Positions 1 through 64,000 of a DNA stretch of 64,000 bases are shown piece by piece; within the stretch, counting starts at the first letter, position 1; every line of letters begins with the position of its first letter. The stretch comes from Hemiscyllium ocellatum (lineage: Eukaryota). The translations under genes and the position numbers were made by a program. Location of the stretch: positions 24,428,001 to 24,492,000 of the forward strand of contig NC_083428.1 in the NCBI RefSeq assembly GCF_020745735.1, in the 5' to 3' direction. Under the pieces are notes generated by a model. The model did not search any database. It was not told the DNA's origin and worked only from the letters and a program-made list of their open reading frames with translations.

Positions 1-1320
1 CACAAGATGTTTGATACAGTGTCACACAACAGTGCTGTGAGGAATGTTATAGTTTATGGAATAAAAGGGGTAGTAACAAAATGGATACAAAATTGTTTGA
101 GGGGTAGGAAACAGAAGAATGGTTAGTGTTTTTCTTTGGATGGTAAAGTTCGTAGTGGAGTTTCCCAGGGTTCTGTATTAGAATGTGTTTTTCCCAAAAA
201 TTTAAATGATTTAGATCTTGACATGCAAGGGACAGTTTCAAAGTTTGTGGCAACATACAACTTGGCAATTGTACAAAGAGCACAGAGAGACAGCATTAAA
301 TGAAGGATAGTAAAAAGTGAGGTCTGCAGATGCTGGAGATCAGATCTGAAAATGTGTTGCTGGTTAAAGCGCAGCAGGTCTGGCAGCATCCAAGGAACAG
401 GAAATTTGACATTTCGGGCATAAGCCCTTCATCAGGAAGGGCTTATGCCCGAAACGTCGAATTTCCTGTTCCTTGGATGCTGCCTGACCTGCTGCGCTTT
501 AACCAGCAACACATTTTCAGCTTAAATGAAGGATACCAAACAAAAGTGTACAATAGAGCCTAGACAGTGGGTGCATATGTACACAAGGAGAAAGCGAGGA
601 CTGCAGATACTAGAGATCAGAGTCGAGAGTGTGGTGCTGGAAAAGCACAGGCGAGGCAGCATCTGAGGAACAGGAGAATCAATGCCTCGGGCATAAGTCC
701 GTTTTTCCAGCCACACACTCATATGTACACAAGTCATTACAAGGTGACAGAATAGATAGACAGGACTGTTAATAAAAAATGCAAAATTCTAAGCTTCATA
801 AACAGGGATGTATTTTACAGAAGAAGGGAGGCATGATGAACTATTAAAGCATGTTAGACCTCAGCTGAAGTAGTGTGTACAGTCTGGGTGCCCCGCTTTG
901 GAAGGTTGTAAATGCAATGGAGTGCAGAAGAGGTTTACAAGAACGGTTCCTGAGAAAAAAAATTCAGTTTTGAGAGAAGACGAGAGGTTGGGACGGTTTT
1001 ACTTGAAGAGGAAGAGGAGGTTAAGAGGAGATTTGATAAAAGTTTTCTAAAACATGAGGAGTCTGGACAAAGTGGATAGGGAGAAACTATTCCCACTGAA
1101 ATGGATCGAGAACCAAAGGCCACCATTATAAAATGATTTGCGAAAAAAAGGTAGGTTAGCAAAACTTTCTACATAGAAAATAGTTACAGCATGAACGTAG
1201 TGCCTGGAACTGTTATAGTTTAATGAGGCATTCAATAATTAAATAGATCCAATGTGGAGGATTATGGCGGAAACGTTAAAGGCAGTTGTTGCAGGCATGA
1301 TCGACTGAATGGTCTCGTTC
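1..1320 (+). mobile_element. Degenerate CR1-type LINE 3' region, interrupted by Penelope-derived inserts
   Basis: Decayed RT C-terminal segments (SGVSQGSVL-, SKFVAT-, VRPQL-like) and a CR1-like 3' tail, with many stops and frameshifts. Confidence 0.7.
310..521. mobile_element. Short palindromic Penelope-terminal-repeat insertion with 14-bp TSD
   Basis: Inverted arms 346-430 and 436-520 around a 5-nt spacer; flanked by TTAAATGAAGGATA at 296-309 and 522-535; same terminal sequence flanks the GIY-YIG element at 21076-22017. Confidence 0.8.
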
Positions 1321-1469
1321 AGGTCTATAACAATGCTGTGGCTCTGCTTTTTAAATATTTGTGCTGGTTTTTCATAAAGAGATAACTGTAAGGTTGTGTT
1401 CTCATGGGAGATTACTACTTACATTAAGAAACAAATTAAGCTCTACGCCATTGTTTATTCCTTCTCCTA

Positions 1470-1529
1470 AGCACCCAGAATGCTAAAGGTCCTTAGCTTT
1501 TCACTAGCACCCAGAATGCTAAAGGTCCT
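1470..1529. repeat. 24-bp local direct duplication AGCACCCAGAATGCTAAAGGTCCT
   Basis: Copies at 1470-1493 and 1506-1529. Confidence 0.85.
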
Positions 1530-2439
1530 CTTTTAAACAGCAAAGAGTTTTAATCATCTTTAAAAGATAGGATAAATATTTAAGTACAAATGAGAATTAT
1601 GGAAAATTGTTTACTACTTATGTAAATATATTCAATGGTACTTGGACTTGCAGGGTTTCTCTTCTGTTTTTGTAATAGTACAGTGCACCTTTTACACATG
1701 ACGTGGAGTAGCTGACAGGCTCACTTGGAATGTGGTTCACTCTAGAAAAACATTTTGGAAAAGAATTTTGCTAGTGTGATACATCAGCAATCACCCTAGT
1801 TACAGTATTTTGGTTTTGTACAGCTCAAGATATTCGAGTTGAAGTCACAATAGTTACCATTTTTGATTTACATTGGTACAGAGATTAGTGATAAATGCTC
1901 ACGTCTGCAGGAGCGCAGTACATTGAGATGACTGCATACTTTTTGTCTTAAGAACTGTGGTCAAATTGTTAACCTGACTTCCAAATTATACAGTGAACTT
2001 CATTTACTGCATACCTACATGTATTGACTTTTATTGGCTGTTTAATGCAATTTTATGAGAATCCCAGTTGCAATAATTAAATCTATTCTCAATTAATGAT
2101 CAAAACCTAATTCTAAGTTGGACATCTAAGCTGAAGTCACTGTTCGTGTTCCTTTTTGTTTGCAGCTATACTATTTCTCATTTTAGAATTCAATAATGCA
2201 GTCAGAAGATACTATAACCCAACAACACAGCAGAGAACACCACATCACCTGTGCCACTTTGGTTACCTATTTTTCACTTTATAAATATACTAAAAGGCAT
2301 AAGACTGACTCTCTACAATATTTCTCATGAAATATAAGGAATAGTCAAGAGAACTGGTTCATTTTTCAAACTTCTGGAAGGAGGTATTCACCCAGGACAA
2401 GGATATAGACACTAGTGAGATTTGTTTGGAGCATGCTAA

Positions 2440-4735
2440 TAGGCTAGGGGTATTTTGAAAGCAAGAAAGAAGTGGTGTTGGATCTCTTGGAGAGCATCAG
2501 GGTGGATTAGTTGCCAGGTTACTGGGAGAGGTAAGGGAGGAGGAGATTGCTGGGGCCTTGACCAAGAGTATCCTCATTAGCCACTGGAGAGGTCCAGGAG
2601 GACTGGCGAGTAGCTGATGTTATTCCTCTGTTCAAGAAAGGAACTAGGATAATCCAGGAAACTAAAGACTGGTGAATCACACATCAGTGGTTGGGAACCT
2701 ACTGGGAGAGAATGCTTAGGGATAGAATTTATGCACATTTGGAAAAGCATGGCCTAATTAGGGACAGTCAGCATGGCTTTATGCAGGAAAGGTCACATCT
2801 TATTAACTTGATTGATGCTGTGGTTCTGTTCACTGAGCTGGGAATTTGTGTTGCAGACATTTCGTCCCCTGTCTAGGTGACATCCTCAGTGCTTGGGAGC
2901 CTCCTGTGAAGCGCTTCTGTGATCTTTCCTCCGGCATTTGTAGTGGTTTGAATCTGCCGCTTCCGGTTGTCAGTTCCAGCTGTCCGCTGCAGTGGTCGGT
3001 ATATTGGGTCCAGGTCGATGTGCTTATTGATGGAATCTGTGGATGAGTGCCATGCCTCTAGGAATTCCTTGGCTGTTCTCTGTTTGGCTTAACCTATAAT
3101 AGTAGTGTTGTCCCAGTCGATCTCATGTTGCTTGTCATCTGCATGTGTGGCTACTAAGGATAGCTGGTCGTGTCGTTTTGTGGCTAGTTGGTGTTCATGG
3201 ATGCGGATCGTTAGCTGTCTTCCTGTTTGTCCTATGTAGTGTTTTGTGCAGTCCTTGCATGGGATTTTGTACACCACATTGGTTTTGCTCAAGCTGGGTA
3301 TTGGGTCCAATGTAGTGTACAAAATCCCAACACTACGACCTGGACCCAATATACCGACCACTGCAGCGGACAGCTGGAACTGACAACCGGAAGCGGCAGA
3401 TTCAAACCACTACAAATGCTGGAGGAAAGATCACAGAAGTGCTTCACAGGAGGCTCCCAAGCACTGAGGATGTCACCTAGACAGAGGACGAAACGTCTGC
3501 AACACAAATTCCCAGTTTGGCGAACAGAACCACAACAACAAGCATCCGAGCTACAAGTCTTCTCACAAACTTTTAACTTAATTGAATTTGTCAACGAGGT
3601 GATGAAGGTGATCGATGAGGTTACAGCAGTAGTTGTGTTTGCATGGATTTCAGTAAGGCCAGAATATTAAGACGCATGGGATCCACGGTGACCTGACCGT
3701 GTAGATTCAAGATTGACTTGCCATAAAAAGCAGAGGGTAGTGGTGGAAGAGTGTTTTTCAGGTTGGAGGACTATGACTAGTGGTGCCGCGCAGGATCCGT
3801 CCTAGGACCTCTGCTGTTTGTGATATATATAAAAACTTATTTATATGAAAATGTTTTTGGTTGGGTTGTTAGTTTGCAGACAATACAAAGATTGGTAGAA
3901 TTGTGGATAGTGTAGAAGGTTTTCAAAGGCTACAGCAGGGTATAGACCAGTTGCAGATATGGACAGAGAAATGGCAGATCGAGCTTAATCCAGAGATCAA
4001 ATGTTAAGGAAAAAGTACAGTTAATGGCAGGACTCTGAACAGAATTGATGTACAGAAGGATTTTGGGGCTCAAGTCCATAGCTCCCTGAAAGAGGCCATG
4101 CAAGTAGATATGTGGTAAAATGCGGCACATGGCATGCCTGTCTTTCTTGGTTGGGGAATTGACTACAAGAGTCAGGATGCCATGCAGCTTTAGAAGATTG
4201 CATTCAGTTCTGGTCATCGTATTACAGGAAAGATGTAGAGGCTTTGAAGATGCTGAAGAGGTTTTCCAGGACACTGCCTGGATTAGAGGGTATGAGATAT
4301 AAGGAGACGCTACAAAAACTCGGGTTGTTTTTTCTTGAACAGCAGAAGCTGACGAGAGACTTGACAGAAGTATATAAAATTATGATATGCGTAGACAGGG
4401 TTGACTGCCAGAATCTTTTTCCCCAGAGTTGAAATGTCCAATACTAGGGAGCATGCATTTAAGATGAGAGAGGGAAGTTCAAAGAAGATGTGAGGGGCAA
4501 GTTTAATGACACAGATTGAGGTAGGAGTCTGGAACACACTGTCAGGATGGTGGTTGAGGCAGATATAATAAAGGGCACTTAAGGGACTTTTAGATATCAT
4601 ATGAATATAAATGAAATGGGGGGAAATGGAACAAAGGTAGGTATAATGGAATAGTTTAATTTGGCATCATGTTTGACACCACATTGTGGGCTAAAGGCCC
4701 CATTCCCTGCTGTACTGTTCGATATTCTATGTTCT
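2440..4735 (+). mobile_element. Degenerate CR1 LINE (RT region to 3' end) with a nested Penelope element
   Basis: RDRIYAHLEKHGLIRDSQHGF, LIEFVNEVMKVIDE and RFSRTLPGLEGMRYKETLQKLGLF fragments typical of CR1 ORF2. Confidence 0.85.
2816..3572 (-). mobile_element. Penelope-like retroelement fragment (GIY-YIG endonuclease) with inverted terminal segments
   Basis: ORF 3089-3361 contains NVVYKIPCKDCTKHYIGQTGRQLTIRIHEH; ~2816-3015 is inverted relative to ~3340-3540; near-perfect TSD TTAACTTRATTGA at 2803-2815 and 3573-3585. Confidence 0.85.
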
Positions 4736-4742
4736 AAGTTGA

Positions 4743-5030
4743 CACGGTGGCACAGTGGTTAGCACTGCTGCCTCACAGTGCCAGAGACCCAGGTTAAATT
4801 CCCGCCTTGGGCAATTGTCTGTGTAGAGTTTGCACATTCTCACCGTGTCTGCGTGGGTTTCCTTCGGGTGCTCCGGTTTCCTCCCACAGTCCAAAGATGT
4901 GCAGGTTAGGTGAACTGGCCATGCTAAATTGCCCGTAGTGTTAGGTGTAGGGGTCTGCGTGGGTTGCTCTTCGGAGGGTCGGTGTGGACTTGTTGGGCTG
5001 AAGGGCCTGTTTCCACACTGAGTAATCTAA
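4743..5030 (+). mobile_element. HE1-type tRNA-derived shark SINE
   Basis: GGTGGCACAGTGGTTAGCACTGCTGCCTCACAG head and CR1-like tail ending CCTGTTTCCACACTG; many copies in window. Confidence 0.85.
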
Positions 5031-5885
5031 CCTAGACAAACTGTCATGTATTTCCTAGTCACTTGGCCTTGAGAATTTGAACCCTTGCATCTTGCTTTAC
5101 TGGCAATAAGTATTAAGGCCATAATAGATTAATGCCAAAAATGGATTGACTTATTTTTGTTCATATTATGCAGATGGGCATAAAGCAGTCTCTATACTTT
5201 ACAAGAAAATAGTTTATCATTTATAAGCACCACTTATAGATAAGGCCAACCTCACTTTAAACAAACGTATCGATAAAGTTGTTTGGGACAATACCATGTG
5301 GGTTTCACAGTGACATAAAAATCAGTCAATTCAGATTGATAAGAAGATCTCTTATATAATATTAACCGTTAATTCAACACTGTTGTCAGGAGTTTATTAA
5401 GTGCAATAAAAGATGTGTAAAATCATTACACTATATTTATCAAAAACAGTCAGTAGTATAATTGCAAATGTCATCATCCAAAATGTGGGTTATATTTGGA
5501 TTCAGTACTTGTATTGGAGCCAAATATTGAAGGAAGGGTGTGGGAAGCAGTGCTCATAGGTAAGGATAATGTCAACAATTTGCTAAGCTTGATATGTCAA
5601 TGTGAGAGATTGAGGACTGAGAGCCCAGACATATGTGCATTTGCTGAGATTCAGGACAGCTAGAGTTCTCTTAACATTTTCTAACGGAATTTTAGCATAC
5701 CCAGTGAGAGAAGCAGTGATGAAGCTAAAAAATGTGTTGCTGGAAAAGCGCAGCATGTCAGCCAGCATCCAAGGAGAAGGAGAATCGACGTTTCGGGCAC
5801 AAGCACTTCTTCAGGAGAGAGGCAATGAGGCAAGAAAACAATAGTGAATCAAAGCACAATATGAAACCCAACAAGAAATACTCAC

Positions 5886-5954
5886 ACAAGGGACTTTGTT
5901 TTCATTCTGAACATTAATTTGTCGTAAAAGTCGTCGTTCATAATCTTGATCCAT
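5886..5954 (-). CDS. FZR1: Fizzy-related protein 1 (Cdh1, APC/C co-activator), first coding exon; gene continues beyond the window start
   Basis: Translates MDQDYERRLLRQINVQNENKVPC, matching the FZR1 N-terminus; GTGAGT donor at 5885-5880; acceptor TTTCAG puts exon start at 5999; head-to-head with DOHH as in human. Confidence 0.92.
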
Positions 5955-8494
5955 GGTAAGAGGAGTTGAATGTGATTAAGGCTGAATCAGGAGTCAGCAC
6001 TGAAATAAGGCAAGAATCAATAATCAGTAAATGAAATCTTCAATACTGTGCAACTTTTACACTAGTAGTCAGCATGATAAATATACAAAACAGCAATTCA
6101 TTGATTGTAATTCAAATAAATTTTGTCTGAATGTTTGAATCAGAACTTTGACAGACTAACTTTTTGGAAGTGTCAGCACAAAATGAGTGAGACTGCGTAT
6201 CTTTTTTATTATCGCAGTGAGAACAGAAGAGAGATCAGATAACATAACCAAAACTCACTCTCCAAGGTCCAAACTAGATTAAACACGCTCCCAATGAAAC
6301 CTGTCTTTGCTTTTTTTGTTGTTTTTGAAGAAAGACGTTATGATGCACTATCAAGCTGACCACTTAGAACCATTGGCTTGCACTTGTAACATAACTATGC
6401 ATTCAAAGGCATAGTGCAGGGGAGTGGTGGAAATCTAGAGAGAAACAAATATTGTGCTATGGAGGAGAGATTTGGGCACAACAGTTGGTACAAGGAATCT
6501 ATACCATTGCCCACTCAATGCCAGGAAAGGTCGGTATTGAGAAACCTTTTTCAAAAAGCTGGGATTAAAGCAACTTGCAAGGATATTGGCTAGAACTTAA
6601 AGCTTGATTTTCCATAAAGGTGTAAAATAAACTGTTTGCACTATTGGCATCACTTATTACGGTCACAGAGTGAGATATGGCAACAAAAGAAAAACAATAT
6701 TCAGACAAACCATAATTCATAATTTGTTATCTTGCACTTCACAACAAAATTCCTGAATTTATCAAAAGATCATTCAATGTACTTGTTAAGTGCAGAAGAT
6801 AAAGCTGTACATTATGGTAGAACCCAGTTATTTTCAATTCACATACGAATCCAAGATTGAATACCAGAAGAATCTTCTTCATTGCTGCATTCCAGTCCAC
6901 ACACCAACCTAGCCTAAATAATTCAGTACAATACCAAGGAATTGTTCGACTTTCCAGCTTTCTCATGAGATGTTAAATCTGTATGTTAAACTTTCTTTTG
7001 TTCAAGAGATCCCAGCACTGCGTAATTTAAGACCTACAGAGTTCTTCTGATATCCTAACTAAAATATATCCTTAACGCTGTAAGTTCCTGTAAGATTCAA
7101 TGAAATGTTCTATGTTTTTTGCAATTGTATCTACTTCATTAAAAATGACAGTGTTTTAAAAAATAAATTTGATGGTTTTTGATACTTTGGGAAATATGAT
7201 GCTAAAAATTAGATCCTCTATATTGGAATCTTGTACAATTAAAATGGTACCAATAATTTTTAAAAACCAAAACTGCAGGCCTAGCCTGGCCATGCTCCAA
7301 TCTGTCTAACCGCAAGAATGAACCATAAAATCTTCAAACACTGAACTCACCTCCCCATACCCTATACTGAAAGCTCCTTTTCAACACATCTAACCTTTCT
7401 GCTCCATTCTGCTTTTCCAATTACTGCTTAGCCATGTCTTTCATTGAAGACCATCACTTAGTCTGCTTGAACTATCTTACCTTTCCTTCTGTTTTTGAAA
7501 GGCCAATTAAAACACACTTCTGATTTATAATCAGAAACATTTTTAAATGTTTGAATTCCACAAAAGGCAATATATTATTTTATGAATTCAAATGGAATTC
7601 AAGGTTTGTCTCATTTGTGAGAAGACTATTCAATATGCAATGCAATAACAAACATCTATTCTGCAATGTAGTTGTTTCTCTGGAATAAATCCCCCCGCCA
7701 TTCTTGCGCACAAATCATTTGAGAAAAAATATTTCTATTCCTAAAAATAACATACAACATTTCATAATGTGGATATTAGTGATATTGACGGAAAGCTGCA
7801 TTAAACTCAAATAAAACATATAACAAGGAACAACTGGAAGGTAACAATGAACTAGCACAGCAAATGTAATTCATAACTCGACAAAAATAATTTCATTTTG
7901 AACTAACTGATAAAGCGGTTTCTATTTGATATTATATGATACAGCGTTTGAGTATCAAGCTTAAGCTTTTGGAAACATGAAGTGTCTTATCTAAAGATAC
8001 ATTGCATGCTAATACACAACTGTGATACTATTACAACTTGTAGAGCAACAACACTAACTGAAATTTGAGCTGCTTTGAAAGTTACTCAAGGTAATGCATC
8101 TGTATTACTGTTCAGCCCACTTAGGGATGCAGTGTGTTTCTCTCCTACAGGAAAAAAAATAGGTTGATGGTCATTGATTGTTGATTAATCATAGCAATCT
8201 GTTATGATTCTAACATATAATCACTACAATAGAAGACAAATTAAATGGCTTTAGCAATTTCTATTTTCCTGCTTCATTGGATTATAACAGGTGTAAAATG
8301 TTGATATTCTTAAAGATAGCTATTGGATAAAACAAGCTTGAGTTCTGAATTTACAAAACAAACTACATCCTTTTAAATGGGAAATACATTAGGAGAGACC
8401 CTCTGAGTTGCATAACAGTTAAGTGTTATTGAAAAAATAGATGATATCAACCCGAACAAAGGAAAAGTTAGAATTAGGCATAGTTACACTGAAT

Positions 8495-8805
8495 TGTTGG
8501 GAAGGCAATGGTATTATCATTGGATTATAAAGCTACAAACCCAAGCAGTGACCCAGGTTCAAATGCCACCATTGCATGGAATTTGAATTCAATGAAAATC
8601 TGGAATGAAGAGCCTCATGATGATCATGAAATCAGAGCTGATTGTGAGAAAGGCCCATCTCGTTCACTGATGGCCTTTAGGGAAAACAAAAAATCTGCCT
8701 TTGCGACCTATATGTAACTTCAAACCCACAATGTGGTTAACTCTTAACTGACCCTAGGCAATAAATGCTGGCCGAGCCAGTGCCAGCCCATCCTGTAAAT
8801 GAATA
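8495..8805 (+). mobile_element. Deu-domain SINE (SacSINE1/AmnSINE-like), degenerate
   Basis: GACCCAGGTTCAAAT B-box, GAATTTGAATTCAAT and GTTCACTGATGGCCTTTAGGGAA core; related copies at ~40640-40900, ~48330-48470 and ~54960-55130. Confidence 0.6.
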
Positions 8806-9549
8806 GGTGGTGTGCTTCTCAGCAATGCAGTCCATAACAATCTTACTTCACCTTGTCCAAACCAGAAAAGTGCTCGCCTTTGAAAGGGCATTAATTTTAA
8901 ATTTATCTATAGAAGCAGTATATCTCAGACGAAGTTATTAATCTATGGAACAAGCCGCCTAGCATCACTTGGAAGACATTAGTATTATTTCATTACAAAC
9001 AAATTAGGTAGGTTTACTTCAGTAAACAACTTTTTGGGATACAATGTGCACAAATTGTTTGAGATACGACATGTGTAGTCTGTGGTTCTGAAATTACTGA
9101 GGTTTTTCCTCACAATTTACAAAGCAAGTGATTGATTATTAAAATTAATCAATTACTTTATCATAACACCACACAACTGCCCGGGTGATAGGAGTCAATC
9201 TTATGAACAATGATCCTCCATCTCTAGCAATTCTTTTGTTTAAAAGTGATGGGGCAATGGTTGCAGCAATTGGTTGCAATGAGAGGAATCCACACTCTAA
9301 GGCACACTTTAGGCCTTCTACTTTCACCAACCTTTTGATCATCATGTGGCTTGATGTCATATTTAATTTCATAATTTTCTGCGAAGCACTCTTGGATGTT
9401 AACTTAAAGGTATGATATTTTTAAAAGTTCCTGTTGCTGTTACTAATTATTAAAATGCACTGGCTCTTTCCAAAGCACTACTGATGGCAATACTACTTTC
9501 TCAAAATGATTGACTAGATTTTAAAATCAGGTTCCTACTGGTACAGAAT

Positions 9550-11350
9550 ATAGTCATAAGAGATCTACAGCGCATAAAAAGATCCGACAGATCAGAGTCC
9601 ATGCTGGTCACAAACAACCACCTAACTATCGATTCCCATTCTTCCAGCACTTAGCCCATAGTCATGTATACCTTGGCATCACAAGTGCACGTCAAAACAC
9701 TTAAATGTTTTGAGGATTTCTGTCTCCACCATCCTTAGAGGCAGTGAGTTTCAGATTCCCACCATCCTCCTCAAAATTCCCAGTCACTGATCCTTTCATC
9801 AAGCGGAAACTTTTCTTCATATCTATACTGTCTGAGCCCCTTCATAATTTTATACATTTCAATCATTTCCTTAGAAGGGATAACAACCCTGGTCTGTCCA
9901 TAACAAAAACACTCCAGCCCAGGAAACATCCTAATAACTTTCCACTGCAAGCTGAACAGTGTTACCATATATTTTCTTTAATATGTATTCCAAAATTGCA
10001 TACAATAATCTAGCTGTGTCCTTAACAATGCTTTATACAGTGCCAGCATACTTTCCCTGCTCTTAAACTGTATGCCTCAACTAACAAAGACAAGTATCCC
10101 ACTGGCCACCTTGACGGTTTAACGGACTGGGGTACAGAAGAATCTCGATTATCCGTATTTAGGACTACTTGAATAAGATTTCAAGACCCTGATGCTTGGC
10201 TAAACTGTGTTACCCCAGCATTGAATTATCCGAACAAAATACTCCCCACCCATGATGTTCGGACAATTGAGGTTCCTCTGCACGTGCACATAAAAGTGCT
10301 TGCAGTTCATTCTGAATTCTCTTGTCTTGCTGGCCCTGCCCAAAATGCATCATGTCTCATTTACCTGTTTGGAATTTCATTTGCCACTGATCAACCCATC
10401 TGACCAGCCTGTCTATATTCTCCTGTAAACAAAGGCTGTTCTAGCTATTTACCACCCCACCAATTGTTGTATCACCTGCAAACTTACTGATCAATCATCT
10501 TGCATTCAAATCTAAATTGTTTATTTATGTAAACCACAGACAAAAGGGCCCCAATACTGACATATGTGGGACCCCACACGACACAGATCCTGTCAGTAAA
10601 ACACTCCTGAACCATTAGTGTTTCCTGCCACTCAGACAACTGTGGATCCAATTCACCAGATTTCCATCGATCCCATGGGCTCTTACCTTTGCTATGAGTC
10701 TCCCATGTGGGATCTTTACCAAAAGCCTGGCTGAGGTCCAAGTAGACTACATCAAAAGCATTGTCCTTATCTTCATGGTCACCTCTTCAAAGATGTCAAT
10801 TAGGTTGGTAAGACATGACATTCTCTGAACAAAATAATGCTGATTAGATTAAATTACTTACAGTGTGGAAACAGGCCCTTCGGCCCAACAAGTCCACACC
10901 GACCCATTGAAGCGCAACCCACCCAGACCCATTCCCCGACATTTACCCCTTCATCTAACATTACGGGCAATTTAGCATGGCCAATTCACCTAATCTGCAC
11001 ATTTTTGGATTGTGGGAGTAAGCCGGAGCAACCGGAGGAAACCCACGCAGAAATGGGGAGAATATGCAAACTCCACACAGAGAGTTACCTGAGGCAGGAA
11101 CAGAAGCAGGTCTCTGGTGCTGTGAGGCAAATCCCTTGTTCACCAAATCAAGATTAATTTTGTCCCTTAGAATTGCTTCCAAAAGTTACCCCTCCAACAA
11201 GGTTAAACTATCTAGCCTATGGTTTTCAGGTTTATCCGTTCCTTCTTTCTTGAATAATGATACCACACTGTCCTCAAGTCTTCAAGCATCTCCTGTGGGC
11301 AGAGAGGAATTGAAGCTTTTTGAACATCTTAATATTTCCTCCCTTTCAGG
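9550..11350 (-). mobile_element. Degenerate CR1 LINE with nested HE1-type SINE (~10845-11128, minus)
   Basis: MDLSQAFGKDP, MEAILRDKIN and RMFPGLE fragments on the minus strand; SINE head and tail in reverse orientation. Confidence 0.75.
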
Positions 11351-11459
11351 TCGTAAGCGTGCTCGCTAAGCCGGAAAGTTTGTCCTCAAACATTTCGTCA
11401 CCAAGCTAGTAACATCATCAGTGAGCCTCCGTTGAAGCACTGGTATACTGTCCCATTTT

Positions 11460-12120
11460 AAGACCATAAGACATAGGAGTGGAAGTAAGGCCATTCAGCC
11501 CATCAAGTCCACTCCGCCATTCAATTATGGCTGATGGGCATTTCAACTCCACTTACCAGTGTTCTTCCCGTAGCCCTTAATTCCTCGAGACAACAAGAAT
11601 CTATCAATCTCGGCCTTGAAGAGATTTAGCGTCCCGGCCTCCACTGCACTCCGTGGCAATGAATTCCACAGGCCCACCACTCTCTGGCTGAAGAAATGTC
11701 TCCGCATTTCTGTTCTGAATTGACCCCCTCTAATTCTAAGGATGTGTCCACGGGTCCTAGTCTCCTCGCCTAACGGAAACAATTTCCTAGCGTCCACCCT
11801 TTCCAAGCCATGTATTATCTTGTACGTCTCTATTAAGTCTCCCCTTAATCTTCTAAACTCCAATGAATACAATCCCAGGATCCTCAGCCGTTCCTCATAT
11901 GTTAGACCTGCCATTCCAGGGATCATCCGTGTGAATCTCCGCTGGACACGTTTCAGTGCCAGTATGTCCTTCCTGAGATGTGGGGACCAAAACTGGACAC
12001 AGTACTCCAAATGGGGCCTGACCAGAGTTTTATAAAGTTTCAGTAGCACATCTCTGCTTTTATATTCCAACCCTCTTGACATAAGAGACAACATTGCATT
12101 CGCTTTCTTAATCATGGACT
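11460..12120 (-). mobile_element. Young 5'-truncated CR1 LINE 3' end
   Basis: Uninterrupted 190-aa ORF 11543-12115 (LYKTLVRPHLEYCVQFWSP...RLRGDLIETYKI...FFSQRVVGLWNSLP); tail repeat GACCATAAGACATAGG. Confidence 0.92.
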
Positions 12121-12124
12121 CAAT

Positions 12125-13560
12125 TTGTGTGTCTTGGTCTGCTGTGGTGGATGGTCACTTCCAGTTCTTTTTCTGAGAGGTTGGCAAATTGGGTCCAAAT
12201 TGATGTGTTTGTTGGTGGTGCTCCAGTTTGAATACCAGTCCTCTAGGTGTTCCCATGCATGTCTCTGGATGTGTTATACCTTCTTGTAAACATCTTGCAG
12301 ATGATGACCACACTACTCCAGCCCCATGGCTTTGTGGTAGCCCCCAAACCTTCCAAAACACTGAATCAACTCTTTATGAATCTAAAGTACTAACAGGGTA
12401 AAAATAATGACTGCAGATGCTGGAAACCAGATTCTGGATTAGTGGTGCTGGAAGAGCATATCAGTTCAGGCAGCACCCGAGGAGCAATAAAATCGACCTA
12501 AAGTACTAACAACCAGCAGAACAAACGTCATTTACAAAATATCCTGCAAGGACACTAGCCACCAGGACACACTAGCACCAACTAGCTACCAAAAGACACA
12601 ACCAACTATCACTAGCATCCTGACACACAGACAAAGAGGGACACAGTTCGCCTGGGACAATACATCCATCCTGGGATAGGCTAAACAAAGACATGCACGG
12701 GAATTCCTAGAGTCCTGGCATTCAAACCAGAACTCCATCAACAAACAGATCTACTTGGACCCCATTTACCAAACTCTCAGATCCTCTCAAACCTGAACCA
12801 TAACCTGAGCTACAAATCTTCACAAAAATCAATTTTCTCCTTTTTTTCTCTCAACAACCTGTAATTTCATCTGGGCCTGGATATTTGTCAAATTTATAAG
12901 ACTGCCAGACCATTCAGATCTTGCTGTCAATGGTAATTTGTTTAATTGTATCACAGATTTTCTCCCTCATTTCTATACTCATGTCGGCCCTCTCACTAGT
13001 CAACGCCGACACAAACCAGTCACTTACAATTCTACCAATATCCTCTGCTTCCAGGCACAAATTACCACAATGGTCTACAATGCACCGTACTTTTTCCCTT
13101 GTTACCCTTAAGGTACCTGCAAAAGAATTTAGGATTTACTTGGCAGTAAGTCTGTTCACTGAGCTTGAAGGTTTGTTTTCAGACACTTCGTCACCATAAT
13201 AGGTAACATCATCAGTGAGAGCCTCCGGTGAAGCACTGATGATACGTCCTGCATCTCTATGTCCAGGTCTTGGTTTCTTAATGTGGGTGCTGTAATTTCA
13301 GGTTCATTTTTTTCAAAGAAAGGTAGATAGGACCTAAATCAATGCGTTTATTGATGGAGTTCTAGTTAGAATACCATGCCTCGAAGAATTCTCATGCATG
13401 AGAGAGAGAGAGGGAGGGAGATGGAACATAGCATCACAGACCCTCACTGTGGATGTTACCTAGTATGGTGACAAAACGTCTAAAAACAAACCTTCAAACT
13501 GAGCGAGCAAACTTACAGACGTATCATCAGCCTGAGCTACAAATCTTCTGAAAAATCATA
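12125..13560. mobile_element. Cluster of Penelope-like fragments (GIY-YIG remnants and terminal repeats) mixed with CR1 remnants
   Basis: TNVIYKISCKD-like remnant at ~12520-12780; terminal repeats at 13140-13400 and 13430-13560; matching left piece at ~11370-11460. Confidence 0.7.
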
Positions 13561-14569
13561 TACTTGACAGTATCATTTCATGTCCACTTTTAGCTCTAAT
13601 CCCCTTTTTATGTTCCATCTTGCTACTCCTATACTCCTCTAGGGCTTGTGCCATTTGAGCCCTTGGTACCTGTCCCAGCCCTACCTTTTTCTCTTAACCC
13701 AATGCTATATATCCCTCAATATCTAGTGTCTAGCTTTCACCACCTGCATTTTGCCTATTGCATGAAGACTGACACAGTATTAACTTTCATTCATCAGTTC
13801 TTAACAAGTGCTGTATTACAAGCTGTTTTGGGAGTTTTTTTTCAGACTACCAACATCCGCAGTTTAATTTTTCATCTTTAAAATAAGGCCTCATCTGCAT
13901 ATTAAAAAAGCAACACTACTAATGGCAGCACATTCCCTTACCAATGATGATATCTTAATGCCACATAACTAAGTTCACGATCAGTAGTCCCAATACTGGC
14001 GATGGGGAAAAGCACAACCTGATTGTTGCATGTGCGTATAATAGTGGCACTGTAAGATTAGTTACTTTAATGTGGATGTGAAAAATGGTTGGGTCATCTT
14101 AAACACATGAATGAATCTAAGTTACCTCTGACATGTTTTAAAGAATTTAAAACATGAGAGACAGAGAGCACACAGAAGCATTGGCCAAGACACCAAAGCA
14201 AAACACACTCTCATGTTTGCAGTGAAGCTACATTATTCTTCATCAAGGACAACCCCAAATCCAGCAAGAAGTGCCTTGCACAACAGCTTGAAGAAAAAAA
14301 GGACTGAGATCAGCAGGATCGAGAAGAAACAAAGCCTCGAGCACTGACCATGAAGGAATGTGGCCATCGGGCACCTTCATGGAAAGTCAGCAACCGGCGT
14401 ATTCCCCTCCACGCCCACAGTAATCCTCACTCCCCCTCCACCATACCTGCAATGGAAGGTGAGAGAGGGCAACCTCCACAAAACGGCACGATGAAAACTC
14501 GCAGTCACGTAACCATCCGTGTCACTGATTCCCGGTTGAAACATCCACCTCTCGGATCCCCCTCCTCAC

Positions 14570-14640
14570 CCAGCAGCTCCGACCGTGCACCCCTCTGCAG
14601 CCCGGACAATATGGCGACCGCACTTCCGGCGCCGGGCGAC
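14570..14640 (-). other. FZR1: Probable non-coding first exon of FZR1 (TSS approximate)
   Basis: Minus-strand donor CTGG|GTGAGG at 14570/14569 at the edge of the CpG island; YY1-like CGCCATATT and ETS CCGGAAGT nearby. Confidence 0.6.
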
Positions 14641-14931
14641 CGTTACCATTGTGACGTCACGCGAATTCAAACCTCCACAGGAAGTGCGCTGTTGCCACGG
14701 CGACGCGGCGAGTCTCCATGGTTACGCGATCACAATAAACGATATTGGCAAAATAATATATAATAGGCTTTCCGGCGCGCGGATCCCGCGGCCCGTATTG
14801 GTATGTCCAGCTGTAATGAAGGGAGTGTGGTTCCGATCCGGAATGCCGAGGTGGGAGTGGGCTTTTCGGGGCTAGCGGGAGGGGGTGGGGGCCATTCGGA
14901 CGTGAACACTTCCCAGGTCAGTCAGTGAAAC

Positions 14932-15093
14932 ATGGCGGAGGAGACGGTGGTGCCCATGATGTTTTTATTCCTCTTTCTGTTAATGAAACGCCGCGCTGAG
15001 TTTGAGGGTGCCAGCATCGAGAGGAGGAACGACGCCCAGCGGAGGCTGAGGTTGAGGCAGTATTTCCAACAGCGGCAGAGGAAAATGATTTTG
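14932..15093 (+). CDS. Harbinger-transposase-derived (HARBI1/ALP1-like) gene, coding exon 1
   Basis: Good Kozak AAACATGG; 54 codons MAEETVVPMMFLFLFLLMKRRAEFEGASIERRNDAQRRLRLRQYFQQRQRKMIL; phase-0 donor TTG|GTACGG in frame with exon 2. Confidence 0.75.
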
Positions 15094-16094
15094 GTACGGG
15101 GGAAGGTTTGAGGGGAGGGAGGGAGGTGGTGGGATTGAAAACAGAACGAAATGTGCGCTGCGACACAAAGGGCAACAGGGGAAAAAGAAGTTGGACTGGC
15201 GACCGCGCGTTTAATCCCAACGTTTAGAGCTCTTGTCTAGAGGACTCGAAAAAAATAAACAGAAGAGGAGCTATTTAAAGCGGCGATGTTTGTCCACACT
15301 CACTCGTCCACAACTTGAATCCCGACAGGAGTTTGTAATCTCACTCAGACCTGCAATATCCGAACAAATGGTGTAAAGTGAATTTGGCGGGCAGATGAAT
15401 TTTGCATTTTTGGATTCCGTTACTTAAGAGAGGAGAATCTCAACTGAAATTATTGATGAGATTAAAATACCGTAAGGTATGAAACACATTTAGCCCTACT
15501 TTTGACATATTCCGCAATACCCGATAAAATTGAGATTTAATCGTTGATTCCAGATCAGGAGGTTTTTTTTGTTAAGACGGCGGGCTGTTTGGAGAACGTT
15601 AAGAGTACCTCATCAGAAAGATATCATGGTAGCTTTTGAATAGGAATTCGATAATCATTCGAAATACAAACAAAATATGTGGGGTAAACAGAGGAGTGGG
15701 ATTAGGGCTTCTTGAGCTGTAAAATTGCAACATTCTTTCTCAAATGTCTTGTTTGCGTTTATTCAGAAACTGCATGGACGGTGGCGAAAGAGTGGTTATA
15801 TAAACCAACTAGCTATTCTCAATTACGATAGGATTTATTGCATGCTGACTGTAATGCTTGTTTAGTTGGGATGCTCTAAACTTCGGTTACTTTTGTTCCG
15901 TAAACTTGTTAAAACGTAGATAATTTAGTGTTGCAGTTGGCTTTGATCTGATAACTAATTCTGACATGTGAATGCACTAATTTCCCTTCATCAGTGCAGA
16001 CGTTCAGATCTAAAACCTAATGTGAATTTTAGCATTTGTGGAAAGGAACTGAAAAGGAGTCTATTTTTCCAAACAGAAAAACGTGATTTGAAAC

Positions 16095-16915
16095 TTGTCA
16101 AGTCATGAAGATGTACAGCACAGAAACAGACCCTTGGGTCCAACTCTTCCCTGCCAAGCAGCTATCCTAAATTACTCTAGTTCCATTTGCTAGCGCTTGG
16201 TCACATTCCTCCAAACCCTTTCTATTCATATACATATCCAGCTGCCTTTTAAATGTTGTGATTTTCCCAGTATCCACAACTTCCTCATACCTTTCATGCA
16301 CCAGCTTCTACGTGAAAAAGTTGTCTCGGGTCCCTTTTAGATCTTTCCCCTCTCATCTAAACCTATGCCCTCTAGTTTGTGGGTGGCACGATGGCACAGT
16401 GGTAAGCACTGTTGCCTCACAGCGCCTGAGACCTGGGTTCAATTCCCGACTCAGGCGACTGACTGTGTGGAGTTTGCACGTTCTCCCCATGTCTGCGTGG
16501 ATTTCTTCCGGGTGCTCCGGTTTCCTCCTACAGTCCAAAGATGTGCGGGTCAGGTGAATTGGCCATGCTAAATTGCCCGTAGTGTTAGGTAAGGGGTAAA
16601 TGTAGGGGTATGGGTGGGTGGCGGGTCGGTGTGGACTTGTTGGGCGGAAGGGCCTGTTTCCACACTGTAAGTAATCTAATCTAATCTAGTTCTGGGCTTT
16701 CACACCTTGGGGAAAAGACCTCGTATATTTAGCTTGACCCATGCCCCTCATGATTTTATAAACCTTTATAAGGTCACCCCTGATTCCTGATGAAGGGCTC
16801 TGGCCCGAAACGTCGAATTTCCTGTTCCGTGGATGCTGCCTGACCTGCTGTGCTTTAACCAGCAACACATTTTCAGCTCTGATCTCCAGCATCTGCAGAC
16901 CTCACTTTTTACACC
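16095..16915. mobile_element. CR1 3' fragment (minus) with nested HE1-type SINE (16382-16687, plus) and Penelope terminal repeat (16782-16912)
   Basis: RGDLIKVYKIMRG remnant; SINE with (CTAAT)n tail; terminal repeat as at 310-521. Confidence 0.8.
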
Positions 16916-17791
16916 CCTTAGCCTAATTAGACAACTAATTGTCAAAATTCTTTTTTGGATTGGAAAGTAATTGTGAATTTTGAAATAGTTAAACCCTAAT
17001 ATTTGGACCCTAAGCAAAATTCCAAAGGCCTATTTCGTATGCCAAGCTAATGTATTTTTCTTTTAATCGTATTTGTGTTTTGATTGAGACACTTGAGATG
17101 GCGCCTGTGCCCGTATGAAATGACCATCCATACCTGATTGTAAATGTCTGAATGGAAGTTAATTAAATAGAATTCAGGTTAATTCTGTCTAAATTTGTTT
17201 TTCTAAATTTGAGAAAAAACAAATTTACATTCTATTGCAAGCTTAAGACCTTACTGAAAAGTATATACTTTGTGAGATACTGTTATGCTTCCTAAAGTGG
17301 TAAAATCTTATTATGTTCCAGTAGCCCCTTTCTTTCATTCCAACACACTTTGCTGTAGTCAATACTTCTTTAAAAAAAACCCTACAAAATGTGGGTTCAT
17401 CCATTCTGTGAATACACACACTCCTTGCTATGTTGTTTTATTATTTGTTCTGGTGCATACAAGTTGCTTTAAATTAGCTTCGCTTGTTTCCCCTAGGTAT
17501 AATAATTTAAAACCTCATTTCTAGTGACTTAAATAGGAAGTTAGTAAGATATTCATCCAAAAGAAATTTTTGGCAACAGTTGTGTTATCATAGCTGAAGT
17601 GTGTGTTTCTTTGTAAATGTCTGTCATGTTCATACATATTACAATACCATCATATATCAGGAAGCAGGTGCTGGCTATAACAACCTATGTACTTTATACT
17701 ATAACTTTTAAATAAAGATAGCTCAAGTTCAGCAGTTTCACTGGATAACTAAGCAGTGCAATTGTAATAATACTTTCTTTGATATTTGCAG

Positions 17792-18907
17792 ATGGTGATG
17801 GCACGCGGAGGTTGTAGGTGTAACTGTCGTACAAGAATCTGGTGTAAGCCAAGAACTTCAGACTGGTGGGAACGTGTGGTTATGAAGGACTTTCAGCCAA
17901 ATGATTGGCTGGAAAATTTCAGAATGTCTAAGGAAACATTTTTTCATATTTGTAATAAGCTGAAACCCATGGTTTCTCGTCGAAACACTCACCTTCGTCC
18001 TGCACTCCCCTTGGAAAAGAGAGTTGCAGTAGCATTTTGGCGACTTGCTACTAATGTAGAATATAGAATTATTAGTCATTTGTTTGGGATAGGTCGATCA
18101 ACTGTCTGTAAATGCGTAAGAGAGGTTTGTCATGCCATTGTGTCTCTCTTAAAGCCTCTGTATCTCAAAATGCCCTCTAATCAAGAATATGAAACAATAG
18201 CTCAGATGTTTGGTCGAAAATGGGACTTTCCCCAATGTGTAGGTGCCATTGATAGTTGCCATATACCTATCATTGCCCCTCCACAGTATCACAAAGATTA
18301 CCTAAACAAACAAGGGTGGCATTCAGTTGTGTTACAAGGTGTAGTTGATGACAGTGGGAAATTTTGGGATGTATGTACTGGATTTTCTGGGAGTTCTCTT
18401 GATACAAAAAATCTGAGGAATTCTGCTCTATGGAGACTGGCTACTGAAGGAAGGCTGTTCCCTGACTGCTCAAGAGATATTCTGAGAACACCAGTGAAAT
18501 ACCTGCTGATAGGCAGTTCTTCATATCCACTACAGGAGTGGCTCCTGAAGCCATATTCTGAAACAGCAAAACTAACACAGCATCAACTTGTGTTTAACTA
18601 CAGGTTAAGCCAAGCTCACACTGTGATAGACGATGCATTTGGACGACTCAGAGCTCGTTGGCAATGTCTTCTCAAGAGGAATGACTGTAGCCTTGAACTT
18701 ATTCCAACAATGATCACTGCCTGTTGCATTCTTCATAATATCTGTGAAAAGCATAATGATAGTTTTAATAATGACTGGAGGGGTGTTCTTAGGCAGGAGG
18801 AATTTCCTCAGCCAAAGCAAGTAATGTCAGATAATACAGTCGATAGGCAAGCCGAAGAAATTCGTCAGGTATTGTCTACATACTTTATGAGTCAAGGGGA
18901 GAGCTAA
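17792..18907 (+). CDS. Harbinger-transposase-derived (HARBI1/ALP1-like, DDE_Tnp_4-type) gene, coding exon 2; total 425 aa
   Basis: Acceptor TTTGCAG|ATG; motifs NFRMSKETF, LATNVEYRIISHLFGIGRSTV (HTH), FPQCVGAIDSCHIPI, YPLQEWLLKPY, FNYRLSQA, AFGRLRARWQCL, CCILHNICE; AATAAA at 19024-19029. Confidence 0.93.
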   Translation: MVMARGGCRCNCRTRIWCKPRTSDWWERVVMKDFQPNDWLENFRMSKETFFHICNKLKPMVSRRNTHLRPALPLEKRVAVAFWRLATNVEYRIISHLFGIGRSTVCKCVREVCHAIVSLLKPLYLKMPSNQEYETIAQMFGRKWDFPQCVGAIDSCHIPIIAPPQYHKDYLNKQGWHSVVLQGVVDDSGKFWDVCTGFSGSSLDTKNLRNSALWRLATEGRLFPDCSRDILRTPVKYLLIGSSSYPLQEWLLKPYSETAKLTQHQLVFNYRLSQAHTVIDDAFGRLRARWQCLLKRNDCSLELIPTMITACCILHNICEKHNDSFNNDWRGVLRQEEFPQPKQVMSDNTVDRQAEEIRQVLSTYFMSQGES

Positions 18908-20181
18908 CTGTTAGCTTGAGTTTGTCACAATAGCATTTATGTAAATAATGTAAGATATATTTTCAATATGATTTTCATCATTGGTTAGGAATGCCTTGGT
19001 ATTGTATACTGATATGCTGTAGCAATAAACCTGTAATGCTATTTCCTTTTTTATTGTAATCATGGTAAAATCTATTGTGATTTTTATAGTACTACTGTCA
19101 GCCTTCAGTAAGTTGGTTAAATGTAGAGCTGCTGAAGTCTGAATAGCTGTTGAGGTCTTGAAGAATATATTTTGTTTGTGTACTCGGTTCAAGGATTTTC
19201 AGTCAAGCTCAGTTTAGCAACTATTTTCTCATACTTGAAACCAGTTTGTACAATTATTTGCAAAAGCCTTTAAACAGAAACTTAAAAATCAAAAGATAAT
19301 GATGAACCTTTGTCCGGATAAAGTGAAAAATCAAAAATGCATAAGTAAATACCAAAGAAAAATATACTTAGCACAAAGGTTAGTTTAATACCTCAGATTA
19401 AAATCTTTAAAAGCCATCATTAAATTACAGCAAAAGACCATATTAGAAAGACAAGACAGAAAAATTTGCAGAAAAGAATGAAAGACAAAAGTTTTCAGGA
19501 AGTAGATTGTTGAGAGTAATCATCAAATTTCCAACTGTAACAAATATTTTTAATTTAAAAAGTGTTTGCCAAGTTTGTGTATACTCATCTAATTACATGT
19601 GGATGATTTACCCTGACAGCATGTACTGAATTTAACAAGTAAGAGGTTAGTTTTATTGTGCAAAAATGCACCCAGGTAAAAATGTAAAAATATGTCCTGA
19701 ATCTCACAACTTGCAAGAAAATGTATACACGTCAACCAAACATACAAAATAGAAAATACAGAACAAATGAGATTAAATTGGCTAAGTTAAAGATCAATAA
19801 GAATAAAATCATAAGAATTCACTGGTTCTGAATGGCTATCTGCTCTGGCTGTAGCTGTTCAATGACTTTGTTTCATGGCCAGCAGTTTCAGGTTGTACAT
19901 GATGTCTTTTCTTTCTGAAAGTGCTGCTGTGGAAGGTGAAGTCTTTTGAAAGTTCTCTGCCTGCTTGCAGGAAGACAAATGCAATCACACTTTGCAGATG
20001 GGGTTCAAAGCTTAAATGGAAGGTTGGGGAGAGAGAGATGGCATCTGTTCACTCTAGCAGATGATGTGATGTCTGTCCAACTCCCAAATTCAGCAACCAC
20101 AAAAAAGTTGCAATGTCACCTCTATCCACATTTTATTTTTAGACATTCTGTATACAGCCAAGATAATGTTTTTTGTAATTA

Positions 20182-20515
20182 GGGTGGCATGGTGACTCGG
20201 TGGTTAGCACTGCTGCCTCATAGCACCAAGGACCTGGGTTTGATTCCAGCCTCTGGTGACTGTGTGGAGTTTGCACATTCTCCCTATGTTTACTGAGTGC
20301 TCTGGTTTCCTCCCATAATCCAAAGGTGTGCATGTTAGGTGAATTAGCTGTGCTAAATTGCCCATAGCGTTGGGGATATGTAGGTAAGGTGCATTTGTCA
20401 GGGGTAAATGTAAAGTAATAGGATAGGTGGAATAGGTCTGAGTGGGTTACTCTTTGGGGGTTCGGTGTGGACTTGTTGGGCTAAATGGCCTGTTTCCACA
20501 CTTTAGGGATTCTAT
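20182..20515 (+). mobile_element. HE1-type SINE, followed by a short palindromic Penelope terminal fragment (~20550-20670)
   Basis: SINE head and tail motifs; CAGCTGCAAATGTGTTGCTGGTCAAAGCACA inverted pair. Confidence 0.8.
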
Positions 20516-21075
20516 GAAAAGAATTTCAGATGCTTGCCCATGCTTTATTAATAGCAGCTGCAAATGTGTTGCTGGTCAAAGCACATGCTGCGTGGCCTGC
20601 TGTGCTTTGACCAGCAACACATTTGCAGCTGTGATCTCCAGCATCTGCAGACCTCATTTTTTACTCACTTATTAATAGCAGGCCAACAAAGGCTCAGGTC
20701 TTCTGATTAATGTGATGATGTCAGTGTACATTGCCATATCAATTATGGGATCTCACAAAAGTGTGGGAGTACCATCTACTTGGGAATTTTGCAGGAAGCT
20801 TCAACTTCAAAATAAATAAATAATCTTTGAGAAATGTGAAGGACTCCAGCCCAAATTTTGACACTGCCCTTTTTCACTTACCGTGTCCTGGAGTTCCATG
20901 TTTCTGACTTGAATGTCTAGTTCTTGAGAAACATGGTGCATACCATGGGAGTTTTCTGTGCCAGCACAGGATCATCTTTGGAAGACAAACCATGCCCCCT
21001 TTTTACTGCAGTTACTGCCATACTTGAATGTGTAAAGGTCTAAAGCCTATTTAAGAAAGTATGGAGAGAAGGTAA

Positions 21076-22017
21076 AAAAATGTGGTGCTGGAAAAACACA
21101 GCAGGCCAGGCAGCATCTGAGGTGCAGGAGAATCGACGTTTCGGGCATAAGTCCTTCTTCAGGAATGAGGCTGTTGTGCCAACCGGGCTGAGATAAAAGG
21201 TGGGGGGGGGGGGGGGAGTGAATTTGGGGAAGGGACATTGGGAATACGATAGGTGGAAGGAGGTGAGGGTGATAGGTGGGTGTGGAGAGGTCGGAAAGAA
21301 GATTGCAGGTTAAGAGGGCAATGCTGAATTGGGTTGGGACTGAGTTAAGGTGGGGGGAGGGGAAATGAAGGTGGAGAAATCTGCATTCATCCCATCTGGT
21401 TGGAGGATTCCTAGGTGGAAGATGAGGGGCTCTTCCTCCAGGCGTCGTATGGCCAGGGTCTGGCGATGGAGGAGGCCAAGGGGGAATTAAAATGTCCAGC
21501 TACGGGGTGGTTGGGTTGGTAAGTCCAATTGCCCCGTGGCTGAACACTTTAACACCCCCTCCCACTCTGCCAAGGACATGCAGGTCCTTGGCCTCCTCCA
21601 TCGCCAGATCCTGGCCACACGACGCTTGGAGGAAGAGCGCCTCATCTTCTGTTTAAGAACCCTCCAACCATATGGGATGAATGCAGATTTCTCCAGTTTC
21701 CTCATTTCCCCCCCACCTTATCTCAGTCCCAGTCCCTGGATTCAGCACTGCCCTCTTGACTTGCAATCATCTTCCCGACCTCTCCGCCCCTACCCTATCA
21801 CCCTCACCTTAACTTTCTTACACCTATCGTATTCCCAGAGCCCCTCCCCCCTACCTTTTATCTCAGTCTGCTTGGCGCACCAGCCTCATTCCTGAAGAAG
21901 GGCTTATGCACGAAACGTCGATTCTCCTGCTCCTCGGATGCTGCCTGGCCTGCTGTGTTTTTCCAGCACCACATTTTTCAACTCTGGTCTCCAACATCTG
22001 CAGTCCTCACTTTCTCC
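21076..22017 (+). mobile_element. Penelope-like element 3' end with inverted duplication and 15-bp TSD
   Basis: VAEHFNTPSHSAKDMQVLGL...RRLEEERLIFCLRTLQPYGMN (GIY-YIG C-terminus); ends are mutual reverse complements; ATGGAGAGAAGGTAA at 21061-21075 and 22018-22032. Confidence 0.88.
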
Positions 22018-22033
22018 ATGGAGAGAAGGTAAG

Positions 22034-22556
22034 TACTGTATATACTCGAGTAAAGGTTGATCTCATGTAAAAGTTGATCCCCTTTTTTGGCCAAAAAAAT
22101 CTGGAATTTTCCATATATCTTGTGTAAAAGTTGACCCTAGTTCTTCACAGATAACAGATCAACATTGGTAAAACAAGGTATTATCCTATATATAAATGTT
22201 ACGAAGAGGAGATGAAATGTTTTCTCCTGCTATTATGTATTTTGATGCATGATTCACACCAGATTCACGTGTGAATGTTTAAGATGCATCAGGTCAGAGT
22301 CGGGTGACAACCTTCCTTTGCGTGCAGCTCAGCTGAACTCAGTTCCTCTGTAGCATTCATGAAATACAATCATATTACTGAAATTCGTTTTTTTATTTAT
22401 TCATTTAGAAATCAGTTGGTTTAATTATACGGTATTTTGGACTGGAGCATGAATTTCAGCCCCTCAAAAGCAGTATCCATGTAATAGTCAACTACATAGA
22501 TTTTAAACTTAAAAATTATTCTAAAAAGTTAAACTATTACACGAGTATATGTGGTA
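22034..22556. mobile_element. Non-autonomous Tc1/mariner-type (MITE-like) element with degenerate TIRs
   Basis: TACTGTATATACTCGAGTAA at 22034-22053 versus TTACACGAGTATATGTGGTA at 22537-22556 (16/20 complementary), TA ends. Confidence 0.6.
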
Positions 22557-22679
22557 TGTAAAAGGTTAGGATTAGTTAACTGTTTTAGGGGTTTGGCTGG
22601 AGTAAGTGGAGTAGATTTATTTCAAGTGGAGAATTTATTTTAAATGAGAATGTAACTACAGGATACTAATCTAGTTGTG

Positions 22680-22992
22680 GGTGGCACAGTGGTTAGCACT
22701 GCTGCCTCACAGCGCCAGAGACCCGGGTTCAATTCCCGCCTCAGGTGACTGACTGTGTGGAGTTTGCACATTCTCCCTGTGTCTGTGTGGGTTTTCTCCG
22801 GGTGCTCCGGTTTCCTCCCACAGTCTAAAAAAATGTGCAGATCAGGTGAATTGGCCATGCTAAATTGCCCGTAGTGTTAGGGGCAGGGGTAAATGTAGGG
22901 GAATAGGTCTGGATGGGTTGCGCTTCGGCAGGTCGGTGTGGACTTGTTTGGCCGAAGGGCCTGTTTCCACACTAAGTAATCTAATCTAATCT
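22680..22992 (+). mobile_element. HE1-type SINE
   Basis: Near-consensus copy with (CTAAT)n tail. Confidence 0.88.
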
Positions 22993-24729
22993 TAATCCAG
23001 GTTGTGATATGGTCACCTCATGTTGGAACTCTCTCCTGTCAGGAGTAGCAGCAGTTGCCGGGGAGCCAAGGTTTAAGAATTTGCCTCTGCACTGATATGG
23101 TTTTCAGGTCCTGGTGGTGGAGAGGGCTCACTCAGGCAACCAGGGTAATCAGGTTCTGATGTGCAGGATGGTGGAAGAGGCTGGAGGATTCCACAACAAC
23201 AATACATATATATTTTGATATTTATTTTAACATTTAGATTTCTGGTTTTTGAGTAAAGAATGGGTTTTTCAGTGTGTTCAAAATTTATGATTAACTTGTA
23301 AGTATAGTATTTCATCTAGCCATTGTGATTTCTTTGAAAAATAGCTTTTGAGGCCTAACTTCAGAATGACTGGGTCTGTGTCTAGAACTAATGGACTTTT
23401 ATTCATTTTAGATTGCTTTGCAACCTAGCAAGCTATATAATTGAACCTCAAAGTTTGTTGGAGATTCCTGAAACTTTTTTTTAAACTTAAGAGGACCACC
23501 CATTGTTTAGAGAGTGAAGTTTATAAAATACTTGGGAAGGTGGAGCAATGTCATTGAACAAACAGCTTCTACATATATTGTTATATTTATCATTAAAAAA
23601 AGTGGCTACATTTCAGAAATATTTATTGGCTGTGGAGCATGTAGGGATGTCACAAAGATGAGGAAGACGGTATTTAAGTATTGCATGTGTCAAATTTCAA
23701 TTTTTAAACTATGATGGTTTTCCTTTTTAATTTTTCAAAGCATGTGAGCGTCATTCACAAAGCTAGCATTTGTTGTACATCCCTAATTGCCCTCCAGAAG
23801 GTGACGGTGAGCTGTCGTCTGAACAGTTGCTGCCCTACTCATGTAGGTACATTGTTGTGCTGTATGGGAGTCCCAGGACGTTGAACCAATGATAGTGAAG
23901 GAACAGTGTTATAGTTCCAAGTCATGATATTTACCTGCCTACCTCCCTTGTTCTTCTAGATGACTGGTAGACATATTTTGCAATGTCCAGTCTACTGATG
24001 ACTGTACACCATCTGCCAGATCAAAGCTCATCATGCAATGTAGTATAGTCCTCTAACCTATGTGACAACTACTACTTTAATCAATATGAAGTAAGCCTAA
24101 TCTAGGGATCGTCCAAACTTTCGCCGGACTGAGTATCAGTTTGGAATGAAGAATAAGTGAGCAATAGTGTCCTGCCTTTTTCCACTATGCATGGAAGATT
24201 TGGACTGTATGTTAACATCACGCAAATAACTTAACCAATTTTACTTGAGTTGCTTTGGAGGCTTATGTAGCTAAGATGGGACAAAACACCAGTCATTGAG
24301 GGATATTCATGTGCCAGAGTGGAATCTCGTTCTACCCAGCCTTTAGGCTGCATTTTATAAATGAACACACTTGCACAAAGTATTTTAACGAGCTTTTGTA
24401 TGTACTGAATTTAAGATAATTTTCCCAGGTGTCGGAGAACGTGCTTCAACGCCACACAAGGCACAGTAGTGATATAGCGCTGGTGTCCCTGCTGTTAGGC
24501 TAATACTGTTCACTGGAACAAGACCCACTGTCTCCAGAAGTGTGTAACAATGTATCTGAACAGGTTGATCAGAAAACGGAGGAAGAAGTTACACCACGTC
24601 AGCTCGATGGAGTCGTCAGAACTCGAAACATTAGCTTGCTCTCTCTCCGTGGATGCTACCTGACCCGCTGTGATTTGTAGCATATTTTCTCTGTATCTTC
24701 AATTCCACCCACCAGTCCCGTACAATGGA

Positions 24730-24867
24730 TTCACCCGGGATCCCCCCGCCCACTCTACCCCCATGGATTGGCCCAATGGGCCCCAGAGGATGATGGGTGA
24801 TTTGGAGTCACGTGGTGGCTGGTGTCGGTCATCCGGGTGTGAAAGGAGTCGCGGCGCCCGGTTCACA
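24730..24867 (+). promoter_or_regulatory. DOHH: DOHH CpG-island promoter / 5' leader
   Basis: GC box 24744-24751, opposed CCAAT boxes ATTGG 24767-24771 and CCAAT 24773-24777, E-box CACGTG 24809-24814; CpG-rich to ~25190. Confidence 0.6.
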
Positions 24868-25141
24868 ATGTGGGACGACAAGGCGGTGGAGGCGATCGGG
24901 CGGATCTTGGTGGATGTGTCGAGGCCGCTGAAGGAGCGTTTCCGTGCGCTTTTCACCCTCCGGAACCTGGGCGGCCCGCTGGCTATCGAGTGGATCTCCA
25001 GGGGCTTCGGGGACGAGTCGGCGCTGCTGAAGCACGAGTTGGCCTACTGCCTGGGCCAGATGCAGGACCAGCGGGCTATCCCCATCCTGACCCGGGTACT
25101 ACAGGACCACAGCCAGGAGCCGATGGTCAGACACGAAGCAG
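24868..25141 (+). CDS. DOHH: Deoxyhypusine hydroxylase, coding exon 1
   Basis: MWDDKAVEAIGRILVD...RFRALFTLRNLGG...SALLKHELAYCLGQMQD...PMVRHEA G; HE iron-binding motifs; 274 nt, GT donor at 25142. Confidence 0.96.
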
Positions 25142-25669
25142 GTGATGCATCGGCGCCCGACCGACCTTAAAAGCGCCGAGAGGCTCGAAATAGACCATTT
25201 AAAAGCTGTGTCTACGATTCTGATATCAAGCCTAAATACTTGTAGTTGCAGGAAATGTGGAATTTTATTTTAAAAGGCGCTGGCAAAGAACTAGATGATG
25301 TTTATTAGAATTTAGAACAAGGCCAGCCAATAACCCACCTAATTTCCAGAGACCAGCTGTCATTTAAAAAAATACTTTTATTGAGCAGTCATATTAAAGG
25401 GGCAGTAAACATGACTTTTTCCCAATTCTGTTCCAATTATTCCAAGCTTAATTCAAACATCGTCTGTGAGCGAAACAGCGTTGCTGTTAAGTAACTAATA
25501 AAATCATCAATTTAAAAATGAACCCTGCAGGAAAATGCTGCAAATATGGCTTCATGTAGATCTCTATCCCTTAGCTACGTCGATGTCTGCAGTCATTCAG
25601 CCAGTTCACAATCTGCTGCAACAGAAAAATGTCAGATCCATTTAATTGCATTTTATGCTGTTATTTCAG

Positions 25670-25746
25670 GTGAAGCACTGGGAGCTATTGGAAAACCAGA
25701 GGTCCTTGAAACATTGAGGTATTACTCACATGATCCAATAATAGAA
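25670..25746 (+). CDS. DOHH: DOHH coding exon 2
   Basis: TTTCAG|(G)EALGAIGKPEVLETLRYYSHDPIIE|GTAAGG; 77 nt. Confidence 0.95.
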
Positions 25747-25919
25747 GTAAGGATAGTTTAATTTCATTTCTTATGAATTAGTTAAAATGATCTTGAGACA
25801 CAATCATCTCTGTCTTATTTCTATCTCTGTATCATTACCCAACAGCATCCCTACCTCTTATCTGCAGCTGAAACTGCATCCTTGCTCCCCTTGATCCTGA
25901 CTTGACTATTTCACTCACT

Positions 25920-27250
25920 CGTAGAGTCACAGAGACATACAATGCATACAGACCCTTCCATCCAATTTGTCCATGCTGACTATATATTCTAAATTATTCA
26001 AGTTCCAGTTGCCAGCACTTGATCCATATCCCTCCAAACCCTTCCTATTGATATACCCATCCAGATGTTTTTTAAATGGCGTAATTGTGCCAGCCTCCTC
26101 TACTTCCTCTGACAACTCATTTCATGCACACAGTACCTGTTGCATAAAAAAGTTACCCCGGTCCCTTTTTAAATCTTTCCTCTGACACTCTAAACTTACA
26201 CTCTCTAGTTCTGGACATCCCCAACCCAGGGAAAAGGCCTTGTCTATTTACCCTATCCATGCCCCTCATGATTTTTTAAACCTCTATAAGGTCACCCCTC
26301 AGTCTCCAATGCTCCAGGGAAAAAGAACCCCAGCCTATTCAGCCTCTCCAACCCTGGCACCATCCTTGTAAAATATTTCTGAACTCTCTCAAGTTTTACA
26401 ACATCCTCCCTATAGGAGGGGGACCAGAATTGTATGCAATATTCCAAAAGTGGTCAAACCAATGTCCTTGCAGCCTCAATATGATCTTCCCACTCCTGTA
26501 GTCAATACTCTGACCAATAAAGGAAAGCATACCAAACGCTGCCTTCACTATCCTATCTACCTGCAACTCTACTTTCAAGGAACTATGATCCTGCACTTTA
26601 AGGTCTCTTTGTTCAGCAACACTCCCTAGGACCTTGCTATTAAGCGTATAAGTCCTGCCAAGATTTGCTTTCCCAAAATGCATCACCTCCCATTTAGATA
26701 AATTAAACTCCATCTGCCACTACTCAGCTCATTGGCCCATCTGATCAAGATCCCATTGTAATCTGAGGTAACCTTCTTCGCTGTCCACTACACCTCCAAT
26801 TTTGGTGTCATCTGCAAACTTACTAAGTTTGCCTCCTATGTTCATATCCAAATCATTTATATAAATGATGAAAAGTAGTGGCCCCAGCACTGATCCTTGT
26901 GGCACTCCACTGGTCACAGGTGTCCAGTTTGAAAAGCAACTCTCCACCACCCACTGTCTTCTGCCTTTGAGTCAGTTCTGTATCCAAATGGCTAGTTCTC
27001 CTTGTATTCCATGAGATCTAACCTTGCTAACCAGTCTCCCATGGGGAATCTTGTCGAATGCCTTGCTGAAGTCCCTATAGATCACGTCTACCACTCTGCC
27101 TTCGTCAATCCTCTTTGTTACTTTTTTAAAAAACTCTACGTAGTTTGTGAGAAATAATTTCTCATGCACGAAGCCATGTTGACTATTTCCTAATCAGTCC
27201 TTGCTTTTCTAAATACATGTAAATCCTGTCCCTCAGGATTCCCACCATAA
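25920..27250 (-). mobile_element. CR1 LINE 3' portion in DOHH intron 2
   Basis: [43 protein letters not shown] motifs with frameshifts. Confidence 0.92.
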
Positions 27251-29649
27251 ACATCAGTCTCATCTGGTGAGCCAGTGTTTTGATCTTTTTCCCCAAAGTT
27301 CCAAGACAATGCAACAACCTAAAAAAACAGTAATTACTGTTCTTGGAATTTGAAGAAATCATCTCCAACACCTAAGATACCTCAAAATAAGAGAAGCTCT
27401 TGTAGCCACAATTTTTTTCCTGTCCTCCATCTTCATTCCTGTTTACCTTTTTGCATTCTACTCTTCATAAGCTTGATGCTATCCAAAACTGACTGTGGCC
27501 TAACCTGCATAAAGTTCTGTATCCCCTTCACCCTATTTTTCGTTTTTAAAAAAAGTGCAATGATCTAGCTGACGTTTATGATAATTTAGAACTAATCTGC
27601 CATTAACCTAGTTAATTTTGAGGGCCAAGCCGTCGTATTAAAGAGACAGAAGAGCTGGAATGTTTTCAAATATTAAGCTTAGTTTAAAGCATCATCTGTG
27701 AGAGAAACAGTATGGCCATTAAATTGAAAAGTTGGCTCCCAATAAGTGAAGTAAAATCCTCTTCTCCCCTTTGGTCCCTTCAACCAACAAGACATAAAAC
27801 GCTAAACCTTTTCTCTTTACACCTCTCATTTCTTCTTTAAAAGACTGTTTGCTTTTGCTCATCTATTCTCATGTCTCATTGTGCAACTGTAAAATTTATG
27901 GTGTTCGTGTACAGTATTTTGGAGTGTTTTATGTTTAAAGCACTATATATATGCAAGTTGTTACACTCATTTTTCTCTCCTTTTACTGGATTTCCAAAAC
28001 TCGCTTCAAGATTGTTTTAAATTATAAATTTCCCTCTAATATTTTTCCTTTTCGTGACATGTTTTTCTCTGCTCCTATTAGGCCTTTGTTCAGTTCTGGC
28101 AGAGGGTACATGGAGTAAAAATCTGATGTGACATGGGTTTGAGGTAGGAGTATTCATTGGACATGAGACTCATTTGGTTCTCTACAAAAACTGCCAACCA
28201 CTGTTCTAGATTACATCTATTGGAATTTAGAACTGGACCAGCCGGTAACCCAGTTAATTTCTTGTAGAAACTAGAAAAGAGGGGTAGAACACTCCTCGTA
28301 TTTCCCCAATGCATCTCCAGCTCTTAAGCTTTGAAAGATTGGTCACCTCTGATCTTGAAATGTCAGAAAATGCTAACAAAAGCAAACCAAGTCCAGGATT
28401 TATCATGAAGGCAAATGGAAGCCTTTCAACAACAAAAGCAAACAATTAAGAGATGAAAAATAATTGGATGAACATCTAATTTGTTAGAAGTTGGAAATCC
28501 AGAGTGGGAGAAACTAACAGTGTTATATCAGTTTATATTAATCCATTGCTTTCATTGCTTTCGAGCCATTATAATGAAAAGGTTAAGTTGGAATTAAATA
28601 ATCTTTATCTAAAATATTCTCCTGGTTTCCCTATTTATCACTCCCCTTAAAAAGTATTATTTTGCTTAATCAATTCTACTTATAGGTGTACAACAGGCTT
28701 CCGAAGTGTGACAAAGATCTGCTAGTCTAACAGCTTTCTCCTTTATGTTTGGGATTATGCTGAAAGTTATTGATTTCTGTATCTATCTTCAGGTTACTAC
28801 AGTGCATAATTTCCAAATTACTGTGTTCAGATTGGATGAGCCAAGGTAATGAAGGAACCTTCACAGTTGCCTTCAGACTGGAGTGAAAAATTCAAGTCTC
28901 CATTCTCTCTTCAGAATGCTAAATGATAACAGTAGTGTACAGATTTCAGTTTCCAGAAAAATCTTCATGATGTAATTCGATTTCAAATGTGTTTGTATCT
29001 GGTCTAAATGTGAAATGCAGTTACATCTCCAGAATTTGGGAAAGTTGTTACTAGCCAAGGCAATGGTAGTAAGTTTCTTTAACAGCAATGTGGCTTTCAA
29101 AAATAAGTCTTAATTGGAAGATTTCGACAAGTTCTTTTGCAGTCCTATCAGGCAGTAAGGAATTGACATTTCTGTTCAACACCACAAGGTTTGGCAGATA
29201 ACTTTTAAATATAACAGCAAAGAGGTGCAGTTGTTTTATACAACATTGGTCAGATTGGATACCAAGTCTGCTTTGCTTTTCCCATTTTTTATGGACAAGA
29301 TCATATCCCCTCAAAACATGTCAAGGACCCTAATTTTTTTCTTATTTTAAGGACAAGTGCCAGGTGTTGCATTCCTGATGCAATTTGATTGGTCATGCTA
29401 TCAGGCTTGAAGCAAAACACATTTTATTCATATACTATAGTTAAAATGCAGACAAAATAAAAATATTGGCTTAACTGTTACCCTATTGAAATATTTTAAA
29501 GTAATAAACTGCTTATTAACTGTTCTCATATAGTAACATCCATAAGCATACCCCTGGCAAAGGCAAATTCAATAAAATAGATGGTCTCGCATGCAATATT
29601 AGCAGCAGCAAGAGAACTTTGGTCTTTGCTACAGCTAAAACCTTAAGGA

Positions 29650-29992
29650 TGGATCAGTGGTTAGCACTGTTGCCTCGATGCCAGGGACACAGGTTCGATT
29701 TTAGCCTTGGGTGACTCTTTTGTGTGGAGTTTGCAAATTCTGTCCATATCTTTGTGGTTTTCTGCAGGCTGCCCTGGCTTCCTGTCACAATCCAAAGATG
29801 TGCAGGATAGGTGGATTGTCCGTGCTAAATTGCCTGTAGTTTCAAGGGATGTGCAGGCTGCGTGGATTAGCCATGGGAAATGCAGGTTTACAGAAGTAAG
29901 GGGTGGGTTTGGATGGGATGCTATTGAGAGAGTCAATGTGGATTTGATCGCCAAATGGCCTGCTTCCACCTGGAGGGGATTCTGTGATTCTA
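29650..29992 (+). mobile_element. HE1-related SINE inside an unclassified repeat-like region (~29320-30220)
   Basis: CAGTGGTTAGCACTGTTGCCTC head and typical body. Confidence 0.7.
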
Positions 29993-32231
29993 AGAGGTGT
30001 AGCAGTTGAGGTTGTGAAAGCTGCTACTGAAAGCTAAAACTAAAATCCTGTTTCTATGGGAGGTTGGACCACCCATTCAGGCTGCTTCTGTTGTTCCAAT
30101 GTTTATTAAAAGGTCCCTGTTTACTTTGTTGACTTGAAGCAGACTGATTGTCACCTCTGTCTCAACCTCTCTTTGCTTAAAAAAAGGACAACCTGCATCT
30201 TTTATAGCCATAGTATTGTCCCATATATTTAAAATGTTTATGGTGTTACTTTCCCTTTTGGAAAGTGTGCTGATTATCATTCCCAATGACTCCTGGGGTC
30301 ACCTCAAAAGCTTTAATCAAAGCAAGCAAAATACTTGATTTATGTGTTTGGAGTCAAGTTAACAAGAACAGTTGCTTATTAAAAATAAGCAAATTCTAAT
30401 TTCAGGTAAAGCTATGAAATATCAATGTATGGCTCTACTAGTTAAAACTTTTATCCCATTTTACAACCCTGACACATTTATACAGACAGAAAAATCCTTA
30501 GTTTTGTGAATGATGGGAAGCATTTCAATAGCACCAGTTCATTGTTTGTTAAAATATACATTTTGGCATATCAGGACTTTCTATTCTTTGGATTTCCTTT
30601 CTCCAGGTTCTTTTACTTCTTTATAGAAGACACAGGCTGATTGTAACACTAATTACAAAGTCTTTTAGTGTTGGGGAAAATAAATCTTTTGCTGAATTGT
30701 TTAAAACAAAATAGTCAGGAGAGGAGACGTTGAGCAATTAACCAGCTTTATCATGACCATGGGGAATATGTCTTTGTTCGAAGAAGTCTCCGACACATTC
30801 CGATGAAGTGCAGGATATTAAAGGTTATATAGTATGTTCCAAACCCACTGCCCATTAATTACGCAACTTTGGGGCAGTCGTAAGGTCTACCTACATTGTC
30901 CAGACCTACATTTCGTAATGTCTACAAAACTGAATGTTATCTTATATCGCAGGTTTAGCTAGGCAGGATTATGAGCAAGCTAAGGCAACTTTCCCAGCAT
31001 TTGCTCCAGTCGCGTTATATCTGGACATTGTTGGTAAGCAGCTGATAAGCAGATACAATAGGTTGTTGCAAAGAGAAGAATGGCTCCATGCAAAGAGAGG
31101 AATTTGTTTATCAGGTATCGACACAGCTGCAAGGCCAACCATCTCCTGCACGCATGGGAAAAAAGACTTTTAGCAGGGCAGGCACTGAATGTAAAACAAA
31201 ATGTTCTCCAGGCTTTATTATGTGACAAAAATGGCTGCCATGATCCTAACAATTCTTGCACACTTAGTTACTGCCTACAGCAGCCTCAGGTTTTTTTTTG
31301 AGGGATACACACCACCTGCCCTTCCAGTGGTCCAAAGACACTGTGTCAAGCTGTTCAAGAACCAATCCGATGTTGTCAAATTGATGACCTTTGGCAAGCA
31401 CAATTGGTCATGATTGAAGGAACCAATCAAACCAGTTGTTGGCTAAATGGTAGTCATATGTGCACACACTCCGATGCTAGTCTCTCAAACATCAATTTCC
31501 ATTGCTTGAACAAAGCAGCAGTTTAAGCACCACACAATGAGTTTCAGTAACTTCTTATATGTCCAGCAATTTTTACCATAGACTTAAAACGGTTCTTTTT
31601 TTCCATCTTAGTCCACAACTAAAAACATAAGAAATAAACTAACTGCCTTAACAATAGGAAAATTGAAGTTTAGATTCAGAAGGAGAAAATAGAATGAATG
31701 CAGACAATTAAGATGAGATTTGTGAAAACAAAGGCTGTGTTCACCACATAGAGTGGATTAGACCAGTTAACAGGTGTATTGTCATCAGCATTGAATTCAG
31801 TTGTTGAACCCATAGGATCTCAATCTTCAGGTAATGTTGGAGGCTGAATGGAAAGTGAAAAAAAATGAGTTTGTGTGTGAGCAAGGATACACAGCATGCA
31901 GAATACCCATGTAAATGTATATTCAATTTTCTGTCTAATTTTGAATTTTAAACAGTTTGTTTTTATTTTAGGAATGAGCAACTACAAAATCATGGCCTCC
32001 AACATAATAGTTAAATATTAGGTTAACTGTTAACTACCCACTGCAGAAAATTATTGTCCAAACAGTAATATACTCAATCACTCATGAGGTTCTGGTGAAG
32101 CCAAGAACACACAGCGGTTTATGTTGGATTTTGGAGGCTCTGGTTTTTGATCCATTTTGGTAACTTCACAGTCTGGTTAGGTGGCTCTCCTATACTTTAT
32201 TTTAATGGTTTATTTGTATTAAAATGTTTAG

Positions 32232-32466
32232 GTTGCTGAAACTTGCCAGCTGGCAGTTAAACGAATTGAATGGCTTCAGAACAATAAAGACCAGAATGAA
32301 AGCCAATACTGTTCAATTGATCCTGCTCCCCCAGCTCTGGAGAAAGATCCTAAGAAATTAAGAGAAGCTCTCCTAGATGAATCCTTGCCCTTGTTTGACA
32401 GATACAGAGCAATGTTTGCCCTGCGGAATATTGGAAGTAAAGAAGCAGTCTTGGCATTAGGAGATG
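32232..32466 (+). CDS. DOHH: DOHH coding exon 3
   Basis: TTTAG|VAETCQLAVKRIEWLQ...YCSIDPAPPA...LLDESLPLFDRYRAMFALRNIGSKEAVLALGD G|GTATGT; 235 nt. Confidence 0.96.
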
Positions 32467-32651
32467 GTATGTATTTTATTGAGACTTTTACATTAGGCAA
32501 TTGATTACAGTAGAATTTGATTTTGGCACATCATAGTAAAATTGTGAATTGTTTTTGAGCTTTTAAATCACAATGTTGTAAGTTCAAGCCTCTTTCTTTA
32601 TTAATATGTGAGATGTAGCTGATGCTGTTTAGGATAGAGAGCCAGCCCTTT

Positions 32652-32945
32652 AGGGCGGCACGGTGGCACAGTGGTTAGCACTGCTGCCTCACAGCGCCAG
32701 GGACCTGGGTTCAATTCCTGCCTCAGGCGACTGACTGTGTGGAGTTTGCACGTTCTCCCCGTGTCTGCGTGGGTTTCCTCCGGGTGCTCCGGTTTCCTCC
32801 CACAGTCCAAAGATATGCAGGTTAGGTGAATTGTCCATAGTGTTAGGTAAAGGGGTAAATGTAGGGGTATGGGTGGGTTGCGCTTCGGCGGGTCGGTGTG
32901 GACTTGTTGGGCCGAAGGGCCTGTTTCCACACTGTAAGTAATCTA
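32652..32945 (+). mobile_element. HE1-type SINE
   Basis: Near-consensus copy. Confidence 0.88.
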
Positions 32946-34034
32946 AAAAATGTGGGTGAGCTACTATCTTGAACTACTGTGGACTTTGGTTTGTAGGTAC
33001 GTCCACAGTGCATTTGAAAGGAAGTTCCAGGATTTTGAATCGATGATCGTGAAAGAGCAGCAATATATGCCTTGGCAGACACCTTGGAGGTGATGGTATT
33101 CCCACCAATCTGTTCTTCTCCTTCCAGGTGGTGATGGTTGTGGATTAGGGCAGTGTCAAAGGAGTCTGGATTTGTTGCTCCAATGTATCTTATAGAAGTA
33201 CACAGTGCTCCCACTGTGCTTTGGTACTGGACGGAATGAATGTTGAGGGTACTGAATAGAGTGCCATGCTGCTTGGTCCTGGGTAGTGTTCAGCTGCTTC
33301 AGTGTTGTTCAAGTTGCTCTCCCCCAGATTAGGAAAGACAGTTGCATTGCACGCAAGTTTCATGCCTTGCTGATAATAGACAGGCAGTGGTGTGAATTAC
33401 CCAGAGGATTCCTTGCCTTTTACCCACTCTTGTAACCATAGCATTTATATCACAGACACAGTTCAATTTCTGGTAACTTTCCATGATGTTTGTGGATGAT
33501 TCAGTGATGGTAATACCATTGGAAGGACCCTTCAAGTTTCACTTGCATATGCTAGGTGAAGCATATATTAATACTCAGTGTACTTTATTGCAGATAAGAG
33601 AAAAAGGCGTGCACAATGCCTGTTCCATCTCAACAAAATAGATGACAGCCCTGACCAATGGGAGTCATCTTGCCTGGTTTAAAATTTAAACCAGCCCGGA
33701 ATGTTAACTGATTCAGTATTAATGAGCGCATTCTCCATGGCAACAGATCTACAATGAGTTCACTTGCCAACCAATCACCAGTCTTCTCTCATGCAGTCCG
33801 AGTGTTGGTTTCTGGCTTGAATTTATATTCTTGTGAATTGTCGTGATGAATGTGAGTCAAAAATCTTAAACCATGCTCAAGTTCTCTACTAACGAATAAT
33901 TATATATCAGGAAGTTGGCTTATAGCTTAATCAGTAGATTTTCCAGTCTTAATTTTGCCAGATCTTTTCGAAGTATTTGCTATTTTGATTTGCATTTGGG
34001 TGAAGATATTTCATCTTATGTATATTTCCCTCAG

Positions 34035-34372
34035 GTTTGCAGTGTGAAAGTGCCTTGTTTCGTCACGAAATTGGCTATGTCTTTGGCCAAATGCAGCATG
34101 ATGCCAGTATTCCACAACTTATAACTGCATTGAAAAAACTGGATGAAAATCCCATGGTCCGTCATGAGTGCGCAGAAGCTTTAGGATCGATTGCCAAAGA
34201 ACCATGTGTGGAAATATTGAAAGAATATCTACATGATGAAGAACGTGTTGTGAAGGAGAGTTGTGAGGTAGCACTGGACATGCTTGAATACGAAAATAGT
34301 CCAGAGTTTCAGTATGCAGATACATTGATTAAATTGCAAAAAACGGAGTCCGGGAATAGAACATTGCCTTAA
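34035..34372 (+). CDS. DOHH: DOHH coding exon 4 (terminal); spliced CDS 924 nt, 307 aa
   Basis: CCCTCAG|(G)[20 protein letters not shown]...[16 protein letters not shown]...[25 protein letters not shown]...TAA; candidate AATAAA at 35007-35012. Confidence 0.96.
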
Positions 34373-37300
34373 TGGAGTTTCTTGAACTGTTGAAAGATTG
34401 TCAAAACTTGATGTTGAGTGCACTAATCACAGATGTTATTTTCTTCTGTGCTGAAGTTGTGCATTTTCTGATGCCACTTTCCCCTATGTTGTTTAATTCC
34501 AAGTAATGTAGAATATGTAATGAGATACATCATGCTTTATTTATTTTGTACATATGACAAATTAATATTTAACAAAATGCTTGATTCAAGTTTAGTCTTC
34601 TAAAACATCACTTTGGATTTCATTTAAGTATTATTACCTGCTAGCTTCAGGCTATTTAGGATGTCAAATCTTATCACACCAGCAATATTGTGTAAATTAG
34701 TAAGTGAACACCAGATTTGTCATGACTTGGTAAGAGCATGATCCCTCCATCAGTTTAAAAATTTTTTTAAAAATGATTTAAAATCTTTAGTGCTGGAAAT
34801 ATTCAAGTTGGGACGGCATTCACTGATTATTTTTAAGATTTCTGCTTCTTTCACATTTCAAACATTTATGGTATTTTTGTTTTGGTTTAAACTTAGTTAA
34901 TCCAGTTGATTAGGGAAGTACTATAAGTTACATGATTTTGACGATTAAATATTGTATGGCTGGGTTTGTCGAATATAAACTTGTCTTCACTAAAGAAATT
35001 TAACAAAATAAACCAGTCGCTTGGTGTTTTATCTTGACTGTTTATAATTATTTAAAATTGAATTTGCTTATATCTTAATTATATATATCAGAGCTCTGGA
35101 CATGCACTAACCATCGAGTGTATGCCGAGCTGACAGTCCACATGGTACAATGAAGTGCTAACATTTTAGAGCTGTGTTGCTGTTGTAGGAAGTTGGTATA
35201 GAGGTCACGTCAAATACTTCCTCTGTACTGGAACTATTCTATGAGATACTATTGGCAGCCCTGGTTTCAGAAGAATAGCTTCCTGTGCCTTCAGTTGTTT
35301 TTGGCTTGCCCCATTATATTCAAATAATCCCAGATGAGGGTATCTTTAATTAACCTCCGTCGTGTATATCTGCTAAACTGAGGAGCTGTTATGATGCAGT
35401 GTTTGTATTTCTACCTTGGAGGTCTGAATTCAATCACACCTGTGAGGTCTGTAATACTTTTTTGAGGTTATTTAGAAGTATTCATATCTGTTAAACCCAT
35501 CTTTGATGCAAGTAGAATTTAGTGTGGCTTTTATGCATCAAATATTTATTTGGGGTGAGTTAGTTGGTGGGCTTCAAAATATTCAGCAACCTTTCATTAT
35601 GTGCTATAATTAAAAGCATTAAAGAGGGACTATATACATGTAAAACACCTTAAGTAAGGTGCTATTTTTGAAAAGGAAAATATAGCAGTTTCATTGTTTG
35701 AATAGTCATGTCATGATAATAAACTTCATCTGATTTCAATACCTGAAGCCTTCATAAAGTAAAGTGCCTTAAAAAAGAGATCAATGCTGACCATAGATTG
35801 AAGCAACCTTTGCGAAATTGTAGGTATGAGACACCTCTCTGCATTAAATGTACCACTCCATCCAAAGACAATGAATCCAGACAATCAAGTGAGCAAGAAG
35901 GTATTTATAACCTGTTTAATTCACACATGTTCACATTGGGGAGATGAAAGCCTTGTTTTCCCCACCTTGGAAAACAGTGAGAAGTTCCAGGGATGTATAA
36001 ATGGACTTGTACAAGCAGCTGCTTGGGGTAGCAGAGCAGTGACCAGAAAAAATGGATTCCAATTCCTCCCCTCCCCCCAACACCGCCAACCCTGATAGTT
36101 TATCTATCCTGACTTTTCAGTTAATATCTTGACTGATCAGATCACCCTTAATCTTTTAAATTCTAGAGAAAACAGGCCTAATTTGTATAACCATTCCTCA
36201 TGACTTGATCCCTGAAGGCCATCTATCATTCTTGTAAACCTATGTTATACTTCCTCCAAGATCAGTATATCTACCTGAAGATGCAGTGCACAGATCAGCT
36301 CACAGTACTCCCAAGTGGGGCCTAACCAAACAGCAGTTGAAAAAAGTGACCAATTTTCCCTCCTTACCTGATCATAACATCATTTAATAGTAAATATTTT
36401 TTTTCAGCAATCATTTCAGTTTTCCTCTTCCTCAGTCTGACTCTTTTTCCTTTTCAGGCATAAACTTATTTTTTCATCAAAGCTATTGCAGAAACTACCT
36501 CCATCAGCAATTTTACCTCACTTATTTTGTCTAATAATATTGCTACAAAATAAAAAAAATACTGCTGTAAAGAAACTTCTGACGACACAAGATTGTATTC
36601 CTCACCCACCCTTGACTAAGAGGAAATAAACTTGCTTTACTAGTTTTGGATCGTCACATGTATCTAATGAGATTAACTGCAGTTATATTTACAGTAGCAA
36701 CGCAGTGTTCTCCATAAAACACTTGTCAGCTCACCTCCCTGTACTCCATTTCAAAGTCCATTCATGTTCCAGTTCTACGCAACCTGCATTCTCCCTTGCA
36801 GGCCTACTGTGACTCTTTCAGTTGGCTTCTGCTCAATTTCAAAGCAGTATATATGAGTTTTAAAATATGGTAAAGCAGCATTGTGGAAGATTTACTAGTC
36901 TTCATTTAAAGCAGAAATAACAAAAGTATGCACTATTTTTCTACCTGTACTGTGATATCTTTTACTTCAATTTTTTTATTATTTGCCCTTGTATGTATTT
37001 ATAATCATTATAAATCATTAAGGTTTCAATCATACATATGCATCTCAATTTTGATTAAGTTTGCTAATGTATACATTGAACAATATTGGATGTAATTTTG
37101 CCTTTGATAGTCACTTCTGATCTCTCTGGATCAACTGCTTTTGACCACAATTCACTTGATGCAGTATTCAAAGTCTCAATTATTTTATTCTTAACATCAT
37201 AAAATTAACAATTATTCTGGGGTAATCAACTTTATTTTGAGATTTCCAAAGGGGTAATTTTTGTCCTTATTCAAAGTAACAGTTGCCTACAAAAATTGAT

Positions 37301-37717
37301 TCAATAAAGGAATACTGGTTAAAAGCTATTCTTTGTCAGTAAAGTTGTAAATTGTTCCAAAATCAGGCTGGTGTGTCAAATTACAAAACAGCTGACCATA
37401 TTCAATATTGCAAATTTTATGTGTGGCATTTAGGCTTCACAAGAGTCATTTCCCATTCCTTATCATCTCAATCTATGAACATAGCCTTTTCACCTTCATG
37501 CTTATGTAGTTTTTTAAACACACTTCACTACTACCCCATGCCTCAACTACTCTTTAAAGAAACTCTTTGCAGCTGCTCAGCTCAGTCAGTAAAGAGTATA
37601 TTTTTCTGCATTCCTTTTTGGTTAATTTATTGTACCCAATTGAGTCATATTGGACATGGCAAACTCATGCTACCTCAAAGTCCACTGCAGCACCTGAATT
37701 TCGCAGCTTTGAACTCC

Positions 37718-38052
37718 TAGAATCATGGAATCTCTACATTGCAGAAAGAAGCCATTTGACCTATCGAGTCTGCACCGACCCTCTGCGCACTCCATCCGGT
37801 CCCCCACACTAGTCCTGTAACTCTGTATTTACCATGGCTAATACACGTAACATGCAAATACCTGGACACTACAGGGCAATTTAGCACAGCCAATTCACCT
37901 AACTTGCGTATCTTCGGACTGTGGGAGGAAACTGGAGCAGCCAATGGAAACCTACACAGAACGTGTCCATACACAGTCACCCAAGGTTGGAATTATGCCT
38001 GGGTCCTTGGTGCTATGAGGCAGGAGTGCTAACCACTGAGCCACAGTGTCAC
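37718..38052 (-). mobile_element. HE1-related SINE
   Basis: Reverse-complement head GTGCTAACCACTGAGCCAC at the right end. Confidence 0.8.
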
Positions 38053-39416
38053 CAACAGCATCAATGAGTAAATAGTGTTTTACTGAGCCACTTAGATGAG
38101 CGTCTATGTAATTCTTAACTACAACTGACCACCTTTCAGGTCAGAAGAAGATTAAAATTGAAAACCAAAACTTTTAGCACTAGTTGTCCATCATTTGGGA
38201 ATTTAAGCAGCTGTACATGGTTATGGCATGAGATAACATAATACAATTAACATTGTAAAATTTTGTCTGACCATACTTCTGTAAATGTAATCAAATATAC
38301 AGTAAAGGGGAAAAATAAATGGACTTGTATTTGGATAATGAAAGACTTAAATAAGGAAAGCTGCAAAATAAATACATACCTAGGTACATGGAAAATACAT
38401 GATTTTGCCCCCCAATTCTAGGTATACAGTGTCACTGTTCTATCTGCTTGTCATGTGACTGCCATCAGGCTATATCACTTCCAGACCAAAAAAAAGTGTA
38501 CTGTTCTGCTATTTGGGCATTTTTCAACATGAATTGGCTATAATGTGATTGAAAAATTTAGACCATTATTTGTAGAACACGAATGTTTGTTTACCTGTAT
38601 TGGCTGTAATCTGATTCCGGCCCCATTGGTTTAAATGGTGCTGCTGTTATGTGATTTTCTTGTAATGGGGGATTGCAACAGATTGTACCTTGATTCCTTT
38701 GTGACACCTTTTTAACCTCTTAAGCTGTTAGGGAATATTCAATTAGATTTTAGATGGAGTTCAGACTTTGGCATTTATTAGCACAAGAACACATCCCTTA
38801 AAGATTTAAAGTTTGCACATTATCGGTTCAATTATTAGATGTGCCTTAAAATCTAAACCAACAATTTTAACTTTTATATCCATTGATAGTTCATAGCCTA
38901 CTTAGAAAGATGAATACACTATGTGCAGAATTTCTGTGAAGTATTTCTCTTACAGATTCTTCCAGAATTTGTCTTTAGTGTTTGCTACTGCTATAGATTT
39001 TGAGTTTCTGGGATTTCATATCCTTCTGTTCAATGTATCAAAATTATATTTGCTGACCTTTGACTAAAGTATTATAGCTAAAATGCAGATAGACTTCATT
39101 TCTGTGATTTCACATTATGGGTAAATTGTGCAAACTAATTAGAGATGACTCGCAAATGAGTAGAAGTGTCTCATTAGTTTCTTTAAGAGCTTTCACCTAT
39201 GAATCTATTTAATACCATTGTGGGAATGGAAACTGTGAAGGATTAAGAACAGCAGGGGATAAAGCACATGATTTATTAAAGCCTGAGAGAAGAATTGGCT
39301 GCAGCACAAGGTTTAATCTGCAGAATATGAATTTAACAATGCTACCTCTTTTGTAATTCACAAGACAGCTGGAAGGTGAAGTGATAGAAAATACATGAAC
39401 ATTTGTTCACACATAG

Positions 39417-39668
<252 letters not shown>

Positions 39669-42580
39669 TGAAATGAAGAAGCAGCTCAGGAATCTGTGAG
39701 ACGTTTTTCAAAATGTCATTTTAAATTTATCATGAGTAGAGCAGAGATGAAAAGCAGAGATCTGGAGAACTGTAAATGTCAGCCTAATGCCAATAGTGGG
39801 AAAACTTCCAGAGATCATAACTGGGGACAAAATTAATTTTCATTTGGAAAACATGACAGTCAGTATAAATATGTTAAAGATAAATTGTGTCTAACAAATT
39901 TGATTGAGGTCTTTAATGAAATAACATAGCAAGTTGATGAAGGTAGTAGCGAAACATTTCAGTTAATTTGAGAGGGGTGTAACAATAGGATTAAACATTA
40001 GGGAGGAAAGCAAGGTGCACAGATAGACACCAAAAAAAAAGTTCAAAAGTAGGAGGGATCAGAAGGGTTACACCCAAAACGTTGACTTCGCCACCTTTTG
40101 ATGTTACCTGTGTTCTTCCAGCCTCCTGATTGTGTACCTTGGATTCCAGCATCTGCAGTTTTTTTGTTTCTAACCTGGAATCAGACAAGTGGCCAATGTG
40201 GGGCAACCTAAGATTAGTTTGGAGAAGGTTGGCATAAATGCATGTAATGTGATAAATAAATCTGGTGTGTTCCAGGCAAAACTCACCATGTGAGGCTGTA
40301 ATATAGTGGCAACAACAAAGATCAGGCTCAAAGAAGGAAGAATTGTGAATCTAATATTACAGGTTATAAGACATTTGTAAAAGAAACAAGGAGGGGAAAA
40401 AAGAAAGTGGCATTTTGATGCATAGATGGTGCAGGTGTGGGGGGAGGGGGTTGAGGACAACATCTAGTTGGTCCATATTAAGGAGCAATTGAAAGATTTA
40501 TGTTTAGTATGGCTGCTATACACCACCACATAGAAGAAGGCAGAGGTACAAATATATAGCCAAGGTACAGGAAAATGGAAGCACTACAGAATAATGTTTG
40601 TTGGGAATATCAATGATCCTAATATAGACTTGGAGGTGGTGGTGTAGTGATAACATCAGTGGACAAGTAATCCAGAATTCCAGTCTAGTGTTCTGGGATC
40701 ATGGGTTTGAATCCCAATCCCAATAAATCTAGCCTAATGACAACCATATAACCACTGTCAATTATCCTACAAACCCACTTTGTTCACTAATGTCCATTAG
40801 GGAAGGAAATCTGGCTGAAATGTAACTCCAGCACCACAACAGCTTGCTTGACTCCTGACTGCCTTTTGGAAAATTAAGGATAGGTAACAAATGCTGGCCT
40901 GAATGACTAAAAGACAGTAGCAATGTAAAAGGTAAAGCTGTAGAGAATTTCCTGAAATCCTGTTTCTTGATCATTCCAATCCAATGATAGAGAAAGCAGT
41001 GCTGCATCTAGTTCTGGGAGAGTCAAGGGCCACAAGGTATAATCCTAGAATAAAAGCTCCCACATTTAAGAAAGAGATGAAGTGGATTTTTTTTCTCTCA
41101 GAAGATAATGAATATGTGGATTTCTTTACTGTACAGGATATCAAGCTTGGGGTTGTTAAGTGTATTCAAGGCTAAGGTAGATATATTTTTAATCAGTGAT
41201 GGAATCGAGGCTAATGGGGAAAAGGCATGAAAGAGGTGCAAAGTGTTATTAGATCAGCCATGATCTTATTGAATGATGGGACAGACTGGATGGGCTGAAT
41301 GGCCCTATTTTCAATGGTCCAATCAAGGACAATCTATTGATTCAATAAATTTACTATAATACAGTGATGGGGAAACCACTGTCATATTTAGACAACAACA
41401 GGATCAAATCAAGCAGTATTGGGATTGGCCTCTCCAGATTCTCATCTAATTCTGTCACAAATCTTGCCATAGCACATGTTGCCCAGACCTCTATTAGATG
41501 CCACCTTACATCATGAAGTAGAAAAAAGTCAGTTCCCAGTATATGGCTTATATTCTGCTAGACTGATGAATTGTTCAGGCTTTTGGTTCTTTGCTGATGT
41601 GACATTCCTCTGGAGATATTACCTGTAGAAATTCAGAGGCTAGAATTGCCTACATAGATGAAAACACAAGGCTCAACAAACTCAAAGCTTCGCTGTTGGA
41701 TTTGGAGTGGACAGAAATAGAAAGAGACACTTTTCCATATTCCTTTTGTTTCATTCTGGTTAACAAGCAATTTGCCCCGTTTTTACATAATTGCACTAAA
41801 GGTAGTTGCTCGCAGGTGACTGGCACTTAAAGTGCAAAGTCTTGGTCCCAAATAAGGCACCAGGGTAATTTGTGAAGTGGTTAGATTCACACACATCTGA
41901 ACTGAAATATTTGTAACAAGATAGGTGTCAGTAGAATTTAATTTATACAATGTCTAATAAACATTGAGTCAATATCAGAGAAGAATTCTCATTGTTTTTG
42001 AAGTTAATCCTTGATATTCATGAGTGTGAAAATCCACAGAGCCTTCAAAGTACAGGATATCTATTTGTAGTTCACCTTGGGACTTCCAGAAATTGCAAAA
42101 TGCTCTGTTAGGCATGTTTGAAACCACAATGTCAACTTATAAAAGTTTAACAAATGAAACAAGTTGATGAACATTATTATTTGATATAGCACATCCTCAT
42201 AACAATTGTTTATTGATAATACTATTGAGATGTACAGGCGATCGGCATTGTTAGATTAAGGACAACAATCACAGTGGCACTGTCCCTATCTTTAGGCCAG
42301 AAAATCAGTGAGTTTAATTCCCATCCATCCTGGAGGTATGCCATATTACATCTGAAAAGGTTGATTTAAAATATATTTGAAGAGAATCATCTCGGACACC
42401 TGGGTAATACTTAGGAGGTAATAGTCGGGCTGCATCCTGTAAATAAAGTTATTAAGAAAAATAATTGTGCATTTCACCATCTGACTTGAATCCATGTAAC
42501 AACAACTGTTCATCCTCTACCATAAAAATAAGTAACACCAAAGTATGTGGTAAATTTTAAATCTACCTTTGTGTCAACAG

Positions 42581-42771
42581 ATTGGATCCTTGGACCAAAT
42601 CCTGATCAAGACGACTGGCATTATGAAATTACAGATGAAGAAATAGTTGACCGGATTGAAGAAACAGAACTGGCTATAAAGGAAGACATGATGGATGATA
42701 TCAATGTGATGGTTGATGTGCCTAAAATTTGTGTGATATCAAGTCAAAGAAATTCCTTTGCCATCACATAA
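42581..42771 (+). CDS. SMIM44: SMIM44 exon 2 (terminal); total 130 aa
   Basis: CAACAG|(D)WILGPNPDQDDW..., phase 1 and in frame, resembling DWAFGPKPDQ; AATAAA at 42997-43002. Confidence 0.85.
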
Positions 42772-43141
42772 ACACACAACGCAACTGAATACTTGGCAGG
42801 ATATGCAGATAAGCAGAAAGATGTGTGACTTGCAACTTTAAGAAAAAAATGGAAACCATGGCTAAGAATGGCAAAAATCTGTGAAAGGATTACTCCATTA
42901 TTCATTCAATGTTGCTGTGGTTAAGTAGCATTTAAGTAGCCAGTGTGCCATTTTGGACAATTTTATTAAATCAAATGCTTTTTTGTTGGCTTATAAAATA
43001 AATGACCTTTTCTTAAAGTTCTTCTTTTCCTGATGACCTGCTCTATTTGAAATGGAATGATTTAGAATATGGCCAATGATTATGACTTGACAAAATGGCA
43101 AGTTTTTTCTTTCCCTCCTGTTGAAGATTTTCAACAAACCC

Positions 43142-43578
43142 AGGTGGCACAGTGGTTAGCACAGCTGCCTCAGTGCCAGGGATCCAGGTTTGATTCCGGC
43201 CTCGGGTGACTGTTTGTGTGGAGTTTGAATATTCTCCCTTTGCGTGGGTTTCCTCCCACAGTCCAAATAAAAGTAGGTTAGGTGTGTTGGCCATGCTAAA
43301 TTGCCCACAGTGTCCAGCAATGTGCAGGCTGGGTGGATTAGTCAGGCATAAATGTAGAGTAATAAGGTAGGGGAATGGGTCTGGCTATGTTACTCTTTGG
43401 AGGGTCAGTGTGGACTTATTGGGCCAAATGACCTGTTTCCACATTGTAATTCCTGTAGGGATTCTATGAAATGCAGCGTTACAGGGATAGAGTAGGTCTG
43501 GGTGGAATGCTCTTCAGAGGGTTGGTATGGAACTCAGCAGGCCGATTGGCCCTCTTCCACATTGTAATGATTCTATGA
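43142..43578 (+). mobile_element. HE1-related SINE with duplicated tail
   Basis: SINE head followed by two successive CR1-like tails. Confidence 0.78.
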
Positions 43579-44429
43579 AACCCAGGGAGAAACAGATGCT
43601 ACCTTTTCCAATACTTGTCTTTTTGTGCCTTCAAAGCACTAACTTGTTGATCCCCATTAAGAGTCGAGTTTCAAATCTCCTGTCTAACAATGATTCCAGC
43701 TCAAGATGGTAAAATGTCTGGTTCAGATGCAAACAGAGGTTTAAACAAGGGGCATGATCTAGTTGGAGGCTTGTTCAAAGTTTTGTGATTTACTCCATCA
43801 GCAATGATTGTTACTTTTCTCAGGTGAAAACCTATCCAATCACTTTGCAGGAGCCAGTGACAGTCATTTTTGCCATCCAATTAATAATTCAGTGCTTTTT
43901 TTCAATGGTGACTCTAAGGATGCTTCAGAACATGAGGACATCACTACCAGAACACCCACTGATAGAAGCCTTGAGCTTTAATATCGAACAAATCCTCTTT
44001 TCTGATTTTTCAGTATGATAAGATTGGACTGTGTCAAATATTGCAAATGGCTATAAAATAATTCTGGAGAAATTAATTCTGCTATCATGCAGATCAATGA
44101 CCTTTAAACCAGTTTCCTCTGCATTTATATACAAATAATTACACATACATGTATATGTGCATGCAGCTCTTACATGTTTAGATGCAGTGCAGTCAGTACT
44201 TGTACCATCAGAATTGCCAATTTAGGTGCATTCATAAAACTCTGAGACATAGATGGAGATTGTTTAATCTATTGTGTCTTTGCTATCTTTTAGAACATGC
44301 CATCCAATTAAAACCAAGAACTGCAGATGCTGGAAATCTGAAACAAAAGCAGAAAATGCTGCAGAAGCTCAGGAGGTCTAGCAGCGTCAGTGGAGTAAGA
44401 AACAGAGTTAAAGTTTCTGGTCTAATATG

Positions 44430-46620
44430 ATTCATAGAGTCGTAGAGACATACTGAATGGAAACAGATCCTTTGGTCCAAACAGTCCACGCCAACCATGT
44501 TCCCAAACTAAACTAGTCCCACCTGCCTGTGCTTGGCCTATATCCCTCCAAATCTTTTCTATTCATGTCTTTCGAACGTTGTAACTGTACATGCATCCAC
44601 CACATCCTCTTGCAATTCATTCCACACACAAACTACTCTGTGTAAAATTATTGCTCCCCATATCCTTTTTATATTTTTCTCCTCTCACTTTAAAAATATG
44701 CCATTAGTTTTCAACTCCCCCACCCTAGGAAAAGATCCTTGTCATTCACCTTATCTATGCCCCTCCTGATTTCATAAACCTCAATAAGGTCACCCCTCAA
44801 TCTCCTATACTACAGTGAAAAATAGCCTTTCCAGTCTATTTTTATATCTCAAACCCTCCAGCAACACTGTGGTAATTTTTTCTGAACCCTCTCCAGTTCA
44901 ATAATATCGTTCCTATAACAGGGCAAACAGAGCTACACACAGTACTCCGGAAGAGGCCTCACCAATGTCGTGTACAACCTCAACATGACATCCCAACTCC
45001 TCTACTCAAAGGTCTGAGCAAGCATGCCAAATCCCTTCTTAACCACCCTATCTACCTGTGACATGGATTTCAAAGAATCTCTTACCTGACTCCCTAGGTC
45101 TCTCTGTTCTAAAATACTACCATTGATAAGTCCTGTCCTTGTTTGTAATACCAAAATGCAATACCTCACAATTATCCAAATTAAACTCCATCTGCCACTC
45201 TTCAGCCCATTGATCCAATTGATCAAGATCTCCTTCTTCACTGTCCACTATAACCAGTTTTGTTGTCATCTTCAAACTTATGAACCATGCCCCTATATTC
45301 TCATCCAAATCATTTCTACAAATGACAAACAAAAGTGGATTCAGTACCGATCGTTGTGGAACACTACTGGTCACAGGCCTTCAATCTGAAAAATGAACCT
45401 TCACTACCACCCTTTGTTGCCTACTGTCAAGCCAATCTTCTATCCAACTGGCAAGCTCACCCTGAATACCAGGTGATCTAACATGCGGGACCTTGTTAAA
45501 GGCTTTACTGAAGTCCAAAACAACAGTTTCCTCTGCTTTGCCTGCATTAATCTTTTTAGTTACTTCACTAAAAAAACCCAATCAAATTTGTGAACCATGA
45601 TTTTCCTCACACAAAACCATGCTGATTATCCTTAATCAGTTTTTGCCTCTCCAAATGCATCTTTCAGAATTACCTCTAATAACTTACCTACTATCGATGT
45701 CAGATTCTCAAATCTACAGTTTCCAGAGTTCTCCTTACAGCCTTTCTTAAACAATGGCACAACATTAGCTACCCTCCAGTCCTCCAGTACTGCATCCATA
45801 TTTATAGGTGATACAAATATTTCTGCTAGGGGCCCAGCAATTTCCTCCCTAACTTCCCACAACATCCTGCGATACACTTGATCAGGTCCTGGAGATTTAT
45901 CTACACTTACACTTTCTAAGACCTCCAGCATTTACTTTTCTATAATGTGAACTGTTTTCAAATATCAATATTTATTTCCCTGTATTCCCTTGCCTCCAAT
46001 TTCTTTCTCAGCAGTAAAATCTGATGCAAAATATTTATTTAATATCTCTCACATCTCCTGACTTCATTGATTTTTACGGGGTCCTATTCTCTCTCTGGTT
46101 GTTCTCTTGTTCTTAATGTATTTGTAGAATCTTTTTGGATTATCTTTAACCTTACCTGCCAAGGTCATCTCATATTCTCCACTTTGCCTTCCTGATTTCC
46201 TTCTTAAGAATGCCCCTAAGCTCTTTATACTCTTCAGGAGATTCAGTTGATCTCAGTAGTCTATATCTAATATATGATTCTTTTTCTTTTTGACTAGAGC
46301 CTCAATATCTTTATTCATCCATTGTTCCCTAATCTTACCAGCCTTGCCTTTCACTCCAACAGGAACATAATGCCGCTGAACTTTTGTTATCACACTTTTC
46401 AAGGTCTTCCACTTGTCAGTCTCCCCTTTACTTGCAAATAGTTTATTCCAATCAACTTTTAAAAGTTCTTGTTTTATACTCTTAAAAGTTGCCTCACTCC
46501 AATTAAGAACTTTAAGTTTTATGGAAGACTTTTCCTTTTCCATAACTTTTAAAAACTAATAACATTATGATCACTAGTCCCAAAGTGTTCCTCTACTCAC
46601 ACTTATTTCCCAGACACCAA
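44430..46620 (-). mobile_element. Degenerate CR1 LINE (~2.2 kb)
   Basis: DKSPGPDQVYRRMLWEVREEIAGPL, DWRVANVVPLFKKG, LDFSKAFNKVPH, QWAEEWQMEFN. Confidence 0.92.
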
Positions 46621-49025
46621 TTTCCCAATTTCCATATTAATCAGAAGTCTCCAACATCTGAAGATATACCCCACGGGCAGGGACCATCTGTATACCCCCA
46701 TCCTTTGAGGTTGGCATCTGTCACATATTTGCCTCAGCACAACATCTCCAATTCATTATGGTAATACACTTTTGAATGCACAGCACAACAGACTGAAAGT
46801 GTCTCGGGACATGATCACAGAACTATGCCAACTGCTGGAGTGGAACCTGAAGGTGTAGGTGGCTGCCATTCCCCATCATCATCAAGCAGACAGCTACATT
46901 ACATCTTATGTAACTGGCTGCTTCAAAGAATTCACATGAACTATCATTCAATCTGATCCCTGTTTGAATGTTAGGTTTCCAAACCTTGGAAAATTCAAAT
47001 AGACAGCACTAGGTTCAAATCATCATGGAAACTAACGAATTTTGCCTAATTTAGATAATTTAAACATCAAAAGCACTCTTTTCCTTTTGAGAGGTTGTTA
47101 CTAACAAGCCTCCAAACCTATGGTCCAAAAGGAGGTAACTGCTTTACTGTTTTAGAGTTTGTTACTTTAGCAACAATCTTCTCCCTGCAGCTGACATTCC
47201 ACAACCCATCATGACAGGAAGTATGCATGTGTGTGTGTTTGAGGGAGTGGGTGTAAGGGAGTGGAAATACAAATTTCCCTACAACTTTATGATAATAAGT
47301 AGGCTCTCCTGAAGACAGAACTATAGACTTATATTTCTCTGTTCCTACAAATTGATTTGTTTACATTAAGCATTGTTCTGCCATAGCCCCACTCGGTTAA
47401 AATTGAGTCTTAAGTGACTGCATTCCTGTAATGAAGTCATATCTTATCTGGACTCTTTTCAAGGTAAAATTACTGTGATCATAGGTCACTTGTGGCATCA
47501 TGCATCTTCAGAGTTGCAGATCTATTGTGATGGTACTCTGCCAGTATGGTCAAAGAAATCGCGACAAAAACACGCCTGAGGTTTTGGAACATGTCAAATT
47601 CAATTAAGATAACAGAAGAATTTAATTCCAGTTTGACAAGTTAACCACGTATTTCCACATAATAATAAAGAAAAATCTTTCTCCTCTCCTGCACTTTCAA
47701 AGCAAGTAAATCCTCGCTCAACAAAAGTTGGATGTAACCATCAATGCAACTCTCAATATTAACAAATCCAAACCATTAATATTAGAAGCAGAGGTACAAG
47801 ATACAATTGAAATTCTGAATCTATTCCTGATAAAACTGCATAGGTTATTCATTTGATGGTTATTTATATTGATTATGCAATGAAAAGTCTAAAGATTAAT
47901 TATTCTAATCATTTTATTATTACTAATGACATTATAACTACCTGAGTCAAGTTTGCAAATCAGAATTGACTTTCTACTGCAAAAAGACTATCAAAACCTC
48001 AGAATGTCACTTCATAAAACAATTATTAGCAGTTCAAACTTCAAAGAAATAAACATCTCTCATCATGTACATTTAAATCCAAGTACATTGTTTTCACTGT
48101 TCATTCATCAGGATTCAATAGTATTACTTTGCAAAATGTTTTATGAATGGCTGTTTACTTTTGCGTGATCATTTATGCTGGGAAAGGAAGATTCCCACCC
48201 AAAAACCATAATATATGATACTTGTTGTTGACTCTTATGTATGAACTTCCAACATTATGATATGTTACATCAAAGGCAAAAGTTACATGTGGTACATACT
48301 AATGAATTTAAGGAGTCAATAGAAGGGGAGGCAGTGGTGTGGTGGCATTATCACTAGACTATTAACCTTGAAACTCAGCTCATGTTCTGTGGACCCAGGT
48401 TCCAACCCTGTCATGGCAGATGCTGGAATTTGAATTCAATAAAGAATCTGGAGTTAATGGTCTAGGGTTTTTATGTGGGTGTTTCACACTGGCCATCTAA
48501 AATAAATCTGAACATGAGTCCTCAGAGTAATCATGGAGGGGTCTCCACAAAGCAATTTTTTATAATCCTGGTGAGTTCATTCTATGTTTGCTTCTAATGG
48601 GACTCTATATGAAAGCAAAACCAAGCCTGCCTGAAGAGAGTGGCTTACCAGTTTCAATGTGAAGACAGGCCAGTGCATACATGCCTCTCTGCAGAAAGAT
48701 GATGCAGGACCAAGGTAAATGTAAAATGCATCTCAAGGTGATCTGACAAATCCTTAGGGCATTATACAATGATATTGATCTCACTTTATACCTTCATATC
48801 CGAAACATAAAGTTTCAGTCTCTACCGTTAAAATTTCAAGTATTTTTTCAGAAGTCAATATCTTTTCAAATAACTGAGTAGTTGTAAACATTCATGCAAT
48901 CTATTGGTGTAATAGCATATGACTAACTGAGGTATTGCCTACGTAACTCAGTACTTTGATCCTCCAGCTGCCATTAACTTAGAGTATTGCAGTCAATTGT
49001 ATTCATTTTCAAGCAGCTGAAGAAA

Positions 49026-49089
49026 ATGACTTTTCATTGCCGAGTCCTCATTGCTTTACTTTTAACTAATGTAGTAAATGCACAGGCTG
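49026..49089 (+). CDS. SMIM24: SMIM24 (MAP17/PDZK1IP1 family) exon 1, signal peptide
   Basis: MTFHCRVLIALLLTNVVNAQA G|GTAAGT; phase 1 and in frame with the TM exon at 57418. Confidence 0.75.
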
Positions 49090-49559
49090 GTAAGTGTTGT
49101 CTTATCATTTGTTTGTACACTCCACTTGAAAAAGAGGAAAAGATACAATATGAGATCTCAAAAATCATGTTAGCTGCAATCCAACGTCTTTTAAAGTGAT
49201 ATCAACTGTTGGCTTGGTCTAATCTGCTGCAGGCTGCTTTTCTCTAGTTTACTAAAATGAACGATGGATTGGGGGAATGAATCTTGCTGAAACATTTCAG
49301 ATGTCAGAATAATAAAAGGTTATTGTGTTGAATGTTTGTACACTGGAGACTAACAAAGTTTACCCATTTCCACTCCATTTGCAGTGATACTGCTTGAAAC
49401 TTTGTACCATCAGTAATTGAGATAGCTTGCAGTACTTGTGTGTTTATGTGTTATTAATGTCACAGTTTGTGTTTAGTCGGTTGATTGCTGCAAGGAAATA
49501 GGATCTTATCCTGACTGTGTTTGGTTATTATAGGTAGAACTTTTTTCATTTGCATTTAG

Positions 49560-50690
49560 AGTGTTTTGTCAAGTGAGATTCATGGCACTGGGTCCACTGC
49601 GCAACTTCTCTCATGCAAGCCTCCCCTCTTCACCTCATTAATTACATAACTGAGCTCTTGGGCGCCTTCTTTGGGGAAACGGCAGGAGAGGTGGAATCAT
49701 TCACAACCATTGGGATCTTTTGTCTTTCTTGCCTCCGCTGCCATATTTAAAAATGAGTGCATACCACTTCGGATATTGTGTGGTGAGAACTGATCCTCAC
49801 ACCGATGGCTGTTACCCAACAAATACAAGAGGAAAGGAAAGGTTGCTCGCTGCTTTATAAACAGGGACCTGGAAGTGTTAGTGAATAGGGTAATGGAGAT
49901 AGGGCAGTCCTTTTTCTGCAGGAGACCCTGCCAGCAGACCAGGCCAGCCTGGATACAGATTGTAGCCCAGGTTAATGTTGTACCATGGGTGAAAATGAAT
50001 TTCCAGCAGTGTTAAAGAAAGAGTAAAGATTGGCTCTGCTTCATAAAAATAAGTGTTAACATCGTTTCTCTGCTGCCTCACACTCGCAGAGCCACCACTC
50101 ACTCTAAATCGACTCTTGTACACACATCTCACAAATACTCATGGATGACAACTTTGCATTGCATATACGATATCTGTTCAATGGCTTTCATCCAACACAT
50201 CTTTTCAAACAATTCATGCTTCCTGCCCTCTGCACTTTCTCCTCACTCATGGGGACACTTCATCACATCTCCTGATTGGCTGTCACCACTAATCCATTTT
50301 ACATTCACTTCCATTAAACTCAATCATTTGTTTTGTCTCTTTGCAGGAAATATTGCCCCCACCCAGACTGACAGCACCTTGATTGACCCACCTATAATCC
50401 CTAGACTACAGAACTGGCTGTGGCCCAATCCCTGAATTGCAAGGGCATGGATCCTTAGGCTGTCGTAGGTACCTGAATGATAGTGACCAATCCCTTGTAG
50501 TGCAATTGGATGAGTCTCTTGACTGAACATGGAGATGGCCCATTACTAACTGTAGTAACCATTGGCTCTATTGAACAACTCTCCTCTTCGACATTCACAA
50601 ATGGCATTTGCTTGAAGCACAAGCAAAGTTTTTGCCGCATGAATGGCTGGCACATGCTGCAGGGTCAAATGTTGTGATAGGTGAATGTGT
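49560..50690 (+). mobile_element. Decayed Harbinger transposon fragment carrying a Myb/SANT-like ORF remnant
   Basis: 49833-50042 translates KGKVARCFINRDLEVLVNRV...RPAWIQIVAQVNVVPWVKMNFQQC*RKSKDWL, the F-x3-LEVLV / AW-x2-I-x3-VN / QC-x-(R/K)K trihelix pattern. Confidence 0.65.
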
Positions 50691-50699
50691 AGCATACAT

Positions 50700-51330
50700 A
50701 GAGTCATTGAGTCATAGAGATGTACAGCATGGAAACAGACCCTTCGGTCCAACGCCGACCAGATATCCCAACTCAATCTAGTCCCACCTGCCAGCACCCA
50801 GCGCATATCCCTCCAAACCCTTCCTATCCATATACCCATCTAAATGCCTCTTAAATGTTGCAATTGTACCAGCCTCCACCACTTCCTCTGGCAGCTCATT
50901 CCATACACTTACCACCCTCTGCATGAAAAGGTTGCCCATAAGGTCTCTTTTATATCTTTTCCCCTCTCATCCTAAACCTATACCCTCTGGTTCTGGACTC
51001 CCCCACCCCAGGGAAAAGACTTTGTCTATTTATCCTATCCATGCCCCTTATAATTTTGTAAACCTCTATGAGGTCACCCCTCAGCCTTCGCGCTACAGGG
51101 AAAACAGCCCCAGCCTGTTCAGCCTCTCCCTGTATCGTCCAACCTTGGCAACATCCTTGTAAATCTTTTCTGAACCCTTTCAAGTTTCACAACATCTTTC
51201 CAATGGGAAGGAGACCAGAATTGCATGCAATATTCCAACATGGCCTAACCAATGTCCTGTACAGCCATAACATGACCTCCCAACTCCTGTACTCAATACT
51301 ATGACCAATAAAGGAAAGCATACCAAATGA
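50700..51330 (-). mobile_element. CR1 LINE 3' end
   Basis: RRLRGDLIEVYKIIRGMDRINRQSLFP; (AGAGTCAT)n tail. Confidence 0.9.
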
Positions 51331-53759
51331 GAGACATGGTGGTTGCAAGCTGCTCTGATTTACGTCAGAAATTTATACCATCTGGTTTCTCAGTGAACGA
51401 GAAGAGAATTGGAAGTGGCATATGAATAAGTCTTTTAACAAAATGCAAATGCATGGAAATAAGTTATTTACTGCTGGTTGGCCAGATTCTGACATTGTCA
51501 TTTATGGGTTGAGGGCAAGATCTGGAAAATATTATCAATGCCAAGAATCCAATCTGTTCATTCGCATCATATTTTCCCACATTTCTCATCATTACTTATG
51601 CTACACCAGGGTGGGGAAAATTCCATCCTTTGGGTATGCATATTTCATTATCTCTGTGTAGGTACAAAAATAATGGCTTATTGGAAAGGTATCCCCAGAA
51701 GAGAAGTTGTGATCCTGTGCTGAGTGGATCACATTATAGGGTTAAGGGGACAGTTGATATGAGCGATCTGTTGTAAAGGTAATGCTTCTGAATAAGTTAT
51801 TGTTCATGTTACACTCTGCTCTGATCTATTCAAATCATACAGTCTTTGTAGTAGCCATTTGAAGTATGCACATGTACCCAAAGGGAACAGATGTATCCTT
51901 TGCAGCTCCTGAAATTCCTTTGTAATTATTCCTAGCAGGTTAATACAAACCATGCCTACCACTATCATACAGTAAAGTACCTTGTTATATATGCCTTATC
52001 ACTTACAATTAGACACGTCCTAGATTCAGCAAAAGAAAGGAGGAACTACCCAAACCAGAATACCACTTGGTGGCAGCACTGTAATCTGAAAAATTGATAG
52101 TGTTTGATTATACAAACACCTTCCTCTTCCCTCACAAAGAGTGGTCTTTAAAGCTATTGTCACTTTGCAGTAGCTGTCAGTTTTCCCAAGGCTGGTTGGG
52201 CACAACTATCTCTTGTTTTAGCCTTATTGTTTACTTTAGATTTAATCCCTCTCACTCAACTGTGGGACAATGGGCAGCAAATCTCTGCCACTGGGTTTGC
52301 TCCGTCACAATCTCTTCTGCTCCAGCCCTGTTCCTGTTCTTGAAGGACCTATTAAATGTACTTAGCAGGTCTTCTTTTCCTACATGGTGATACGCATTCA
52401 ACTGTCATTCTGGTAGGGTGCTCATTTGGAAGTGAAGGCTGCGTCAATCACCTGATGAAGGAACTCTGAAAGCTAGTGCTTCCAAATAAACTAGTTGGAC
52501 TATAACCTGGTGTTGTGTGATTTTTAACTTTGTACACCACAGTCCAACACTGGCGTCTCCAAAGCAATAAATGTTGGCTCTGGCAAGGTCAATTACATCC
52601 CATGAATAAAAAAATAGAGCAATTTGTAAAACTAATATTTATTATTTGGAATGTAACCCATCTGAACATAAAATTAACATGAAATTTGTTTCTTATTCCA
52701 GAGGTTGACCAATGTCAACCATAATTGCATTTTATAACTATGCGTTGTAAATAGCAACAATTTTCTAATATCACAATCTTTCTCTTTCCATTTATGCTGA
52801 TTAGCTATCCCAAATGGAAGAAACTGGTAATGAACCAAAATAGAAAAATGCCATCTTTAAAAAAAACTTCTGAATGTTTTTTGAGAGCATACATAATTAT
52901 GCTAATGATCCAGCTATGATTTACCAACTACTATTGCTGGTAACTTAATGAAGCAAGAATAGATGAATTTTCTCGATAAAAATGGGCAAATTAGCTTACA
53001 TCGATCAATGCTGTTACGAAGTGCTGCCTTCGTAAAATCTGGAACCTAGAGGCCTCACATTTAGTCTTGTAAATAATTTATGAGTGATGTTTTAGTCAAG
53101 GTAAAGTTGAATCATTCTATGTAATTAGTTTTATTTGTATCACTGTATTTATTTTGTATTAATATTAACAACTATATCTGTTCTGAGGCAAGTGGTATTA
53201 TGAAAGAATAGTGCTGGTAAAGGGGGTGTTAGTACAGATTTCTCATTCTCAACAGTCTCTCAGCTCTCAGGCAATTCTAAAATGGAGTATAGAATTCCCG
53301 GTTACTTTCTCCATTATAACATTGTGGCAAATTCAGAGTTAACTTGTCATACTTTTACCCCCTTAATAAAACAGTTTGTAATTATTTGGAATTTGGCACT
53401 GCTAGGTTTGTCCTGATGTGCGCAAAGTGAAAAGCTTCAGCAACTTGTCTTCCTTTTCAGCAATTCTCTAGTTTAACACTACCTAGCTAAACCTAGCCAA
53501 TAACTTTGTTGTTTCCTCCATTATATACAAATCAATGGGCAAAGTCTGCATAAATAATAACCACCAGAAATACTTAACCTGCATACTGTATTTTTGGCCA
53601 ATGACATGAACAAAGACAACACTTTTATCACTCGTACTTCTGTTCAGCAAATGGTAGAAATGCAGTTAAACTCCTATTTTTCTTCATAAGCAATAGCAAC
53701 AAGAAGATTGAAATATTCAAATTAGTCAATGATCCATCTTGGCATCCTATTAAGATGTC

Positions 53760-54960
53760 CAAATCCACAGATGCAAATGCAGTCTAACCATATGAGATTA
53801 ACAAAATGGCTAAATGCATTGACCACAGCAAAAACTATGGGCCTGGCAATATTGCAGCTTTAGCACTGACAACCTGTGCTCCAATACTAGCCACACCTAT
53901 AGCCACACTGTTTCAGTACAGCTAAAGCACTTAGTATGTGACAATGTTGAATATTTATGTCCTGACAAGAAAATAAAGCAAGACAAAGCCAATCTGGTTG
54001 ATGTTGTTGCTTCATCAGTTTATCCTCAGAAAAGTGATCGAATGTATTACCAAGACTCAGCTTGGATTTCACCAAATACCCTCTCCTTCAGATACCATTT
54101 CAGCTTTGATCTAAACATGGACAAAAGAGCTGAATTCCAGAAGTGAGCTAAGAGTAACTGCCTTGTAATTAAAGCAGTATTTTACTGAGAATGGCATCAG
54201 GAAGTCCCAGCAAAATTGAAATCAATGGTAATACACCCTCACTGGCATCATACCTAGTACAAACGAAGATGGTCATGGTTGTTGGAGGCCATTCATCACA
54301 GCTGCAGCCCTGGCAGCAGGAATTCCACATGGTAGATATTTTCCTAAACAACCTATTCAAAGCTGATATTACAGAAGTAGGGCTGGGACTTGAATCCATC
54401 TCTCCTAGACCAGAGGCAGGGACAGTACATTATGCCTTGAGAGCCCTAGCTCTTCAGGATAGTATCCCAGACCAAACCATCTTCAACTGCTTCTTCAATT
54501 ATCTTCCATACATCATAAGCTCAGCTATAAGAATGCTTGCTAATGCCAGGCTGGTACACTCCAGAGCATTCACTCTCATTAGTCCACTCCAGTAAAGTTG
54601 AACTACACAGTGTCTAGGACATTCACAACTTCTCAAACACATCAGCAGTGTGTACCTTTCTACAGAAACATTGGAAAATGTTCAGGCACAGACCAATGTG
54701 TGGCAAGTAATATTCCCTCCAAAATGGTTCCCATCAATGAAATTCTCCAGCAAGAGAGAATCTAAGCATCTCTCTTTTTTGTTCAATGGCATAAACATGG
54801 CTGAATTCCCCACTATCAACACCCTGGGTGATCAATATTCATCAGAATTTTAGATGGAACAGTCATTTAAATGTTATGGTTACATGAGCAGGTTGGAGAA
54901 TTCTGTGGAATTCTAACACATTTCTTGACCCCACAAAAATCTGCCTCTGTTCTCCAAAAT
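53760..54960 (+). mobile_element. Highly degenerate non-LTR retrotransposon RT remnant (clade uncertain)
   Basis: Decayed remnants such as DSIPDQTIFNCFFNYLP and ENVQAQTNVWQVIF. Confidence 0.55.
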
Positions 54961-57417
54961 CATGGTGTAAATGTCACTGGTTCTAGTTATCTAGAGATTA
55001 TTACCATCAGTATTCTGGGGATAAGGGTTTGAATCCCACCTGTCAAATAAATTTTAAAAAGCTCTCAAATGAGGAGCTAATCTAATGGTGACCAGATAAC
55101 TACTGTTGGTTTTTGTTAAAGAAAATCTGCCATGTACTGCCTAAAGGTGTTAAAGCAACTTCCGACAAATTGGACTGTGATCACTTGTGACTACAAAGAT
55201 AACCAAGGCCTGCTTAATAACAACCTACTCTCTGCAGATTACATCTCAAACTGCAAACACATACTTTTGAAGCAGATAGGGCTAACGAGCTAGTTTCAAT
55301 TTTATTGGAGTGGACTGATGAGAGAGAATACTTTGCAGTGCACTAACCTGGGTATGTGTTAGTGTGCTGTGATACTCGTGGTCAAAGAATATTCCCCCAT
55401 TTATCCCTGTGTTACAGGTAAAAACTCTTCTGTAATGCCGAGTGCTGCATAATAGTTAAAAAAGAAATAGCATAACACCCTGAAAGCTGGAATTAAACCA
55501 TGGACCCAAAGGTATCAGAAGTTAATTCAGTTTACAAAGCCAGGAATCTCAAACAGTGTCTGTTCAACTGTCAACTTCAACACTACCATTAACCATCCCT
55601 CATAAAGGTTGCAACATTCAACTATCTGTTCTATCCAAACAATTCAGAGACTGATTCATATATATTTTAAAAGCCTTTTATCTTTTTGGATTTACCTGTT
55701 ACTTCTAATCTGTGTGTATATTAGCATTACCATTTTTTTCTCATGTTTAGTCATTTAAAAAACTCACTTGCTTTGTTAAATCAAGAAAGCCTGATTAAAC
55801 TGGCTAAAACATAAATTCTTTTGGGTCTGGGTGCAAAACATATAGAAGGCAAAGAAGTCTTTCTCAAGTAATTTTGTTGCAACCATTTGAGGGGGTAGAT
55901 GAATAAAAAAGGACAGCCTCCCTCCCCTGGGAGCTGAGCAGGTGGGCTATCCTTTTTATTGCTGTAAGAAACTGGGAAACCTCTAGTCATTACAAAATCT
56001 GCAGTTAAATAGCTGAAATAAACAGAGAATGCTGAAAGGTACAACAAGACTGCAGTCACCTGAAAAGAGAAAGAAAGTAGTTATCCTTTTGGGTGTAAAC
56101 CCTCTATCCGAGCTTGAAAGCATCATATGTCCTTTTTTCTTTCAAATCTGTTGTGCATTTCTCGTATTTTCAATTTTCATTTCAGATTTCCAAAATCTGT
56201 AGATATTTTCTTTCATCTTGAAACTCACACATAATCTCGCACATATAGTTTGTCCTTACCTGCTTGAATTAGATCTGCACAGCTTGTATCATGTTACTTA
56301 ACCAGGCAACATATACACTGTATGATTTGAAGTATATAATACACTAAAATGATATTCAACACAAGCTAAAACTATACGATCTCAAGTAGGAGTCGGATAT
56401 AGCACTTTGGGTTAAAAGGATCAAAAGATATGGGGGGGCAAGCAGGAACAGGATATTGAGTAGGATGATCAACCATAGTCATAATAAATGATGGAGCAGA
56501 CCTGAAGGGCTGAATGATTTACTCCTGCTCCTATTTTCTATGTATTGCCCAGATCCTTCATGAAGTGTTAATTGTTGTCTGATTGCCAAGCTTTCGTCTG
56601 CCTGACTGTTGCTTTGTTGGGTCCTTTGAGCCCAGTATGATGTCCCTTGAAGAACTTTATTGTAGCACAGTAGTGTCTGGAGGAAGGCAAGACAGCCATC
56701 CCCTCTCTTACAGCACTAGCTGCTATTGTGCAACTTGAAAGATCCAAACTGAATGTTAAAGAATAGTAATTGGATGAATGAGTGAATCGGTAAGATGGTG
56801 GTACAGGGAGGTGGGTAAGTTAAGTGGGCACGGTTTTAAATGGGTAAGGTGATGGGCAAGTAAGGTGACAATTGGGTGAAGTGGGTAGTTGGGTCATCAT
56901 ATTGGGGCTAAAGGTTTGGTTGAGGGGAAAAGTTAAACAGAAAGCCTGGGGGTAATGTCAACAAGGGAGAAGTCAGTTTGGAACAGGGAGCTAAGAGGTA
57001 GGCAGTGATGTGTAGTTGAGGGGGTTTAGTCAGGGGATATACTCAAAGGTCAGGGAGGGTATAGTCATGGAGTCAAAGGGAAAATCAGGGGGTCAGTGTA
57101 AGTGTTTTGGGGTCAGCTGTGTATTACTCAGGACTTAGACCAGGACTTTTGTGTCTAACACTAGCTGGTAACTATTCAGGTAAGAACTGTCCTAAGTCTC
57201 TGAGTCAGGAATGGAAACTTCTGGGACAGTTCCCATGGAGGCCAATGCATCAGAATTTCTATGGCATCCCCAGACATATCTAGAGTCATGTGCCCAAGAT
57301 TTAAGCTTTTGAGTGCAACAAGACAGAAAATGTAAAATTGAACATTCGTTTGTCAGGATATTTCTTACTTTATAAACAAGTATCTTAAACTATTTCTAAC
57401 TTCTTCTTCTTTCAAAG

Positions 57418-57538
57418 GCGCACCAAAAGCAACCTCCAGCGGAGGCTGGGAGCCTTGGCTAATTGGACTCACTGCTGTCACTGTGTTCATTTTCATCGTC
57501 TTTGTCCTGTTGATAATGAACAGGACTTTTTGTACAAA
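57418..57538 (+). CDS. SMIM24: SMIM24 exon 2 (transmembrane segment)
   Basis: TTCAAAG|(G)APKATSSGGWEPWLIGLTAVTVFIFIVFVLLIMNRTFCT AA|GTAAGT; PWL-GL--V--F-FIV---L--NR--C family motif. Confidence 0.9.
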
Positions 57539-58404
57539 GTAAGTCAGTGGTGCTATACCAAATATTTATGTCTTTTTATCAAATGTCAAAAATCAGTATG
57601 AATTGAAATGGAGATTTAGAGAGAGAAATTTACTGTCACATGTATTCAGTATAAAATATTGTGAAAACTGTGTACTATAACTGTATATGAGTGCCATTTA
57701 CGTTAACTTAGGGTAAAATAAAGAAAATATAACTTAAAAAGAGTCCAAACTTCCTTTGTGCGAAAAAAGGTAGTTCTTTAAAGAGAACAGCTGACAAACT
57801 CTTGCTTCCTCAGTTTTTTGATGATGGAGATATTTTCAAAGCATCCTTTCAGCTATTTGTTTTTAATTTTTACTAAGCGCTTTCTGCAATTTTACACATT
57901 CTGAATGCCCTTTCCTTATCTCAGCGATGTGTCCCATTTTTGTTTTCTCTTTGTTGCTCTATCACAATACATTTGTTGCTTCCTAGCCTACATTTTATTC
58001 TTTCTAAATCTAATTTGACCATCTCTCCATTTAATTTATATACCTGTGTCTCCCTTTTATGTAAAAGGTGCCCCTCAAAATTGAACCTGTGACATTTTGT
58101 ATGACAGAATTCTACCTGTGACTCGTTATAAACAGAAACAATGAACTGTGGTAGGCAAATTGGGCAAATCATGTTTGCAAGAGAAGATAAGAATAATGGC
58201 TATGCTGTACTATTACTAGCACCTTAACCTCAATATATAAGAAGGTCACTGTGACAAAGAGAATCCAACCCACAACAGTTCATTTTTAAAAGCCACGATC
58301 ATGAACTTGCACTGTTCATATCCTGCAGGTTGGGAAGGGTGACCCAAATCTAAGTATTGAATACATGTCCATGACAGTAAAATATTTTCATGGATTCCAA
58401 TATT

Positions 58405-59092
58405 GGTGGCTCAGTGGTTAGCACTGTTGCCTTATGGCAGTGGGGACCCGGGTTTGATTCTATCCTTGGGCAACTGTCTGTGTGGAGTTTGCACATTCTC
58501 CCCGTGTCTGCGTGGGTTTCTTCCCACAGTCTGAAAATGTGCAGGTTAGGTGAATTAGCTGTACAAAATTGTCCATAGTGTTCAGGGATGTGTAGGTTAG
58601 GTGCATTAGACAGAGGTAAGTATCAGTTAGGGGGAATGGGTTACTCTTTGAGGGGGTCAGTGTGGACCTGTTGGGCCAAAGGGCCTGTTTCAACACTGAA
58701 AGATTAATCTTGTAGACGAACATCACTTTTTAAAATTGGGTTGATTAGGTCCGAATGGGCCATCTGCCTGAGATGCAAATGAAGATGTTCAATGTTAATA
58801 CCTAAATGGACCTTCATTTCATAGAATCATAGAATCCCTACAGCGTGAAAGCAGGTCATTTGGCCCATTGAGTCCACACCAACCTTCTGAAGTGCATCGC
58901 ATCTAGACACAGCCCCCACTGTATCCCTGTAATCCTTCATTTCCCATAGATAGCCCATTTACTCTGCACATCTTTGCACTGTAGGAGGAAACCCATGCAG
59001 ACACAGAGAGAATGTGCAAACGCCACACAGACAGTTGCCCAAGTCCTTGGTGCTGTGAGACAGCAGTGCTAACTACTGAGCCATTGTACCAT
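58405..59092. mobile_element. Two HE1-related SINEs in opposite orientation (58405-58700 plus; 58820-59092 minus)
   Basis: SINE heads at both outer ends. Confidence 0.8.
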
Positions 59093-59448
59093 CCATTTAA
59101 TAATAACAGCTTGGTTATAGTCTAGTAGTGGAAAATATGATTATGAAAGCTCGTGGATTTTTGTAAAGATCCTACTGGATCAACAAGTCCTTCAGGAAAT
59201 AAATCTGCCCAGACCTCTTCTGACAAAAATGTGACTCCAATATCACAATGTTCCTTCATGCCTCCTGAAGAGTCCTGGTAAGTAAATCCATTGGGGAAAG
59301 AATTACATGGCGAATGCATCTTGGAGGCAAGCTGCTAATGCTGCTATATCCTAAGAGCAAGATCTATGATACAGTCCTTAACAATGTATCCTAGACACTG
59401 GTAGAAGGACTGCTATGCTAGTATTGATCCAAGTGTTACTTTTTGTAG

Positions 59449-59496
59449 GAATAAGAATCAAGGGGACTCTGACAATAACCATTCTGGCGGTGATGA
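59449..59496 (+). CDS. SMIM24: SMIM24 tail microexon A (48 nt, phase 2-2)
   Basis: TTTTGTAG|G AAT AAG AAT CAA GGG GAC TCT GAC AAT AAC CAT TCT GGC GGT GAT GA|GTAAGT; in frame with exon 2. Confidence 0.75.
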
Positions 59497-60685
59497 GTAA
59501 GTATTTCGTTGTCATATAAACACTCATTTCTTTTAACAAATTGTTATTTTGAGTGAACAATAATGATTTATTCAATTTCTACTATTTCTTGTAAAATCAC
59601 AACAAAAATATAAATAAACTAATGTTTTAGTTAAGCTATTGATGTTTTATTGTGTTAAAGAGACTTCTATATGCAATGCTAGACCAGTCAGAAATGCAAT
59701 GTTTATACTCAGTATCATTCAAATGTGCTCTCACTCAAGATTTGCTCTCAAAGCCACGTTCCCCTTACTGAAGCTCACTAGATGTTGGCACAGGGTGGCA
59801 GAAGCTAATTAGTCACCCAAAGTTCAGGGCCCATCTCCATTCTCCACAACCATGCTGGAAATTAATAATAGTTTTTCCTGTAGTTTGGCAAATAATTGTC
59901 AAGGACTTGACTTTGGGCAGGATGTCAAGGGAAAGACATACAAACTAACCAACCATTTCTAGAAGGGATAGATAGCTCAAAAACTCCTGAAAACATATGA
60001 GATTGATCCTCAATAAATGATAGCCCCCAAACAGCAGGTCAATGATGATTAAATTGCTATCCACATCTATGGGGACAGGCTAATTTGAAGTGCATGAACG
60101 AAACTGATTGAAGAAAGGATGCTGGTGAAGGACTGACAATGATGAGATAATTCTGCAGTAACTCAGCTACCAGTGAAACTGATGATTAATCATCATAATC
60201 TGGATGGGTTAGGAGTCTTTATTGAGTACTGTAGGAATAACAAAAATCAGCTCAAAGTCTGCAAGTGAGCAGGCTAGGTATTGTTAGTAAGTGTGCCTAG
60301 ATGTAGCAAGACAGTGGAATGACGAGTTTTGTCATTTATCCTCCCCTAGAATTGTTACAAAATGGGACATAGTCTCAGTGTGGAATGGAGTCCTTCCCCC
60401 TTCGATTCCCATAGTTAGCAATTCATACAATATAGGCCTTGATCTTGATTGAAATTTGGGATTAAAATGTTCAATAGGAAGTTTAGTCTAATATCTGTTT
60501 CATTGTTTTTAGCTATTACCCAGGTAAATTGTATTAAATATTGGATGTAGCTTGTGAATGCTGCCATATCCTGAGATTAAAAAAAATCAATGGGTGTAAG
60601 ATCTGCAGTAAAATACTTAATTATGCATTTAAACAGCATTGGAAGGACTATTGTGTTGTATTGACCCAAGTGTTATTTTTTATAG

Positions 60686-60724
60686 GCGTGTGAAACAGGA
60701 CATTGAACTATTGCCTGAGGATAG
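60686..60724 (+). CDS. SMIM24: SMIM24 tail microexon B (39 nt, phase 2-2)
   Basis: TTTTATAG|G CGT GTG AAA CAG GAC ATT GAA CTA TTG CCT GAG GAT AG|GTAGGT at the homologous position in unit 2. Confidence 0.68.
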
Positions 60725-61209
60725 GTAGGTGTTTCTTTGTCATACAAGCATAGATGTCTTTTCACAAATTGTTGCTATTTTGAGTGAACAATAATAATGT
60801 ACGTAATTTCTAATACTCCTTAAAAATCACAGCAAAATATAAGTAAACTAAAGTTTCAGTTGAGTAAATGTTATTTTATTGTATCAAAGAGACTTCTGAA
60901 TGCAGTGCTGGACCAGTCAGAAATGCAATGATTGCACTCAATATCTTTCAAATGTACTCTCACTCAAGAGGTGGTGACATTTAATTTGCTCTTAATGCCA
61001 CGTTCCCCTTACTGAAGCTCACTGGATGTTGGCACAGGATGGCAGGAGCTCATTAGTCACCCAAATTTAAGGGCTCACCTTCATTCACCCATCCATACTA
61101 AAAAATAATAACATCTTTTCTGTAATCTGGAAAATCATTATCAATGATTTGAATTTGTGTGGAAACTCAAAGGGAGGATATCCAAAAAAACTCAAGATTA
61201 ACCAGCCAT

Positions 61210-61686
61210 TAATGATGATTGATCATTTGTTTTTACTGGTAGCTGAGTTGTAACAGAAGTAACCCATCATTGTCGGCCCTTCTTCAACATCCTTTCTTCC
61301 ATCAGGTTGGTTCACAAACTTCATATCAGCCTGTCCCCAGAACCTTCTCAATTGCGAGCACATTTGACCTGCTGCTTGGGCTATCACACATTGAGGACCA
61401 ATTTCACATGTCCTATGCTTTCTAGAGATTTTGAGCCATCAATCTATGAAGGATTGATGGCTCAAAATCTCTAGAAAGCATAGGACATGTGAAATTGGTC
61501 CTCAATGTGTGATAGCCCAAGCAGCAGGTCAAATGTGCTCACAATTGAGAAGGTTCTGGGGACAGGCTGATATGAAGTTTGTGAACCAACCTGATGGAAG
61601 AAAGAATGTTGAAGAAGGGCCGACAATGATGGGTTACTTCTGTTACAACTCAGCTACCAGTAAAAACAAATGATCAATCATCATTA
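61210..61686. repeat. Near-perfect long inverted repeat, 235-bp arms, 7-nt spacer
   Basis: 61210-61444 is the reverse complement of 61452-61686; two mismatches seen; spacer TATGAAG. Confidence 0.95.
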
Positions 61687-62167
61687 TCTGGCTGGGTTAG
61701 GAGCCTTTATTGAGTACTGTAATCACCAGCTCTCAGTCTGTAAGTGAGCAGGTGATGTAATGTTAGTACGTGTGCCTAGATGTAGTGAGAAAGCTGAGTG
61801 ACAAGTTTTGCCATTTATCATCCCCTAGAATTGCTGCAAAATGGGACAAAGTCTCAGTGCGGAATGGAGTCCTTCCCCCTTCGATTCTCATAGTTAGCAA
61901 TTCATACAACATAGGCCTCGATCTTGATCAAAACTTGGGATTAAAGTGTTCGATAGGAAGTTTAGTCTAATATCTGCTTCATTGTTTTTAGCTATTCTCC
62001 AGGTAAATTGTATTTAATATCGGAAGTAGGCTTGTTAATGCTGCCATATCCTGACAGCAAAAGAAATTTAATAGTCACAAGATATGTGGTACAGTCCTTA
62101 ACAAAGTATCCTAGACACTGAAGATGGACTGTTATGTTAGTTATAAACCAAGTGTTACTTTTTATAG

Positions 62168-62215
62168 GAATAAGAATCAAAAAGACTCTGACAGCAACCA
62201 TTCTGGTGATGATGG
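62168..62215 (+). CDS. SMIM24: SMIM24 tail microexon A' (48 nt, phase 2-2)
   Basis: TTTTATAG|G AAT AAG AAT CAA AAA GAC TCT GAC AGC AAC CAT TCT GGT GAT GAT GG|GTAAAT. Confidence 0.68.
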
Positions 62216-63439
62216 GTAAATGTTTCACTGTCATATAAGCATTAATGTCTTTTTACAAATTGTTGTTATTTTGAGTGAACAATAAAGATTTTTTCAATTT
62301 CTACTATTTCTTCCAAAATCACAGCAAAAATGTAAGTTAACTAAAGTTTTAGTTGAGTTAATGTTGTTTTTTTGTATGACGAATACTGCTTCATGCAATG
62401 CTAAACCAGTCAGAAATGCAATGATTGCACTCAATCCCACTCAAATGTGGTCTCACACAAGAGGTGGTGACATTTAATTTGCTCTTAAGGCCATGTTCCC
62501 CTTACTGAAGCTCACTGGATGTTGGCGCAGGATGGCAGAAGCTAATTAGTCACCCAAAATTCAGGGACTGCCTCTATTCCCCACACCATGATGGTAATTA
62601 ATATTTTCTTTTCTGTAGTTTGGCAAATAATTGTCAAGGACTTGACTTTGGGCAGGATGTCAAGGAGAGGACATACAAAAAAAACTGAAGACTAACCAAC
62701 CATTTCTAGAAGGAATAGATAGCTCAAAAACTCAAAATATGACATATGAGATTGACCCTCAATATGTGATAGACCAAGCAGCAGGCCAGCAGTGCTCCCA
62801 ACTGGAATGATTCAATTCCTATCCACATCTATGGGGACTGGCTGATTTAAAGGTACGAACCAAACTGATGGAAGAAAGGATGTTGAAGAAGGGTCAACAA
62901 TGATGAGGTATTTCTGCAGTAACTCAGCTACCAGTGAAACCAATGTTTGATCATCATAATCTGGATGGGGTAGGAGCCTTTATTTAGTACTGTCAGACTA
63001 ACAAACATCAGTTTGCAGTCTGTAAGCAAGCAGGCTAGGCTATATTACTAAGTCTGCCTAGATGTAGTGAGAGAATTGAGTGACGAGTTTTGTCATTTAT
63101 CCTTCCCTAGAATTGCTGCAAAATGGGATGAAATCTCTTTGTGGAATGGAGTCCTTCCCACTTCTATTCCCATAGTTAGCAATTCATATAACATAGGCCT
63201 TGATCTTGATTGAAATTTGGGATCAAAGTGTTCAATTGGAAGTTTAGTCTGATATCAGTTCATTGTTTTTAGCTGTTTTCCATATATATTGCATCAATAT
63301 TTCTTTTTTTGGAATTACAAAATAGTAGAAGTAGTAATAAGATAGAAATTACTGAACAGTTTGTGTGTACTGAAAGTGAAGCTAATTCTTTTCAGCAAAT
63401 ACTCTGATCTCAGTGACGAAAACACTGAACTAAACCTGC

Positions 63440-64000
63440 TAATGCATCCACACCAGTACCTGTCTACATTCATGGGACACCACCAGCTGCAGGTTCTCCT
63501 CCAAGTCACACCAACAGCCACGTGACATTATATTGCTCTTCTTCACTGTCACTGGATCAAAGTCCTTTAGCTCCCTGCTCAACAACATCATGGGTGGACC
63601 TACACCATGACAGCTGCAGCAATTCACCTTCTCAAGGACAATTAGGCTGGCAATTATGAATCTGAGATTCAAAGTGACCTTTGGTCCTAAAGTGTCTGTG
63701 ACAACCTCCTTAATATCTTCTATTGCCTGCTGCAGCATTACACTGAATAAGATGGTGAATTAGTTATGGGTGAGCCCACATTCCTGCTTCATATTGAAGG
63801 TTTGGAAGGGATTCCAGAGGCTGACCTTGTGCTTGATTTGTCTGTACTAATTTTTGTGAAACTATTTCAGTGTGGCAGGATGTAGGTGGGCAATCAAGTT
63901 TATTCAGGATTTTCCAAAGTCCGTTTATGCTCACAGTTTTGAATGCCTTGGTGTGGGCTGAGAAAGAGAGGTAAAACCCTTTTCTTGTATCTTTACATAC
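63440..64000. mobile_element. Degenerate non-LTR retrotransposon fragments following the third cassette
   Basis: Similarity to the cassettes ends ~63300; downstream sequence looks like decayed LINE and Deu-SINE-associated sequence. Confidence 0.45.

What the first reader, a model, noticed from the sequence alone, without database searches (positions are those of the whole stretch)
14932..19029. Intact, spliced Harbinger-transposase gene between FZR1 and DOHH: candidate domesticated transposase
Seen: a two-exon ORF (14932-15093 + 17792-18907, phase 0, 425 aa) with all the HARBI1/PIF-Harbinger motifs, a CpG-island first exon and a poly(A) signal. Its 2.7-kb intron has accumulated CR1, SINE and Penelope insertions while the CDS stayed open. 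I could not find flanking TIRs. Known: Harbinger transposases have been domesticated before (HARBI1 in vertebrates, ALP1 in plants). As I recall, human has no such gene between FZR1 and DOHH, and canonical HARBI1 lies at another locus. Inference: a separate, old, host-retained domestication, possibly lost in mammals.
Basis: partly seen in the sequence, partly recalled or inferred. Interest (0 to 1): 0.78.

Follow-up and report, generated by a model that had tools for sequence, protein, structure and literature searches.

The report
Ancient domesticated Harbinger transposase gene
This is a real, single-copy host gene that jawed vertebrates made from a Harbinger transposon more than 400 million years ago and have kept between FZR1 and DOHH from sharks to birds; it is not HARBI1, no paper found here describes it, and in sharks its cutting site is disabled.

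Summary
Two coding exons (14932-15093 and 17792-18907, GT/AG, phase 0) encode 425 aa. This is 100% identical to an uncharacterized RefSeq model of the epaulette shark Hemiscyllium ocellatum. Pfam finds DDE_Tnp_4 and HTH_Tnp_4 domains.

- **Synteny:** the order FZR1(-), this gene(+), DOHH(+) recurs in horn shark, gar and quail.
- **Intron:** the phase-0 intron sits at the same place in shark, gar, zebrafish and quail.
- **Tree:** orthologues form one clade (100/99 support) that mirrors the species tree: chimaera, ray, sharks, coelacanth, ray-finned fish, amphibians, turtles, crocodilians, birds.
- **Absences:** hagfish and squamate look-alikes fall outside the clade, and no mammalian protein appeared.
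- **Selection:** shark versus ray-like cDNA gives dN/dS 0.13 (0.02 in the HTH).
- **Not HARBI1:** true HARBI1 is only 21-24% identical.
- **Not a mobile copy:** no TIRs, and the CDS is unique in the window.

The DDE triad is D-S-D or D-S-H in the nine chondrichthyan proteins compared. It was lost at least five times in the clade, so the conserved role is probably non-catalytic: DNA or chromatin binding, perhaps with a Myb-like partner. That last step is inference.

I found no paper describing this gene. The scan has noted a different shark-specific domesticated Harbinger gene elsewhere in this genome. I rate this a new member of a known kind.

The parts
14200..15250 (.). CpG island covering the 5' end and first exon. 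Probably a promoter shared head-to-head with FZR1 (inferred).
   Evidence: CpG o/e is 0.89 and GC 0.54, against 0.28 and 0.40 for the window. In gar the annotated FZR1 gene overlaps the start of the orthologue on the other strand.
14932..15093 (+). Coding exon 1: 54 aa, predicted to form one long N-terminal helix.
   Evidence: ATG start and GT donor at 15094. The region is conserved across gnathostome orthologues. Homology to ray-like cDNA L003 stops at the donor. dN/dS is 0.15. AlphaFold predicts a helix over residues 6-59.
15094..17791 (+). Single phase-0 intron of 2698 bp.
   Evidence: GTACGG...TTGCAG. The same position and phase are found in gar, zebrafish and quail.
16101..16912 (.). Nested interspersed repeats inside the intron. 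A roughly 300-bp SINE-like unit at 16381-16687 is inserted into another repeat.
   Evidence: blastn of the intron against the window finds up to 10 other copies at 66-93% identity. ORFs here have no Pfam domain.
17792..18907 (+). Coding exon 2: 371 aa plus the TAA stop. It encodes the whole transposase-derived core.
   Evidence: Open frame, Pfam domains, 82% nucleotide identity to cDNA L003 starting exactly at the acceptor, AlphaFold mean pLDDT 89.
18002..18154 (+). HTH_Tnp_4 DNA-binding helix-turn-helix, the most constrained part of the protein.
   Evidence: Pfam PF13613 over residues 71-121 of exon 2. dN/dS is 0.02.
18248..18739 (+). DDE_Tnp_4 RNase-H-like core with an altered triad: D208 (18251-18253), S296 (18515-18517), D334 (18629-18631).
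   Evidence: Pfam PF13359 at 3e-29. Codons were verified. The triad columns were aligned against DDE-intact relatives.
19024..19029 (+). AATAAA poly(A) signal, 117 nt after the stop codon. Its use is not verified.
   Evidence: Sequence read.
5880..5963 (-). Flanking gene: a coding exon of FZR1 near its 5' end.
   Evidence: tblastn of gar and quail FZR1-locus ORFs gives 82-84% identity. Those loci carry WD40_CDC20-Fz genes.
24865..34348 (+). Flanking gene: DOHH, with exons at 24865-25146, 25660-25755, 32232-32471 and 34013-34348.
   Evidence: tblastn of gar and quail DOHH-locus ORFs gives 66-72% identity. Those genes carry HEAT_2.

Best explanation
This is a host gene derived from the transposase of a PIF/Harbinger transposon. 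It was immobilised between FZR1 and DOHH before cartilaginous and bony vertebrates split, more than about 420-450 million years ago, and has been inherited vertically as one gene since. Teleosts carry a second clade of copies in some lineages; I read these as whole-genome-duplication copies, which is inference. The gene is transcribed from a CpG-island promoter and spliced once. The product has a long N-terminal helix (exon 1), a short disordered linker, two helix-turn-helix modules and an RNase-H-like core (exon 2). In the nine chondrichthyan proteins compared, two of the three catalytic carboxylates are replaced: D-S-D, or D-S-H in horn shark. The shark protein therefore cannot work as a canonical DDE nuclease or transposase. 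What is shown: orthology, synteny, conserved gene structure, purifying selection that is strongest on the HTH, and repeated loss of the triad. What is inferred: the selected role is sequence- or chromatin-directed DNA binding and scaffolding. The N-terminal helix may serve as the interface for a Myb/SANT-like partner, as in Harbinger transposase with its Myb-like protein, HARBI1 with NAIF1, and plant ALP1 with ALP2.
For: The gene model is identical to a RefSeq model. The order FZR1(-), gene(+), DOHH(+) is found in Heterodontus, Lepisosteus and Coturnix, and a tinamou annotation fuses the gene with DOHH. A phase-0 intron lies at the homologous codon in four distant species. The careful ML tree gives one clade at 100/99 support whose internal order follows the species tree, from chimaera, ray and sharks through to birds, with short branches compared with transposon relatives. 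dN/dS is 0.13 (interval 0.09-0.19), 0.02 in the HTH and 0.15 in exon 1. cDNA contigs show the same donor and acceptor in use in a ray-like elasmobranch, one contig carrying a template-switch oligo at its 5' end, and in zebrafish. There are no TIRs and the CDS is unique in the window. The triad is D-S-D or D-S-H in the nine chondrichthyan proteins compared. At least five changes of triad state are needed inside the clade, while most transposon-like relatives keep DDE. The AlphaFold model is confident, and its best reviewed matches are ALP1-like, ALP1 and HARBI1.
Against: There are no expression data from this shark itself. In the ray-like cDNAs a 175-nt cassette exon with a stop codon sits between exons 1 and 2, so that isoform cannot make the full 425-aa protein. 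The DDE triad is fully retained in coelacanth, sturgeon, gar, bowfin, turtles, a crocodilian and birds, so a catalytic role in those lineages is not excluded and the function may not be uniform. No partner protein or DNA target has been identified. The known Myb-like-derived genes (NAIF1, MSANTD1-4) persist in mammals (PMC9392472), so their distribution does not match this gene's. Deep dS values are saturated, so selection was measured on one pair only.
Confidence: 0.85

Rival explanations
1. It is an ordinary, possibly recently active, Harbinger transposon copy that happens to lie between FZR1 and DOHH.
For: The domain set (DDE_Tnp_4, HTH_Tnp_4) is that of a Harbinger transposase. The superfamily is very large, with 22,356 related representatives.
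Against: The locus and the intron are the same in shark, gar and quail. The tree matches the species tree. dN/dS is 0.13. There are no TIRs. The triad is broken. The CDS is unique in the window.
Confidence: 0.01
2. It is the shark orthologue of canonical HARBI1, as some database names suggest.
For: Several orthologues are auto-named 'putative nuclease HARBI1'. The fold is the same, with TM 0.77-0.78.
Against: Identity to reviewed HARBI1 proteins of six species, zebrafish included, is only 21-24%. Those proteins are 347-349 aa, against 425 aa here. Zebrafish has a separate 437-aa orthologue of this gene at 55-57% identity. HARBI1 is reported in mammals (PMC9392472), whereas this clade has no mammalian member in the searches.
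Confidence: 0.02
3. It is a domesticated gene whose selected function is still nucleolytic, as a host DNA nuclease or recombinase. On this reading the shark D-S-D site is a rewired but active centre.
For: DDE is strictly retained in many bony-vertebrate orthologues over hundreds of millions of years. The replacement S is invariant and the third position is D in eight of nine chondrichthyans (H in horn shark). E-to-D at the third position occurs in active DDD transposases (general knowledge).
Against: The second carboxylate is replaced by Ser in every chondrichthyan protein examined here. The first is replaced by G, A, T or S in most teleosts, caecilians and a frog. At least five independent disruptions with continued constraint argue that catalysis is dispensable.
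Confidence: 0.1
4. It is an annotated but decaying or non-functional ORF: transcribed, but not translated into a useful protein.
For: The ray-like cDNA isoform carries a premature stop between exons 1 and 2. No function is known.
Against: An open 425-aa frame is kept in chimaera, ray, sharks and bony vertebrates. dN/dS is 0.13 overall and 0.02 in the HTH.
Confidence: 0.02

Closest known systems
[quoted passage not shown] 2008, as cited in PMC9392472)
   Same: Both derive from a PIF/Harbinger transposase and have the same fold (TM 0.77-0.78). Both are old, single-copy host genes dated to the base of jawed vertebrates.
   Different: Identity is only 21-24%. This protein is 425 aa rather than 347-349 and has an extra N-terminal helix encoded by a separate exon. 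It lies at a different locus (FZR1-DOHH). No mammalian member was found. The triad is broken in sharks and many other lineages, whereas HARBI1 is described as keeping the transposase motifs (my recollection, not tested here).
Arabidopsis ALP1 / ALP1-like (domesticated Harbinger transposases, accessory to PRC2; PMC4671723, PMC7282668)
   Same: They are the best reviewed structural matches (25-27% identity, TM 0.81). Both are domesticated Harbinger transposases with a degenerate catalytic triad; the plant ALP1-like rows also lack DDE. NCBI names many orthologues 'ALP1-like'.
   Different: The domestications are independent: plant sequences group far from this clade. No link to Polycomb or to a Myb-like partner is shown for this gene.
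Five domesticated Harbinger ORFs of Anolis (Novick et al. 2011, PMC3014272) and the squamate genes seen here (Podarcis L009)
   Same: They are transposase-derived ORFs without TIRs in a non-mammalian vertebrate. The triad is fully lost (GGG or GSG).
   Different: The squamate gene examined is intronless, lies between a PQ-loop gene and a LAMP-like gene, and falls outside the FZR1-DOHH clade. The link between the Podarcis gene and the Anolis ORFs is my guess from their sizes.
Shark-specific domesticated Harbinger gene next to S1PR1 (earlier finding s1-147190, same genome)
   Same: It is the same kind of event in the same genome, also reported with a disabled catalytic site.
   Different: It lies on a different piece of DNA and is reported as restricted to elasmobranchs. 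The present gene is shared by all jawed-vertebrate classes except mammals and squamates, where it was not found. I did not test that finding.

Membership tests
PIF/Harbinger transposase superfamily (by descent) | DDE_Tnp_4 RNase-H-like domain preceded by HTH_Tnp_4 | tested here: met
   Pfam gives PF13359 at 3e-29 and PF13613 at 2e-6. The fold matches ALP1, HARBI1 and IS5-type transposases.
PIF/Harbinger transposase superfamily (as an active element) | Intact D-D-E catalytic triad | tested here: not met
   The triad reads D208-S296-D334. The same D-S-D pattern, or D-S-H in horn shark, is found in the nine chondrichthyan proteins compared.
PIF/Harbinger transposase superfamily (as an active element) | Terminal inverted repeats and a 3-bp TAA/TTA target duplication | tested here: not met
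   Only weak 15-nt and 24-nt inverted pairs span the gene, and neither lies at a plausible element end.
PIF/Harbinger transposase superfamily (as an active element) | Second ORF for a Myb/SANT-like protein in the same element | tested here: inconclusive
   Ten of the longest ORFs in the intron and both flanks have no Pfam hit. Short or spliced ORFs were not examined.
PIF/Harbinger transposase superfamily (as an active element) | Multiple copies in the genome | not testable with these tools
   The CDS is unique in the 64-kb window, and no second copy outside teleosts appeared in the searches. The rest of the genome could not be searched.
Domesticated transposase gene | Orthologues at the same genomic site in distant taxa | tested here: met
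   FZR1(-), gene(+), DOHH(+) in Heterodontus, Lepisosteus and Coturnix, and in the window. Zebrafish has different neighbours.
Domesticated transposase gene | Gene tree congruent with the species tree, one clade | tested here: met
   The clade has 100/99 support, and internal nodes follow chondrichthyan, tetrapod and actinopterygian relationships. Only the coelacanth placement is off, and that node has weak support at 89/50.
Domesticated transposase gene | Purifying selection on the coding sequence | tested here: met
   dN 0.106, dS 0.81, omega 0.13, bootstrap interval 0.09-0.19. Only one pair was usable because deeper pairs are saturated.
Domesticated transposase gene | Transcription and splicing as a host gene | tested here: met
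   This holds for relatives, not for this shark. The ray-like cDNAs L003 and L004 and the zebrafish cDNAs L006-L008 use the homologous donor and acceptor.
HARBI1 orthologous group | Close sequence kinship to HARBI1 (orthologue-level identity, about 349 aa) | tested here: not met
   Identity to reviewed HARBI1 of rat, mouse, zebrafish, cow, human and Xenopus is 21-24%, and the length is 425 aa.
HARBI1 orthologous group | Presence in mammals | tested here: not met
   No mammalian protein appears among the 120 listed of 342 hits (shark query) or among all 94 hits (turtle query). Genomes were not searched.
ALP1-type non-catalytic chromatin factor | Physical association with a Myb-like partner or a chromatin-modifying complex | not testable with these tools
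   This needs protein interaction data. It is proposed only by analogy (PMC7282668, PMC9392472).

The most novel reading that the evidence does not exclude
This gene is the missing transposase-derived partner of one of the 'orphan' Harbinger Myb-like-derived vertebrate proteins (MSANTD1, MSANTD2, MSANTD4 or NAIF1). [quoted passage not shown] Together the pair would form a DNA-targeted chromatin-regulating complex, as ALP1-ALP2 do in plants, with the catalytic site made redundant. Mammals and squamates would then have lost the transposase half of an ancient co-domesticated pair.
Probability: 0.2. Interest if true: 0.75.

Novelty: new member of a known kind. Interest (0 to 1): 0.6.

Why it matters
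A 2022 study of Harbinger-derived vertebrate genes names HARBI1 as the only transposase-derived one in its catalogue, alongside five Myb-like-derived genes: NAIF1 and MSANTD1-4 (PMC9392472). An earlier paper proposed five further, uncharacterised cases in a lizard (PMC3014272). This locus adds a second transposase-derived gene of comparable age. It was probably overlooked because mammals do not seem to have it. It offers a natural experiment: the same orthologue keeps DDE in birds, turtles, gar and coelacanth, but lost it independently in cartilaginous fishes, most teleosts and several amphibians, all while under constraint. That makes it possible to test whether a domesticated transposase needs its active site. 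It is also a candidate partner for the MSANTD proteins. Zebrafish, medaka, chicken and axolotl all have the gene, so it can be studied experimentally.

Tried and rejected
- **Loci without DNA or on no record:** the coelacanth protein is not on record in the contig index. Heterodontus and Ranitomeya loci came back without DNA, so shark-to-shark dN/dS and frog synteny could not be done.
- **Deep dN/dS:** pairs between shark, gar, quail and zebrafish gave saturated or undefined dS, and YN00 failed. Only the shark versus ray-like pair was used.
- **Zebrafish synteny:** not conserved; the upstream neighbour is an ankyrin-repeat gene.
- **Hagfish:** I considered the Myxine protein (50% identity) as a cyclostome orthologue and rejected it. 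It groups with the zgc:113227 clade at 100/99 support.
- **Squamates:** I considered the 40-41% hits as diverged orthologues and rejected them. They form another clade, and the Podarcis gene is intronless at another locus.
- **Solved structures:** the PDB fold search gave no meaningful match; the best was E 1.8e-3 with TM 0.36.
- **Intron and flank ORFs:** no Pfam domain, so the CR1 and Penelope assignments are unverified and no Myb-like ORF was found.
- **Literature:** searches for HARBI2, HARBI1-like, zgc 113227 and related term sets found no description of this gene.
- **HARBI1 in the tree:** no HARBI1 sequence was available by reference, so HARBI1 is compared by structure-search identity only.
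- **Atlas search:** added nothing beyond the family name.

Full report
**1. Observation**

- Exon 1 (14932-15093) starts with ATG, encodes 54 residues, and is followed by GTACGG.
- Exon 2 (17792-18907) is preceded by a pyrimidine-rich tract ending in TTGCAG. It encodes 371 residues and ends in TAA.
- The join is in phase 0 and gives 425 aa.
- AATAAA lies 117 nt after the stop codon.
- The first exon sits in a CpG island at 14200-15250. CpG observed/expected is 0.89 and GC 0.54, against 0.28 and 0.40 for the window.
- Pfam finds DDE_Tnp_4 (3e-29), Plant_tran and HTH_Tnp_4 in exon 2, and nothing in exon 1.

The joined protein is 100% identical over all 425 residues to RefSeq XP_060702400.1, 'uncharacterized protein LOC132829101 isoform X1' of Hemiscyllium ocellatum. 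The window is therefore epaulette-shark DNA, and NCBI's pipeline reached the same model independently.

The 2698-bp intron contains nested interspersed repeats at 16101-16912. A roughly 300-bp unit at 16381-16687 has about ten other copies in the window and has split an older repeat. No credible terminal inverted repeats flank the gene, and the coding sequence is unique in the window.

**2. Neighbours and synteny**

Translated comparison with the gar and quail loci places an FZR1 coding exon at 5880-5963 on the minus strand. It places four DOHH exons between 24865 and 34348 on the plus strand. The same order, FZR1(-), this gene(+), DOHH(+), is annotated in three other species:
- Heterodontus francisci
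- Lepisosteus oculatus (L001)
- Coturnix japonica (L002)

A tinamou annotation even fuses the gene with DOHH (P0306). Zebrafish has different neighbours.

**3. Gene structure and transcripts**

Fitting the annotated proteins back onto their loci shows a single phase-0 intron at the homologous codon in gar (1730 bp), zebrafish (803 bp) and quail (482 bp), as in the shark.

Zebrafish transcript contigs (L006-L008) carry the uninterrupted 437-aa frame and align to the genome in two blocks.

Two contigs from different sequencing runs of another elasmobranch (L003, L004) are cDNAs; their protein is most like that of the sawfish. L003 begins with a template-switch oligo. Homology to the window stops exactly at the donor (15093/4) and resumes exactly at the acceptor (17791/2). 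Between the two exons these cDNAs carry an extra 175-nt exon with an in-frame stop, and it has no counterpart in the window. That isoform can only encode the 372-aa form that starts near the beginning of exon 2. NCBI also annotates 371-aa 'X2' isoforms in several sharks.

**4. Orthologues and phylogeny**

A search of 5.8 billion proteins gives identities that fall with phylogenetic distance:

| Group | Identity to the shark exon-2 protein |
|---|---|
| Horn shark | 91% |
| Coelacanth | 65% |
| Sturgeon | 63% |
| Bowfin, gar | 61%, 60% |
| Turtles, crocodilian, birds | 51-54% |
| Caecilians | 54-55% |
| Teleosts (clade members listed) | about 45-61% |
| Salamanders | 49-50% |

The 90% cluster of the horn-shark protein contains one 425-aa protein each from chimaera (Callorhinchus, 82% to the window), catsharks, bamboo sharks, whale shark and smooth-hound. 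It also holds shorter or N-terminally divergent models from sawfish (84%) and basking shark.

A careful maximum-likelihood tree of 59 proteins puts all of these in one clade with 100/99 support. Its internal order is (chimaera,(ray,(sharks))), then amphibians, then (turtles,(crocodilian,birds)), then sturgeon, (bowfin, gar), teleosts. Terminal branches are much shorter than those of the transposon-like relatives. Further points from that tree and the related calls:
- A second teleost clade holds second copies in pike, a knifefish and cypriniforms. I read these as whole-genome-duplication copies.
- A very fast-evolving poison-frog protein also belongs to the main clade.
- The hagfish proteins group instead with the teleost zgc:113227 clade.
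- The squamate hits (40-41% identity) form a separate clade. The Podarcis gene is intronless and sits between a PQ-loop gene and a LAMP-like gene.
- No mammalian protein appeared with either a shark or a turtle query.

The domestication therefore predates the split between cartilaginous and bony vertebrates. An origin before the cyclostome split is not supported.

**5. Selection**

Between the window and the ray-like cDNA, exon 2 gives dN 0.106 and dS 0.81. Omega is 0.13, with a codon-bootstrap 95% interval of 0.09-0.19. By region:

| Region | dN/dS |
|---|---|
| HTH_Tnp_4 | 0.02 |
| DDE core | 0.13 |
| C-terminal tail | 0.24 |
| Exon 1 | 0.15 |

Deeper pairs are saturated.

**6. The catalytic site**

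Aligned with DDE-intact relatives, the shark protein reads D208, S296, D334 (codons at 18251, 18515 and 18629). All nine chondrichthyan proteins compared, including chimaera and sawfish, have D-S-D, except horn shark with D-S-H. The change therefore predates the chimaera-elasmobranch split, and the replacement at the second position has not varied since.

The state of the triad elsewhere in the clade:

| Lineage | Triad |
|---|---|
| Coelacanth, sturgeon, bowfin, gar, tarpon, eels, axolotl, turtles, gharial, birds | D-D-E |
| Otocephalan teleosts | G/A/S-D-D |
| Euteleosts | mostly A/T-E-E |
| Caecilians | G-D-E |
| Frog | G-N-E |
| Ribbed newt | D-D-K |

At least five changes of state are needed within the clade. 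This confirms the sequence observation in the scan's separate note on the triad, but I read it as a loss rather than a rewiring.

**7. Structure**

AlphaFold models are confident: exon 2 has mean pLDDT 89 and pTM 0.88, and the full length has pLDDT 85. Exon 1 is predicted as one long helix (residues 6-59), hydrophobic at its start and basic and glutamine-rich afterwards. It is joined by a disordered, cysteine-rich linker (59-75) to the helical DNA-binding modules and the RNase-H-like core.

Among reviewed proteins, the best matches are:
- Arabidopsis ALP1-like and ALP1: 25-27% identity, TM 0.81
- HARBI1 of six vertebrates: 21-24% identity, TM 0.77-0.78
- Bacterial IS5-type transposases, further down the list

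No solved structure is close.

**8. What it is and how it probably works**

Shown:
- It is a vertically inherited, syntenic, intron-bearing, selectively constrained host gene derived from a Harbinger transposase.
- It is distinct from HARBI1.
- It lacks a canonical active site in cartilaginous fishes.

Inferred:
- Constraint is strongest on the HTH, and the triad is dispensable in many lineages. The conserved function is therefore most likely DNA or chromatin binding and scaffolding.
- The conserved N-terminal helix may be a partner interface. PMC9392472, summarising Sinzelle et al. 2008, states that the Harbinger Myb-like protein binds the N-terminal end of the transposase. That helix is also present in the transposon-like relatives.
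- Known precedents are HARBI1-NAIF1 and the plant pairs ALP1-ALP2 and HDP1-HDP2 (PMC9392472, PMC7282668).

The strict retention of DDE in sauropsids and early-branching bony fishes leaves room for a catalytic role there.

**9. Known or new**

PMC9392472 (2022) lists HARBI1 as the only transposase-derived Harbinger gene in its survey of vertebrates. PMC3014272 (2010) proposed five further domesticated ORFs in Anolis, without orthology analysis. The squamate gene I examined is not this one.

Seven literature searches found no description of the FZR1-DOHH gene. Subscription journals are not covered. Databases carry the gene only under automatic names: 'uncharacterized', 'ALP1-like', 'putative nuclease HARBI1'.

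The scan has separately reported a different, shark-restricted domesticated Harbinger gene next to S1PR1 in this genome. I did not test that finding.

Noticed in passing
L003:202-376 and L004:1-157 (ray-like elasmobranch cDNAs): A 175-nt cassette exon with an in-frame stop lies between the homologues of exons 1 and 2, in contigs from two different sequencing runs. It has no match in the window's intron. It may be a lineage-specific poison exon, or a switch to the N-terminally truncated 372-aa isoform.
   Followed up: partly
P0087, P0361, P0109, P0103, P0117 (no window coordinates): Hagfish proteins (Myxine, Eptatretus; triad D-G-E) group at 100/99 support with the teleost 'zgc:113227' proteins (triad D-D-E). 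This may be another old Harbinger-derived vertebrate gene. I found no paper on it.
   Followed up: partly
L009:10001-11383 (Podarcis lilfordi): An intronless 460-aa Harbinger-derived gene lies between a PQ-loop gene and a LAMP-like gene. Varanus, Euleptes and Podarcis copies are very similar to each other, and their triad is fully lost (GGG or GSG). It may be one of the five domesticated ORFs reported for Anolis in PMC3014272 (my guess).
   Followed up: partly
window 16381-16687, 32653-32946, 22682-22992, 4740-5034, 10842-11130 and others: A roughly 300-bp interspersed repeat has at least ten copies in the 64-kb window at 66-87% identity. Translated pieces of it also match repeated sequences in the gar locus L001, which suggests an old, widely shared SINE-like family.
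   Followed up: no
P0293, P0294, P0299, P0123 (teleost second copies): Some teleosts keep a second copy of this gene, which I read as a whole-genome-duplication copy. Most of these retain D-D-E, while the main teleost copy has lost the first aspartate. That is an asymmetric fate of duplicates.
   Followed up: no
L002:10001-10408 (quail) and P0306 (tinamou): Bird annotations look unreliable at the 5' end. Quail has a 135-aa first exon with an arginine- and proline-rich extension that no other species shares. The tinamou model fuses this gene with DOHH.
   Followed up: no
window 39480-39635 (+): A conserved coding exon downstream of DOHH matches quail L002:16310-16642 at 63% identity. It probably belongs to the next syntenic gene and was not identified.
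   Followed up: no

Follow-up and report, generated by a model that had tools for sequence, protein, structure and literature searches.

The SMIM24 gene of the shark Hemiscyllium ocellatum carries, downstream of its transmembrane (TM) exon, three tandem copies of a repeat unit, and each copy contains one microexon of 48, 39 or 48 nt. The reading we favour, with a probability of about 0.8, is that a SMIM24 microexon was tandemly triplicated in the orectolobiform sharks, leaving three usable cassettes, here called A, B and A', that extend the tail of the protein. We infer that all three enter the H. ocellatum mRNA and that the residues they encode act as a spacer. The window referred to below is the whole stretch of DNA analysed, 64,000 nucleotides in length, and positions are counted from its first letter.

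SMIM24 in the window

Judged from its sequence, the shark orthologue of SMIM24 (MARDI), a paralogue of MAP17/PDZK1IP1, has six coding exons, of which five lie in the window (Table 1). A first-pass annotation of this DNA had placed the gene in the MAP17 family, and that identity holds up. The TM exon alone scores 41 bits (E 2.4e-10) against Pfam PF15807 (MAP17), above the gathering cut-off of 29.6, and the shark SMIM24 orthologues score 57-65 bits (E 1e-16 to 1e-18). The closest proteins by homologue search are those named 'small integral membrane protein 24' of sharks by NCBI, every close match being named SMIM24. DOHH lies upstream on the same strand; in the human genome, too, DOHH adjoins SMIM24. 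Names and neighbourhood together mark the gene as SMIM24 rather than PDZK1IP1. The signal peptide MTFHCRVLIALLLTNVVNAQA is encoded by exon 1 and the hydrophobic stretch LIGLTAVTVFIFIVFVLLIM by the TM exon, and all five window exons match the SMIM24-like protein of the bamboo shark C. plagiosum by tblastn.

Where is the sixth exon? A tblastn search with the bamboo shark protein did not find the conserved SMIM24 terminal exon within the 64-kb window. An AG-bounded open stretch at 63396 (KYSDLSDENTEL...) was rejected for this role, as it is collinear with the last intron of the whale shark gene and has no match to the conserved terminal exon. The C. plagiosum coding sequence spans 16.8 kb, which fits a terminal exon just past the window, and we expect that exon, with its PDZ-ligand end, some 1.3-1.8 kb beyond the last position. 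The orthologues end in RTSL, RTNL or MTSL. The homologue search with the bamboo shark protein gave no additional hemiscylliid proteins or isoforms, and the window's own product was absent among the proteins searched.

Table 1. Features of the SMIM24 region, in window coordinates
Feature	Position	Strand	Description and evidence
DOHH last exon	34004-34369	+	PDB 4d4z, E 3.6e-55
SMIM24 coding exon 1	49026-49089	+	start codon and signal peptide MTFHCRVLIALLLTNVVNAQA; phase-1 end; donor gtaagt; ORF; tblastn against shark SMIM24 residues 1-21
TM exon, ..GGWEPWLIGLTAVTVFIFIVFVLLIMNRTFCTK	57418-57538	+	phase-2 end AAA/gtaagt; Pfam PF15807 MAP17; tblastn; helix in AlphaFold model of orthologue
Repeat unit 1	59330-60549	+	1220 nt; self-alignment, relatives' loci
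Cassette A, NKNQGDSDNNHSGGD(E)	59449-59496	+	48 nt, phase 2-2; ...tttttgtag/G...GA/gtaagt; identical to residues 62-77 of C. plagiosum SMIM24-like model
Repeat unit 2	60550-62029	+	1480 nt; contains lineage-specific inverted self-copy; self-alignment, relatives' loci
Cassette B, RVKQDIELLPED(R)	60686-60724	+	39 nt, phase 2-2; ...ttttttatag/G...AG/gtaggt; 12/13 residues as in C. plagiosum; aligns with B exons of whale, zebra and sevengill shark
Fold-back in unit 2	61210-61686		arms 61210-61444 and 61452-61686, 99% complementary; repeats, in inverted orientation, the beginning of the unit's distal half
Repeat unit 3	62030-~63300	+	~1270 nt, last of the array; self-alignment, relatives' loci
Cassette A', NKNQKDSDSNHSGDD(G)	62168-62215	+	48 nt, phase 2-2; ...tttttatag/G...GG/gtaaat; 100% identical to C. 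plagiosum model residues 90-106; orthologue of zebra and whale shark A exon

The repeat array and its cassettes

The array (59330-63300) consists of three tandem units of 1.2-1.5 kb that are 79-84% identical. Over about 1.2 kb, units 1 and 3 are 84.4% identical, against 81.0% for units 1 and 2 and 79.1% for units 2 and 3; units 1 and 3 are each other's nearest relatives. This bears out the A-B-A' arrangement that had been suggested at first pass, an order also found in the bamboo shark model. Unit 2 is the longest because of a 235-nt inverted self-copy, the fold-back of Table 1, which was not found in the whale shark or zebra shark arrays. Past the end of the array, collinearity with the whale shark last intron runs on to 63973. 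TRF called no repeat in the array, since the period of the unit exceeds the program's 500-nt limit. We rejected a transposon as the origin of the unit, which has no further copy elsewhere in the 64-kb window and, at three other shark loci of which about 40 kb each was covered, none outside the array. An assembly artefact was likewise rejected, as the units are 15-21% divergent and the array recurs in the whale shark.

The first-pass annotation had described one AG/GT-bounded microexon in each unit, phase 2-2 and with an open frame throughout, and direct reading of the sequence confirms the description. The cassettes lie in register in the three units, their lengths are all multiples of 3, and they are entered and left in phase 2, which fits the end of the TM exon. 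The predicted spliced frame is open: ...FCTK NKNQGDSDNNHSGGDE RVKQDIELLPEDR NKNQKDSDSNHSGDD(G). Such a frame is by itself weak evidence for exons, since 57539-64000 holds 214 open AG..GT intervals with a length that is a multiple of 3; among these, only the three cassettes have splice signals of comparable quality. Equally good open AG..GT intervals occur at a background of 0.24 per kb, so that chance alone would give about 1.6 in the same span. What puts the cassettes above chance is their register, together with their match to annotated exons of other sharks.

Cassettes in other sharks

The shark proteins compared here are automated NCBI gene models. The C. plagiosum SMIM24-like protein (XP_043576666.1, 127 aa) reads ...FCTK, NKNQGDSDNNHSGGDE, CVKQDIELLPEDR, NKNQKDSDSNHSGDDG and TAASNEYCNPAIIEDEKRTNL, with the tail in the order A-B-A' as in the window, and consists of the same six parts, namely signal peptide, TM exon, A, B, A' and terminal exon. 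A three-cassette product is thus already present as an automated model in this sister genome; we found no publication on its tail in the literature searched. The cassettes of the two species are identical at 44 of 45 residues, as compared with 51 of 61 in the N-terminal part, where 10 residues differ (Fisher p 0.023). Since A' is followed directly by the terminal exon in C. plagiosum, no further cassettes are expected past the window, and the earlier suggestion that more might follow there is not upheld.

Other orectolobiform models have fewer cassettes. For Stegostoma tigrinum (zebra shark), model X1 has B+A and X2 (XP_048416018.1) has B only, A being skipped; the Rhincodon typus (whale shark) model has B+A, with an A exon of 54 nt. 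The B and A of these two sharks are orthologous to B and A' of the window. Only two cassettes are used in their models, compared with three in the window frame. The proteins of Scyliorhinus (catshark) and Heptranchias (sevengill shark, XP_067824804.1) have one B-like cassette each, and the Heptranchias locus has a single repeat unit, from which we take a single cassette to be the ancestral state. Cassette number, one in these outgroups and two or three in orectolobiform sharks, supports the expansion by tandem duplication that the first-pass annotation proposed. The cassettes of the relatives are 48, 54, 48, 48 and 48 nt long. No repeated cassette was found in the fish, bird or other vertebrate SMIM24/MAP17 proteins aligned; in fish and bird SMIM24, the B cassette aligns with a linker that ends in a nearly invariant Arg.

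At the DNA level the whale shark locus (L002) has three units between the same flanks, window positions 59137-61215 corresponding to 24651-26753 and 62592-63973 to 29104-30472. The exon of its unit 1 has lost its acceptor, AG having become GG (TATAG to TATGG), and is left out of the model; its unit 3 carries a 1.2-kb insert. In the zebra shark the exon part of unit 1 is gone and the distal half alone is kept, and there are no distal halves after B and A. In eight of the nine exon copies the acceptor AG and donor GT are invariant; the two exon indels have lengths divisible by 3, whereas those of the introns do not.

Divergence and homogenisation

The first-pass annotation had noted that exon B differs from A far more than the introns do, and an exon/intron divergence test agrees. 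The A-type exons and B are 49-54% identical, the introns about 82% (Fisher p 3.5e-6 and 3e-4), and the divergence of exons A and B exceeds that of their own flanks (49% versus 76% identity, p 0.0015). The contrast with the introns arises in part because the distal introns have been homogenised within each lineage. A and A', by comparison, are 83% identical and their introns 85%.

The phylogenetic signal along the units is a mosaic. In one tree, type A and type B each group across species (support 96/95), whereas a tree of whole units from introns only pairs units 1 and 3 within each species (100/99 and 92/98). Of the site patterns in the first 300 columns, 20 favour orthology by type and none grouping within species; in the distal part, 42 favour grouping within species and none orthology by type. 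Simple positional orthology of units between the window and the whale shark is rejected for unit 1 (AU p 1.6e-7); for unit 3 it is doubtful (p 0.04). Given the identical flanks, the two lineages are unlikely to have gained the outer unit in parallel.

Has selection acted on the cassettes? Between the window and whale or zebra shark, orthologous cassette exons are 74-81% identical and introns 77-83%, and codon differences in the cassettes are mostly nonsynonymous. Neither comparison gives a signal of purifying selection at this depth, and the exons are too short for dN/dS. Beyond what the frame, the length class, the composition and the splice sites show, then, there is little sign of such selection. 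The first-pass suggestion that the tail is fast-evolving stands at depth, where exons change at about the intron rate with a nonsynonymous majority, but fails between the two bamboo-shark-like genomes, in which one residue of 45 differs.

One might suppose that selection has kept the A and B types apart as modules with distinct functions, the exons and their nearest 300 nt or so having resisted repeated intron conversion in two lineages, and that regulated inclusion tunes a transporter partner. We regard this as doubtful. If it were true, inclusion of the A type (acidic and Ser-rich, with CK2-like sites) and of the B type (whose DIELL, in this lineage, resembles a DxxLL sorting signal) would be regulated, and the trafficking or scaffold reach of an SGLT-type partner would be tuned in shark kidney or gut.

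Which cassettes are used?

As each cassette is a multiple of 3 in phase 2-2, any subset of them can be spliced without a change of frame. That cassettes might be skipped had been proposed at first pass, and skipping is seen only in a relative, in the zebra shark X2 model without cassette A. The loss of the unit 1 exon in the whale shark, where it is dead, and in the zebra shark, where it is gone, means that the use of cassette A in H. ocellatum is not guaranteed. It could be that H. ocellatum uses B and A' alone, A being a silent or rarely used pseudo-exon and the tail having two cassettes; the change of A versus A' at the intron rate would also suit such a state. Cassette A, however, has an intact pyrimidine tract, an intact TAG/G acceptor and, among the three, the strongest donor (GTAAGT). 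It is also included in the bamboo shark model, with the same 16 residues in both genomes. A two-cassette tail is therefore unlikely in our view.

A second possibility is that A and A' are mutually exclusive, so that mRNAs carry A+B or B+A' and never three together. Tandem exon duplications are often tied to exclusive choice (PMC9013439, PMC9741552), and A and A' hardly differ in length or sequence. Yet single products in the gene models contain B+A (zebra and whale shark) or all three joined (bamboo shark), B separates A from A' so that the two are not adjacent, and the zebra shark isoforms differ by plain skipping of A rather than by a swap. We consider exclusive choice quite improbable.

It is very hard to credit that the cassettes are no exons at all, but chance open frames in an intronic segmental repeat that gene predictors have threaded into their models: the chance expectation given above and the near-neutral exon divergence would allow it, but a homologous B cassette sits in the same place in every shark model examined and aligns with the fish and bird linker, the splice dinucleotides are kept in eight of the nine copies and the exon indels, unlike those of the introns, leave the frame intact, independent models in three genera include cassettes, and predictors gain no frame by adding them, since the TM exon joins the terminal exon in frame even without cassettes.

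Evolution of the tail and relation to known systems

What evolutionary steps might have produced three additive cassettes, the reading that we prefer? The ancestor of sharks would have had one 45-48-nt phase 2-2 microexon, of type B, between its TM and terminal exons. Tandem duplication of a 1.25-kb unit, which held the microexon and its splice signals, would then have given three units in the orectolobiform lineage, and the outer two exons would have acquired a new acidic sequence rich in Asn, Ser, Asp and Gly (type A). The distal intron parts were later homogenised lineage by lineage, presumably through gene conversion or unequal exchange, and some 300 nt next to the exons retained the old A/B distinction. 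Relatives have lost the first copy, through the acceptor change in the whale shark and an exon deletion in the zebra shark. In H. ocellatum all three cassettes, their signals intact, would be spliced in.

The three cassettes together encode 45 residues with a net charge of -6. AlphaFold models residues 3-20 and 32-64 of the bamboo shark protein as helices (pLDDT 73-85 for the latter) and residues 65-127 as a tail without secondary structure (pLDDT 42-53). On the indirect evidence of this low pLDDT, the SMIM24 tail is predicted to be disordered. The added residues would lengthen this predicted unstructured tail between the membrane helix, which would be the transporter contact as in the MAP17 family, and the C-terminal motifs, a conserved N-x-Y-x-N and a K-x-T-x-L (PDZ-ligand) end, probably encoded beyond the window.

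Mammalian MAP17 (PDZK1IP1) and SMIM24/MARDI share PF15807, a single-pass helix with a QPW..GLTA motif, an acidic tail with N-x-Y-x-N and, in orthologues, an S/T-x-hydrophobic C-terminal PDZ ligand. By its structure SMIM24/MARDI is a relative of MAP17, and in oocytes it increases SGLT2 uptake; both MAP17 and MARDI of mammals raise SGLT2 activity (PMC7462921), and the mouse SGLT2 interactome includes Smim24 (PMC10922673). For this little-studied SGLT2 partner, the array marks the linker from helix to PDZ ligand as the evolvable part, and natural linker variants of 16, 32 and 45 residues could be used to ask whether linker length matters.

As a tandem exon duplication, the SMIM24 array belongs to a known kind of event and represents no new class of mechanism. 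Its value lies in being a clean and datable case, in which a protein tail that is predicted to be disordered has grown by tandem copying of a symmetric microexon, in which shark genomes offer single-cassette outgroups, expanded arrays and a decayed copy for comparison, and in which intron homogenisation and exon divergence stand side by side within one small array. Splice variants arise quite generally by tandem exon duplication (Ivanov and Pervouchine 2022, PMC9013439; Martinez-Gomez et al. 2022, PMC9741552). As in the present case, the known examples have neighbouring homologous exons that agree in phase and length class and arose by local copying of an exon with its flanking intron. The classic cases, however, are mutually exclusive swaps inside folded domains, whereas the SMIM24 copies appear to be additive or skippable and lie in a predicted disordered tail; unlike those cases, too, the SMIM24 units combine concerted evolution of their introns with divergent exons.

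Gene identity and the repeat array

The transmembrane exon that precedes the array matches the Pfam MAP17 family (PF15807; E 2.4e-10, above the gathering score). Used as query in an exhaustive HMMER search, it recovered 61 members of the family, the best being shark models that NCBI names 'small integral membrane protein 24'. On the same strand, further upstream, is the last coding exon of DOHH; this fits the neighbourhood of SMIM24, DOHH and SMIM24 being neighbours in human. A second EALG-containing open stretch gave no match in a Pfam search. A representative search also returned P0012, a 2232-residue protein with five separate MAP17-TM-like stretches, which may represent a tandem gene array that was joined in error, or else a repetitive membrane protein, in another genome.

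The three-unit tandem repeat reported in the first-pass annotation is real. Eighteen direct-repeat families with a spacing of 1.22-1.49 kb lie in the array, and in a MAFFT alignment over ~1.2 kb the units are 81.0% (units 1 and 2), 84.4% (1 and 3) and 79.1% (2 and 3) identical. TRF is blind to the array because the period exceeds 500 nt. No further unit copy was found elsewhere within the 64-kb window. Unit 2 owes its surplus length to an inverted self-copy of 235 nt, which creates a fold-back in the intron between B and A' (arms of 235 nt, 99% complementary, with a 7-nt loop); of the two arms, one is where the unit's distal half normally begins, and the other is an inverted copy of it. The fold-back was not found in units 1 and 3, nor in the whale shark (Rhincodon typus) or zebra shark (Stegostoma tigrinum) arrays, and so is young and particular to the window's lineage. 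In the pre-mRNA it could fold into a long hairpin. Upstream, the intron between the transmembrane exon and cassette A holds two SINE-like interspersed-repeat pieces, with copies at several unrelated spots in the whale shark locus.

Features of the SMIM24 region, in window coordinates
Feature	Position	Details
Second EALG-containing open stretch	25522-25758	
DOHH (deoxyhypusine hydroxylase), last coding exon	34004-34369	+ strand; residues 200-294 of human DOHH (PDB 4d4z), E 3.6e-55
SMIM24 exon 1	49026-49089	MTFHCRVLIALLLTNVVNAQA; donor gtaagt; located via shark SMIM24 proteins
Transmembrane exon	57418-57538	
SINE-like pieces	58406-58619, 58795-59098	
Tandem array	59330-63300	three units; direct-repeat search and alignment
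Unit 1	59330-60549	
Cassette A	59449-59496	48 nt; donor GTAAGT
Unit 2	60550-62029	
Cassette B	60686-60724	39 nt; donor GTAGGT
Fold-back	61210-61686	
Unit 3	62030-~63300	
Cassette A'	62168-62215	48 nt; donor GTAAAT
AG-bounded open stretch	63396-63530	+ strand; KYSDLSDENTELNLL...

The cassettes as exons

The three cassettes occupy the same alignment columns of their units, each with a pyrimidine tract, a YAG/G acceptor and a GT donor. The transmembrane exon ends AAA/gtaagt in phase 2, and every cassette is entered and left in phase 2. The in-register AG/GT microexons of 48, 39 and 48 nt, phase 2-2, that had been proposed are thus recovered from sequence and alignment, and our joined reading agrees with the open spliced frame proposed with them. 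Open AG..GT intervals are not rare, as 214 occur in the stretch and about 1.6 with equally good signals are expected at the window's background rate, so the case for exons draws on register and homology, not on open frames alone.

Comparison with the sequences of other sharks argues strongly that these pieces are exons. An automated SMIM24-like model of the bamboo shark Chiloscyllium plagiosum (XP_043576666.1, 127 aa) reads ...FCTK / NKNQGDSDNNHSGGDE / CVKQDIELLPEDR / NKNQKDSDSNHSGDDG / TAASNEYCNPAIIEDEKRTNL, with cassettes A, B and A' in the window's order; 44 of their 45 residues are identical to the window, versus 10 differences in 61 residues of the N-terminal part (Fisher p 0.023). In the zebra shark, isoform X1 has a B-like and an A-like cassette and isoform X2 the B-like only, A being skipped. 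The single whale shark model has B and a 54-nt A, and the single models of Scyliorhinus canicula and Heptranchias perlo have one B-like cassette each. In the family alignment, B corresponds to the linker that in fish and bird proteins ends in a nearly invariant Arg, and among the aligned proteins only those of orectolobiform sharks have the A cassettes, as insertions. In DNA, 8 of the 9 exon copies compared keep both splice dinucleotides, AG and GT. The exons have two indels (-9 and +6), each a multiple of 3, while indels of 1-2 nt occur in the flanking introns.

These gene models support the earlier interpretation of skippable tail cassettes in a MAP17-family gene, except for its guess that more cassettes follow past the window, as a fourth cassette is absent from the bamboo shark protein. 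The conserved terminal exon has no match within the window; from the whale shark spacing (~2.0 kb between array end and terminal exon) and the bamboo shark CDS span (16.8 kb), it is expected at ~65.3-65.8 kb on the window scale. The open stretch beyond the array bears a faint likeness to the N-x-Y-x-N tail motif. It was rejected as the terminal exon, being collinear with the last whale shark intron and continuing into repeat-like sequence.

Divergence and history of the array

How did the array arise? The whale shark locus has a three-unit array with the same flanks as the window (window 59137-61215 matches L002 24651-26753, and 62592-63973 matches L002 29104-30472). In its first exon copy (unit 1, L002 24932-25082) the acceptor TATAG reads TATGG; the copy is absent from the gene model, and between units 1 and 3 exon identity is 62% versus 84% for introns (p 6e-4). 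That copy of cassette A is still open, NKECDECECNLTADD. An insert of ~1.2 kb (L002 27885-29103) divides whale shark unit 3 into an exon-bearing and a distal half. In the zebra shark locus, unit 1 is reduced to its distal half, and the B and A units after it are shortened. Flanking this shortened array are direct copies, 88.6% identical (L001 23967-24614 and 27090-27745), which may be a transposon pair or the remnant of a rearrangement that deleted parts of the array. The sevengill locus has one unit, after the same upstream flank.

In a tree of exon-bearing halves, A-type and B-type units each cluster across species (96/95), which places the A/B split before the window's lineage parted from that of whale and zebra shark. 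When whole units are compared by their introns only, units 1 and 3 pair within each species in the tree (100/99, 92/98), and grouping the window's unit 1 with that of the whale shark was rejected (AU p 1.6e-7). Site patterns are mosaic along the unit. Across the upstream flank, exon and proximal intron, which make up the first ~300 columns, 20 sites back type or position orthology and none backs within-species grouping; from column 303 on the signal is for within-species grouping. In the distal 300 columns, 42 sites of the unit 1/unit 3 quartet back within-species grouping, and position orthology has none. We infer that the A-B-A' array was inherited, and that its distal introns were then homogenised separately in each lineage. 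Parallel gain of the outer unit would have to have occurred at identical flanks, and we consider it less likely than an inherited array.

The claim that exon B differs from A far more than the introns do withstood the exon-intron divergence test. Within the window, exon and intron identity do not differ between A and A' (83% and 85%), while exon identity to B is 49% for A (p 3.5e-6) and 54% for A' (p 3e-4) versus ~82% for introns; the contrast between A and B is also seen in whale and zebra shark. The window exons are still more diverged than the ±100-nt flanks, the comparison set that escaped homogenisation (49% versus 76%, p 0.0015; 54% versus 74%, p 0.02). The rate of change of orthologous cassette exons is close to that of the introns, and their codon differences are mostly nonsynonymous. 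The excess divergence of the A/B exons reflects both introns made more alike and linker sequence free to change, the latter constrained only by frame, length class and polar-acidic make-up.

A proposed role for the tail

Together the cassettes add 45 residues and a net charge of -6, placed after the membrane helix and before the conserved N-x-Y-x-N plus K-x-T-x-L end; the A type is 94% D/E/N/S/G/Q/K. Cassette A carries candidate CK2-type S-x-x-D/E sites, and in the window B has the residues DIELL, which we take to be a putative DxxLL-like signal, absent in whale and zebra shark. For the bamboo shark protein, AlphaFold models residues 32-64 as a helix (pLDDT 73-85) and predicts no secondary structure for residues 65-127 (pLDDT 42-53), consistent with a flexible tail. 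Both MAP17 and SMIM24/MARDI raise SGLT2 activity in oocytes (PMC7462921), and the mouse SGLT2 interactome includes Smim24 (PMC10922673). A transporter-bound helix and a scaffold-binding end would be held apart by a spacer whose length and charge come from the cassettes, and the phase symmetry of these would let splicing alter their number.

Comparison with known systems

The three-cassette product is already known as an automated model in C. plagiosum, a sister genome, and our literature search found no paper on it. Tandem exon duplication is well known to give rise to new exons (PMC9013439, PMC9741552), and the SMIM24 array is an instance of it. Unlike the classic mutually exclusive pairs, however, the SMIM24 cassettes appear to be additive or skippable, and lie in a tail for which disorder is predicted.
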